This document shows, piece by piece, positions 1-52,080 of a stretch of 52,080 nt of DNA. Each line of letters starts with the position of its first letter. Position 1 is the stretch's first letter. Made by a program: the position numbers and the translations under genes. The notes under the pieces were generated by a model that saw nothing but the letters and a program-made list of their open reading frames with translations, was not told where the DNA came from and did no database searches. Origin of the DNA: an uncultured Chromatiales bacterium (lineage in GTDB: Bacteria; Pseudomonadota; Gammaproteobacteria; SZUA-140); contig CAZJKV010000002.1 of assembly GCA_964546765.1 (NCBI GenBank), positions 1,664 to 53,743 of the forward strand. The letters run 5' to 3'.

Positions 1-236
1 AAGAACACGGCATCATTGCCAGCATGAATCGCCCGGGAAAGACAACGGACAATGCCTTCGTCGAGTCATTCTTCAATACCCTGAAGGCAGAGTATTACCG
101 TGGTCGCATATTTACGTCGATGCAGGAGCTGCGGCACGGATTAGCCGGTTATATCAATCACTTTTACAATCGCCAGCGAATGCACTCCGGGATTGGCTAC
201 CATTCTCCTGAGGAATATGAGCAAATCGCTGCGTGA
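1..236 (+). CDS. IS3-family transposase (OrfB/integrase core), C-terminal fragment; 5' end lies outside the window
   Basis: The frame is open from position 3 (EHGIIASMNRPGKTTDNAFVESFFNTLKAEYY...QRMHSGIGYHSPEEYE). This is the conserved end of the rve domain of IS3 transposases. A possible IS terminus ...GGTGTCCACTCA lies at 244-255, but I did not verify it against a left end. Confidence 0.8.
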   Translation, partial: EHGIIASMNRPGKTTDNAFVESFFNTLKAEYYRGRIFTSMQELRHGLAGYINHFYNRQRMHSGIGYHSPEEYEQIAA

Positions 237-325
237 AATGGCTGGTGTCCACTCATGGGTGGGATGATCACGCCAAACAGCGGTGCGGCTTATGGGCAGC
301 GTTATGAACGTGGCAGATCACAGCT

Positions 326-1381
326 ATGAGTGAAAGATTACGAAACCTGGGCCTTATTCCGTTTTTTATCCAGCAACTAACGGACACTTGCGTATTTGAG
401 GAACGTCTCGGACGCGTTACGTCGGTTCAGCGCTCCAGAAGTACAGTTGTCTGCGAATCGGGTGAGAGAGTTGTAGAGCTATCACCTACCTTGCGACAAT
501 CAGCCGCGATTGATAGACCAGTTGTGGGAGATTGGATTGTTCTGGATGAGTCACTTTCCAGGATCGAACGAGTCCTGGAGCGGAAGAGTCTTTTTAAGCG
601 ATTGGGAGCGGGTAGGAACAATGAAATACAGCCAATAGCCGCAAATATAGATATCCTCTTTATAGTCACATCCTGTAATGAAGAGTTTAAAGAGTCGCGA
701 TTGGAACGTTATCTCGCATTGTGCGCCGAAGCCGGAGCAACTCCAGTGATCGTTCTTACAAAAGCCGACCTCGTTGCCGATCCGAGTGTTTTCGTCCATC
801 GTGCCCGCAGCGTCCAGGCTGGGGTTTCGATCGAAACTGCAAATGCTCTTGACCCCGCGACTCTCGATGGGGTCCGCGCTTGGATTGATAGCACTTCTAC
901 GGTCGCTCTAGTGGGCTCCTCTGGCGTTGGCAAGTCCACACTCCTCAATACATTGGCAGGGCACTCATTAGCTGCTACTAGTGAAATTCGTGAGCAGGAT
1001 AAGAAGGGGCGGCACACGACGACGCATCGCGAATTACACATCCTACCCTCCGGCGGACTACTGATCGACGTTCCGGGGATGCGGGAGCTGAGGGTGGCCG
1101 AGCTAAATCAGTCAATTGGAGCTGTTTTTGAGGACATTCTATTATTGGCAACGCAGTGCCGGTTTGCTGATTGTAGACACGAAACTGAACCCGGATGCGC
1201 CGTGCTTCGAGCGATACAAGAAAATGAGATTGATGCTCGTAGATTGGCCAGTTATAGAAAGCTGATGCGCGAGAATGCACTGGCTACAGCTACTTTGGCT
1301 GAAAAACGCTCTCAAGAGCGAGAATTCGCGAAAATGGTCAAAGAGGGCAAACGTATAAAGCAGAAGAAGTGTGAAACGTGA
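326..1381 (+). CDS. rsgA: Ribosome small-subunit-dependent GTPase A (RsgA/YjeQ-like)
   Basis: Circularly permuted GTPase motif order: LTKADL (G4), GSSGVGKSTLLN (G1), DVPGMRE (G3). C-terminal zinc knuckle CRFADCRHETEPGC. The gene has lower GC than the bulk of the window. Confidence 0.85.
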   Translation: MSERLRNLGLIPFFIQQLTDTCVFEERLGRVTSVQRSRSTVVCESGERVVELSPTLRQSAAIDRPVVGDWIVLDESLSRIERVLERKSLFKRLGAGRNNEIQPIAANIDILFIVTSCNEEFKESRLERYLALCAEAGATPVIVLTKADLVADPSVFVHRARSVQAGVSIETANALDPATLDGVRAWIDSTSTVALVGSSGVGKSTLLNTLAGHSLAATSEIREQDKKGRHTTTHRELHILPSGGLLIDVPGMRELRVAELNQSIGAVFEDILLLATQCRFADCRHETEPGCAVLRAIQENEIDARRLASYRKLMRENALATATLAEKRSQEREFAKMVKEGKRIKQKKCET

Positions 1382-1393
1382 GCGTTCATATCA

Positions 1394-1772
1394 GGGTTCT
1401 ACCCCGTTTGCACGGACGGTTGAGTTAAGAGTAAATCCTTCCGGTTGAGCATTTCCATCTGTCGCCGTTTGCGAGGATTATGGAATCGCTCGATATAGTC
1501 AAAGATATCCGCCCTGGCCTCATCCCGCGGCCGGCCCTGGCCATGAAAAGCCCTGGGACCCGCACCGCTCAACTCGCGGCACCACCGGCCCAGCATATTG
1601 GCATTGATGCCCAGTTCTCGGGCCACCTGACTGACCCGGACATCTGATGTCCTCGCCAACTCGACGGCCTCCCGCTTATACTCCAAGGAGTACTTTTACC
1701 GTTTCTGCATGACACACCTCCCGGGCCATTATCGCCCTTTTTGGTTGTGTCCGCGCTAGCGGGGTAGAACCC
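1394..1772 (-). mobile_element. Internally deleted IS3-family remnant (about 380 bp) bounded by imperfect terminal inverted repeats
   Basis: GGGTTCTACCCCG at 1394-1406 is the exact reverse complement of 1760-1772. The match extends inward at 6 of the next 9 positions. The interior encodes only an OrfA N-terminus fused to an OrfB C-terminus. Confidence 0.6.
1399..1710 (-). pseudogene. IS3 transposase pseudogene (OrfA HTH part fused to OrfB tail, with a premature stop)
   Basis: The minus-strand reading is ATG CAG AAA CGG TAA, giving MQKR*, then KYSLEYKREAVELA...VSQVARELGINANMLGRWCRE...FHGQGRPRDE (IS3 OrfA HTH). This is joined directly to DIFDYIERFHNPRKRR (OrfB C-terminal motif). The whole catalytic core is missing. 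Confidence 0.65.
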
Positions 1773-2253
1773 CAATGCACTGGACGGGTAATAGCCGGCT
1801 TCGCCGCCCGTTGCCCGCCGGCGATAGCTCGCAACGACGCGCCGGTAGGCGCTTGCCAAGCCCGGCCTTGGATCTGTCTCGCTCCGTTCGGTCGTTTCTG
1901 AGATACATCAGATAGAGCCTCGGCTCTATGCTGCCTAGCAGCGCAAGCACGTTGCAGCTTCGCCTCCGTTCCGTAGCTGCATGTGCTGAGCGGCGTTCGG
2001 CGTCATGGAAATGGGGGGCAGACCAGTGGTATCCGGCCTACGGCCAAAGTTTCGGTTTGGCGAGGATCCTCGGCGGATGCGACCGTGAAGGCCGTCTGAA
2101 AGCATTAGAGGCGAACTGTGGGACTCTGAGGTCCGAGCAATCAGAAGACGGTGGGGAGGATTGTGATGAGTACCGGACGAATGCAATGATACTAGATCTG
2201 ACCCTGTTTGTTCAGTTTCGTCAACAAACCCTCAAACGGATGGGCAAGCGCTA

Positions 2254-3786
2254 ATGGACGACACATCTGACCGAACTTGCCAGCGGCTGCCAGCGGCTGC
2301 GCCAACAATCGATCACGGAGGAACTCCTCGACATCGTGGGCAGTTCCTGGTTCAAACTTGGGGCCTTGCCTGGTCTCGACCGGCCCGCCTCATCTGCGCC
2401 ACGTTCCTGTGTTGCGCTGTCTTTACGTTCACCTCAGTTGATGCCCAACAGTTAGACGGCAGCCAGGATAAGCCGGTGCCGGCGAAAGCGCCTGACGGCA
2501 AACCCGAGGCACCAGGTAAAGTTGAAATCCAACCCATCGTCAAGGATGACGAGATCAGGCAACGAATTGCGGATATTCTTGAAACGACAGGCTGGTTCGG
2601 CGAGCCCATGGTCGCTGTCCAGGACGGGATCGTTTTCCTGAAAGGAACAACGGAGAACGATGAATACAAGCAATGGGCGGGAGATTTAGCGAAGAGTACG
2701 GAGGGCGTGGTTGCTGCCGTCAACCAAATCGAAGTGGCTCTAACGACGGTTTGGGATTTTGATCCAACCTTTCAGATTCTGAATGATCTGTCACGCCGAC
2801 TCGTGCGATCACTTCCCCTTATCGTGGTGGTGGTGGTCGTAATCGCTATTTCTTGGTTCGCCGCCAAGTTAACGTCGTACGTACTGCGTCGCCGGCTTCT
2901 GGATCGATCCCTCAGCCAGCTTTTGCGCGAAGTAGTGGCCCGGGCTGGCGGAATACTTGTAATGCTTGCCGGCTTATACCTTGTACTCCGTATCGCCGGG
3001 CTCACGCAACTCGCGCTTACGGTGGTGGGCGGCACAGGCCTGATTGGTTTGGTGCTTGGCATCGCATTCCGCGAAATCACCGAAAACTTTCTCGCCAGTC
3101 TCTTTCTGAGTTTGCAGCAACCGTTTCGTGAGGGCGATCTGATAGAAGTAGCAAACGTTACGGGTTACGTTCAGCGGCTGACCTCTCGCACGACTGTTCT
3201 GATGACACTCGACGGCAATCAAGTGCAAGTTCCCAATTCGACCGTCTTCAAAAGCACGATCCGCAACTTCACCAGCAATCCCAATCGCCGCGAAGATTTC
3301 ATCGTGGGTATCGGTTACAACGATTCCATCACTTTTGCCCAGGAAGTCGCCTTGAAGGTTCTCGCTGAACATCCGGCCGTTTTGAATGATCCTGAACCCT
3401 TGGTGCTCGTCGAAAACCTTGGATCGTCCACGGTGAACCTACGGCTTTATTTCTGGCTCGATGGCAGTCGACACAGCTGGGTGAAAGTGAAATCGTCCGT
3501 CATTCGGCTTGTCAAACGGGCCTTCCAGGATTCGGGAATCTCGCTGCCGGACGAGGCCCGCGAAGTCACCTTCACTCAAGGTGTGCCTGTACGCGTGATT
3601 GATGGCGAAGGGGCTGCGGAACCAGCCGAGCCAGCTTTGGCGAAGCCGACTGCCGAGCCCGAAACAGTCGCGACCAAGTCGGAAGCCAGCCTGCAAAGCG
3701 AAGCAGAGGAAATCAAGGAGCAGGCGCGCAGATCCTGGACCCCTGGGGAGAATCTCTTAACTTCATCGTCCGCGGATACCAGTTGA
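2254..3786 (+). CDS. Mechanosensitive ion channel (MscS family) with N-terminal periplasmic BON domain
   Basis: BON-like segment VAVQDGIVFLKGTTENDEYKQWAGDLAKSTEGVVAAVNQIEV, followed by TM helices. MscS beta-domain GDLIEVANVTGYVQRLTSRTTVLMTLDGNQVQVPNSTVF. The start codon is uncertain; the signal-like LICATFLCCAVFTFTSVDA lies about 45 aa in. Confidence 0.8.
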   Translation: MDDTSDRTCQRLPAAAPTIDHGGTPRHRGQFLVQTWGLAWSRPARLICATFLCCAVFTFTSVDAQQLDGSQDKPVPAKAPDGKPEAPGKVEIQPIVKDDEIRQRIADILETTGWFGEPMVAVQDGIVFLKGTTENDEYKQWAGDLAKSTEGVVAAVNQIEVALTTVWDFDPTFQILNDLSRRLVRSLPLIVVVVVVIAISWFAAKLTSYVLRRRLLDRSLSQLLREVVARAGGILVMLAGLYLVLRIAGLTQLALTVVGGTGLIGLVLGIAFREITENFLASLFLSLQQPFREGDLIEVANVTGYVQRLTSRTTVLMTLDGNQVQVPNSTVFKSTIRNFTSNPNRREDFIVGIGYNDSITFAQEVALKVLAEHPAVLNDPEPLVLVENLGSSTVNLRLYFWLDGSRHSWVKVKSSVIRLVKRAFQDSGISLPDEAREVTFTQGVPVRVIDGEGAAEPAEPALAKPTAEPETVATKSEASLQSEAEEIKEQARRSWTPGENLLTSSSADTS

Positions 3787-3883
3787 AGGCGCGTGGGTGT
3801 CAATAAAAGAGGGCGTGGAATCCGGATGTGAATCGATGAAGTCTGCATTCGCCACTGATCATGGTCATTAGAAGGAAAATATT

Positions 3884-4159
3884 ATGAAGCATCTTCCGAA
3901 AAATGTAGCTCCCTATAAAAGAACGCCTGAGTTCACTGAAGATTCAATACCGAAAGGATTGCTTCATGAGCACAGCACCAAGGAATTGGTCTGGGGTAAG
4001 ATTGTGGTCCTCGAAGGAAAATTGCAGTACACGATTAACGAACCTGAACGAGAAGTTATAATCCTCGATGAGCATAATTACGGCGTTGTTGAGCCCAATG
4101 TACGCCATGAGGTAAAGCCATTGGGTAAGGTCCTTTTTTATGTTGAGTTCCACAGGTAA
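3884..4159 (+). CDS. DUF1971 (YeaR / TehB N-terminal domain-like) protein
   Basis: 91 aa. The small beta-rich pattern WGKIVVLEGKLQY...GVVEPNVRHEVKP...FYVEF resembles the YeaR/TehB-N family as I remember it. GGAAAATATT lies upstream of the ATG. Confidence 0.65.
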   Translation: MKHLPKNVAPYKRTPEFTEDSIPKGLLHEHSTKELVWGKIVVLEGKLQYTINEPEREVIILDEHNYGVVEPNVRHEVKPLGKVLFYVEFHR

Positions 4160-4262
4160 TGCGTCTTCTAACCAGACGTTTAACCAGACCCTAAAAGATA
4201 AGGTCTTCTTGCACAATTAGCTGAGCTCATTTTGTCACACAGATTAAGGGGGTGCAGTAGCT

Positions 4263-4631
4263 ATGGATCTAAAATTTCAGCCCGGTAGAAACATTGCCGT
4301 GAAGATACCCACTCACGAGCATCAAGAAACGATGCATTTTTACAGGGATGTGCTTCGCCTGAATGAGATACCGCCTACTGGGCCTGACAACACCCCTCGA
4401 TTTGAGTTTGGCGATATGGTTCTTTGGCTTGATTGCGTGCCTGGCCTAAGCCAAGCCGAGATTTGGCTGGAAATAGTTACCAATGATATCGGCCAAGCAT
4501 CTGACTACTTCAAGGAGCAAGGATGCTATCGTCGTGATGAGATTGAGCCACTGCCTAGTGGCTTTAAAGCGTTCTGGATTTCAAGCCCCTCCAACATAAT
4601 TCATTTGGTTTCTTCAAGTAATGACACGTAA
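4263..4631 (+). CDS. VOC/glyoxalase-fold family protein (tentative)
   Basis: 122 aa. The size and the pattern IAVKIPTHEHQETMHFYRDVLRL...FWISSPSNIIHLV fit a single VOC module. AAGGGGG RBS lies upstream. Assignment is by resemblance only. Confidence 0.5.
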   Translation: MDLKFQPGRNIAVKIPTHEHQETMHFYRDVLRLNEIPPTGPDNTPRFEFGDMVLWLDCVPGLSQAEIWLEIVTNDIGQASDYFKEQGCYRRDEIEPLPSGFKAFWISSPSNIIHLVSSSNDT

Positions 4632-4720
4632 CCAGGCCATTAAATTCGCTCCCTTCGGTCCCCGGACGCTGGATCCTCGCGCCGTTTATGGCTAGCTTTA
4701 GACGCACGGAATGTACATTT

Positions 4721-5494
4721 ATGACTACCGTTGAAGAACACTACAAAAATCATCTTGCTCCTGTCTACCTATGGATGGCAGGCGGCTTCGATGCCGCAGT
4801 ATCTCGCGGCGAGGGCGAGATCAACGCCATTTGCCAGAATCCGTCGATTGGACACTCTGCTGTTGACCTCGGTGCGGGCTTCGGTATGCACTCCATACCA
4901 CTGGCCCGTCGTGGCTATTCAGTTGTCGCAATCGATAGATCATCGAAACTTCTTGATGCATTACGAGATCATGTCGAGACGTTACCAATTCAAGTGGTAG
5001 AGGATGATCTGCTGTCCTTTCAGAAGCACTTGAACACGATGGCGCACCTCATTCTGTGCATGGGTGACACACTGACTCATTTATCAGAGTTGCAGTCCGT
5101 CGAGAAACTATTTTCTCTTGTCGCTGAGTCGTTGCACCCGGACGGTACATTTATTACTACCTTCCGTGACTACACATTCCCTCTCGTTGGGGATGGACGT
5201 TTTATCCCCGTAAAATGTGACAACGATCGCCTGCTGACTTGCTTTCTTGAGTACTCTCCCGACTACGTTACCGTTCACGATGTGCTTCATGAGCGAAATG
5301 CTTCTACTTGGCAACTACGAGTCAGCTCTTATCGAAAACTCAGGCTTTCGCCGGAGTGGGTATCCACGATACTTCAAGCCAGAGGGTTTACGGTTCGCAT
5401 CGAGCCCGGGCTTTCAGGCATGGTTCGTATTGTCGCTAACAAGCGACTGGCCTCACATTTGAGAGGGACTGGCTACATTATCCCCTCAATTTAG
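4721..5494 (+). CDS. Class I SAM-dependent methyltransferase (TehB-like motif I)
   Basis: Motif I AVDLGAGFGMHSIPLARRGYSVVAIDRS resembles TehB-type LDLGCGNGRNS...G..V.A.D. The ORF is open from 4688. I prefer the ATG at 4721 (MTTVEEHY), without strong evidence. Confidence 0.75.
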   Translation: MTTVEEHYKNHLAPVYLWMAGGFDAAVSRGEGEINAICQNPSIGHSAVDLGAGFGMHSIPLARRGYSVVAIDRSSKLLDALRDHVETLPIQVVEDDLLSFQKHLNTMAHLILCMGDTLTHLSELQSVEKLFSLVAESLHPDGTFITTFRDYTFPLVGDGRFIPVKCDNDRLLTCFLEYSPDYVTVHDVLHERNASTWQLRVSSYRKLRLSPEWVSTILQARGFTVRIEPGLSGMVRIVANKRLASHLRGTGYIIPSI

Positions 5495-5530
5495 CGTTAT
5501 CCTGATCATGCGGCACGAGGAAGCGGATTT

Positions 5531-6073
5531 ATGATCCGGTTGACCGATTCCTGGCAGGAACACAAGTCACGCCTGCGCGCCTACATCGCCAGGCGCGTCG
5601 GTGATCATGATGCGGTCGAGGACATCCTCCAGGACGTGTACCTCAAGGCCCACACGAGCCTGCATACGGTCAGGTCGCGTGGCAGCATGCCGGCCTGGCT
5701 GTACCGCATCGCAGCGAATGCGATCGCCGATCACTACCGTTCCCTGAAGCCGTCGCAAGCGCTACCCGGCGAACTCGCGACGCCCGAGCCGCAACGGGAC
5801 CATGTCGCGGAATTGGCGACCTGCCTGCAACCGATGATCTCGGAACTGCCGGAGGCCTACCGTTCAGCACTGGTCATGTCGGAGATCGAGGGCCTGCCCC
5901 AGAAAGAGGTGGCAAGTCGCCTGGGCATCACCCTGTCCGGCGCAAAATCCCGGGTGCAACGCGGCAGGGACATGCTACGCCGGCGGCTGCTCGACTGTTG
6001 TGATGTCGAAACCGGACGGGCCGGCATCGTAGGCTACACACCTCGCGACAGGGACTGCGGCGGCTGCGGCTGA
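5531..6073 (+). CDS. ECF-type RNA polymerase sigma factor, SigZ/CorE-like, with Cys-rich C-terminal tail
   Basis: Region 2 DILQDVYLKAH...WLYRIAANAIADHYRS. Region 4 LPEAYRSALVMSEIEGLPQKEVASRLGITLSGAKSRVQRGR. Tail LLDCCDVETGRAGIVGYTPRDRDCGGCG. No anti-sigma gene is adjacent. Confidence 0.85.
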   Translation: MIRLTDSWQEHKSRLRAYIARRVGDHDAVEDILQDVYLKAHTSLHTVRSRGSMPAWLYRIAANAIADHYRSLKPSQALPGELATPEPQRDHVAELATCLQPMISELPEAYRSALVMSEIEGLPQKEVASRLGITLSGAKSRVQRGRDMLRRRLLDCCDVETGRAGIVGYTPRDRDCGGCG

Positions 6074-6159
6074 CGCGCTGTCTTGCGTCTTTTTCGGCGG
6101 TCCTCCGTCTATATGGTCGGGACGCAACGGCGTCTTGCCTAGAACGACAGGAGAATGTC

Positions 6160-6960
6160 ATGGACACACTGAACAACGACGAAATCCGGCAGGCCGTGCG
6201 GCAACAATACGGCCGTGTGGCTGGCAGGGCGGCATCGGCCGCCGGCTGCGGGACGTCATGCTGCAGCGCCACTGCAGAGGATGCCGGGACCTCGTCCCGA
6301 AGACTGGGTTATACCGCAGAAGACATGAGTGCCGTGCCGCAGGGCGCCGACATGGGACTGGGCTGCGGCAATCCGCAGGCCATCGCCGCGTTGAAACCCG
6401 GCGAAACCGTCCTGGACCTGGGCAGCGGCGGCGGCTTCGACTGTTTCCTCGCTGTGCGGCAGATCGGCGATGCGGGTCGGGTCATCGGCGTCGACATGAC
6501 CCCCGAGATGATTTCCAGGGCGCGCGCGAATGCGGTGAAGGGCGGTGTCCGGAATGTCGAGTTCCGCCTCGGCGAGATAGAGCACCTGCCGGTGGCGGAT
6601 GGCGTCGTGGATGCCATCATCTCGAACTGCGTCATCAACCTCTCGCCGGACAAGCCCCGCGTATTCGATGAGGCGTATCGAGTCCTGAAACCGGGCGGCC
6701 GGCTGGCGATCTCGGATGTCGTCGCGTTCGCCGAACTGCCGCAGGCGGTCCGGGAGGACATCACGCTTTTTACCGGCTGCATGGCCGGTGCTACCATGGT
6801 TGCGGAGCTCGAGGCGATGCTGCAGGCAAGCGGATTCACGGAGATTCAGGTGACGCCGAAGGACGAGAGCAGAGCCTTCATCGAGGACTGGGCGCCGGGG
6901 ATGGATATCGCAGAGTACGTGGTGTCGGCAACCATTCAGGCCGTCAAGCCCGCAACCTGA
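6160..6960 (+). CDS. arsM: Arsenite S-adenosylmethionine methyltransferase (ArsM-like)
   Basis: SAM motif VLDLGSGGGFD. Cysteines sit in the ArsM-typical contexts GCGTSCC (N-terminal), GLGCGNP, SNCVINL and TGCMAGA. Confidence 0.8.
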   Translation: MDTLNNDEIRQAVRQQYGRVAGRAASAAGCGTSCCSATAEDAGTSSRRLGYTAEDMSAVPQGADMGLGCGNPQAIAALKPGETVLDLGSGGGFDCFLAVRQIGDAGRVIGVDMTPEMISRARANAVKGGVRNVEFRLGEIEHLPVADGVVDAIISNCVINLSPDKPRVFDEAYRVLKPGGRLAISDVVAFAELPQAVREDITLFTGCMAGATMVAELEAMLQASGFTEIQVTPKDESRAFIEDWAPGMDIAEYVVSATIQAVKPAT

Positions 6961-7057
6961 CCTAGGCGCCAATACCGTGCCGGGTGCATTGCGCGTGACT
7001 ACGAATTGGTGACTTCATAATAACCATGGTGATTTAAGGTTATTATTCGAAAAAAGT

Positions 7058-7079
7058 ATAATATATACACATATATTAT
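7058..7079. promoter_or_regulatory. Perfect 9-4-9 palindrome ATAATATAT-ACAC-ATATATTAT overlapping a TATAAT hexamer; candidate MarR operator
   Basis: Read directly from the sequence. TATAAT lies at 7057-7062, with TTTAAG at 7033-7038 (18-nt spacer). The site sits in the only strongly AT-rich spacer, directly upstream of the MarR gene. Confidence 0.35.
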
Positions 7080-7148
7080 TCATGTTGAACTATATCGATC
7101 CAATATTGATCATTATAGATGAGGACTAGTCACCAGTGAGGGATCGCC

Positions 7149-7685
7149 GTGCATCAGCCGAAAGTGGAAGCAGTACCAGACCCGAGCGGTACAGAGAGAC
7201 GGGAGGTCAATTTGGGTCCGAGAGGAGAGCATGTACGCACCATAGTTCAGGCATTGCGCGTGATCTACGGTTCGATCCAGGCGCATTCGCACTGGATCGA
7301 GCAGCAGTGCGGCGTAAGCGCCGTGCAGTTGTGGGCCCTGCGGGAACTCAGCGGCGCGCCCGGCCTCAAGGTCACAGAGCTCGCCTTGGTTCTCTCGGTT
7401 CATCCGTCGAATTGCTCCAGCATGGTCGACAAATTGCGCAAGAAGGGCTTCGTGCGCAAGCAGCGTATCGGCCCGGACCAGCGCGTTGTCCGGCTCTATA
7501 TCACGCCGAAGGGACAGGAATTGCTCGATACCGCGCCGGTTCCGATGCAGGGAGCGCTGGTCGATGCGCTCGCTGGCTTGCCCGAAGACGTGCTGTCGAG
7601 TCTCGATACCCATCTCACGAGCGTCATCAAGAGCATGAAGGTCAAGGACCCGTTGGCCGCAATGCGGCCGATGACCGGTCACTGA
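7149..7685 (+). CDS. MarR-family transcriptional regulator
   Basis: Winged-helix segment LWALRELSGAPGLKVTELALVLSVHPSNCSSMVDKLRKKGFVRKQRIGPDQRVVRLYITPKG. An alternative TTG start at 7212 lies 5 nt after GGGAGG (7201-7206). Confidence 0.85.
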   Translation: MHQPKVEAVPDPSGTERREVNLGPRGEHVRTIVQALRVIYGSIQAHSHWIEQQCGVSAVQLWALRELSGAPGLKVTELALVLSVHPSNCSSMVDKLRKKGFVRKQRIGPDQRVVRLYITPKGQELLDTAPVPMQGALVDALAGLPEDVLSSLDTHLTSVIKSMKVKDPLAAMRPMTGH

Positions 7686-7755
7686 TCTTTCCTCCCGCCG
7701 CGGCGCCACAGCGCCGGACCCGACGGCGTCGTGCCCTGACGCAGTCCACCCTGGC

Positions 7756-8676
7756 ATGCCGGTAATGAGTCACGCCGGCCGCCCACTGATCTTTGGCGAG
7801 GTGCTGTTCGATGCCTTCCCGGACGGCAGCGAGGTGCTCGGCGGCGCGCCGTTCAATGTCGCGTGGCATCTGCAGGGTTTCGGCCTGCGTCCGCTGCTGA
7901 TCAGCCGGACGGGCAGTGACGCGCGCGGTGAGCGGATCCTCGGCACGATGGGTGACTGGGGCATGGACGTCGCCGGCGTACAGCAGGATGATCATCGCCC
8001 GACCGGGTCCGTCATCGTGACGCTGAACAACGGCCAGCCGGTCTTCGAGATCGTTCCCGACCAGGCCTGGGATCACATCGAGGCGCTGCCGGCGTTCGCC
8101 GCGGCGAGCGACAGCGACATCGCGCTGATCTATCACGGCACGCTCGCGCTCAGGAACGCAACATCTTGCGATGCGTTGCGCGAATTGCGCGAGCGGCTGT
8201 ATGCGCCGGTCTGCATCGACGTGAACCTGCGCCCGCCCTGGTGGGACAGGAAACTGCTCGCGGGCTTGCTGCATGGCGCCGGGTGGGTGAAACTCAACGA
8301 TACCGAGCTGGAGACGCTTATCGGCGAGACGCTTGCGGACGCGTCGGATCTCGAGTGCGCCGCCGCGGTTTTGCGGCGCCACCACGAGATCGATACCCTG
8401 GTGATCACCCGGGGCGCGAGCGGCGCGATGATCATGAACGGCGACGGCGTCTGCCACGGGGCGCCTGCGCTGGTACCGACACTGGTCGATACCGTCGGCG
8501 CCGGTGACGCGTTCAGCGCGATCGCGCTGCTGGGTATGCTGCAGGGCTGGCCGGCGGCGGTGACGCTCACGCGCGCGTTGCGTTTTGCGTCGGACGTCTG
8601 CGGTATGCGCGGCGCGACGGCGCCGGACCGCTCGCTGTATGAGCGGCACACCGAACAATGGGACGGACTTCGCTGA
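7756..8676 (+). CDS. PfkB-family carbohydrate kinase, probable fructokinase
   Basis: GGAPFNVA near the N-terminus and the DTVGAGDAF PfkB signature. The stop overlaps the next start (TGATG). Confidence 0.8.
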   Translation: MPVMSHAGRPLIFGEVLFDAFPDGSEVLGGAPFNVAWHLQGFGLRPLLISRTGSDARGERILGTMGDWGMDVAGVQQDDHRPTGSVIVTLNNGQPVFEIVPDQAWDHIEALPAFAAASDSDIALIYHGTLALRNATSCDALRELRERLYAPVCIDVNLRPPWWDRKLLAGLLHGAGWVKLNDTELETLIGETLADASDLECAAAVLRRHHEIDTLVITRGASGAMIMNGDGVCHGAPALVPTLVDTVGAGDAFSAIALLGMLQGWPAAVTLTRALRFASDVCGMRGATAPDRSLYERHTEQWDGLR

Positions 8677-10853
8677 TGCCGAAGCCTGGGGATGGGCTCT
8701 ATATCGTGCTGATCAGTGTCCACGGGCTGATCCGCGGACACGACCTCGAGCTCGGGCGCGACGCCGATACCGGCGGTCAGACGCTTTATGTGCTCGAACT
8801 GATGCGCGCGCTTGCCGCTCACCCCGATGTCGCACGGGTCGACCTGCTGACCCGGCGAGTGCATGACGCGAAGGTCAGCGAAGACTACGCCCAGCCCTAT
8901 CAACAACTCGGCCCGAAGTCGCACATCATACGCCTCCCCTGCGGTCCGCGCCGCTACCTGCGCAAGGAGGTGCTATGGCCACACCTCGACAGCTTCGCCG
9001 ACCAGGCGCTCAAGCATATCCGCAAGGTCGGGCAGGTGCCGGACGTCATCCACGGCCACTACGCCGACGCCGGCTATGTGGGCGTGCGATTGTCCAATCT
9101 GCTCGAGGCGCCGCTGGTGTTCACCGGCCATTCGCTTGGACACGTCAAGCGCGAGCGCCTGATCGAGCGCGGCGTCAAGCCCGAGGTCATTGAAAAGCAG
9201 TATCACATCAGTCAGCGCATCGAGGCCGAGAACATGGCGCTCGACAATGCGTCTCTGGTCGTCGCCAGCACCCACCAGGAAGTCGAGGTCCAGTACAGCC
9301 GCTACGACAACTATCAGCCCACACGCATGGTCGTGATCCCGCCCGGGATCGACCTGGAGCGCTTCTATCCGCCGAAACGCGGCCGATTCCAGCCGGATAT
9401 CTATTACCAGATCAAGCGCTTCCTCACCGCGCCGGACAAGCCGTTGATCCTCGCGATCGCACGGCCGGATCCGCGCAAGAACCTGACGACGCTGGTCGAG
9501 GCCTATGGCCGGCACCCGGACCTGCGCGAGCTCGCGAATCTCGTCATCGTTGCCGGCAATCGCGAGGATCTCGTATCAATGGAAAAGGGTCCACGCCGCG
9601 TGCTGAGTGAGCTGATGATGCTGATCGATCGCCATGACCTCTATGGCCACATCGCCTATCCCAAGCATCACCAGTCCGGGGACGTGCCCTATCTTTATCG
9701 CATCGCGGCACGCTCACGCGGGGTGTTCGTCAACCCCGCGCTGACCGAACCGTTCGGTCTGACCCTGCTCGAGGCTGCCGCGAGCGGCCTGCCGATTATC
9801 GCGACCAACGATGGCGGACCACAGGACATCATCAAATATTGCAGAAACGGCCTGCTGATCGATCCGCTTGATACCGACGGACTCGGTGCTGCACTGCACG
9901 CGGCGCTGTCCGACCGACGCCAGTGGTCGCGCTGGTCGAAATCCGGCATTGCCGGCGTAAAGCGTCATTTCTCGTGGGATGGGCATGTGGTGTCCTATCT
10001 CGGGGAGATCGAAAAGGTGATGGGCAAGATTACACGCCGGCACGGACCTCCGCCCGCGCTGAAGAGCAAGCTGCCGGTGTCCGACCGCGTGCTGGTCTGC
10101 GACATCGACAACACGCTGATCGGGGACGATGAATCACTCGATGCGCTGCTGAATCTCATGCACAGGTCACCGGAACGCATCGGTTTCGGTGTGGCGACCG
10201 GGCGGCGCATAGACAGCGCGGTCAAGGTGCTCAGGGAATGGGATGTCCCGGCGCCGGACTTCATCATCTCCGCGGCAGGGGCGGAGATCCATTACGGTCC
10301 GAAGCAGGTCGACGACGAGACCTGGAAGAAACATATCGATTTTCGCTGGGAGCCCGAACTGGTGCGCGAGGCGATGCGCAGCATCCCGGGGCTTAAGCTG
10401 CAACCGAAAGATGAACAGCGCCGCTACAAGATCAGCTATTTCGTGGACACCAGCCGTTTTCCCGGGCTGCGTGACGTGTTGCGCCACCTGCGCCGACTCG
10501 ACATACACGCCAGCGTCATTTATTCGCACCAGGCCTATTGCGACCTGCTTCCGGTGCGTGCATCAAAGGGCGCGGCCCTGCGTTACCTGGCCGACAAGTG
10601 GGGCATCTCCCTCGAGCGCATCCTCGCGGCCGGCGATTCCGGCAACGACGAGGAGATGCTGTCGGGTCAGACCCTCGGCGTCGTCGTCGGCAATCACAGC
10701 GTGGAACTCAAAAAACTGCGCGGCAATGACCGGATCTATTTCGCGAGCGGCCATTACGCCGCGGGGATCATCGAAGGCATCAGGTATTATGATTTTCTGG
10801 GTACCGAAGAGACCCGGAAGAAGGAGGCAACATCAAAGATCACAGCGGCGTGA
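8676..10853 (+). CDS. sps: Sucrose-phosphate synthase with C-terminal HAD (sucrose-phosphate phosphatase-like) domain
   Basis: GT-B motifs [27 protein letters not shown] and [16 protein letters not shown]. The C-terminal HAD motifs are intact: [25 protein letters not shown]. The ORF is open from 8658; the ATG at 8676 overlaps the fructokinase stop. Confidence 0.85.
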
Positions 10854-13288
10854 ATGCGCACACGGGCGATAACGGCAACGGCAATGGCAAGGGCCTGGAG
10901 GCCGCGGTAGAACAGTACCTGCACGAGCAGCGCGAGGCCTGTTACATGCTGCTGCGCCGGTATATCGCGCTCGACCGGCCGTTCCTGCTGCGTTCCGATA
11001 TCCTCGATGAATGCCGCGCCTTCTGCGCGGAAAACCCCGCGCTCGCCTTCGAGGCGTCGCCGCTTTACCAGATGATCCTTTCCGCGCAGGAAGCGGCGGT
11101 CTCCGCGCCGTGGGTGTGTATCGCGATCCGGCCGTCGATCGCGCGCTGGAAGTACTACCGCATCCACGCCGAGTCCCTGCACGCCGAGGCGATCGAGGTT
11201 TCCGGGTTCCTCGCGTTCAAGGAACGGCTCGTCAACGGCGCGGGACAGGCCGACGACTGGGCGACGCTCGAGTTCGATATCGGACCCTTCAGCCGCGAGT
11301 TCCCGCGCTTGCGCGAGTCGCGCTCGATCGGCCGCGGGGTTGAATTCCTGAACCGGCGCCTGTCGAGCCAGCTGTTTCAGGAGATCGGCAAGGGCGACCA
11401 GCGCATGCTCGACTTTCTGACGGTGCATCAATGCCAGGGCCGCCAGTTGATGGTCAACGACCGCATCGACAGCGTCACCGAGCTGCGTCGCCAGTTGCGC
11501 AGCGCGGAAGACCTGCTGGCAAGGCATCCCGACGATGCGCAGTGGGACGATGTCGGGCATGCGCTGCAGTCACTCGGCTTTGAGCCTGGCTGGGGCCGCA
11601 CCGTCTCCCGGATGCGCGATACCCTCTCGCTGCTGCGCGACATCCTCGAGGCGCCCGATCGCGACAACCTCGAGCTGTTCCTCGGCCGCGTCCCGATGAT
11701 CTTCAACCTGGTGATCCTGACCCCGCATGGCTATTTCGCGCAGGCCAACGTGCTCGGCATGCCGGACACCGGCGGGCAGGTCGTCTATATCCTGGATCAG
11801 GTGCGCGCGCTCGAGAAGGAGATGCGGCGCCGCCTGTCCGAGCAGGGCATAGACATCGACCCCCGGATCCTCGTCGTGACCCGCCTGATCCCGGAGGCAA
11901 AGGGCACCAGCTGCGATCAGCGCAGCGAGGAAATCATCGGCACTGAGCATGCGCGCATCCTGCGTGTCCCGTTTCGTAGCCCGGACGGCGAGATCGTGCC
12001 GCACTGGATCTCGCGCTTCGAGGTCTGGCCGTATCTCGAGCGCTTCGCGCTGGAGGTCGAGAAGGAGGTGCTCGCCGAACTCGCAGGTCGCCCCGACCTT
12101 ATCGTCGGCAACTATTCCGACGGCAACCTGGTTGCGACGCTGCTGTCGCAGCGCCTGCACGTGACCCAGTGCAACATCGCCCATGCGCTCGAGAAGCCGA
12201 AGTACCTGATGTCCGATCTCTACTGGAAGGCGAACGACCAGGAGTATCATTTCGCATGCCAGTTCACCGCCGACCTGATCGCGATGAACGCCGCGGACTT
12301 CATCATCACCAGCACCTACCAGGAGATCGCGGGTAATGGCGACAGCGTCGGGCAGTACGAGAGCTACACCTCGTACACGCTGCCGGACCTGTATCGTGTC
12401 GTGCGCGGCATCGACATGTTCGACCCGAAGTTCAATATCGTCTCGCCAGGCGCCGACGAAGAGGTCTATTTTCCGTATTCCGACGGCGCGCGCCGGCTGA
12501 CCTCGCTGCACGGCGAGCTCGACGCACTGGTCTACGGCGATGAGCCGCGGCCCGACGCACGCGGCGTACTGGCAGACCGTGACAAGCCGCTGTTGTTCTC
12601 GATGGCGCGACTCGATCGCATCAAGAACATCGCCGGACTGGTCGAGTGGTTCGGTGCGAGCAGTCGCCTGCGCGAGCGGGCGAACCTGCTGATCGTCGCC
12701 GGTCACGTCGATGCGGGCCGTTCCGCGGACCGCGAGGAACAGGCGCAGATCGCGCGCATGCACGAACTGATGAACCAGTACGCGCTCGACGGCGAGGTGC
12801 GCTGGCTCGGCGTGCAACTCGAGAAGAACATGGCGGGCGAGCTCTATCGTTATGTCGCCGACCGGCGCGGCGCCTTCGTCCAGCCGGCGCTGTTCGAGGC
12901 CTTCGGCCTGACGGTCGTCGAGGCAATGAGCGCCGGCCTGCCGACCTTCGCGACCCGCTATGGCGGTCCGCTCGAAATCATCGAGGATGGGCGGTCCGGC
13001 TTCCACATCGATCCGAATCACGGCGAGCGGTCGGCGGAGATCATCGCCGCATTCCTCGAGCGTGCGATGCAGGAACCGGCGCACTGGCAGCGCATCTCGG
13101 AACAGGCGCTGGAGCGCATCCGCAGCCGCTATACCTGGTCGCTGTACGCCGAGCGCATGATGACGCTGTCGCGTATCTACGGGTTCTGGAAATATGTGAC
13201 CAACCTCGAACGCGGCCAGGCCCGGCGCTATCTCGAGATGTTCTACGCGCTGCAGTACCGCGGACTCGCGAGCCGGATCCCGGACTGA
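10850..13288 (+). CDS. Sucrose synthase
   Basis: 812 aa. [23 protein letters not shown] and [20 protein letters not shown] are characteristic of SuSy-type GT4 enzymes. The GTG start overlaps the sps stop (GTGA). Confidence 0.85.
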
Positions 13289-13343
13289 GGGCGCGCGGTT
13301 GATTTGCCGCCCTCGCTGGCATATGCTGCCGGTCGCCCCCGAT

Positions 13344-13420
13344 GCGCCCTTAGCTCAGTTGGATAGAGCGTTGGATTCCGATTCCAAAGGTCAGAGGTTC
13401 GAATCCTCTAGGGCGCGCCA
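13344..13420 (+). tRNA. tRNA-Arg (anticodon CCG)
   Basis: Hand-folded cloverleaf: acceptor GCGCCCT/AGGGCGC, D arm GCTC-AGTTGGATA-GAGC, anticodon arm TTGGA-TTCCGAT-TCCAA, variable loop AGGTC, T arm AGAGG-TTCGAAT-CCTCT, discriminator G, encoded CCA. Total 77 nt. Confidence 0.95.
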
Positions 13421-13557
13421 TTCCGCGAACCTCAAGTAAGTCATTGATCTGTCGATAATCCTGGCGGGGCCGGTGAATTCCCGAGGGCATTTTTCCGGCA
13501 AAAGGCGCATAATAGTGTCTCTCAGGGTAGACGGGCTGTCCATCCGATGGGCTGCGT

Positions 13558-14661
13558 ATGAAGTCATATTCCGCATATATCTCCCTAATATTGGCGGCCT
13601 TCCTGTTGCTGGGTAGTTGCAGCAAAAGTAGCTCGCGCAATGACGGGATCGGACCGACGCCCGGGAACGATCCCGGCACCGCCGGCGACCCGTCATCGAT
13701 ACTCCCGATATCGATCGACCAGATCACCACCGAGAATGCCGAATTACTGACGCGTTCGATGATGTCGATGATCGGCCGGCTCGCGGCCATCGGCGAGGTC
13801 ACGACCACGGTCGTGCTCAAGGGCGCCGGATTGTTGACGAATCCGTCCCGCCAGCCCGGCGACGCGGTCGGGATGCCGGAGTGCAACGACGCGCTCGAAC
13901 CGGGGCCGGGCACGAACCAGATCAGCTTCGAGATCAACCAGCCTGGGTTTTTCGTCCCTCCCGGTCAGGCGTTGCGCGCCGCATTCTCCCAGTGTTCGAT
14001 CGAAGGATTTCTCGTCAACGGCACCGTGGAAGTCGCGGCGATATCCTACGGCGGCGACCTTGCGAGCGAGGTCGCCAACTGGGAACTGCAGGCAACAGCC
14101 GTCCTCGGACCGTTCCAGATCCATAATCCCAACGGTACGCAGACGACCTATACCGACAAGTACAAGTACCGGGTGTCGCGGTCGGGTAGCGTGCTGACGA
14201 CCGATCTCGAGATCGCCGCAGACCCCGATACCGGCGTGATCGGCGGGTTGAACGCGCAGCATTTTCTGACGCTGCCAACGACCTCCCAGAGCGTCGTCAA
14301 TTACCAGTTCCGCCCGTTCCGTCTCCGCACCGTCGATAATGCGGACACCGGCGAGTACACGGTCATCGTGCAGGCCTCGCCCGAAGGCGACAGCCTGTTG
14401 AACCGCTACACGGCGACCCCGTCGGGCGAGATCAAGCTGACGGTCGCGACGGCCGGCCTGTCGCCGATCGTCTGGCTTTCCGGAAAGCCGGAGTCCCATC
14501 TTGAAGTCCCCGCCGCCGGCGAGATCGGGTTCGTCGAAAACGGACGCAGCATCGTCGCGACCGTCGAGAGTGACGGCGTGCTGCTGACCATCACCATCGG
14601 CGGATCCGTGACGACCGAGACGATCGAATGGACGGAATTGCTGACCGCGCCGGAGTCCTGA
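13558..14661 (+). CDS. Hypothetical lipoprotein
   Basis: Signal peptide with lipobox MKSYSAYISLILAAFLLLGSC. Ordinary amino-acid composition. I recognise no family. Confidence 0.65.
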   Translation: MKSYSAYISLILAAFLLLGSCSKSSSRNDGIGPTPGNDPGTAGDPSSILPISIDQITTENAELLTRSMMSMIGRLAAIGEVTTTVVLKGAGLLTNPSRQPGDAVGMPECNDALEPGPGTNQISFEINQPGFFVPPGQALRAAFSQCSIEGFLVNGTVEVAAISYGGDLASEVANWELQATAVLGPFQIHNPNGTQTTYTDKYKYRVSRSGSVLTTDLEIAADPDTGVIGGLNAQHFLTLPTTSQSVVNYQFRPFRLRTVDNADTGEYTVIVQASPEGDSLLNRYTATPSGEIKLTVATAGLSPIVWLSGKPESHLEVPAAGEIGFVENGRSIVATVESDGVLLTITIGGSVTTETIEWTELLTAPES

Positions 14662-15399
14662 TTGATCCACGTCCTTCAGCATGTCCCGTTCGAAGGGCTG
14701 GGCAGCATTGAATCCTGGATCTCGCGCCGCAAGGCCGCCATCTCGTACACCCGTTTCTTCGCATCCCCGACACTGCCGGACCTCGATGGCCTCGAACTGA
14801 TCATCGCGCTCGGCGGACCGATGAGCGTCAACGACGAGGCCGCGCTGCCGTGGCTGGTCGATGAAAAGCGGTTTCTGCGCGAGGCGATCCGGAGCGGTGT
14901 CCCGGTGCTGGGGATCTGTCTCGGCGCGCAACTCATCGCGAGCGCGCTCGGCGCGCGGGTCCGGCCCGGCCCGGCGAAGGAGATCGGCTGGTTCGACATC
15001 GAAGGTAGCGCCAGTCCGGGCGATTGCTTCCGGTTTCCGGAGCGGACAACCGTGTTCCACTGGCACGGCGAGAGCTTCGAACTGCCGCCCGGCGCGGTAA
15101 GGCTCGCGCGCAGCGCCGCCTGCGGGGACCAGGCGTTCCAGATCGGGCGCAACGTGATCGGCCTGCAGTTTCATCTCGAGTCCACGCCGGAGAGTGTGGA
15201 CGCGATCATCTCGAACTGTCGCGATGATCTGGTCGGTGGCAAGTATGTCCAGTCCGAGGGCGCCCTGCGCGGCGCGCCGCCCACCGCCTATGCGGCGATC
15301 AACCGTCTGATGGATGATGTGCTGGATTACCTGACACGCGATCCCCGATCATCCGCTGTTCAGCGATTCAGCAACACGACCGGCAGCAGCGCGAGATAG
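14662..15399 (+). CDS. Type 1 glutamine amidotransferase-like protein
   Basis: IHVLQHVPFEGLGSIE N-terminus and the nucleophile elbow GICLGAQLIA. The TTG start immediately follows the lipoprotein stop (TGATTG). Confidence 0.8.
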   Translation: MIHVLQHVPFEGLGSIESWISRRKAAISYTRFFASPTLPDLDGLELIIALGGPMSVNDEAALPWLVDEKRFLREAIRSGVPVLGICLGAQLIASALGARVRPGPAKEIGWFDIEGSASPGDCFRFPERTTVFHWHGESFELPPGAVRLARSAACGDQAFQIGRNVIGLQFHLESTPESVDAIISNCRDDLVGGKYVQSEGALRGAPPTAYAAINRLMDDVLDYLTRDPRSSAVQRFSNTTGSSAR

Positions 15400-15725
15400 A
15401 ATATCGCGACGATCGCGACGACATAGATCGCGAAGCGGACCGGATTTCTCATGAATAAAGTGAACCAGGTATCGGCGTCGCCGCGGCGCCGGCGTTCGGC
15501 ATGTTCGGCGCGGGCGCGACTCGCACGCTCCTTCTGGTATTCCGCGAGCAGGCCCTTCGCCTCGTCGTACTGGCGCTCGTCGCGCAGCCAGATACACGCG
15601 CCCGACAGGCCCCATTTGCTCGGCATCGTCTCGTAATAGTCGATGTGATGCAGGTCGAGCAGGGCGCGCACCTCGCCGGATTCGTCGTCCGGGACATTGC
15701 GCAGGTTCATCAGGAGTTTGGCCAT
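15360..15725 (-). CDS. Small membrane-anchored protein (DUF6164-like, tentative)
   Basis: MAKLLMNLRNVPDDESGEVRALLDLHHIDYYET...WGLSGACIWL plus a C-terminal TM helix FAIYVVAIVAIFYLALLPVVLL. The family name is recalled from memory. The 3' end overlaps the convergent GATase ORF by 40 nt. Confidence 0.6.
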   Translation of the reverse strand: MAKLLMNLRNVPDDESGEVRALLDLHHIDYYETMPSKWGLSGACIWLRDERQYDEAKGLLAEYQKERASRARAEHAERRRRGDADTWFTLFMRNPVRFAIYVVAIVAIFYLALLPVVLLNR

Positions 15726-15749
15726 CGGATTTGCGGAAGCGGTATGCTG

Positions 15750-15783
15750 GTAGCCCGTGCTATTTTAGGGCTACAATTTTTTT
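15750..15783 (+). terminator. Intrinsic-terminator-like hairpin in a divergent promoter region
   Basis: GTAGCCC-(11 nt)-GGGCTAC followed by AATTTTTTT. No plus-strand gene ends just upstream. Confidence 0.35.
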
Positions 15784-15824
15784 CGGGCAATTCGCGGGGC
15801 TGCGGTCGCAAGGGGGCGTGTATC

Positions 15825-16301
15825 ATGACAATAACCGTAAGATGGGCCGCGCTCGCCGCGCTGTGCCTGCCATTCATGCACGGCCTGGCGATTGCGCACG
15901 GTGGTCCCACCGTCGTGCCGGATCGCGAGCGTGAGATCGCGCGCGACATCGGGGCCGACGGCCCGACCGAAAACCGCGGCGTCGAGGCGGTGAACCGTCT
16001 CGGCGCGATCCTGATCGACGGCGAGTTTCCGGGCCTTGAGGGGAAGGAGTTGCGCGCCCGCGAGATCATCATCGCGCCCGGCGGGGTCATCGCGGTGCAC
16101 CGGCACGACGCGCGCCCGGGACTGGCGTATATCCTCGAAGGCGAGATCGTCGAGCATCGCAACGATGCCGCCGGACCGGTCACGCGTCGCGCCGGCGATG
16201 TCTCGTTCGAAAAGACAGGCGTTGTCCACTGGTGGGAGAATGTCAGCGACGCGAAGGTCCGCGCCCTGATCGTCGACATCGTCGATGTGCCCGGGGAGTA
16301 A
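15825..16301 (+). CDS. Secreted cupin-domain protein
   Basis: Signal peptide MTITVRWAALAALCLPFMHGLAIAHG. Cupin motifs GGVIAVHRHDARPGLAYILEGE and GVVHWWEN. The longer ORF from 15501 is antisense to the neighbouring gene. Confidence 0.7.
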   Translation: MTITVRWAALAALCLPFMHGLAIAHGGPTVVPDREREIARDIGADGPTENRGVEAVNRLGAILIDGEFPGLEGKELRAREIIIAPGGVIAVHRHDARPGLAYILEGEIVEHRNDAAGPVTRRAGDVSFEKTGVVHWWENVSDAKVRALIVDIVDVPGE

Positions 16302-16313
16302 GGGGATGCAGCG

Positions 16314-17102
16314 ATGATCGGCGCGATCGCCGGCGACATCATCGGCTCGGTCTACGAGTTCGCGAATCTCCGTTCGAAGGAATTCGAGCTGTTCGATCCC
16401 CGCTGCGTCTTCACGGACGACACCGTGCTCACGGTCGCGCTCGCCGAGGCGATCCTGACCGGCGGCGATTATGTCGCGCTGATGCGCAGCTATTATTGCC
16501 GCTATCCGGACGCCGGTTACGGCAGTTCGTTTCATGTCTGGGCGCGATCCGAGCGCCCGCAACCCTATAACAGCTGGGGCAACGGCGCCGCAATGCGCAT
16601 CAGCCCGGTCGGCTTCGCCTTCGATGCGCTGGACGAGGTGCTGTTGCGGGCGACGCAATACACGGAGGTCACCCACGACCATCCCGAAGGCCTCAAGGGG
16701 GCGCGTGCGACCGCAGCGGCGATCTTTCTCGCCCGCAACGGCGCGACGCGCGACGAGATCCGCGAGTTTACCCGGCAGCATACTGGGTATGACCTGTCGC
16801 GCACGCTCGATGAAATCCGCCCCGGGTATACATTCAATGAATCCTGTCAGGGTACGGTTCCGGAGGCGATCATCGCATTCCTCGAATCGACCGGCTATGA
16901 AGACGCAATCCGCAACGCGATCTCGCTCGGCGGCGACAGCGACACGCTGGCATGCATCACCGGCGGGATCGCTGCAGCGTTCTACGGAGGAGTGCCTGAT
17001 GCGATCGCGAGCAAGGTGTTCGAGATCCTCGATGACGACCTCGCCGCGGTGACGCGCGAATTCACGCAGCGATACCCGGCGGTGCGCGGCGCCCGGCTCT
17101 GA
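16314..17102 (+). CDS. ADP-ribosylglycohydrolase family protein
   Basis: MIGAIAGDIIGSVYEF...FTDDTVLTVALAEA N-terminal motif and C-terminal GGDSDTLACITGGIA metal-site motif. Confidence 0.85.
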   Translation: MIGAIAGDIIGSVYEFANLRSKEFELFDPRCVFTDDTVLTVALAEAILTGGDYVALMRSYYCRYPDAGYGSSFHVWARSERPQPYNSWGNGAAMRISPVGFAFDALDEVLLRATQYTEVTHDHPEGLKGARATAAAIFLARNGATRDEIREFTRQHTGYDLSRTLDEIRPGYTFNESCQGTVPEAIIAFLESTGYEDAIRNAISLGGDSDTLACITGGIAAAFYGGVPDAIASKVFEILDDDLAAVTREFTQRYPAVRGARL

Positions 17103-17560
17103 TGCGCCTGTGGAGCCTGCATCCGCGCCTGCTCGACCGGCGCGGTCTGGTCGCGTTGTGGCGCGAGGCGCTGCTCGCCCAGGCGGTGTTCGCCGGCAAG
17201 ACGCGCGGCTACACCCGCCACCCCCAGCTGATGCGCTTCCGCGCGGCGCATGATCCGCTGGTCGCGATCGCCGTGTACCTTCGCGCAGTGCATGGCGAGG
17301 CGGTCAGGCGCGGCTATGCGTTCGACGCCAGGCGGATCGGTCCGGCAGCCGGACGGCAGCGGCGCCTCACGGTCACCGACGGCCAGATCGCGTACGAGTG
17401 GAGGCACCTGAATGGCAAGCTCAGGGCGCGCGATCCGGCCTGGCTCAGTGGACTGAAGGGGATCACGCTAACCGATCCGCACCCGCTATTCCGGGTCGTT
17501 CCCGGCGCGATCGAGCCATGGGAGCTCATCGGATCCCGGCGACTGAAACAATCTACTTGA
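17102..17560 (+). CDS. Pyrimidine dimer DNA glycosylase / endonuclease V (DenV-like) family protein
   Basis: MRLWSLHPRLLDRRGLVALWREALLAQAV...GYTRHPQLMRF matches the family N-terminus. The start overlaps the upstream stop (TGATG). Confidence 0.8.
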   Translation: MRLWSLHPRLLDRRGLVALWREALLAQAVFAGKTRGYTRHPQLMRFRAAHDPLVAIAVYLRAVHGEAVRRGYAFDARRIGPAAGRQRRLTVTDGQIAYEWRHLNGKLRARDPAWLSGLKGITLTDPHPLFRVVPGAIEPWELIGSRRLKQST

Positions 17561-17590
17561 AAACATAATATGTATCTATATAATGTTTTC
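17559..17590. promoter_or_regulatory. AT-rich inverted repeat GAAAACAT-N16-ATGTTTTC; candidate ArsR-family operator
   Basis: Read directly from the sequence. It lies in the 55-bp AT-rich spacer just upstream of the ArsR-family gene. Confidence 0.4.
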
Positions 17591-17615
17591 ATCCTGGTAG
17601 CCGTGGGCTGAGACT

Positions 17616-17930
17616 ATGACCGTTACCTCTGTACCCGACATGACCCGGATGCGAGGCTCGGCCGCCGACGCGGTGGCCCTGTTACGCACCCTGGCCCACG
17701 AGGACCGCCTGCTTCTGCTGTGCAAACTCAGCGTCGAGGAGCTCTGTGTCAGCGAACTGGAGGCGCGGCTCGGCATCCGCCAGCCGAGCCTGTCGCAGCA
17801 GCTCGGCGTGCTGCGCCGTGAAGGACTGGTAGCCACGCGCCGCGACGGCAAGAACATCTACTATCGGGTTGCCGACCCGCGTGCGCTTGCGGTGCTGCAA
17901 TCGCTGTATAACCTGTATTGTCCCGACTGA
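17616..17930 (+). CDS. ArsR/SmtB-family transcriptional regulator (BigR/SqrR-like Cys arrangement)
   Basis: wHTH CVSELEARLGIRQPSLSQQLGVLRREGLV. Cysteines at residues 36, 44 and 102 of 104 (hand count): one at the recognition-helix region and one at the extreme C-terminus. Confidence 0.85.
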   Translation: MTVTSVPDMTRMRGSAADAVALLRTLAHEDRLLLLCKLSVEELCVSELEARLGIRQPSLSQQLGVLRREGLVATRRDGKNIYYRVADPRALAVLQSLYNLYCPD

Positions 17931-17942
17931 GGAGTAACGATC

Positions 17943-18380
17943 ATGACGATTGACTGGGCATCCTTTACGCCATGGAGCGCGCTGTCCGGCGGCATGCTGA
18001 TCGGCGTCGCGGCCGCGACCTTCGTATTGCTGAACGGGCGCATCGCCGGGATCAGCGGCATCGTCGGGGGCCTGCTGGGCGCGCGACCCGCCGGCGACAC
18101 CGGCTGGCGGATCGCGTTCATCATCGGTATCGTGCTGGCGCCGACTGTGTGGTTGTTGTTTCAGGCGCTGCCGGAGATCACGATCGAGGCCGGTTATCCG
18201 CTGCTGATCGCCGCCGGCCTGCTGGTCGGGATCAGCACCCGGTACGGCGCCGGTTGCACCAGCGGTCATGGCGTGTGCGGCATTTCACGCTTGTCGCCGC
18301 GCTCGTTTGTTGCAACGCTGCTGTTCATGGGCAGCGGGTTTGCGACCGTCTATGTCGTGCGTCACCTGATCGGAGGCTGA
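17943..18380 (+). CDS. YeeE/YedE-family half-size sulfur-compound transporter subunit
   Basis: Four-TM profile and the conserved GAGCTSGHGVCG motif. Confidence 0.8.
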   Translation: MTIDWASFTPWSALSGGMLIGVAAATFVLLNGRIAGISGIVGGLLGARPAGDTGWRIAFIIGIVLAPTVWLLFQALPEITIEAGYPLLIAAGLLVGISTRYGAGCTSGHGVCGISRLSPRSFVATLLFMGSGFATVYVVRHLIGG

Positions 18381-18384
18381 CATC

Positions 18385-18810
18385 ATGCAGACTCACCTGA
18401 TATCCGCATTCCTGGTCGGCCTGGTCTTCGGCATCGGCCTGCTGGTGTCCGGCATGGCGAATCCGGAGAAGGTGCTCGGATTCCTCGACCTCGCCGGCGC
18501 CTGGGATCCTTCGCTTGCGCTGGTCATGGGCGGCGCGGTCGGCGTCGGCCTCCTTGCGTTCACGGTCGCGCACAAGCGCGCGACCTCGATGCTCGGCGAA
18601 CCGATGCGCCTGCCCGAAAGGCGCGACATCGATGCGCACCTGGTGCTCGGCGGCCTCGGATTCGGCGTCGGCTGGGGTCTCGCGGGCTTCTGTCCGGGTC
18701 CGGCGCTGGTCGCATTCGGTGCATTCGAGGCCAAGGCGCTGGTCTTTGTTGTCGCGATGATCGCCGGCATGGCCCTGTATGAAGTGATCGAGCGCCGCCG
18801 CAGCGCATGA
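18385..18810 (+). CDS. YeeE/YedE-related half-size membrane protein (DUF6691-like)
   Basis: MANPEKVLGFLDL and GLAGFCPGPA motifs. Partner gene of the preceding half. Confidence 0.75.
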   Translation: MQTHLISAFLVGLVFGIGLLVSGMANPEKVLGFLDLAGAWDPSLALVMGGAVGVGLLAFTVAHKRATSMLGEPMRLPERRDIDAHLVLGGLGFGVGWGLAGFCPGPALVAFGAFEAKALVFVVAMIAGMALYEVIERRRSA

Positions 18811-20510
18811 AGTCGCGACTGATCCCCGGCTGGCTGCGCGATTATCGTCGCAACGACTTCGTCGGGGATCTGGTCGCCGGACTGATCGTTACGATGCTGC
18901 TGATCCCGCAGGGCCTCGCATTCGCGGCGCTCGCGGGCTTGCCGGCGCAGTACGGCCTCTACGCCAGTGTGTTGCCGCTGCTCGCGTACGCCGTGTTCGG
19001 CACGTCGATGGTGCTGTCGGTCGGACCGGTCGCGATTGCGTCGCTGATGACCGCCGCGGCGCTCGCTCCGATCGCCGTCGCCGGTTCGCCGGAATATATC
19101 GCCGCCGCCGCACTGCTGGCGCTGCTGTCCGGCTTCATGCTGTTCGCATTCGGCATGATGCGCCTCGGCATGCTGGCGCAGTTCCTGAGTCACCCCGTCA
19201 TCAGCGGCTTCATCACCGGTGCTGCATTACTGATCGTCATCGGTCAGATACGCCCCTTGCTCGGGATCCAGGTCGACGGACACAACGCGATAGATCTGTT
19301 ATTCGGCATCATCGCCTCGCTCGATGACACAGCCCCATTGACCGCGGCGATAGGTGTCGTGACGATCCTGCTGCTCGGACTCGCGCGCCTGGGCCTCTCG
19401 TCGATACTGGTGCACGCCGGTTTCTCCGAGCGGATCGCGGAGCTGATTACCCGGATGACGCCGATGGCCGTGGTGATCGGCGGCGCGGTGCTGGTCGCGC
19501 TGCTCGGCTGGGAAGAGCGTGTGCGCGTGGTCGGCGAACTGCCGCAGGGCTTGCCTTCGATGGTAATCCCGGCGTTCAATCTTTCTCTGATCGGACAGCT
19601 CTGGCTGCCGGCGCTCGTGATCGGTCTCGTCGGATTTGTCGAGAGCGTTGCGATCGCGCGCGGCTATGCCGTGCGCGGCGATCACCGTATCGATGCCGAC
19701 TCGGAATTGCGCGGCCTCGGCGCGGCGAACATCGCGAGCGGGTTTTCGGGTGCGTTCCCGGTGACCGGCGGCCTGTCGCGCACCGCAGTCAATGCCGAAG
19801 CCGGCGCACGCACCCCCCTTGCCGGCATCGTCGCGGCACTGCTGATCGCACTCGTGCTGCTCGCCGGCACCGGCCTGTTCCGGACCCTGCCCGAAACCGT
19901 GCTTGCGGCAACGATCATCGTCGTCGCGCTGGGTTTGGTCGATATCGCGATGCTGAAGCTCACCTGGCGTTATGACCGCGCCGAGGCACTCGCGCTGATC
20001 TTCACCGCGACCGGCGTGCTCGTATCCGGCGTCGAGGTCGGCATCGCGATCGGCATCGCCCTGTCGCTTGCGACGCTGATCTGGCGCGCGAGCCGCCCGC
20101 ACATCGCGGTGCTCGGACGTATCGACGGCACCGAGCATTTCCGCAATGTCGATCGCCACCATGTCGAGACCTGCGCGGAATTGCTGATGCTGCGCGTGGA
20201 CGAGAACCTGTTCTTCGGCAACGCCGAGGCGGTAGAGCACCGGATCGGCGAGGAACTCAACGTCCGGGCGGTGGTGTCCCACCTCGTCCTGGTGATGTCA
20301 TCGGTGAGCTATGTGGACGAGACCGCGCTCGAGATGCTCGAGCGCCTGAACCGGCGCCTGAAAGGGAAGGGGATTGCGCTGCATCTCGCCGAGGTCAAGG
20401 GCCCGGTGCTGGACGCCCTCGGCGGCACGGATCGCCTGATCGGCGATCTCGGCGGGACCGTGCACCTCTCGACGTGGGACGCCTACGTCAAACTCCGCTC
20501 ACCCGCCTGA
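18807..20510 (+). CDS. SulP-family anion transporter with C-terminal STAS domain
   Basis: N-terminal LVAGLIVTMLLIPQGLAFAALAGLP, many TM segments, and STAS-like LVLVMSSVSYVDETALEMLERLNRRLKGKGIALHLAEV. The start overlaps the upstream stop. Confidence 0.85.
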   Translation: MKSRLIPGWLRDYRRNDFVGDLVAGLIVTMLLIPQGLAFAALAGLPAQYGLYASVLPLLAYAVFGTSMVLSVGPVAIASLMTAAALAPIAVAGSPEYIAAAALLALLSGFMLFAFGMMRLGMLAQFLSHPVISGFITGAALLIVIGQIRPLLGIQVDGHNAIDLLFGIIASLDDTAPLTAAIGVVTILLLGLARLGLSSILVHAGFSERIAELITRMTPMAVVIGGAVLVALLGWEERVRVVGELPQGLPSMVIPAFNLSLIGQLWLPALVIGLVGFVESVAIARGYAVRGDHRIDADSELRGLGAANIASGFSGAFPVTGGLSRTAVNAEAGARTPLAGIVAALLIALVLLAGTGLFRTLPETVLAATIIVVALGLVDIAMLKLTWRYDRAEALALIFTATGVLVSGVEVGIAIGIALSLATLIWRASRPHIAVLGRIDGTEHFRNVDRHHVETCAELLMLRVDENLFFGNAEAVEHRIGEELNVRAVVSHLVLVMSSVSYVDETALEMLERLNRRLKGKGIALHLAEVKGPVLDALGGTDRLIGDLGGTVHLSTWDAYVKLRSPA

Positions 20511-21095
20511 TCGTACCGTCCTGACCCGTCCGTTCACTCGCCTGCCGGACCAGGCCTGCCAGCGCGCCCAAAGCCGCTCTACTGCGCGCCGGTGGGCGCG
20601 GACGAATTCAGGGTAATCGCTGTCGCAGACGCCTTTCTGGTAGCGGGGGTCGGGACGCGCGGTGACGATGACCGGCTCGTCGCCGAACTGGTCGGCGGTC
20701 AGGTCGATGATGCGGTCACAGGTCTCGACCCAGGCATGACTCTTCCACTCGTTGCCCGCATGGAAACCGAAATACGCCTGCGGCGCGTCGCCGGCACAGG
20801 GGCTGAGGGCATGGAGCACGCGCTTCAGGAACAGGCTCGATCGTCCGCAGGTCGACCGCGACAGGGGCGCGGGGATGTCGCCGCCGCTGCTGGTATGCCA
20901 CTCCAACCATGCCGGCTCGAGGAAGGCCCGCACCTGAAGGGCGATCAGGAACAGGCGGCGCTCCGTGGCCTCATCGCCCGAGCCCACGGCAGAAATGCCG
21001 GCTTGCTCCGCGCGCCGCGCCTTGCGGCCGCGGCGGCGTGGCAGCATCCCATTCTGGGAGATCCTGCCGGGCAAGTTGGCTGAGATCGAGTTCAT
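20499..21095 (-). CDS. Hypothetical protein with a transglutaminase/papain-like Cys-His-Asp pattern
   Basis: STCGRSSLFL ... SHAWVE ... IIDLTADQF appear in the order typical of transglutaminase-core cysteine peptidases. The N-terminus is basic. The minus strand is chosen over the Asp/Arg/Gly-rich plus-strand shadow ORF. Confidence 0.5.
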   Translation of the reverse strand: MNSISANLPGRISQNGMLPRRRGRKARRAEQAGISAVGSGDEATERRLFLIALQVRAFLEPAWLEWHTSSGGDIPAPLSRSTCGRSSLFLKRVLHALSPCAGDAPQAYFGFHAGNEWKSHAWVETCDRIIDLTADQFGDEPVIVTARPDPRYQKGVCDSDYPEFVRAHRRAVERLWARWQAWSGRRVNGRVRTVRSGG

Positions 21096-21208
21096 CGGCC
21101 TTGTCGGCTCCTGTTCATATAACGGCGCACGGCCTATTTAATAGGCTATGACCGTACTTGGCAAGGGAGGTTCGGGCCGGGGCGCGCCGGGCGGTGGCCG
21201 TGGTCGGG

Positions 21209-22081
21209 TCAGCCGGTGACGATTCCGGAGATCGGGTGCGTCGACGTCCCGGCGCTGAACTCGATCTCGTCGGGCAGGGTGACCTCGACGCCGATCGGCA
21301 GGTGATCCGACAGCGGGTGTTGCAGGACCTGGACCTCGTCGATACGGATCGAGGGCGAGACCAGCACATGGTCGATGTTCCGGTTTGGCCGCCAGCTGGG
21401 AAAGGTCGGCAGCTCGTCGACCGGCGGGCACAGGCCGGTGCAGTCGACCAGCATGTTCATCTCGTCGCTGCGTGTGCGGCAATTGAAATCGCCCATGACC
21501 ATGACATGCCGGTACTGGTTGACCAGGCGCGACATGTACAGGATCTGGCGCATGCGGGCGCGCTTGCTGAGCCCGAGGTGCACGAGCAGCATCACCAGCG
21601 GGTTCGCGGCATCGCCGTAATGGACCTCGATCAGGCCGCGGCCCGGAATCAGGCCCGGCAGCCGGTGCTCGATGAAATGCGTGGCGGAATAGCGGCTCAG
21701 CAGGCCGTTGCTGTTCTGCGCGAATTTTCCGAGATTGCGGTTGGTCTGGTAGTAGAAATGCGGGAAGTTGCCCCGCCGTGCAAGGAACTCGATCTGGTTG
21801 ATGAAGAGGCTGCGGAAACTGCCCGCGTCGGCCTCCTGCAGCGCGACGATGTCGAAGCCGTTCACCAGATCGGCGATACGGTCGAGGTTGCTGAAGCTCT
21901 CAGCATGCGGCAGCACGTGCTTCCAGCTGTGCGTCAGGTAGTGGCGGTAGCGTCGCGATGCGATACCGACCTGGATGTTGTAGGTGATCAGCTTCAGACG
22001 CCGGCCGGCGCCGGCCTCGATGACCGGTTCCGGCGCGTGATAGGCGGCGCCCGGATGGGCCGTTTTCAGGGGCAAACTCAT
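21209..22081 (-). CDS. Endonuclease/exonuclease/phosphatase (EEP) family protein
   Basis: LITYNIQ, VALQEAD, MGDFNC and LSDHLP motifs. The ATG at 22081 overlaps the upstream stop (ATGA). An alternative TTG start lies at 22090. Confidence 0.8.
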   Translation of the reverse strand: MSLPLKTAHPGAAYHAPEPVIEAGAGRRLKLITYNIQVGIASRRYRHYLTHSWKHVLPHAESFSNLDRIADLVNGFDIVALQEADAGSFRSLFINQIEFLARRGNFPHFYYQTNRNLGKFAQNSNGLLSRYSATHFIEHRLPGLIPGRGLIEVHYGDAANPLVMLLVHLGLSKRARMRQILYMSRLVNQYRHVMVMGDFNCRTRSDEMNMLVDCTGLCPPVDELPTFPSWRPNRNIDHVLVSPSIRIDEVQVLQHPLSDHLPIGVEVTLPDEIEFSAGTSTHPISGIVTG

Positions 22082-23709
22082 ATCGGGCAAACCATTTCTC
22101 CCAGTTTTGCCGTCAGCTTGAGATTCTCGCTGTAATCGACCGGGCAGTCGATGATGCTGACGGTATTATCGGCCAGCGCGGCCCTTAATGTAGGCAGCAG
22201 CTGTCCGGCCTCCTCGATACGATACCCTTTGGCGCCGAAGGATTCCGCGTATTGTACAAAATCCGGGTTGTTGAATCTGACATTGCTGCACCGCCCGAAG
22301 GTCTGGAGTTGTTTCCATTCTATCAGTCCGTAGCCGTTATCGTTCCATATCAATATCACGAAAGGCGTTTTCATCCGGAGCGCAGTCTCGATCTCCTGAG
22401 AATTCATCAGGAAACCGGCATCCCCGGTGACGGCGACGATGCCCTGGTTCGGCCGTGCGAGCCGGGCCGCGACCGCGCCTGGTACGGCAATCCCCATGCT
22501 CGCGAAGCCATTGGAGATGATGCAGGTGTTCGGGTGCTCGCAGCGGAACATGCGGGCCATCCACAGTTTGTGGGCGCCGACATCGCAGATCACGATGTCC
22601 TCGAGGTCCATGGCGGTGCGCAGATCCCAGATGATCTTCTGTGGCTTGAGCGGGAAGCTCCGGTCCTCGCGGTGCTGGTCCATTTCCTCGATCAGCGCCT
22701 CGCGCAGCGCGCGCATTCGGTGTCCCTGATGCGGGCTTGCAAGCTCGGCGATGCGCAGCAGACTGAGCTTGATGTCGCCGACGACGCCGACTTCGATACA
22801 GTAGCTTGCGTCGACCTCAGCCGGGTTCGCGGCGATATGGATGATCCGGCGGTCACGCGTCTTGTGCCACAGGTAGGGATGATACTCGACCAGGTCGTAG
22901 CCGATGCAAATGATGACATCGGCGTGGTCGAAGCCACAGTTGACGTAGTCCCGGGTCTGCAGGCCGACCGTTCCGAGCGCCATCGGATGCCTGAACGGGA
23001 TCACGCCCTTGGCCATGAAGGTGTTCGCGACCGGGATGTTGAGCCGTTCCGCGAAGGCGTCAAGCTGCTGCGAGGCCTTCGCGCGGATCACGCCGTTGCC
23101 GGCGAGGATGATCGGTGCGCGCGCGTTCGAGATCGCCTCGGCCGCGCGGCGCACGCTCTCGCCGGCCGGCTCCGGTGGCGTTGGCGAACTGACCGGCAGC
23201 GGTTCCGCGTCGATCTCCATCGATGCGATGTTTTCCGGGAATTCTATGAAGGTGGCGCCGGTGCGTTCCATCTGCGCGAGCTTGAACGCCTTGCGCGTGA
23301 CCTCCGGAATGATGTTCGGCGTCAGCAGGCGCGACGAATATTTGGTGATGTGCAGGAAGATCGTCTCGAGATCGAGGACCTGGTGCGACTCCTTATGCAG
23401 GCGGTTCGTGCTCGCCTGGCCAGCAATCGCGACCAGCGGTGCGTAGTCCATGTTCGCGTCGGCGACCGGGGTAATCAGGTTGGTCGCGCCGGGTCCGAGT
23501 GTCGACAGGCAGACGCCGGCGCGGCCGGTGAGCCGACCATAGACGTCGGCCATGAAGCCCGCGCCCTGTTCATGGCGAACGGTCACGAAACGGATCGATG
23601 ACTCGAGCAGCGCATCCATGAGCTCGAGATTTTCTTCGCCCGGCAGGCCGAAGATGTATTCGACGCCCTCGTTCTCGAGGCACTTGACGAAGAGCCCGGC
23701 GGCGTTCAT
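22078..23709 (-). CDS. Acetolactate synthase-like thiamine-diphosphate enzyme (large subunit type; no small subunit adjacent)
   Basis: N-terminal GVEYIFGLPGEENLELMDAL...RHEQGAGFMADVYGRLTG and the TPP motif TGDAGFLMNSQEIETA...WNDNGYG. Confidence 0.8.
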   Translation of the reverse strand: MNAAGLFVKCLENEGVEYIFGLPGEENLELMDALLESSIRFVTVRHEQGAGFMADVYGRLTGRAGVCLSTLGPGATNLITPVADANMDYAPLVAIAGQASTNRLHKESHQVLDLETIFLHITKYSSRLLTPNIIPEVTRKAFKLAQMERTGATFIEFPENIASMEIDAEPLPVSSPTPPEPAGESVRRAAEAISNARAPIILAGNGVIRAKASQQLDAFAERLNIPVANTFMAKGVIPFRHPMALGTVGLQTRDYVNCGFDHADVIICIGYDLVEYHPYLWHKTRDRRIIHIAANPAEVDASYCIEVGVVGDIKLSLLRIAELASPHQGHRMRALREALIEEMDQHREDRSFPLKPQKIIWDLRTAMDLEDIVICDVGAHKLWMARMFRCEHPNTCIISNGFASMGIAVPGAVAARLARPNQGIVAVTGDAGFLMNSQEIETALRMKTPFVILIWNDNGYGLIEWKQLQTFGRCSNVRFNNPDFVQYAESFGAKGYRIEEAGQLLPTLRAALADNTVSIIDCPVDYSENLKLTAKLGEMVCPI

Positions 23710-23731
23710 GTCTGCCTCGTCGTTGCGTCGT

Positions 23732-24379
23732 TCAGTGTTGCAGGGATGCCATTTCCTCGTTGACCAGAAAATCCATGACGTCGATTAGCGTCTCGAAGGT
23801 GCCCGTCATCGCAGGCCCGGTACGGTACTTGCCGTTGACGACGACGGCCGGCGTGCCGTCGATGCCGTAGCGCCGCGTCAGTTCGCGCGCGCGCTGGACC
23901 TTGCTGTTGATCGCAAAGGAGTTGAATGTCGAAAGGAATCTCTGCTTGTCGACACCGTGCTTCTCGAAGAAATCAGCGAGGTCCGCCTCACTGCGCAGCC
24001 GCTCCTTGCGGTTATGGATCGCGTCGAACAGGGCCTCGTGAATCCGTTCGGTGACACCGAGTGCCTCGGCCGTGTAGTAGGCGCGCGCATGGATGGCCCA
24101 GTTCTCGTTCAGGATCGCCGGCAGGCGGATGAAGGTGACATTGTTGTCCGTACCGAGCAGCCAGCGTTCGACGTAGGGCTGGAATCGATGGCAGTGGGGA
24201 CATCCGTACCAGAACACCTCGATGACCTCGATCTTTGCCGGATCGGCGGTTGGTTGTCCCGGGATAATCCGTTCATAGGCGATGTTTTCCTGGAATCTGG
24301 CGTTGCCGCCGGCCAGCACGAATGCCGGCAGCAGCAACAGCAGCAGGCCGGGGATTAGTCGGGACAGTTTCATTCTCAC
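23732..24379 (-). CDS. dsbA: Thiol:disulfide interchange protein DsbA
   Basis: Signal peptide plus FWYGCPHCHRF active site. Confidence 0.85.
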   Translation of the reverse strand: MRMKLSRLIPGLLLLLLPAFVLAGGNARFQENIAYERIIPGQPTADPAKIEVIEVFWYGCPHCHRFQPYVERWLLGTDNNVTFIRLPAILNENWAIHARAYYTAEALGVTERIHEALFDAIHNRKERLRSEADLADFFEKHGVDKQRFLSTFNSFAINSKVQRARELTRRYGIDGTPAVVVNGKYRTGPAMTGTFETLIDVMDFLVNEEMASLQH

Positions 24380-24502
24380 CTCGGATAGACCGGATTGATC
24401 GGGAAGCGCCGGCGCCGGGTCGTCCGCCGCCGCTGTGGTGTATCCCGATGATTATACTTTAATGTTAGAGTATTGCCCTACCGCCGAGTTCACCGATCGA
24501 TC

Positions 24503-25135
24503 ATGGAAATCCCGAACCCCTTCCAGCGCGCCGTCTTCCTGCAGGGCGCGCCGCTGAATGCCCCGCTGCCTGCCGATCGCGGCCTCGAGGCTGCCTTCGC
24601 CGGCCGCTCGAACTCCGGAAAATCCAGTGCGCTCAACACGCTGACCGGAAAGCGCGGCCTCGCGCGCACGAGCAGGACGCCAGGGCGCACCCAGCAGATC
24701 AATTTCTTCGACCTCGGCGACGACCGCCGCCTCGCGGACCTGCCGGGTTATGGATACGCGAAGGTACCGGAGTCCATTCGCCTGCAGTGGAAGCCGCTGA
24801 TCGAGCGCTATCTCGTGGAGCGCCGTTCGCTGAAGGGCCTGGTGCTGACCGTCGACTGCCGCAGGGATTTCGGCGAACTCGAGGCGATGATGCTCGACTG
24901 GTGCGACGAGACCGGCATGCCGGTGCATCTGCTGCTGACCAAGTCCGACAAGCTCAAGCGCGGTCCCGCGCACGCGGCCCTGCATCGCTGGCAGGCGTTG
25001 CTGGCTGCGCAACCGGGGCTCGATGCCGGGGTCCAGCTGTTCTCTTCGCTTACCCGCGTTGGCGTCGACGAGGCGCGAGAGCGGCTGGCGGCCTGGCTGG
25101 AGCTGGATTTTGGGCAAAAAAAGGCCCCAGTGTAG
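24503..25135 (+). CDS. engB: Ribosome biogenesis GTP-binding protein EngB/YihA
   Basis: GRSNSGKSSALN (G1), DLPGYG (G3), LTKSDK (G4). The ORF is open from 24473; I prefer the ATG at 24503. Confidence 0.85.
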   Translation: MEIPNPFQRAVFLQGAPLNAPLPADRGLEAAFAGRSNSGKSSALNTLTGKRGLARTSRTPGRTQQINFFDLGDDRRLADLPGYGYAKVPESIRLQWKPLIERYLVERRSLKGLVLTVDCRRDFGELEAMMLDWCDETGMPVHLLLTKSDKLKRGPAHAALHRWQALLAAQPGLDAGVQLFSSLTRVGVDEARERLAAWLELDFGQKKAPV

Positions 25136-25244
25136 AGAGAGGGAGGGAAAAGCTGGGGCCAACAAAGCCCGGCTTGGGGGTACCGGGTACTGTATCCCCG
25201 CAAGGGAGGTTGACGGGGAAATCCTGCGTAATTGCACCGATCTG
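25116..25244 (-). ncRNA. Candidate sRNA of about 130 nt in the polA-engB spacer (Spot 42/ErsA position)
   Basis: A sigmaE/AlgU-like promoter lies upstream. An 8-bp GC stem (25160-25153 / 25130-25123) followed by U7 (25122-25116) lies at the 3' end. There are two internal GC hairpins and no plausible ORF. The ends are estimates. Confidence 0.5.
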
Positions 25245-25249
25245 CTTAG

Positions 25250-25278
25250 TGAGACAGCGTACAATCCGAAAAAGTTCA
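25250..25278 (-). promoter_or_regulatory. SigmaE/AlgU-type promoter TGAACTT-N17-TCTCA
   Basis: The minus strand reads ccTTGAACTTtttcggattgtacgctgTCTCActaagca. The -35 element is at plus-strand coordinates 25278-25272 and the -10 at 25254-25250. Confidence 0.45.
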
Positions 25279-25356
25279 AGGCGCCGCGAAAAAATCACAT
25301 CATGGCCCTGAAACGAGCAAGAATACATGGGCTTGTTCCGGTGCGCAGGCGGCGGG

Positions 25357-28080
25357 TCAGTGTGCCTGGTCCCAGTTGTCGCCGATACCGGTGTCAACGA
25401 CCAGCGGCGTGCGAAGGTCTGCGGCGGCCGCCATTTCCCGGGTGATCGCCGCAACGGCCGCGTCGCAGCGCGCCTCGGGGACCTCGAACACGAGTTCGTC
25501 GTGGACCTGCATGATCATGTCGATGTCCCGGCCCTCGTCCTCGAGCCATGCGTCGACCTTCAGCATCGCGCGCTTGATGATATCGGCGGCGGTGCCCTGC
25601 ATCGGCGCATTGATCGCGGCGCGTTCTGCGTATTCGCGGCGCTGGCGGTTGCGCGACTGGATCTCGGCGAGATAGAGGCGGCGGCCGAACAGGGTCTCGA
25701 CATGACCCTGCGCGGCGGCACGCTTGCGCGTCTCTTCCATGAAGGCCTGCACGTCCGGGTAGCGCGCGAAATAGCGGTCCATGTATTCCTGGGCCGCGTT
25801 GCGCGTAACCCCGATCTGGCGCGCGAGCCCGAACGACGACATCCCGTAGATCAGGCCGAAGTTGATCGCTTTCGCGCTGCGCCGCTGTTCCGGGCTGACC
25901 TGGTCGAGCGCGACGCCGAAGATCTCGGCCGCGGTCGCGCGATGGATGTCGAGCCCGTCGCGAAAGGCCTCGATGAGCCGCGCGTCGCCGGACAGATGGG
26001 CAAGGATGCGCAGCTCGATCTGCGAATAGTCGGCGGCGAGCAGCTTGCAGCCGGGCGGCGCGATGAAGGCCTGCCGGATGCGACGCCCGGCCTCGGTGCG
26101 TACCGGGATGTTCTGCAGGTTCGGATTGCTCGACGAAAGCCGCCCGGTCGCCGCGACCGCCTGGTGATACGAGGTGTGTATGCGCCCGGTCCGCGGATGG
26201 ACAAGTTCGGGCAGGCGGTCCGCATAGGTCGATTTCAGTTTGCTGAGCGCGCGATGTTCGAGGATCAGCTGCGGTAGCGGATAATCGAGGGCGAGATCCT
26301 GCAGCACCGATTCGGCGGTCGATGGCTGTCCCTTCGGCGTCTTCTGCAGCACCGGCAGGCCCTGGCGCTCGAACAGGATCTCCTGGATCTGCTTCGGCGA
26401 CGCGAGGTTGAAGGTCTCGCCTGCGGTCTCATAGGCCTGGTGTTCGACCGTCTCGATCTGGCGGCCGAGCTCCTCGCCTTGCGCGCGCAACATGTCTGCG
26501 TCGACGAGCACGCCATGGCGTTCGATGCGCGCGAGTACCGGCACCAGCGGCATCTCGATCTCCTCGTACACGTATTTCAGTCCCTTGTCTTCGGCGAGCT
26601 TCGGCCACAGGGCCTCGTGCAGCTGCAGCGTGACGTCGGCGTCCTCGGCGGCATAGCGCGTCGCGGTATCGATTTCGACCTGGCTGAACGGCTGCTGTTT
26701 CGCGCCCTTGCCGGCAACGTCCTCGTAGCTGATGGTCTTGTGCCCGAGGTATTTCAGCGCCAGGGAATCCATGTCGTGCCGGGTCGCGGTACTGTTCAGG
26801 ACATAGGATTCGAGCATCGTGTCGTGGCGCAGCCCCCGCGGCACAATGCCGTAACCCGCGAGCACGCTGACGTCGTATTTCAGGTTCTGTCCGATCTTGC
26901 CGATGGACGTGTCCTCGAGCAGCGGCTTCAGCCGCGCCAGCACCCGCTCGCGATCGAGCTGGGGCGGGGCGCCTTCGTAATCGTGCGCGAGCGGGACGTA
27001 GGCGGCCTCGCCGGCGCGGATCGCGAACGACAGGCCGACGATCTCGGCGTCGAAGGCCTCGAGGCTCGTCGTTTCGGTGTCGAACGCGAAGCAATCGGCC
27101 TTGCCGAGGCGATCGATCCAGGCCTCGAGCGCTGTGTCGGTCAGCAGTGCCTGGTAGTCCGCTTGCGCGGGCCGAGGGTCGCCGCCCGCGACTGCCGCGG
27201 CCGCCGGTTCGTCCTGTGCGTTCAGGACCTCCTCGAGCAGTCGGCGGAATTCGAGGCGCTGGTAGAGCTGCCGCAGTTCCCCGATGTCCGGCGCCTTGCG
27301 CGCGAGATCGGCCGGTTCGACGTCGAGCGCGACGTCGCGCTTGATCGTGACGAGTTGCCGCGCGAGCGGCAACTGCCCGAGATGTTCGCGGATGCGCTCG
27401 CCGGTCTTGCCCTTGATGGCGCCGGCCGCGCTGACGACGCCGTCGAGCGAGCCGTATTCCTCGAGCAGGCGCACCGCGGTCTTCGGGCCGATGCCCGGAA
27501 CGCCGGGGATATTGTCGGAGGTATCGCCGATCAGGGCGAGCCAGTCGACGATGCGCTCGGGCGGGACGCCGAACTTCGCCTCGACGCCGGCCGCATCGAG
27601 GCGCTGGCCGGTCATCGTGTTGATCAGCGTCACATGCGGAGCGACGAGCTGGGCCATGTCCTTGTCGCCGGTCGAGATCAGCACATCGATGTCGCGGTCG
27701 AGCGCGCGTTCGGCGAGCGTGCCGATGACATCGTCCGCCTCGACGCCGTCGACGACGAGGCACGGCAGGCCGAGTGCGCGCACGATCGCGTGCAACGGCT
27801 CGATCTGGGATCGCAATTCGTCCGGCATCGGCGGGCGATTGGCCTTGTAGGCGTCGTACAGATCATCGCGAAAGGTCTTGCCTTTCGCGTCGAAGACGAC
27901 TGCGATCAGCGCCGGATCGTATTCCCTGAGCAGCGTGCGCAGCATCTGGGTCACGCCGTAGACGGCGCCGGTCGCCTCGTTATGCGAGTTTGTCAGTGGC
28001 GGCAGGGCGTGGAAGGCGCGATAAAGGTACGAGGAACCATCGACCAGCACCAGCAGTTTGGGGTTCTTGTTCTGCGTCAT
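25357..28080 (-). CDS. polA: DNA polymerase I
   Basis: 907 aa. It has a 5' nuclease N-terminus, a 3'-5' exo domain, and polymerase motifs [22 protein letters not shown] and QVHDELVFE. Confidence 0.97.
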
Positions 28081-28176
28081 GGCGATGACTGGGGTGCTTG
28101 GCAGGATCGGCCGATTATCAGGGATTCGATTATACTATGGCGAACTTTCCGGCGTCGTGCATACAGGGGACAGCAC

Positions 28177-28902
28177 ATGAACGATCATCACAAATCAGGA
28201 CACCCGACGCTCAGGCATGCCGACGATGCCCTGCTGAATCGCGAGTCCTGGAGGGTGTTCCAGATCATGGCCGAATTCGTCGAGGGCTTCGAGCGTCTCG
28301 CGCGCATCAAGCCGTCCGTCAGCGTGTTCGGCTCCGCGCGCTTCAAGCCGGATCACCGTTATTACCGTTGCGCCGAGCAGATCTGCCGCCTGTTGTCCGA
28401 CGCCGGCTTCACCGTCGTCAGCGGCGGCGGCCCCGGGATCATGGAGGCCGCGAACAAGGGCGCCTTTGCCGGCAAGTCGCCGACGGTCGGGCTGAACATC
28501 CAGCTGCCCAAGGAGCAGGTCGCGAACGACTATCAGGACATCTCTCTGCAGTTCCGGCATTTCTTCTCGCGCAAGGTGATGTTCGTCAAGTATGCTTCAG
28601 CCTATGTCGTGTTACCGGGCGGTTTCGGCACGCTGGATGAACTGGCCGAGATCCTGACGCTGGTGCAGACAGAGCGCACGCGTCGCATCCCGATCCTGCT
28701 GGTCGGCAGCGAGTACTGGAAGGGCCTGCTCGGCTGGTTCAGGGAGTCTATGGTTGCGGAAGGCACGATCGACGACAGGGACCTGGCCCTGTTCGAGGTG
28801 ATCGACGACCCGCAGGAGGTGGTCAATGCGATATTCCGATATTACGAGCACCGGGGATTCGAGCCTTCGGCCGAAGAGCGCGAGATGCTGCTCGATCTCT
28901 GA
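28177..28902 (+). CDS. LOG-family protein (TIGR00730-type nucleotide phosphoribohydrolase)
   Basis: GGGPGIMEAANKGA and the PGGFGTLDEL motif. The ATG at 28177 is the first start outside the polA antisense region. Confidence 0.85.
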   Translation: MNDHHKSGHPTLRHADDALLNRESWRVFQIMAEFVEGFERLARIKPSVSVFGSARFKPDHRYYRCAEQICRLLSDAGFTVVSGGGPGIMEAANKGAFAGKSPTVGLNIQLPKEQVANDYQDISLQFRHFFSRKVMFVKYASAYVVLPGGFGTLDELAEILTLVQTERTRRIPILLVGSEYWKGLLGWFRESMVAEGTIDDRDLALFEVIDDPQEVVNAIFRYYEHRGFEPSAEEREMLLDL

Positions 28903-28915
28903 GCGGGACAAGGTC

Positions 28916-29242
28916 ATGAGGGCGATACTTCCGGCCACCGTCGCCCTGCTCGCCTGCCTGGCGCTCGCGGCGCCGGCTGTCGCAGATACCGGCGCCCCGC
29001 CATCCGGCGGTGAATTCACCGGCGGTATCGACGAGGCGCCGGAGATTACGATTATCCAGAGGGACGATGCAACCATCGAGGAATACCGGGTCGGCGGCCA
29101 GCTCTACATGATCAAGGTCACGCCGAAAAAGGGGATTCCGTATTTTCTCGTCGACACCGACGGCGACGGCCGCCTCGATACCCGCCGTTCCGAGCTCGCC
29201 GAGGACCTGATGGTCCCGAGCTGGACGCTGTTTCGCTGGTAA
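28916..29242 (+). CDS. DUF2782-like secreted protein
   Basis: Signal peptide MRAILPATVALLACLALAAPAVA. EEYRVGGQLYMIKVTPKKGIPYFLVDTDGDG...VPSWTLFRW matches my memory of this polA-neighbouring family. Confidence 0.65.
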   Translation: MRAILPATVALLACLALAAPAVADTGAPPSGGEFTGGIDEAPEITIIQRDDATIEEYRVGGQLYMIKVTPKKGIPYFLVDTDGDGRLDTRRSELAEDLMVPSWTLFRW

Positions 29243-29290
29243 CGCGGGCGCTTGGTTTTTGGCGGATGACCCCCCATATTCCTGGAATCT

Positions 29291-30217
29291 ATGTCTGATG
29301 GATACTCGCCCATGAGAGCCGCGATCGACCTGAAGAAGGGATTGGACCTGTTCTTCACCGACCCGGTGCAGACTCGCGCATCGCGTATCGTGTTCGCGGT
29401 GTTGCTGGTGCTGCTGGCCGCCGTCCTCGCGCAACTGACCTGGAAACTGCTGCCCGCACCCGACGAGCTCGCCGCGCCCGCGTTGCCGCGCGGCGCAGTG
29501 ACCGCAGGCGAGTCCGCCCAGGAGCGCAAGTGGAATATCGCCGAGTGGCACCTGTTCGGCGTCAAGCCGCAGGAGGCGAGGCGCGACACCCCGCTCGAGT
29601 CGATGCCGGAGACCACGCTGAATCTCGTACTGCGCGGAGTCTTCGCCTCTACAGCGCCCGGAGAAAACAGCGGCGCGATCATCGGCGCCCCGAACGGAAA
29701 CGACACCTTTTATTCGGTAAATGCCCGTTTGCCGGGTGGTGCGACGCTGAAGGAGGTCTATTCCGACCGTGTCGTGCTCGAGCGCTCCGGACGGCTGGAG
29801 ACCCTGCGCCTGCCCAAGGAGACCCTGGGCGGTGGCGCCCCGGCCCCGCTCCCCGCAGGCCGGCAAACTGCGACCCCGTTCCGGGAGGCGCCGCCGCTCG
29901 AATCCCGTACGCTGCGGGAATACCGCGACATCGCCTTGTCTGATCCCCAGCAACTCGCCGATGTCGTCAGGATCTCCCCAAAGAATGACGGCGGACGCTT
30001 TATCGGCTACGAGGTTCAGCCTGGCCGTGATCCGGGACTGCTCGATCGCGTCGGCCTGGCCCCCGGAGACATCGTGACCTCGATCAACGGTATCGCGCTG
30101 GACACACCGGCCCGGGCTCTCGGTGTCCTGCGCTCGCTGCAGGGCGCCGAACAGGTCCGGGTCGATTACCAGCGCGACGGCATCCCCCAGACCGCGACCG
30201 TCGGTATCCAGGACTAG
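29291..30217 (+). CDS. gspC: Type II secretion system protein GspC-like (TM + HR region + PDZ)
   Basis: N-terminal TM IVFAVLLVLLAAVLAQLTWKLL, HR-type TTLNLVLRGVFAS, and C-terminal PDZ GLAPGDIVTSINGIALD. No other gsp genes are in the window. Confidence 0.65.
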   Translation: MSDGYSPMRAAIDLKKGLDLFFTDPVQTRASRIVFAVLLVLLAAVLAQLTWKLLPAPDELAAPALPRGAVTAGESAQERKWNIAEWHLFGVKPQEARRDTPLESMPETTLNLVLRGVFASTAPGENSGAIIGAPNGNDTFYSVNARLPGGATLKEVYSDRVVLERSGRLETLRLPKETLGGGAPAPLPAGRQTATPFREAPPLESRTLREYRDIALSDPQQLADVVRISPKNDGGRFIGYEVQPGRDPGLLDRVGLAPGDIVTSINGIALDTPARALGVLRSLQGAEQVRVDYQRDGIPQTATVGIQD

Positions 30218-30227
30218 CCCCGTCACC

Positions 30228-30256
30228 TTGCCGAAATGGCCGGAATTGCATAGAAT
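30228..30256 (+). promoter_or_regulatory. Sigma70-like promoter TTGCCG-N17-TAGAAT upstream of rpmE
   Basis: Hexamers at 30228-30233 and 30251-30256, about 50 nt upstream of the rpmE ATG. Confidence 0.45.
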
Positions 30257-30307
30257 GATCGGTCTTTGACCCGGAGCCAGATGCCGGGTGTCCATGAGGA
30301 AATGACT

Positions 30308-30514
30308 ATGAAGTCCGAGATCCATCCCGCCTACGAAGAGGTTACGGTCGCCTGTGGCTGCGGGAATACCTTCAAGACCCGCTCGACTGCCGGACGCACC
30401 CTGCAGCTCGATGTCTGCTCGCAGTGCCACCCGTTCTACACCGGCAAGCAGAAGCTCGTCGATACCGCCGGCCGCGTCGACAAGTTCCGGCAGAAATACG
30501 GCAACCGTCGCTGA
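30308..30514 (+). CDS. rpmE: 50S ribosomal protein L31
   Basis: [27 protein letters not shown]...[16 protein letters not shown]. This is the Zn-ribbon (CxC...CxxC) form. Confidence 0.95.
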
Positions 30515-30541
30515 TCCCGTCACACCGTGTCGCGGTCGAAG

Positions 30542-30566
30542 GGGCGTGCCTGTGGCGCGCCCTTTT
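30542..30566 (+). terminator. Intrinsic terminator after rpmE
   Basis: GGGCGTGCC-tgt-GGCGCGCCC forms a 9-bp stem with one G-U pair, followed by TTTT. Confidence 0.7.
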
Positions 30567-30654
30567 CGCATCCGGCACAGCGCCGGCTTGCCGTTTGCAG
30601 AGACCCGGGCAATCACGGATAATTTACTGTTCTTGATGACATTATGCGAATGAC

Positions 30655-31944
30655 ATGAGCAGGGATCGCAAACAGGCCGCACTCGATTACCACGCTACGC
30701 CGGAACCCGGCAAACTGGCGATCGCGATCACCAAGCCCTGCGCGACCCAGGATGACCTCGGGCTTGCCTATACGCCTGGCGTCGCCGAGCCGGTGCGCGC
30801 GATCGCGCGCAATCCGGAAGACGCCTATCGCTATACCGCCAAGGGCAATCTCGTCGCGGTGATCACCGACGGCAGCGCAGTGCTCGGCCTCGGCGCGGTC
30901 GGCGCGCTGGCCGGCAAGCCGGTGATGGAAGGCAAGGCGGTCCTGTTCAAGAAATTTGCGGACATTGACGTCTTTGACATCGAGGTCGATGCAGACGATC
31001 CGGCGGATTTCATCGAGACGGTCGTGCGCATCTCGCCGACCTTTGGAGGCATCAATCTCGAGGACATCACGGCGCCGAAATGCTTCGAAATCGAGCAGGC
31101 GCTGCGCCAGCGACTCGATATCCCGGTATTCCACGACGACCAGCACGGCACCGCGGTGATCACCGCGGCCGGTCTGCTTAACGCCCTCGAACTGCAGGGC
31201 AAGTCCCTGTCCCGCGCCCGCATCGTGTGCATCGGCGCCGGCGCCGCCGGCATCGCCTCGATGCGCCTGCTGGTCGCACTTGGCGCGCAGCGCGAGCTCC
31301 TGCGCCTGGTCGACCGCACCGGCGTCATCCACAGCGCCCGCGGCGATCTCAATCGCTACAAGCAGGAATTCGCCGTCGAGACCGCCGAGCGCACACTGCG
31401 CGATGCGATGCAGGGCGCGGACGCGCTGATCGGACTGTCGGGGCCGGATCTCGTCACGCCGGAACAGCTCTTGACGATGGCGCCGCGCCCGATCGTGTTC
31501 GCGCTGTCGAATCCCGATCCCGAGATCGACCCCGCGATCGCGCTCGCGACGCGTGACGACCTGATCATGGCGACGGGACGTTCCGATTACCCGAACCAGG
31601 TCAACAACGTGCTCGGTTTTCCGTTCATCTTCCGCGGTGCGCTCGATGTCCGGGCGGCGGCGATCAACGAGGAGATGCTGATCGCGGCGGTCCATGCGCT
31701 GGCCGAGCTTGCGCATGAACCGGTGCCGCAGGAAGTGTTGTCAGCCTATCGACTCGATGCACTGGCGTTCGGACCTGCCTATATCATCCCCAAGCCCCTG
31801 GATCCGCGACTGATCGACCGGATCCCGCCCGCAGTCGCGGGTGCGGCCGTCGCGTCCGGCGCGGCGCGCAGGGAATACCCCTCTTTCTATCCCAGGCGCC
31901 ACGCACCGGTGGTGGTCGAGGCACGCGCCGCCGCTGTAGAGTAG
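30655..31944 (+). CDS. NAD(P)-dependent malic enzyme (short form, no PTA-like domain)
   Basis: [38 protein letters not shown] and the Rossmann motif GAGAAGIA. Confidence 0.9.
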
Positions 31945-32049
31945 TGGTTTATACCGGCAGGCCGATAACCTGCCGGGCGTCCACATCAGGTTCGCCCACC
32001 GGCCGAGGCCGGTCCGGGTTCATGTGACGAGACCGAGGAGCAGGCAGCG

Positions 32050-32973
32050 ATGAGAAAGATCACGATAGTCGGGGCCGGACGGGTCGGGGAGTCGACGGCG
32101 CAGATCCTCGCCCGCGATGAATATTTCGAGGAGGTCGTGCTGATCGATATCCGGGAAGGCGTCGCGCGCGGCACGGCGCTCGACATCCAGGAATCGGCGA
32201 TCCTGTTCGGCTTCGATATCCATGTCCGGGGCGACGAGGATCCGGCCGCCATGGCCGGTTCTGATATCGTCGTGATCACCGCGGGTGTGCCGCGCAAGCC
32301 TGGCATGTCGCGATCGGATGTGCTCAAGACCAACCTCGAAGTGACGTCCTCGGTCGTTGCCGACGCGATGAAGCATGCGCCGAACGCGATTATCATCATG
32401 GTGACCAATCCGGTCGACGTGCTGACCTATGCAGCCTGGAAGCAGACAGGGTGGGATCGCAGCCGTGTCTTCGGGCTGTCCGGCGTACTCGATTCCGCAC
32501 GCATGGCGAGCTTTATCTCCGCCGAGACCGGGCTGTCGATCAAGGACGTGACCGCGCTGGTGCTCGGCGGCCACGGTGATCTGATGGTACCGATGCCGAG
32601 GTACACGACGATCAATGGCATACCGATCAGCCAGTTTCTCGATGAACGCCAGATCCGGGGCATCGTCGATCGCACCCGGCACGGCGGCGCAGAGATCCTC
32701 GCGCTGAAGCAAACCAGCAGCGCAAACGACTCCCCGGCTGCGGCGGTCACGGTAATGGTCGATGCTGTGTGCAACAATCGCATGCGCATACTGCCCTGTG
32801 TCGCGCTGCTCGACAGCGAATATGGGGAACACGACGTCGCGATCGGCGTGCCGGTCGTGCTCGGCAAGCGCGGCGCGGAACGCATCATCGAGCTTCCGCT
32901 GACCGAGGATGAACTCAGGCAGTTCGCCCAGTCCGTGGAGCAGGTGCGCGCGGATCTGAAATTACTGTATTGA
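32050..32973 (+). CDS. mdh: Malate dehydrogenase (LDH-like type)
   Basis: [15 protein letters not shown] Rossmann motif, [13 protein letters not shown]-type loop, and [11 protein letters not shown] catalytic His region. Confidence 0.9.
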
Positions 32974-32992
32974 TGCAACGGAGGTAGACGCC

Positions 32993-34288
32993 ATGGCGGA
33001 CCATACGGTCACCCTGACAGACAATGCCACCGGCAAGCAGATAGAGCTTCCGGTATTGAAGGGCACTTCGGGTCCCGCGGCCATCGACATCACGCGTCTT
33101 TACCGGGATTTTGGCTGTCTGACCTACGATCCCGGATTCCAGTCGACTGCGAGTTGCAGCAGCGGTATCACCTTCATCGACGGCGACCAGGGATTGCTGC
33201 TGTACCGCGGTTATCCTATAGAGCAACTCGCCGAAAAGAGCAGCTTCCTTGAGGTCGCCTATCTGCTGATCTACGGGGAATTGCCGTCCGCAGACGAGCT
33301 CGCCGGCTTCGAGAACTCGATACGCCGGCACACGATGATCAAGGAGAGTCTCAAGGGCTTTTACCAGGGCTTCTATCACGACTCGCATCCGATGGCGAGC
33401 ATGGTCGGTGTGGTCGGATCGCTGTCGGCGTTCTATCACGACTCGACCGATATCCACGACCCTGACCATCGCAATCTCGCTGCGCATCGACTGATCGCCA
33501 AGATGCCGACCATCGCGGCGGGCAGCCACAAATACGCGATCGGCGAGCCATTCATCTATCCGAAGAACAGCCTCAGCTACTGCGGCAACCTGCTGCACAT
33601 GATGTTCTCGGTGCCGAGCGAGGACTACGAGGTTGACCCGATCGCCGAGAAGGCGCTCGACATGATTTTCATCCTGCACGCCGACCACGAGCAGAACGCG
33701 AGCACCGCGACGGTGCGCCTGTCAGGTAGTTCGGGCGCAAATCCGTTCGCGTGCATCTCGTCAGGCATCACTGCGCTGTGGGGTCCAGCCCACGGCGGAG
33801 CGAACGAGGCCGTGCTGCACATGCTGAGCGAGATCGGCGACGCGAGCAACATCGCCAGGTATATCGCCAAGGCCAAGGACAAGAACGATCCGTTCCGGTT
33901 GATGGGCTTCGGTCACCGGATCTACAAGAACTACGATCCGCGCGCCAAGATCATCCGTCGCATGTGCCACGAGGTGCTCGCCAAGTTCGGCGACGAGAAC
34001 GACCCGTTCTTCGAGCTCGCGATGCGCCTGGAGGAACTCGCGCTGAAGGACGAGTATTTCATTGAACGCAAGCTCTATCCGAACGTCGATTTCTATTCAG
34101 GCATCATATACCGCGCCCTCGGCATCCCGGTCAGCATGTTCACGGTGATGTTTGCGATCGCGCGCACCGCCGGCTGGATCGCGCAGTGGATGGAGATGAT
34201 CGCCGAACCCGACCAGCGCATCGGCCGGCCGCGCCAGTTGTATACCGGAAAGCAGAAACGCGACTACGTCGCGCTCGGGCAACGCTAG
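32993..34288 (+). CDS. gltA: Citrate synthase (type II)
   Basis: [16 protein letters not shown] and the [14 protein letters not shown] signature. 431 aa. Confidence 0.95.
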
Positions 34289-36768
34289 AACAACTGTTCC
34301 GGCATCAGCGCTCCATCGCGCACCACCCCCTGCCCTGGCGACCGCGACGCGGCGTGCTGGCGCGGCACATGTTCCACCTGAAAGGTCTCGAAGATCGCGT
34401 TGGACTGGTTGCTCGCGGCGAGGAGGCCGGAATCGGGGTCTATCCTGACCGTGACCAGGCCGGCCGGGCGGTTCAACGGCCGCTCCGGGATCCCGTGCAG
34501 GGCCTCACGCATGTAATCGATCCACATCGGCAACGCGGCGCGGCTGCCGGTCTCACCGTTGCCGAGTGACGTCGACTGGTCGAAGCCGATCCAGCTCACC
34601 GCGACGATGTCGGCGTTGTACCCCGCGAACCAGGCATCGCGCAGGTCGTTGGTCGTGCCGGTCTTGCCGGCGAGGTCGCTGCGCCCGAGCTGGCGCGCGC
34701 GTACCGCAGTGCCGCTCTGGATGACGTCACGCATCATCGAGGTCATCAGATAGGCGTTCTGCGGTGTGAGCACGCGCTCTGCGATCCTGGGCGGCTGTGC
34801 GGGTTCCATTTCCGCCTCCGGTTCGCCCAGGTCGAGGGTGGCGGTGACCGGTTGCAGGCCGGCATCGGGAATGGCATCAGGACCGGCATCGATAATGGTT
34901 ACGCAGTCGGGGCAGACGGTTTCGGGCGTGGCTTCGAACACGACCTCGTCGTTGTGGCCGGTGATTCGCTCGATGTAATACGGCCTGACGCGGTAACCTC
35001 CGTTCGCGAACACCGCATATCCCTCCGCCAGTTGCAGCGGCGTGACCACGCCGCTGCCGAGCGCGAGCGACAGGTCGCGCGGCAGGTCGCGCGTACTGAA
35101 ACCGAAGCGCGACACGTAGTCGACCGTGTAGCTGACGCCGATCGCGCGCAGCAGGCGGATCGAGACCAGGTTGCGTGAGTTCTTCAGTCCGACCCGCAGC
35201 CGGGTCGGACCGAAGAATTCACCGCTGTAATTGCCCGGCCGCCAGGTGCTTTCCAGACCTGGGTCGTCGAACACGACCGGCGCGTCATTGATCAGCGAGG
35301 CCGGCGTGTAGCCCCGTTCCAGCGCCGCCGAGTAGATGAACGGCTTGAAGCTCGATCCCGGCTGGCGGGCGGCCTGGGTGCCGCGATTGAAGTGACTGCG
35401 TCTGAAATCGTAGCCGCCGGCAAACGCGGTGATTGCGCCGTTCTCCGGATCGAGCGCAACGAGGGCGCCGTCGACCTCCGGGATCTGGGCCAGCCGCCAG
35501 CCGTCGCCGGATGCCGTGACGCGTACGAGATCTCCTGGTGCGAGGATGTCTGCCGCGTTGTGCGGGACCGGGCCGCGCCGGTTGCTGTCGATGTGACGCC
35601 TGGCCCAGGACAGCCCTTCCCAGTCGATCTCGATGGTCTCGCCGTTGACCATGATCGCGGTCGCGGCGCGTTCAGCGATGCCGACGACCACCGCCGGCGC
35701 GAGACCGCCGATGACCGGGTGCCGGCGCAGCAGCTGAGTCATCGCCTCCGGGTCATCGAGCAGCGCCGGCTCGACCCTGCTCTCGGGGCCCCGATAGCCA
35801 TGACGGCGATCGTAATCGTGCAACGATCCGCGCAGCGCGGTGACCGCGGCGTCCTGCAGGCGTGAGTCTATCGTGGTATGGACCTTGTAGCCTTCGGTGT
35901 AGGCGGCCGCCTCGCCGAAGCGAGCGACGACCTCGGCGCGCGCCATCTCGGCGATGTACTGGGCGTCCATATCCAGCGCCAGGCCGTGCAGCCTCGCATC
36001 GTCCGGCGACTCGTACGCGATCAGGAACGACTCCTGATCGATATGGCCGAGATCACGCATGCGTCGCAGGACATAGTTGCGCCGGATCACCGCGCGCTCG
36101 AGGTCGGCGATCGGATTGGCGCTCGACGGCGCCTTGGGCAGGCCGGCGATCATCGCCATCTGGGCCAGGCTGAGTTCATCGAGACCAACGCCGTAATAGG
36201 TCTGCGCCGCCGAGACCACGCCATAGGCCCGGTTGCCGAGGAAGATCTTGTTCAGGTAGAGCTCAAGGATCTCCTCCTTGGAGAGTTGGTGCTCGATCTT
36301 CAGAGCGAGATAGATCTCGCTGAGCTTGCGCATGTAGGTCTTGTCGCTGCTCAGGAAGAAATTGCGCGCCACCTGCATCGTGATGGTGCTGCCGCCCTGG
36401 CTCCGCTCCCGGGTGCGGACGAGGTTGATCGCGGCCCGCATCAGCCCCTGGTAATCGACGCCGGGGTGCTCGAAGAAGCGGTCGTCCTCGGCCGCGATGA
36501 TCGCCTTGATCATCAGGTCCGGGGTGTCCGCGAAGCGCACCGGGGTCCGTTTCATCTCCCCGAACTCGGCGATTAGCTTGCCGTCCGCGGAAAAGACCCG
36601 CATCGGCACCTGCATGCGGATATCCCGCAGGGCCTCGATGGAGGGTAGCCCCGGGGCGACGACGATATAGCCGATGACGGCCGCTGCGGCTCCCAGGACC
36701 GCCATCCCGCCGAAGCCGATCAGCCCTGCCAGGATTAATTTGCGAGAGATGTTCATATGGTACGCCAA
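34285..36768 (-). CDS. mrcA: Penicillin-binding protein 1A (bifunctional transglycosylase/transpeptidase)
   Basis: [14 protein letters not shown] and GGSTITMQ (GT51). SSFKP and KTGTTND (transpeptidase). It is divergent from pilM, as in many proteobacteria. Confidence 0.92.
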
Positions 36769-36946
36769 AGTCCGGTCCCGGATAAGAATGGCGACCAGTT
36801 ATCAAAAATTTCCAGCTCGAGTATAAAACTTTTTCAGACAACGGACGATAACAGGCGATGAATAAACGGATTATGTTGGCCGCCTGAATAGACGCCGGGC
36901 CGATCCGGGAGGTTCCAGGGACGAGATATGGACAGGGATATGCTAA

Positions 36947-38615
<1,669 letters not shown>

Positions 38616-38619
<4 letters not shown>

Positions 38620-39266
38620 ACCTGAACATCGATCTGTCGCAGCTGCGAAACATCGATTTCAACGATGTCGCGCGTTGGCCGAAACCGGTCAAGATCGCCG
38701 CGATCGCGCTGATCTGCGTCGCGGTACTCGGCGCCGGACTGTGGTTCGATACCCGCGTGCAGATGGAGTCGCTGGAGGCAACGCGGAACAAGGAACGCAC
38801 GCTCAAGAACGATTTTCTGGCCAAGCAGAACAAGGCGGCCAGCCTCGACGCCTATATCGAACAGATGGAGGAGATGCGTCTTTCCTTCGGCGCGATGCTG
38901 CGCCAGTTGCCGAGCCGGACCGAGGTCGCTGAGCTGCTGGTCGACATCTCCCAGACCGGCATCGAGAACGGCCTCGAGTTCGAGTTGTTCAGGCCGGAAA
39001 GCGAACGCCCTGCCGAGTTTTATGCGGAGTTGCCGATAAAGATCAAGGTCACGGGCGATTATCACGAGTTCGGGCGCTTCGTCAGCGATATTGCCTCGCT
39101 GCCCCGGATCGTGACTCTGCAGGATTTCACCATCGGACCGATGACGAGATCCGGGAGAAACAATGCACAGGCCCCGATCCAGGGCGATCTCGTGATGGAG
39201 CTGACGGCCAGGACCTATCGCTATCTCGATGAGGAAGAACTGCTGGATGGAGGTGAGCCGCGGTGA
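38616..39266 (+). CDS. pilO: Type IV pilus assembly protein PilO
   Basis: Position and size fit. N-terminal TM, coiled coil, C-terminal ELPIKIKVTGDYHEFGRFVSDIASLPRIVTL. Confidence 0.85.
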
Positions 39267-39811
39267 GTGCGCAAGGACGTAAATCCATCAGACCGCCCGG
39301 TATTCTGACGGTTCTGCCGTTGCTGCTGTTGCTCGCGGGCTGCAGCGACAGCGGCGTATCGGACCTGCGCGCCTTCGTCGAGGAAGCCAAGCAGAAACAG
39401 GGGCGCGTCGCGCCGTTACCGGAATTCAAGCCGGTCGAGACCTTCGCCTATTCCGCCCATACCCTGAAGGATCCATTCCGGGGCTGGAGTTCGGACACCG
39501 GCAATGCCGTGGCGGAGCGGAACGATTCCGGGATCCGGCCTGATGTCAGCCGCAACAGGGAAGTGCTCGAGGGCTACCCGCTCGACACCCTCCGCATGAT
39601 GGGGGCGCTCGAATTCCAGGGGGTCCGCTGGGGACTGGTCAGGGCGCCGGATGGAATCGTCTATCGCGTCAGGCAGGGTAATTACATGGGACAGAACTAC
39701 GGCAAGGTCCAGGCGGTCAGCGACAACAAGCTCATGTTGACCGAGATTGTGCCCGATGGACTGGGAGGATGGGAGGAACGCAACGCATCCCTCGCCATCA
39801 GCGAGCAATGA
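39263..39811 (+). CDS. pilP: Type IV pilus assembly lipoprotein PilP
   Basis: Lipobox LLLLLAGC. C-terminal beta-domain LVRAPDGIVYRVRQGNYMGQNYGKVQAV. Confidence 0.8.
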   Translation: MSAQGRKSIRPPGILTVLPLLLLLAGCSDSGVSDLRAFVEEAKQKQGRVAPLPEFKPVETFAYSAHTLKDPFRGWSSDTGNAVAERNDSGIRPDVSRNREVLEGYPLDTLRMMGALEFQGVRWGLVRAPDGIVYRVRQGNYMGQNYGKVQAVSDNKLMLTEIVPDGLGGWEERNASLAISEQ

Positions 39812-39834
39812 GCCCGCAACGGAGGATGTCGAGC

Positions 39835-42003
39835 ATGATTACCCCGGGATCGAGATACCAACAGGATTGGACACATGACATGGCGCCAGAAAATTACAAT
39901 AGAAATGCATGCGGTTACCTGACGATGCTCCTGCTCGCGCTGTCGCTGTTTTTCGCGACGGCGGCCACAGGCCATGCCGCCGATCAACGGCTCGAATCCT
40001 GGGATTTCTCCGCGCTGCCCGGCAACAAGGTCCAGATCCGGTTGGGACTCGCTGGCGTGACGACCGAACCGAATATGCTGAGTTTCTCGATCGACAATCC
40101 GGCGCGTATCGCCCTCGATTTCCCCGGCACGACCAGCGGCGTCCCCAGGCAGAAAACGGTCGGCGTCGGCGTCGTGCGCAGCATCAACGCCGTCGAATCG
40201 GGCGGGCGCACGCGCGTCGTGCTGAACCTCGACCGGATGGCGCCCTACGAAACCCGTATCGAGGACGGAAATGTCTACATCGTCATCGAAGGCGCCGCTT
40301 CACGCGTCGCGCAGGAAGGGAGATCCGGGTTCACCATGGCGGCGGCCTCCGGTGAAGCGGCTGGCGCCGGCGCGCAGCGACGGATCTCCGCCATCGATTT
40401 CAATCGTGGCCAGCAGGGCGAGGGCCGCATCCTCGTAACCCTCCCCGACGTCAACACACCGGTCAACGTCGAGCAGCGGGGCGGCCGCATCACCGTCGAT
40501 TTCAGGAACGTCCAGTTGCCTGAGGATCTGAAACGGAGGATGGAAGTCGTCGATTTTGCGACCCCGGTCACGCAGGTCGACAGCTTTCCCGAGGGCGACG
40601 GTGTCCGCCTCGTGATCCGGACGGAAGGACTGTTCGAGCATCTTGCCTACCAGTCCGACCGCACCTTCACCCTCGAGGTCAAGCCGCTCACCCGCGAGCA
40701 GCGTGAACAGAGGGAGAAGGAGGAATACACCGGCGAGCGCCTGTCCCTGAACTTCCAGGACATCGAGGTCAGGGCCGTGCTGCAGATCATCGCCGACTTT
40801 ACCGGCATGAACATGGTCAGCAGCGATTCGGTGCAGGGCAACGTGACCCTGCGGCTGCACAATGTCCCCTGGGACCAGGCGCTTGATATCGTGCTCAAGA
40901 GCCGGGGACTCGGCATGCGCCAGGTAGGCAATGTGATCATGGTGGCGCCGGCGCAGGAGATTGCCGCGCGCGAGAAGCAGGAGTTCGAGTCGCGCCAGCA
41001 GCTTGACGACCTGGCGCCGCTGATGTCGGACCTGATCCAGGTCAATTACGCCAAGGCGGAGGACGTGGCGGTCCTGCTCAAGGCCAAGGAGAACTCGATG
41101 CTGTCCGAGCGCGGCAGCGTCACGGTCGACCTGCGCACCAACACGCTACTGGTCAGGGACACCTCTGACAAGCTGGTCGATATACGCAACCTGGTCGGCA
41201 AGCTGGACATACCCGTCAGGCAGGTGCTGATCGAATCCCGGGTCGTTGTCGCGAACGACGACTTCAGCCGCGACCTCGGTGTTCGTCTCGGCACGACCGG
41301 GGTCAAGAGCCACAGCGGGAGCGGCATCATCGGGACCTCCGGCACGCTCGCCGGTACCGGGCAGATGGTCGACAGCGCACCGATGCCGGTCAACTTCCCG
41401 AGCCTCGACAACCGCCTGAACGTCAACCTGCCGGCCTCGAACGCGTCCGGCACACCCGCGAACTTCGCGCTCGCGGTGCTCGGATCCGATTACCTGATCG
41501 ATCTCGAGTTGTCGGCGATGCAGGCGGAGGGCCGCGGCGAGGTCATCTCGACGCCGCGCGTCATCACCTCCAACCAGAACCAGGCCACCATCGAGCAGGG
41601 TGTCGAGATCCCCTACCTGACCGCGGCCTCGAGCGGCGCGACGACGGTGCAGTTCAAAAAGGCGGTGCTGGGCCTGACGGTCAAGCCGCATATCACGCCT
41701 GACGACCGCGTCATCCTCGACCTGTCGGTCAGCAAGGACAGTGTCGGCCAGGTCTTCCAGGGCGTCCCGAGCGTAGACACACGCGAGGTCGTGACCCAGG
41801 TGCTGGTCAACAACGGCGAGACGGTCGTGCTCGGCGGAATCTACGAGCAGGAGCGCGCCGAGGGCGTCAACAAGGTGCCCTTCCTCGGCGACCTCCCGAT
41901 TATCGGCGCACTGTTCCGGCAGAGCAGCCGGGTCGACAGCAAGAACGAGCTGCTGATCTTCGTGACGCCGAAGATCCTCAAAGACACCCTGACGATGCGC
42001 TGA
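39835..42003 (+). CDS. pilQ: Type IV pilus secretin PilQ
   Basis: AMIN-like N-terminal repeats and secretin C-domain ...VPFLGDLPIIGALFR...ELLIFVTPKIL. I chose the ATG at 39835, 9 nt after GGAGG. ATGs at 39808 (ATGA with the pilP stop) and 39826 are also possible. Confidence 0.9.
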   Translation: MITPGSRYQQDWTHDMAPENYNRNACGYLTMLLLALSLFFATAATGHAADQRLESWDFSALPGNKVQIRLGLAGVTTEPNMLSFSIDNPARIALDFPGTTSGVPRQKTVGVGVVRSINAVESGGRTRVVLNLDRMAPYETRIEDGNVYIVIEGAASRVAQEGRSGFTMAAASGEAAGAGAQRRISAIDFNRGQQGEGRILVTLPDVNTPVNVEQRGGRITVDFRNVQLPEDLKRRMEVVDFATPVTQVDSFPEGDGVRLVIRTEGLFEHLAYQSDRTFTLEVKPLTREQREQREKEEYTGERLSLNFQDIEVRAVLQIIADFTGMNMVSSDSVQGNVTLRLHNVPWDQALDIVLKSRGLGMRQVGNVIMVAPAQEIAAREKQEFESRQQLDDLAPLMSDLIQVNYAKAEDVAVLLKAKENSMLSERGSVTVDLRTNTLLVRDTSDKLVDIRNLVGKLDIPVRQVLIESRVVVANDDFSRDLGVRLGTTGVKSHSGSGIIGTSGTLAGTGQMVDSAPMPVNFPSLDNRLNVNLPASNASGTPANFALAVLGSDYLIDLELSAMQAEGRGEVISTPRVITSNQNQATIEQGVEIPYLTAASSGATTVQFKKAVLGLTVKPHITPDDRVILDLSVSKDSVGQVFQGVPSVDTREVVTQVLVNNGETVVLGGIYEQERAEGVNKVPFLGDLPIIGALFRQSSRVDSKNELLIFVTPKILKDTLTMR

Positions 42004-42025
42004 TTCCGGATACGAGACTACGGCC

Positions 42026-43960
42026 ATGAAAAGAAACAATATCAAAACGATCCTGGCGGCGCTCGCGGTGTTGTTGTCAGGTCTGCTGCTGACTGCCTGC
42101 AACAGCGAAGACGGATTCTTCGTATCCGGTAACGGCGGGGCGGGAGGCGACTCTACCGCGGCCTCGATCACCTTGCTCGCGAGTTCGCCCCAACTCGGTT
42201 CGAGCGACAGCGCCTCGGTAACGATTACCGCGATCGTCATGGACGGCAGTAACAACCTGCTGAACTCGGTCCCGGTCGCATTCTCCGCGAGCAGCGGCGC
42301 CCTCGAACTCCCACCGACCAGTGGTGGATCGCAGCCGCTGACGAACGCCTCCGGCCAAGTCGTCGCGACGCTGTCGTCCGGCGGCGACTACCAGAACCGC
42401 ACGATCACCGTCACGGCGTCCAGCGGTGGCGTCACCAGCAGCGTGAATATCAATGTCGCCGGCACCAGCCTGTCCATCAGCGGTGAAAACTCTGCGACCA
42501 TCGGCGACAATACCACGCTGACGATCGTGCTGACCGATTCCGCCGGCGCTCCCATACCGGGTCGCACTGTCACGGTCTCGTCCGAACTCGGCAATCCGCT
42601 GAGTGCTACGACTTTGACGACGAGTTCAGCGGGCCAGGTGCAAGTCGTCGTTACCGCGATCACCCCGGGTACGGACACCATCACTGCTAGCGCGCAGGGC
42701 ATCAGCACGAGTCGCAGCCTGACGGTCTCAGGAGACCAGTTCCTGATGACTACGCCTGCTTCCGGTGCAAACCTCCAGATCGGCCAGTGCAGCAACATCC
42801 AGGTCAACTGGAGGCAGAATAACGTGGCGGTCAACGGTGAAGCCGTGGGCTTTTCAACCACGCGCGGCACACTCTACTCTGACGCGGGGTGCACGACGCC
42901 TGCAAATTCGGCGGTTACGGACGGCACCGGCACCGCGACACTGAGGATTTCGTCAAACAATGCCGGCCCGGCAGTGCTGACCGCGTTCGTCGCCGGCGGT
43001 CCCTCGACCAGCCGGTCAATCAACTTCATCGCAACCGTGCCTGCAACGATCTCCCTGCAGGCGAGTCCGACGACCATCGGGCCCAACGATGGTTCGCAAA
43101 CGAACCAGCAGTCGACGATCACCGCGATCCTGCGCGATGCCAACAACAACCTGGTCGCGGGCAAGGCGATCCGCTTCTCGATCATCCAGGATAACAGCGG
43201 CGGCTCCCTGACTACGGCCACTGCGACCACGGACACCCTCGGACGCGCCTCGACGACCTATGTCTCATCGTCCGCCACGACCGCAAAGGACGGCGTAGTC
43301 ATCCGCGCCGAGGTCGATGAGAATACCGCGATCAACACGTCGGTCTCCCTGACGGTGGCCCAGAGTCCGCTGTTCGTGCGCCTCGGCACCGGAAACCTGA
43401 TCGAGAACGTCGGGCAGACCCAGTACAACAAGAAATACACCGTTATCGTGACGGACGCGAACGGCAACGCGGCTGCGAACGCGAGCGTCAACCTTTCGGT
43501 CACGCCGGTGTCCTTCACCAAGGGCAGTTATATCTATGACACCAGTGTCTGGGTGCAGACGGCCTTCGACATCAATCTGGATCCCGTCGCAGGCAACCCG
43601 CAGTCTCTGGCAAACCGCTGCGCGAGCGAAGACCTGAACGAGAACGGCATCCTGGACGGGGGAGAGGATATCAACCAGGACGGTCAGCTGACGCCCGGCA
43701 ATGTCGTGTCCGTGCCGCCCGCGGTGACCACCGGCGCCAACGGCACCTTCGAGTTCGACGTGATCTATCCGCGCCAGTACGGTAACTGGACACGCGTCAG
43801 GCTCTCCGCCACGACATCGGTTGCCGGCACCGAATCCAGCGACAGCGTCATTTTCTGGCTGCCGGTCGCGGCCGCGGACATGACGAACCAGAACACGCCG
43901 CCGCCTGGAACCCCGAGTCCGTTCGGTTACGTCACGGGCGACTGCTCCAGTACCGACTGA
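42026..43960 (+). CDS. Large lipoprotein with tandem bacterial Ig-like (Big_1/invasin-style) repeats and an acidic Ca-loop-like C-terminal region
   Basis: Lipobox LSGLLLTAC. Repeated modules of the type ITLLASSPQLGSSDSASVTITAIVMDGSNNLL..VPVAFSASSG and ISLQASPTTIG...STITAILRDANNNLVAGKAIRFS. The acidic run EDLNENGILDGGEDINQDGQ is also present. Confidence 0.75.
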   Translation: MKRNNIKTILAALAVLLSGLLLTACNSEDGFFVSGNGGAGGDSTAASITLLASSPQLGSSDSASVTITAIVMDGSNNLLNSVPVAFSASSGALELPPTSGGSQPLTNASGQVVATLSSGGDYQNRTITVTASSGGVTSSVNINVAGTSLSISGENSATIGDNTTLTIVLTDSAGAPIPGRTVTVSSELGNPLSATTLTTSSAGQVQVVVTAITPGTDTITASAQGISTSRSLTVSGDQFLMTTPASGANLQIGQCSNIQVNWRQNNVAVNGEAVGFSTTRGTLYSDAGCTTPANSAVTDGTGTATLRISSNNAGPAVLTAFVAGGPSTSRSINFIATVPATISLQASPTTIGPNDGSQTNQQSTITAILRDANNNLVAGKAIRFSIIQDNSGGSLTTATATTDTLGRASTTYVSSSATTAKDGVVIRAEVDENTAINTSVSLTVAQSPLFVRLGTGNLIENVGQTQYNKKYTVIVTDANGNAAANASVNLSVTPVSFTKGSYIYDTSVWVQTAFDINLDPVAGNPQSLANRCASEDLNENGILDGGEDINQDGQLTPGNVVSVPPAVTTGANGTFEFDVIYPRQYGNWTRVRLSATTSVAGTESSDSVIFWLPVAAADMTNQNTPPPGTPSPFGYVTGDCSSTD

Positions 43961-43978
43961 TCCGTATCATCGATTCGA

Positions 43979-44009
43979 ACAGGACAGGCCTGGCGCCTGT
44001 CCTGTTTTT
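43979..44009 (+). terminator. Strong intrinsic terminator after the Ig-like lipoprotein gene
   Basis: ACAGGACAGGC-ctggc-GCCTGTCCTGT forms a perfect 11-bp stem, followed by TTTTT. Confidence 0.85.
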
Positions 44010-44083
44010 ATATGTTTGAGAAGTCGCGATTTTCGATCCGGCCGCTGTTGTGCCAGCGCCTGTTCTCTGCCTAACATAGGGCG

Positions 44084-44668
44084 ATGGAACAGCCCAGGCC
44101 CAATATCTTCCTGGTCGGTCCGATGGGCGTCGGCAAGACGACGATCGGCCGTCACCTCGCGCGCGCGCTCGGTCTGGAATTCATCGACAGCGACCATGTC
44201 ATCGAGGAGCGCTGCGGGGCCGATATCCCGTGGATCTTCGATATCGAGGGCGAAGCCGGCTTCCGGCGCCGCGAGCGGGCTGTGATCGGGGAACTGGCGC
44301 GACGGCACGGCATCGTGCTTGCGACCGGCGGCGGGGCGGTGCTCGACCCTGACAATCGGAACGATCTCGATCGCCATGGCACGGTCGTCTACCTCCAGGC
44401 CTCGATCGACCGGATACTGACGCGCACCGGCAAATCCCAGAACCGGCCGCTGCTGCGGACTGATGATCCGCGCACGCGCGTGGAGGAACTGCTGGCCGAG
44501 CGCGAACCCCTGTATCGCGAGATCGCTGACATCACCGTGGAAACTGACCGACGCGGCATTCGCAGCACTGTGAACTTCATACTCAAGCATCTGCCCGAAC
44601 GGAAACACGGCGGCCGTGCACGCGGTCCGGGTAAACGCATCACGCATGCGCGGGGCGCACGCCCTTGA
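44084..44668 (+). CDS. aroK: Shikimate kinase
   Basis: [16 protein letters not shown] Walker A and LATGGGAV. The basic C-terminal extension overlaps the aroB start. Confidence 0.92.
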
Positions 44669-45756
44669 TACGTACACTGACCGTCGAGCTCGGCGAGCGC
44701 AGCTACCCGATCCATATCGGACCAGGGCTGCTGTCGCGCCCGGAATTGATAGTGTCCCACATCGCGGGACGGCAGGTCATGGTGGTCAGCAACGAGACCG
44801 TGGCGCCGCTCTGGCTCGAAGCGGCGCTCGAACTGTTTGCCGGATATCGGTGCAACGAGGTGATACTGCCCGACGGGGAGGCGTACAAGGATCTCGGCAC
44901 CCTGAATACCATCTTCGACGCGCTGCTGCGCCGGCAGTGCGACCGCAGCGTTACGCTCGTAGCGCTCGGCGGCGGGGTCGTCGGCGACATGACCGGATTC
45001 GCCGCGGCCTGTTATCAGCGCGGGGTGGCTTTCATCCAGATCCCGACCACGCTGCTGGCCCAGGTGGATTCCTCGGTCGGCGGCAAGACCGGCGTCAACC
45101 ATTCGCTCGGCAAGAACATGATCGGTGCATTTCACCAGCCGCGCTGCGTGATTGCCGATATCGACACCCTGAACACGCTGGCGGACCGGGAGCTGCGCGC
45201 CGGTGTCGCCGAGGCCATCAAGTACGGGCTGATCCGCGACCGCGCGTTCTTCGAATGGCTGGAGGGGCACATCGACGCGGTGCTGGCCCGCGCTCCCGAG
45301 GCGCTGATCCATGTCATCGAGCGATCGTGCCGCAACAAGGCCGATATCGTAGCCGCCGACGAACATGAAGCCGGCGTGCGCGCCTTGCTGAACCTCGGTC
45401 ATACCTTCGGCCATGCGATTGAAACCGGCATCGGTTACGGCAAGTGGCTGCACGGCGAGGCGGTCGCGGCGGGCATGTGCGCTGCGGCGCACCTGTCGGC
45501 ACAACTGGGCGACCTGGAGGCGCGGGACCTCGATCCCATCGTGGCCCTGATAGGACGCGCCGGCCTGCCGGTCCGGCTGCACGCCGGACTCGACAGCGCG
45601 CGTTACCTCGAATTGATGGCGGTCGACAAGAAGGTGCAGGCGGGCAGGATCCGCCTGGTGCTGTTGCGGGGGATCGGCGCCGCGCATATCGCCGGGGACT
45701 ACGGCGTCGACGCCCTCGAACGCACGCTCGAGGCCTGCGCGGGGCGGGAGGGCTAG
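44665..45756 (+). CDS. aroB: 3-dehydroquinate synthase
   Basis: [35 protein letters not shown]. The TTG start overlaps the aroK stop (TTGA). Confidence 0.92.
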
Positions 45757-45762
45757 TCGGTC

Positions 45763-46935
45763 ATGCCGGACGCCAGCGCAATGGAGATCGGGCTTGCGCC
45801 ATGGGCGGCCAGTCAGCGGACGTCGCGCGGCCGCCGTCACCCGGAACCGTCGCCCGGCTACCGCAGCGAATACCAGCGCGACCGCGACCGTATCGTGCAC
45901 TCAGGCGCCTTCCGCCGCCTCGAATACAAGACCCAGGTCTTCGTAAATCACGAAGGGGACATGTTCCGCACCCGGCTGACCCATTCCATAGAAGTGGCGC
46001 AGATCGGACGCGCGATCGCGCGGGCGCTCGGGATCAACGAGGACCTGACCGAAGCGATTGCGCTGGCGCACGACCTCGGGCACACGCCGTTCGGGCATGC
46101 CGGGCAGGACGCGCTGAATTCCTGCATGAAGGATTACGAGGGATTCGAGCACAACCTCCAGTCGCTGCGGGTCGTTGATGAACTCGAGGAACGCTATGCC
46201 GGCTTCAACGGCCTGAACCTGACCTACGAGACCCGGGAAGGCATCCTGAAGCACTGTTCGCCGCGCCATGCGGCCGGGCTAGGCGAACTCGGTGAGCGCT
46301 TCATGAAGCGGCTGCAGCCGACGCTGGAGGCCCAGCTCGCGAACCTGTCCGATGAGATCGCGTACAACAATCACGATGTCGACGACGGGTTGCGCGCCGG
46401 TCTGATCTCGGTCGGGGAATTGTGCGATATCCGCCTGTTTCGTGAACAGCATGACGCCGTCGCCCGGCAGTATCCGGGTATCGGACCGCGTCGCATGCAG
46501 CACGAGATCGTGCGCCGCATGATCAATCGCCAGGTCAGCGACCTGATCGAACACAGCCGGGCGCGCATCGAAGGGTCCGGAGTCGCGTCGCTCGATGAGG
46601 TGCGGGCCGGGCCGGAACCGCTGATCCGCTTCAGCGAAGAGATGACGGCCTGGAATCTCGAGCTCAAGCGTTTTCTCCGTGACCGGCTCTACCGTCATTA
46701 CCGTGTCCGGCGCATGACCGCCAAGGCGGATCGCATCGTGCGCGCCCTGTTCGACACCTTTATCGCCGAGATCGACGTGCTGCCGATCGAGTACCAGCAA
46801 AAGGCCCGCGAGGCAGAACAGGCGCAGGGTGTTGCGGGCAGGGCGCGGGTGGTGGCAGACTACATCGCGGGCATGACCGACCGCTATGCGATCGGCGAAT
46901 ACGAAAAGCTGTTCAATCCGTCCGTGCTCACCTGA
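45763..46935 (+). CDS. dgt: dGTP triphosphohydrolase-like HD-domain protein
   Basis: [46 protein letters not shown]. Confidence 0.85.
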
Positions 46936-46979
46936 GCCGGGTACCCGGTCTTGCCGCCGACGCGGGCCGGACTCCATCC

Positions 46980-47234
46980 ATGCGAATATATATGCAGATT
47001 GCGCCAACCCCGAACAAGCCGCCGGGGTTCTATCACCTGATCCTGCAGCCGGATCTGCTCGGTGGCTGGTCGCTGATCCGCGAATCGGGCAGGCAGGGTG
47101 CGACCGGGCGGGTCAGGCGTGACCACTATCCGGACCGGGACGCGGCGATCGAGGCAATGATGCGCCTGCGCGACGAACGCCTGAAAGGCGGATATCGCGT
47201 CGTGTACGTGCAGGGAGAACAACGGCCGGCATGA
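46980..47234 (+). CDS. WGR-domain small protein
   Basis: FYHLILQPDLLGGWSLIRESGRQGATGRVRR...AIEAMMRLRDERLKGGY follows the proteobacterial stand-alone WGR pattern (FY.L..QPDLFGG.SL.REWGRIG...KRRRGY). Confidence 0.7.
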   Translation: MRIYMQIAPTPNKPPGFYHLILQPDLLGGWSLIRESGRQGATGRVRRDHYPDRDAAIEAMMRLRDERLKGGYRVVYVQGEQRPA

Positions 47235-48805
47235 GCGAACAGCCCGCGAATACCATGTATCGTCACGATACGCGCGCCGCCGGGTCACGGGGCCCGGATC
47301 CATTCGAATCCTCGTGGCGGCAGGAATACTGGTACAACGAGCCGGTCAGGGAAAAACGGCTCTACCTGCTGCTGCATCTTGCGCCTTACAGCGCGGTGCT
47401 GATGGTCACCGGCGACGAGGGCAGCGGCAAGACGACGCTGCTGCACCAGTTCCTGGCCCGTGCGAACGACACCTGGCGCATCTGTTCGATCCAGGGCGCA
47501 GCCGACATCGATCACCTGGAGATCCTGGATACGCTCGAACAGGAGCTGTCGTTGCGCGCCGAATCGTATGCGGACGAGGACGAGCGCATCCTGTATCTGC
47601 GCGAGAGCCTGCACGCGTTGCGGCGCGGCTCGCTTGTTCCGATCGTCGTCGTCGATGACGCCCACCTGCTGCCTCAGGCCGCATTGACGATGATCACACG
47701 CCTGACTGAGCCGCGCGAGGACGGCGAGGTCCTGCTGGGCGCGCTGATGTTCGGAGAGGAGTCGCTCCAGGAGCGCTTCATGCTGCCCGGCCCCGGCAAT
47801 CTGCGCGAGCATGTCAACCATACCTTTGAACTCGCCCCGCTCGGCGAGGAAGGCACGACCGGGTATATCCGCCATCGCATGCAGGTCGCCGGGCGCGACC
47901 CGGACAGCCTGTTCACACCGGCGGTGCTGAAGTTCATCCACGTAGCGTCCCGCGGGCAACCTGGACGCATCAACGAGCTGGCCCGCGGGGTGCTGCGCAA
48001 TGAAGGCCAGATGGATTATCCGATGACGGCGGCACCGGGCCTGGTGGGCCGCGTCCTGTTGCGCTACGGCCTTGCCGCGTTCGCAATCTCGCTGGTCGTC
48101 GTCGCAATGTTTTACCAGGACACGCTGAAGGAGTTCACGACCCCCGGGCCGGCGCCGGTCATCGTCGACGCCGGCACGCCGCCGGCGCTTCCCGGGCCTG
48201 CGCCCGGCGAGCCGGTCGAGGGCGAACAGGGCCCGGTTGCGCCGGTGACTGGAGACATCCCCCCGCCGCCATCCGACGAAGTGGAAATCGCGCAAGCTGC
48301 GGACCCCGTGCCCGCGATGTCCGCGCCGGCGGATCCCCAATTGTCCGCGGGCGTGGACACCCGGGCAGAAGCGGAGCACCAGACGCCGGTGATCGAGGCG
48401 ATGCCTCCGGATGACCCATCTCCGGTACCCGCGCAGGCCGCGGTGGAACTGCCGCCGCCCTCCCGGACACCCATGGATACGCCCGCTGCGGAGTCGCCAT
48501 GGCCACGCGGTGCCGACTGGTTGCTGGCCCAGGCACCGGGGCATTTTACGCTGCAGTTGTTCGCCAGCACCGAGGACCGCGCGCGCGTCTTCGTCGAACG
48601 GCACAGACTCGGGGAAGGGATTGCGATCTTCCGGGCCAAAGGCGGCGATGCCCCGCTCTATGCCGTCACCCACGGCATCTACCCCACCCGACAGGATGCC
48701 GCCACGGCGGCCGGGCTGCCCGGGATCGCCGGGTTGGAGGGCGTAAAACCCTGGGTCCGCTCGCTGCGCGATGTCCAGGGCGCCATCGGCGCCGCCGAAC
48801 CTTAA
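47231..48805 (+). CDS. AAA ATPase (ExeA/GspA-like) with Pro-rich linker and C-terminal SPOR domain
   Basis: Walker A GDEGSGKTTLL and Walker B PIVVVDDAHLL, a TM segment, a Pro/Ala-rich linker, and SPOR-like HFTLQLFASTEDRARVFVERH...LYAVTHGIYPTRQDAATAA. The ATG overlaps the WGR stop (ATGA). Confidence 0.8.
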   Translation: MSEQPANTMYRHDTRAAGSRGPDPFESSWRQEYWYNEPVREKRLYLLLHLAPYSAVLMVTGDEGSGKTTLLHQFLARANDTWRICSIQGAADIDHLEILDTLEQELSLRAESYADEDERILYLRESLHALRRGSLVPIVVVDDAHLLPQAALTMITRLTEPREDGEVLLGALMFGEESLQERFMLPGPGNLREHVNHTFELAPLGEEGTTGYIRHRMQVAGRDPDSLFTPAVLKFIHVASRGQPGRINELARGVLRNEGQMDYPMTAAPGLVGRVLLRYGLAAFAISLVVVAMFYQDTLKEFTTPGPAPVIVDAGTPPALPGPAPGEPVEGEQGPVAPVTGDIPPPPSDEVEIAQAADPVPAMSAPADPQLSAGVDTRAEAEHQTPVIEAMPPDDPSPVPAQAAVELPPPSRTPMDTPAAESPWPRGADWLLAQAPGHFTLQLFASTEDRARVFVERHRLGEGIAIFRAKGGDAPLYAVTHGIYPTRQDAATAAGLPGIAGLEGVKPWVRSLRDVQGAIGAAEP

Positions 48806-48869
48806 AAATTCATGAATTCAATCAACAGGTAATCCATCGCATCCGTCCCTGCTACCGGGATCTGCTTTA

Positions 48870-48898
48870 TTGAAGGCGAGGGCGCAGACGAGTATAAT
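48870..48898 (+). promoter_or_regulatory. Near-consensus sigma70 promoter TTGAAG-N17-TATAAT upstream of gltB
   Basis: Hexamers at 48870-48875 and 48893-48898. This implies a leader of about 265 nt before the gltB ATG. Confidence 0.55.
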
Positions 48899-48933
48899 TT
48901 TTCCCCTTGCGTCTTGAACTTGCGTCTCCAGGA

Positions 48934-48972
48934 TGATGCATTGGCATGATGCATTGGCGTAATGCATCGGCG
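48934..48972. repeat. Three tandem 13-bp units (TGATGCATTGGCA / TGATGCATTGGCG / TAATGCATCGGCG)
   Basis: Read directly from the sequence. Each unit contains an ATGCAT palindrome. The units are preceded by CTTGCGTCT twice, at 48906 and 48919, also with 13-bp spacing. Confidence 0.8.
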
Positions 48973-49170
48973 CATGCCTTGCGCGGGACGCGGCCACGAC
49001 ATGCGTCGAAGCAAGACTACCGGAATGCGACTTCCGCCGGTTTCGACCACAGGTTCCATGATCCCCGGCGCGGTGACAGGCAGGTCGAGCGGCTGCATGC
49101 AGCTCCGCTCTCCCGATTATGTGGAAGACGTGACGTGGCTCGACGCGTCAACAATGACTGGATACGGTAC

Positions 49171-52080
49171 ATGAACGACATCAGCGGCACGAACCACTGG
49201 CGAGGCCAGGGGCAGGGTTTGTACGATCCGGCGCATGAGCATGACGCCTGCGGCGTCGGCTTTATTGCGAATATCAAGGGTCGCAAGAGCCACGCTGTGA
49301 TACGTCAGGGCCTGAAGATCCTCGAGAATCTGACGCACCGCGGTGCCGTCGGCGCAGATCCGCTTGCCGGCGACGGCGCCGGCATCCTGCTGCAGGTCCC
49401 CGACCGGTTCCTGCGCGAGGAGTGCGCGCGGTCCGGCATCGAACTTCCGCCGCCGGGCGACTACGGCGTCGGCATGGTCTTTCTGCCGTCCGACGCGGTT
49501 ACCCGCGCGAACTGCGAATCGCTGATCGAACAGATGATCCTGGAAGAAGGTCAACGCCTGCTCGGATGGCGCGATGTGCCGACCCGTAACGGCTGCCTCG
49601 GCGAGAGCGTCAGGGCCGTCGAGCCGGTGATCCGCCAGGTCTTCGTTGCCAGCGGCGCAGCGGATGCCGGAAAATTCGAGCGTAAGCTGTTCGTGATCCG
49701 CAAGATCGTCGAGAACGCAGTTCGGGTCTCCGGCTGGAGCGGGTGCGAGCGGTTCTACCTCCCGTCGCTGTCGTGCCGCACGCTGGTATACAAGGGCATG
49801 TTGCTCGCCGACCAGGTCGATGCATTTTATCCGGACCTCAACGACGAGCGCATGGTGTCGGCGCTCGCGCTGGTGCACCAGCGTTTCTCGACCAACACGT
49901 TTCCGTCCTGGGACCTCGCGCAGCCTTTTCGCATGATCGCCCACAACGGCGAGATCAACACGCTGCGCGGCAACATCAACTGGATGGCCGCGCGCCGACA
50001 TTCGATGTCATCGCAGCTGCTCGGGGACGATCTCGAGAAGCTGTGGCCGTTGATCGCCGAGGGCCAGTCGGACTCGGCCTGCTTCGACAACGCGCTCGAA
50101 CTGCTGGTCGCCGGCGGTTATTCGCTGGCCCATGCGATGATGATCCTGATACCGGAGGCATGGGCCGGCAATCCGCTGATGGACGCGCAACGCCGGGCCT
50201 TTTATGAGTATCACGCCGCGCTGATGGAGCCGTGGGACGGACCCGCTGCGATGGCCTTCACCGACGGCATACAGATCGGCGCGACACTTGACCGTAACGG
50301 CCTGCGCCCGGCGCGCTATCTGATCACCGACGACGACATGGTCGTGATGGCGTCGGAGATGGGCGTACTCGATATCCCCGAGGACAGCATCGTCAGGAAG
50401 TGGCGTCTGCAGCCGGGCAAGATGTTCCTCATCGATACCGCCGAAGGACGCATCATCGACGACGCCGAACTCAAGGAGACACTGGCTGCGGCATATCCGT
50501 ACCAGCAGTGGCTCGACCGTACCCAGATCCTGCTCAATACCCTGCCGGGCAGCGCGACGGCGACCGGCGCCGCGACGGAGGCCCTGCTCGATCGCCAGCA
50601 GTCCTTCGGCTATACCCAGGAGGATACCCGCCTGCTGATGGCGCCGATGGCGGCAACCGGACAGGAAGCGGTCGGTTCCATGGGCGCCGACAATCCGATC
50701 GCCGTGCTGTCGAACCGGCCCAAGCAGCTGTACAACTATTTCAAGCAGAACTTCGCCCAGGTCACGAACCCGCCGATAGATCCGATCCGCGAGGAGCTCG
50801 TGATGTCGCTGGTCTCGCTGATCGGCCCGCGGCCCAACCTGCTCGACATGGACAACGCCGGTACCCACATGCGCCTTGAGGTCGAGCAGCCGGTGCTGAC
50901 AAACGAGGACATTGAACGCATCCGCGGCATTCACTCGTACACCGACGGTGCATTCCGCACCCGTACCGTCGATATCTGTTACGCGGCGGAGCGCGGCGCA
51001 GCAGGCATGGAGGCGGCCCTGGAGATGCTGTGCCGCGAGGCAGAGCAGGCAGTCGGCGAGGGCTACAATATCCTGATCCTTTCGGACCGCGGCGTGAGCC
51101 GCGAGCGCATCGCGATCCCCGCCCTGCTCGCGACCTCGGCCGTGCATCATCACCTGGTCAATGCGGGCCTGCGCACCGAGTGCGGCCTGGTCATCGAGAC
51201 CGGCTCGGCACGCGAGGTCCATCACTTCGCGGTGCTCGCCGGCTACGGCGCCGAGGCCGTGAACCCCTGGCTCGCCTTCGAGACACTGACTGCGCTGTGC
51301 CGCGAGTTCCCGGGTGACATCGACGCCGCAGAGGCCGAGAAGCGCTATATCAAGGCGATCGGCAAGGGGCTACTCAAGGTCATGTCGAAGATGGGCATCT
51401 CGACCTACCAGTCCTACTGCGGCGCGCAGATCTTCGACGCGGTCGGTCTGTCGAGCCGCTTCGTCGCGAAATATTTCTCCGGGACCGCGTCGATGGTCGA
51501 GGGCATCGGCCTGCAGGAGGTCGCCGAGGAAAGCGTGCGCTGGCACCGCGACGCCTGGGGCGACGCGCCGATCTATCGCAACGCGCTCGATGTCGGGGGC
51601 GATTACATGTACCGCATTCGCGGCGAGCACCACGCCTGGACGCCTGACACGATCGCGAAGCTGCAGCACGCGACGCGCGCGAACAGCTGGCAGACCTACG
51701 AGGAATACTCCGAGGCGATCAACAGACAGGACGAACAGCTTCTGACGCTGCGCGGCCTGTTCGACTTCCGCTTCGCCGACCAGGAAATTCCGCTCGACGA
51801 GGTCGAGCCGGCGTCCGCGATCGTCAGGCGTTTCGCCACCGGTGCGATGTCTTTCGGCTCGATATCGCGCGAGGCGCACACGACGCTTGCGATCGCAATG
51901 AATCGCCTCGGCGGCAAGTCGAACACCGGCGAGGGCGGCGAGGAGGTCGACCGCTTCAAGCCGCTTCCGAACGGCGACTCGATGCGCTCGGCGATCAAGC
52001 AGGTCGCGTCGGGACGCTTCGGCGTCACGACCGAGTACCTGGTCAACGCCGACGACATCCAGATCAAGATGGCACAGGGC
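49171..52080 (+). CDS. gltB: Glutamate synthase large subunit, N-terminal 970 codons (3' end outside the window)
   Basis: I translated this by hand; it is not in the ORF track because it has no stop in the window. MNDISGTNHWRGQGQGLYDPAHEHDACGVGFIANIKGRKSH...LENLTHRGAVGADPLAGDGAGILLQ is the Ntn-amidotransferase N-terminus. The frame is open to 52080. Confidence 0.95.
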   Translation, partial: MNDISGTNHWRGQGQGLYDPAHEHDACGVGFIANIKGRKSHAVIRQGLKILENLTHRGAVGADPLAGDGAGILLQVPDRFLREECARSGIELPPPGDYGVGMVFLPSDAVTRANCESLIEQMILEEGQRLLGWRDVPTRNGCLGESVRAVEPVIRQVFVASGAADAGKFERKLFVIRKIVENAVRVSGWSGCERFYLPSLSCRTLVYKGMLLADQVDAFYPDLNDERMVSALALVHQRFSTNTFPSWDLAQPFRMIAHNGEINTLRGNINWMAARRHSMSSQLLGDDLEKLWPLIAEGQSDSACFDNALELLVAGGYSLAHAMMILIPEAWAGNPLMDAQRRAFYEYHAALMEPWDGPAAMAFTDGIQIGATLDRNGLRPARYLITDDDMVVMASEMGVLDIPEDSIVRKWRLQPGKMFLIDTAEGRIIDDAELKETLAAAYPYQQWLDRTQILLNTLPGSATATGAATEALLDRQQSFGYTQEDTRLLMAPMAATGQEAVGSMGADNPIAVLSNRPKQLYNYFKQNFAQVTNPPIDPIREELVMSLVSLIGPRPNLLDMDNAGTHMRLEVEQPVLTNEDIERIRGIHSYTDGAFRTRTVDICYAAERGAAGMEAALEMLCREAEQAVGEGYNILILSDRGVSRERIAIPALLATSAVHHHLVNAGLRTECGLVIETGSAREVHHFAVLAGYGAEAVNPWLAFETLTALCREFPGDIDAAEAEKRYIKAIGKGLLKVMSKMGISTYQSYCGAQIFDAVGLSSRFVAKYFSGTASMVEGIGLQEVAEESVRWHRDAWGDAPIYRNALDVGGDYMYRIRGEHHAWTPDTIAKLQHATRANSWQTYEEYSEAINRQDEQLLTLRGLFDFRFADQEIPLDEVEPASAIVRRFATGAMSFGSISREAHTTLAIAMNRLGGKSNTGEGGEEVDRFKPLPNGDSMRSAIKQVASGRFGVTTEYLVNADDIQIKMAQG

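Follow-up and report, generated by a model that had tools for sequence, protein, structure and literature searches.

Among the sigmaE-dependent small RNAs (sRNAs) of enteric bacteria and Vibrio are MicA, RybB, MicL and VrrA, which act through 5' single-stranded seeds together with Hfq, and which follow a common logic in which a stress sigma factor directs synthesis of a repressor RNA and this in turn lowers the synthesis of envelope proteins. Spot 42, an sRNA of Enterobacterales, Vibrionales and their relatives, is transcribed from a sigma70 promoter repressed by CRP-cAMP; its single-stranded regions pair with the targets, and its role is in the regulation of carbon metabolism. In enterics its gene, spf, lies in the slot between polA and yihA (engB) (bioRxiv 10.64898/2026.07.10.737749), and in Pseudomonas the polA-engB spacer houses ersA (PMC8575079). 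ErsA is sigma22-dependent and represses translation of algC (PMC8395346, PMC13613067), an effect aided by Hfq (PMC8395346); published work also describes the activation of amrZ by ErsA.

The sRNA sX13, of about 115 nt, is encoded 3' of polA on the polA strand, and has an unstructured or weakly structured 5' part and three stable hairpins with runs of C in their loops, the last of which is the terminator (PMC3771888). Repression by sX13 proceeds through pairing of the C-rich loops with G-rich motifs at or near the ribosome-binding site, and requires both the loops and the G-motifs of the target; the RNA is Hfq-independent, it builds up in salt and heat stress, and some mRNAs are made more abundant by it (PMC3771888). 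The same paper makes no mention of sigmaE or RpoE, and asks whether the polA locus of other bacteria encodes structurally related sRNAs (PMC3771888). A further RNA, anti-hemB, was described beside hemB in Burkholderia (PMC1950547); as ncS04 it has been verified by Northern blot and binds Hfq, and its expression was unchanged in the stresses tested in Burkholderia (PMC5688073). Rfam curates sX13, anti-hemB/ncS04 and ErsA as three unrelated families, and no paper naming sX13 and ErsA together was found in the literature searched.

The polA-engB spacer and its predicted RNA

The window, which is the whole 52,080-nt stretch of DNA analysed here, contains polA (DNA polymerase I; 25357..28080, minus strand), identified by NF004397 at 1208.8 bits, and engB/yihA (a ribosome-biogenesis GTPase; 24473..25135, plus strand), identified by TIGR03598 at 209.4 bits and by its open reading frame. 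These assignments bear out the proposal of a first-pass annotation that a candidate sRNA occupies here the same slot as Spot 42 and ErsA: it would be read from the minus strand, 3' of polA in the same orientation, and convergent with engB. The interpretation preferred here, which we regard as probable, is that positions 25243-25116 of the minus strand are an independent gene for a trans-acting sRNA, predicted to be about 128 nt long and driven by sigmaE, that would occlude G-rich ribosome-binding sites with its C-rich loops.

The stop codon TGA of polA is at 25359-25357, and 79 nt past it (about 80 had been estimated) begins the sequence TGAACTT-N17-TCTCA, at 25278-25250 on the minus strand. 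It comprises a putative -35 element TGAACTT of the sigmaE/AlgU type (ECF02-like; 25272..25278) and, 17 nt further on, a putative -10 element TCTCA (25250..25254), both of which are the same in the closest relative, locus L001. From the geometry of sigmaE promoters, transcription would start at A25243, 7 nt past the -10 element, and L001 has an A at the same offset. A T6 tract at 25289..25294, about -46 to -51 from the predicted start, may be an UP-like element; A/T tracts occur upstream of the -35 element in many homologues, yet the overall A+T content there is only 53%, which makes the case for such an element weak.

The minimum free energy (MFE) fold of the RNA, at -45.4 kcal/mol with a modest z of -2.1, consists of three hairpins preceded by a weak 5' leader hairpin SL0 (GAUC..UGC-AAUUAC-GCA.GAUU; 25220..25242), and many homologues likewise have a 5' hairpin just past the predicted start. 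The two GC hairpins described by the first-pass annotation are where it placed them. The first, SL1 (25195..25219), has the stem CCCCG(U)/(G)CGGGG, with core arms CCCCG at 25218-25214 and CGGGG at 25200-25196, and a loop that includes AACCUCCCUUG, which resembles the 16S anti-Shine-Dalgarno sequence ACCUCCUUA. In SL2 (25168..25187) the arms CCCGG (25187-25183) and CCGGG (25172-25168) enclose the loop UACCCCCAAG. A U-rich linker, CUUUGUU (25161..25167), possibly an Hfq site, separates SL2 from SL3 (25116..25160), the intrinsic terminator, in which an 8-bp GC stem GGCCCCAG/CUGGGGCC bears a 22-nt loop CUUUUCCCUCCCUCUCUCUACA and is followed by seven U. The arms of SL3 are GGCCCCAG at 25160-25153 and, as read in the DNA, CTGGGGCC at 25130-25123, with the U7 tract at 25122-25116. 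The SL3 loop motif UCCCUCCCUCUCU is common to the window, L001 and another homologue, L011. SL3 was missed by a simple terminator scan because its loop exceeds the scanner limit of 8 nt. The three C/U-rich hairpin loops noticed earlier, CCUCCCUU, UACCCCCAAG and CUUUUCCCUCCCUCUCUCU, are all present.

With the stop codon TAG of engB at 25133-25135, the terminator covers the last 20 nt of engB, so that the 3' arm of SL3 and the U-run overlap its last six codons, as the first-pass annotation had remarked of the terminator. Minus-strand open reading frames of 275, 134 and 131 aa overlap the element, but they traverse the coding region of engB or that of polA, either antisense to it or in another frame. 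A coding interpretation was rejected: these frames failed a third-position-GC filter which engB and polA themselves passed, in accord with the earlier statement that no credible reading frame is present, and the loop insertions and deletions and compensatory stem changes seen among homologues do not form a coding pattern. A repeat or mobile element was likewise rejected, given a single copy in the window by covariance-model search and conserved synteny. The window has a single ECF sigma gene; it is SigZ-like rather than RpoE, and was discarded on this ground as the source of the cognate sigma factor.

Homologues, covariation and promoter conservation

At Rfam gathering thresholds the whole window yielded only a tRNA, and 40 related loci yielded nothing beyond known ErsA, one sX13 and one anti-hemB. 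The element cannot, on this result, be placed in an existing Rfam family. Among 4227 Rfam families the top three in the region were all below threshold: anti-hemB (RF02837), the best of all, at 22.7 bits (E=0.0042) against a gathering threshold of 49.5; ErsA, or Pseudomon-1 (RF01719), at 19.3 bits (E=0.19 over the 4227 families) against 50; and sX13 (RF02232) at 17.5 bits against 50. Membership of Spot 42 (RF00021) was rejected, with no match in 25000-25450 even at E<=10 and none at gathering. The checks against the Spot 42 and ErsA models that had been suggested thus gave no match and a sub-threshold match, respectively, and agree with the expectation of a divergent or new family.

That the element is not a product of chance rests on comparison with other genomes. 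More than 70 homologues were found, nearly all between polA and a convergent engB, using a genome comparison set of 80 loci and a metagenome search with a pattern for the RNA only, in which no genomic context was imposed; almost all of the metagenome matches nevertheless lay 3' of polA on the polA strand and convergent with engB. The nearest polA in a species scan was that of an unclassified gammaproteobacterial metagenome-assembled genome (78%), and the sole Lysobacteraceae locus retrieved stood at 67%. In the closest relative, L001, where the C-terminus of polA has 78% amino acid identity, the promoter and RNA are identical at 128 of 153 aligned positions, and the spacer upstream of the promoter is not alignable. 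Alignment of nine homologues with MAFFT and RNAalifold produced a poor consensus, its covariation term close to zero, since differences in loop length push the stem arms out of register, and was replaced by a seed of four coherently aligned sequences (L012, L038, L041 and L043). The covariance model R1 built from these four alone, with the window left out, matched the window at 25116-25225 on the minus strand with 52.2 bits and E=9e-12, over model positions 1-104. A 73-sequence model, R2, whose training set includes the window and contains no sX13 sequence, gave a single match in the window, at 76.6 bits and E=1.3e-19, and again took in the body 25116-25225 from end to end.

In the covariation check proposed in the first-pass annotation, 93.2% of pairs across the 73 homologues were standard, and compensatory changes were found in all three stems, in 20 of the 23 pairs (263 cells); the counts were made on model-fitted alignments, a bias favouring the structure. 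None of 500 shuffles reached the observed values, and controls slid along the alignment were 31-57% paired. By hairpin, compensatory change affected 9 of 9 pairs in SL1, 4 of 6 in SL2 and 7 of 8 in SL3, where 98% of cells were paired; the inner pairs of SL2 are nearly invariant, being partly fixed by the metagenome search pattern. Ten homologues folded singly all had hairpins with C-rich loops, nine of them in the full three-hairpin form. The loop motifs are kept more faithfully than the stem sequences. Of the 14 loci obtained solely by way of polA, 13 contain CUCCCU in loop 1 and 12 contain CCCCA in loop 2, and the loops of the window carry CUCCCU, CCCCCAA and CCCUCCC.

The pattern GAACTT-N16/17-TCNNA occurs once in the 52 kb, counting both strands; taken by itself this is not significant, with 0.39 matches expected and at least one match in 31 of 100 shuffles. 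The promoter gains its weight from the homologues, of which 60 of 69 non-redundant members agree with GGAACTT-N16-TCnnA in at least 8 of 10 positions, the window itself in 9 of 10 with a 17-nt spacer. The sigmaE/AlgU-type sequence pointed out earlier is in this sense conserved. In these 60 good promoters GAAC is present in the -35 element of 57-59, the -10 element TC(T)nA has its T in 59, its C in 60 and its final A in 53, and the spacer measures 16 nt in 51 copies, with seven others at 17 nt. A stricter pattern was found within 70 nt upstream of 51 of 70 copies, but in 1.4% of control windows. By sequence, the family consensus, (G/T)GAACTT-N16-TCTAA, agrees with that of RpoE/AlgU in both elements and in the distance between them; the promoter sits about 12-26 nt ahead of the RNA as modelled.

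ECF sigma promoters look alike, the AAC of the -35 element being common to many ECF groups. This similarity, and the fact that the one ECF sigma gene of the window is SigZ-like, would suit an alternative in which the RNA is a genuine sRNA of the family but answers to another ECF sigma factor or stimulus, or serves mainly to titrate Hfq or another RNA-binding protein. The unchanged expression of ncS04 in the stresses tested in Burkholderia (PMC5688073) points the same way, as do the rise of some mRNAs with sX13 and the activation of amrZ by ErsA. We think this alternative improbable, in view of the agreement of the family promoter with RpoE/AlgU in both elements and spacing, the experimentally established sigma22 dependence of ErsA in the same slot, and the behaviour of sX13, which accumulates in salt and heat stress and represses only where C-rich loops and target G-motifs are both present.

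The position of the element, 79 nt past polA on the same strand and ending in the first strong terminator after that gene, could also mean that it is merely the 3' UTR and terminator of polA, with hairpins that stop or stabilise the polA transcript and a short RNA that arises as a processing product, not as an independently transcribed regulator; a terminator scan found no convincing polA terminator ahead of the promoter motif. The sigmaE-type promoter immediately upstream in 60 of the 69 homologues speaks against it, for it directly precedes every listed copy in tandem arrays, which comprise 2-4 sibling copies, and also the copies in L007, L026 and L051, which lie 766-932 nt from polA with another gene between; the copies in L152 are not near polA. 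The loops, moreover, are conserved beyond what a terminator needs, and ErsA and sX13 are independently transcribed in published work. Such an origin is judged highly improbable.

The overlap of the terminator 3' arm and U-run with the last six codons of engB raises instead the question of an action mainly in cis, in which a convergent antisense RNA or bidirectional terminator would tune 3'-end formation or stability of engB. In about a dozen homologues, among them L001, L041 and L029, the tblastn match of engB abuts or overlaps the element, which is consistent with such a role; in most homologues, however, a gap of anywhere from about 1 nt to several hundred separates the element from engB, and in arrays the upstream copies lie far from that gene. 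Read on the plus strand, the hairpin has AACAAAG after it instead of a U-run, and would be a poor terminator for engB, and the conserved parts of the element are its loops and promoter, not the overlap. We consider an effect mainly on engB very improbable. The window RNA can be placed in the polA-engB three-hairpin family on all four counts considered, namely covariance-model match, hairpins, promoter and location. On this comparison it represents, in a gammaproteobacterial lineage that has been poorly sampled, a family which is widespread in the polA-engB slot and not captured by Rfam, and it is orthologous to the other members.

Predicted action and targets

In the preferred interpretation of an independent, trans-acting sRNA gene, synthesis would begin at the RNA's own RpoE/AlgU-type promoter TGAACTT-N17-TCTCA and end at the intrinsic terminator, and the nature of the promoter implies that the RNA would be made on release of the envelope-stress sigma factor. 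The three covariation-supported hairpins would then present the conserved apical loops CCUCCCU, CCCCCAA and CCCUCCCUCUCU. Most likely these loops, which resemble the 16S anti-Shine-Dalgarno sequence, would base-pair with selected mRNAs at their G-rich ribosome-binding regions, and such pairing would block binding of the 30S subunit and lower both translation and mRNA stability. Transcription, the acting sigma factor, the pairing of loops with Shine-Dalgarno sequences and the choice of targets are here inferred from the promoter consensus and from published work on sX13, ErsA and ncS04. Hfq may take part, its role differing among these relatives, with sX13 independent of it and ErsA and ncS04 using or binding it.

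Within the 52-kb window, loop 3 is complementary at 13 of 14 positions to AGAGAGACGGGAGG (7193-7206). The predicted site covers GGGAGG, 5 nt before the in-frame TTG (7212) of a MarR-family open reading frame, and its predicted energy of -28.6 kcal/mol is the strongest non-self value among 10,406 windows drawn from these 52 kb only. A further candidate target is pilQ (39769). For the genome this amounts to a regulatory RNA gene that is well supported, has predicted seed regions and a predicted inducing signal, and is detected by no current annotation model.

Relation to described small RNAs

Although sX13 sequences had no part in the R2 model, it matched an sX13 locus from Lysobacteraceae (L078) with 38 bits and E=1.7e-8, in an alignment over all three hairpins, and upstream of this locus are a GGAACC-type -35 element and a TCTAT -10-like motif. 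Like sX13, the window RNA is encoded 3' of polA and has three stem-loops with C-rich loops. The two differ in the loops themselves, which are CCCC, CCCC and CCCCC in sX13 as against CCUCCCU, CCCCCAA and CCCUCCCUCUCU in the window, and in that sX13 has been reported as restricted to Xanthomonadaceae, with engB not described as its downstream neighbour in Xcv. The question raised in the sX13 paper, of whether the polA locus elsewhere encodes structurally related sRNAs, may now be answered in the affirmative for dozens of mostly uncultured gammaproteobacterial lineages.

The R2 model also matched 12 of 12 ErsA loci at the position of ErsA, with E-values from 3e-5 to 8e-3; the model is only roughly calibrated, so that homology with ErsA is likely, not proven. 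ErsA and the window RNA share spacer and orientation, a promoter of the AlgU/sigma22 type (for example TGAACTT-N17-TCAGA in L008), and a terminator hairpin whose loop in ErsA likewise contains CCCUCCCC. ErsA, however, combines a long single-stranded 5' region with two hairpins, where the window RNA has three strong hairpins and a weak 5' one; two of the three family hairpins align with ErsA, and the counterpart of the internal one is ambiguous.

For anti-hemB there is a resemblance in SL1, where its consensus CCCGC-uUCuCCUCCCUGa-GCGGG is nearly equal to that of the family, and it also ends in a terminator hairpin, but its middle hairpin is without the CCCCAAG loop. A metagenomic locus, L128, bears on the relationship: it has three tandem copies between polA and engB, all three detected by R1, and copy 1 reaches 51.1 bits with the Rfam anti-hemB model, above its threshold. 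On the strength of these alignments sX13, anti-hemB/ncS04 and, more distantly, ErsA appear to belong to the polA-engB family. Should the link hold, one covariance model could serve to annotate every member, and findings could be carried over between RNAs that come from plant, cystic-fibrosis and opportunistic pathogens: the targeting of G-motifs by C-rich loops would become a testable idea for relatives of ErsA, and sigmaE/AlgU control one for sX13 and ncS04.

Spot 42 shares the slot and orientation of the window RNA, and its terminator stem GCCCCAG/CUGGGGC resembles that of SL3; R2 matched the Spot 42 terminator weakly, at 13-15 bits and E about 0.1-0.2, and common descent of the two RNAs is speculative. 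A wider view, for and against which we find the case evenly balanced, is that of an ancient lineage of RNAs mimicking the anti-Shine-Dalgarno sequence, kept under a sigmaE-type promoter in the polA-engB slot across the Gammaproteobacteria. In this scheme sX13, anti-hemB/ncS04 (its beta-proteobacterial relatives) and ErsA would be diverged members of one superfamily with a conserved envelope-stress promoter and lineage-specific tandem amplification to 2-4 copies, and Spot 42 possibly a re-wired descendant. If true, the superfamily would rank among the oldest trans-acting sRNA loci known to be conserved, and sigmaE control would be predicted for sX13 and ncS04.

MicA, RybB, MicL and VrrA, finally, are unrelated to the window RNA in sequence and structure, and what they share with it is the class of promoter and the expected regulatory logic.

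The element in the spacer between polA and engB

The convergent genes polA (25357-28080, minus strand; NF004397, 1208.8 bits) and engB/yihA (24473-25135, plus strand; TIGR03598, 209.4 bits) are separated by a spacer of 221 nt. On the minus strand, 79 nt past the polA stop, lies a putative -35 element TGAACTT (25278-25272), followed after a 17-nt spacer by a -10 element TCTCA (25254-25250) and then by roughly 25 nt of leader in which a weak hairpin can form. The first of three hairpins, SL1, has the stem CCCCG/CGGGG and a loop containing AACCUCCCUUG; SL2 has the stem CCCGG/CCGGG and the loop UACCCCCAAG; and beyond a U-rich linker, CUUUGUU, SL3 combines the stem GGCCCCAG/CUGGGGCC and a 22-nt loop, CUUUUCCCUCCCUCUCUCUACA, with a U7 tail directly 3' of it (25122-25116). 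The engB stop codon (25133-25135) falls inside the SL3 loop, which places the SL3 3' arm and the U-tail opposite the last six codons of engB, in antisense orientation. The first-pass annotation, which proposed here an sRNA driven by a sigmaE/AlgU-type promoter, had placed promoter, stems, loops, terminator and engB overlap correctly.

RNA folding reproduces the hairpins (-45.4 kcal/mol, z = -2.1). SL3 was not reported by a terminator scanner, only because its loop exceeds the scanner's size limit. The promoter pattern occurs once in 52 kb, which is not significant by itself (0.39 expected). A coding reading of the element was rejected, in keeping with the earlier view that no credible ORF is present: those minus-strand ORFs that overlap it extend through engB or polA coding sequence, and, unlike the real genes, they did not pass a filter on third-position GC.

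No Rfam 15 family is found at the element at curated thresholds. When 4227 families were compared with a 451-nt region in E-value mode, the best was anti-hemB (22.7 bits, against a gathering score of 49.5), followed by Pseudomon-1/ErsA (19.3 against 50) and sX13 (17.5 against 50). Of the two families that had been suggested for this check, ErsA thus stays below its threshold and Spot 42 gives no match even at E<=10. The sub-threshold matches are leads rather than memberships. ErsA and sX13 are sRNAs already known beside polA, where the present element also lies, and anti-hemB has a CCUCCCU-loop hairpin in common with it.

The sole curated RNA family in the window is a tRNA gene (13344-13417, plus strand; 71.4 bits). 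Just before it, at 8658-13288 (plus strand), are adjacent genes for sucrose-phosphate synthase/phosphatase (731 aa) and sucrose synthase (812 aa), a pair uncommon in Gammaproteobacteria that hints at a compatible-solute lifestyle. Positions 1-5000 may be a foreign or non-coding segment: their G+C content is 0.48-0.56, compared with about 0.63 in the rest, and none of the ORFs there that reach 100 aa passes the high third-position-GC filter.

Relatives and covariance models

A scan of the polA C-terminus against one genome per species gave 80 loci, among which the nearest polA (78% amino-acid identity) is that of L001, an unclassified gammaproteobacterial MAG. Past it lie TGAACTT-N16-TCTCA and the same three hairpins; across promoter and RNA, 128 of 153 aligned positions are identical to the window, and the spacer upstream is unalignable. 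Comparable elements occur in Methylothermaceae, Woeseiaceae, Rariloculaceae and many unclassified MAGs, and the three-hairpin architecture was recovered in nine of ten relatives' elements folded singly. In relatives' loci, Rfam calls ErsA only in Pseudomonas, Stutzerimonas and Halopseudomonas, and sX13 in one Lysobacteraceae locus (50.8 bits); the remaining loci are unannotated.

A covariance model built from four relatives' sequences, with the window left out (R1), matched 25116-25225 (minus strand) end to end (52.2 bits, E=9e-12 in a 0.5-Mb search). Scanning metagenomes with the pattern CTCCC-N8-32-CCGGNNNCCCCAAGYCGG, which describes the RNA only and imposes no genomic context, yielded 80 further loci, in which R1 detects 65 copies. 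A second model, R2, built from 73 copies including the window and leaving out ErsA and sX13 sequences, has a single match in the window, at the element (76.6 bits, E=1.3e-19).

In the 73-sequence alignment, which was itself fitted to the model, standard pairs make up 93.2% of cells; both-sided changes occur in 20 of 23 pairs (263 cells), the inner SL2 pairs being fixed by the metagenome search pattern. None of 500 shuffled controls reached the observed pairing and covariation values, sliding the partners by 1-3 columns reduced pairing to 31-57%, and the metagenome-only set gives the same structural picture. Thirteen of the 14 loci retrieved via polA alone have CUCCCU in loop 1 and 12 have CCCCA in loop 2, and the stems vary, the pattern expected of seed loops carried on structural stems.

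Many members (L100, L138, L026, L098, L142, L041, L111 and others) also have a conserved 5' hairpin just past the predicted start, of the form UGAGCGCC-GCAA-nGGUGCUCA or GAGUGC-AUAA-GUCACUC; it lies outside both models and has only a weak counterpart in the window and L001. The AT-rich Methylococcales loci L009 (3343-3427), L024 (3466-3551) and L072 (3507-3594) carry a shortened, divergent version, with a sigmaE-type promoter, one CCCCCU-loop hairpin and a terminator, which R2 detects weakly (E=3e-4 to 0.02).

Promoter, genomic placement and sibling arrays

Of the 69 non-redundant copies whose upstream sequence is long enough, 60 agree with GGAACTT-N16-TCnnA at >=8 of 10 positions; the spacer measures 16 nt in 51 copies and 17 nt in 7, and the -10 ends 12-26 nt ahead of the modelled RNA. 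A strict version of the motif was found no more than 70 nt from 51 of 70 copies, compared with 1.4% of random windows drawn from those loci. The family consensus, (G/T)GAACTT-N16-TCTAA, agrees with that of RpoE/AlgU promoters. An ECF sigma factor gene in the window (5531-6073, plus strand) was considered as the RpoE expected for such a promoter and rejected, being SigZ-like (TIGR02959, 195 bits); downstream of it are a methyltransferase gene and then a MarR-family gene, not an anti-sigma gene.

Nearly all copies share the strand of polA, lie 3' of it and converge on engB, a placement that the search pattern did not demand of the metagenome copies. The comparison of polA-engB spacers proposed in the first-pass annotation finds three stems, promoter and slot conserved in relatives. 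Tandem arrays, each with 2-4 sibling copies of the RNA and placed between polA and engB where flanks are present, were found in L084 (506-1375), L124 (4478-5348), L134 (6378-7238), L128 (5103-5684), L148 (4906-5568), L123 (8717-9093), L158 (1094-1444), L109 (3419-3773) and L117 (1-1746); in the tighter arrays the distance from copy to copy is about 240-290 nt. Most of these copies have their own GAACTT-N16-TCTAA promoter; none was seen at the engB-proximal copies of L158, L109 and L117. In L007, L026 and L051 another gene intervenes between polA and the RNA, and the promoter remains with the RNA. Both observations argue against the reading that the element is a mere polA 3' UTR. A primarily cis-antisense role towards engB is argued against by the lack of conservation, among homologues, of the overlap with that gene. 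Conserved promoter and terminator, structure and loops together strongly imply an independent transcription unit.

The intervening gene in L007 (3561-4115) encodes an outer-membrane beta-barrel protein (Pfam OMP_b-brl, 1.4e-17), and the arrangement in L051 is similar; outer-membrane proteins are frequent targets of sigmaE-dependent sRNAs, which makes this neighbour suggestive. In L152 two copies (4809-5172) score 44 bits each and are found outside the slot, flanked by a pseudouridine synthase gene on one side and by an RlmL-like methyltransferase/HrpA helicase region on the other, so that linkage to polA is not strict in this family.

Possible mode of action and kinship with known sRNAs

Loop 1 of the window RNA (ACCUCCCUU) resembles the anti-SD of 16S rRNA, ACCUCCUUA. 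sX13, a Xanthomonadaceae sRNA that salt and heat induce, represses translation by pairing of its C-rich loops with G-rich motifs located at or close to ribosome-binding sites, and it down-regulates type IV pilus mRNAs (PMC3771888). ErsA is sigma22/AlgU-dependent and represses algC (PMC8395346, PMC13613067); ncS04/anti-hemB is Northern-verified and binds Hfq (PMC5688073). The behaviour of these relatives and the likeness of loop 1 to the anti-SD lead us to adopt a model in which envelope stress would activate a sigmaE-type factor, transcription would begin at the predicted start near 25243, and the sRNA loops would occlude G-rich SD regions and so lower translation.

Two candidate targets in the window are leads only. 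Loop 3 is complementary at 13 of 14 positions to AGAGAGACGGGAGG (7193-7206, plus strand), which spans GGGAGG 5 nt ahead of an in-frame TTG in a MarR-family ORF (7149/7212-7685); initiation at this TTG would give a typical 157-aa MarR protein. Of 10,406 windows over the 52 kb, none gives a stronger non-self duplex than this predicted one (-28.6 to -30.1 kcal/mol); the next independent site has -23.6 kcal/mol. Loop 3 is also predicted to pair (-22 to -23 kcal/mol, top 0.16% of windows) with the G-rich sequence CUGGGAGGAUGGGAGGAA in the putative start region (39748-39785, plus strand) of pilQ (39769-42003), whose start codon placement is uncertain; repression of type IV pilus mRNAs is reported for sX13.

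Spot 42 (bioRxiv 10.64898/2026.07.10.737749) and ErsA (PMC8575079) are well-known occupants of the polA-yihA slot, and the authors of sX13 noted its association with polA and raised the question of sRNAs there in other bacteria (PMC3771888). In the searchable, freely accessible literature we found no paper treating sX13 and ErsA together and no description of a broad three-hairpin family with a sigmaE-type promoter.

The finding is real, and the first-pass interpretation is supported by homologues of the RNA, in which structure, promoter and slot all agree; the window RNA is of the sX13-, ErsA- and anti-hemB-like sRNA kind. The single gene is ordinary to a specialist; what deserves further attention is the apparent unification at family level, together with the conservation of the envelope-stress promoter and the occurrence of sibling copies in tandem. 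The terminator stem of Spot 42, CGCCCCAG...CUGGGGCG in Vibrio and Edwardsiella, resembles the SL3 stem, and Spot 42 terminators in L037, L045 and L059 (3630-3687) and L013 (3573-3653) give weak R2 matches (13-15 bits); this is at best a faint hint of common ancestry. At the sX13 locus L078, R2 scores 38 bits (E=1.7e-8) and all three hairpins align; it also matches the ErsA position in 12 of 12 ErsA loci (18-27 bits, E=3e-5 to 8e-3), with two hairpins aligning. In L128, where three tandem copies lie between polA and engB, one of them (5109-5203) passes the anti-hemB gathering score (51.1 bits against 49.5), which links this slot with that beta-proteobacterial family. The window RNA fails each Rfam family's curated threshold, yet belongs firmly to a larger unannotated family, which on these alignments appears to join sX13, ErsA and anti-hemB.
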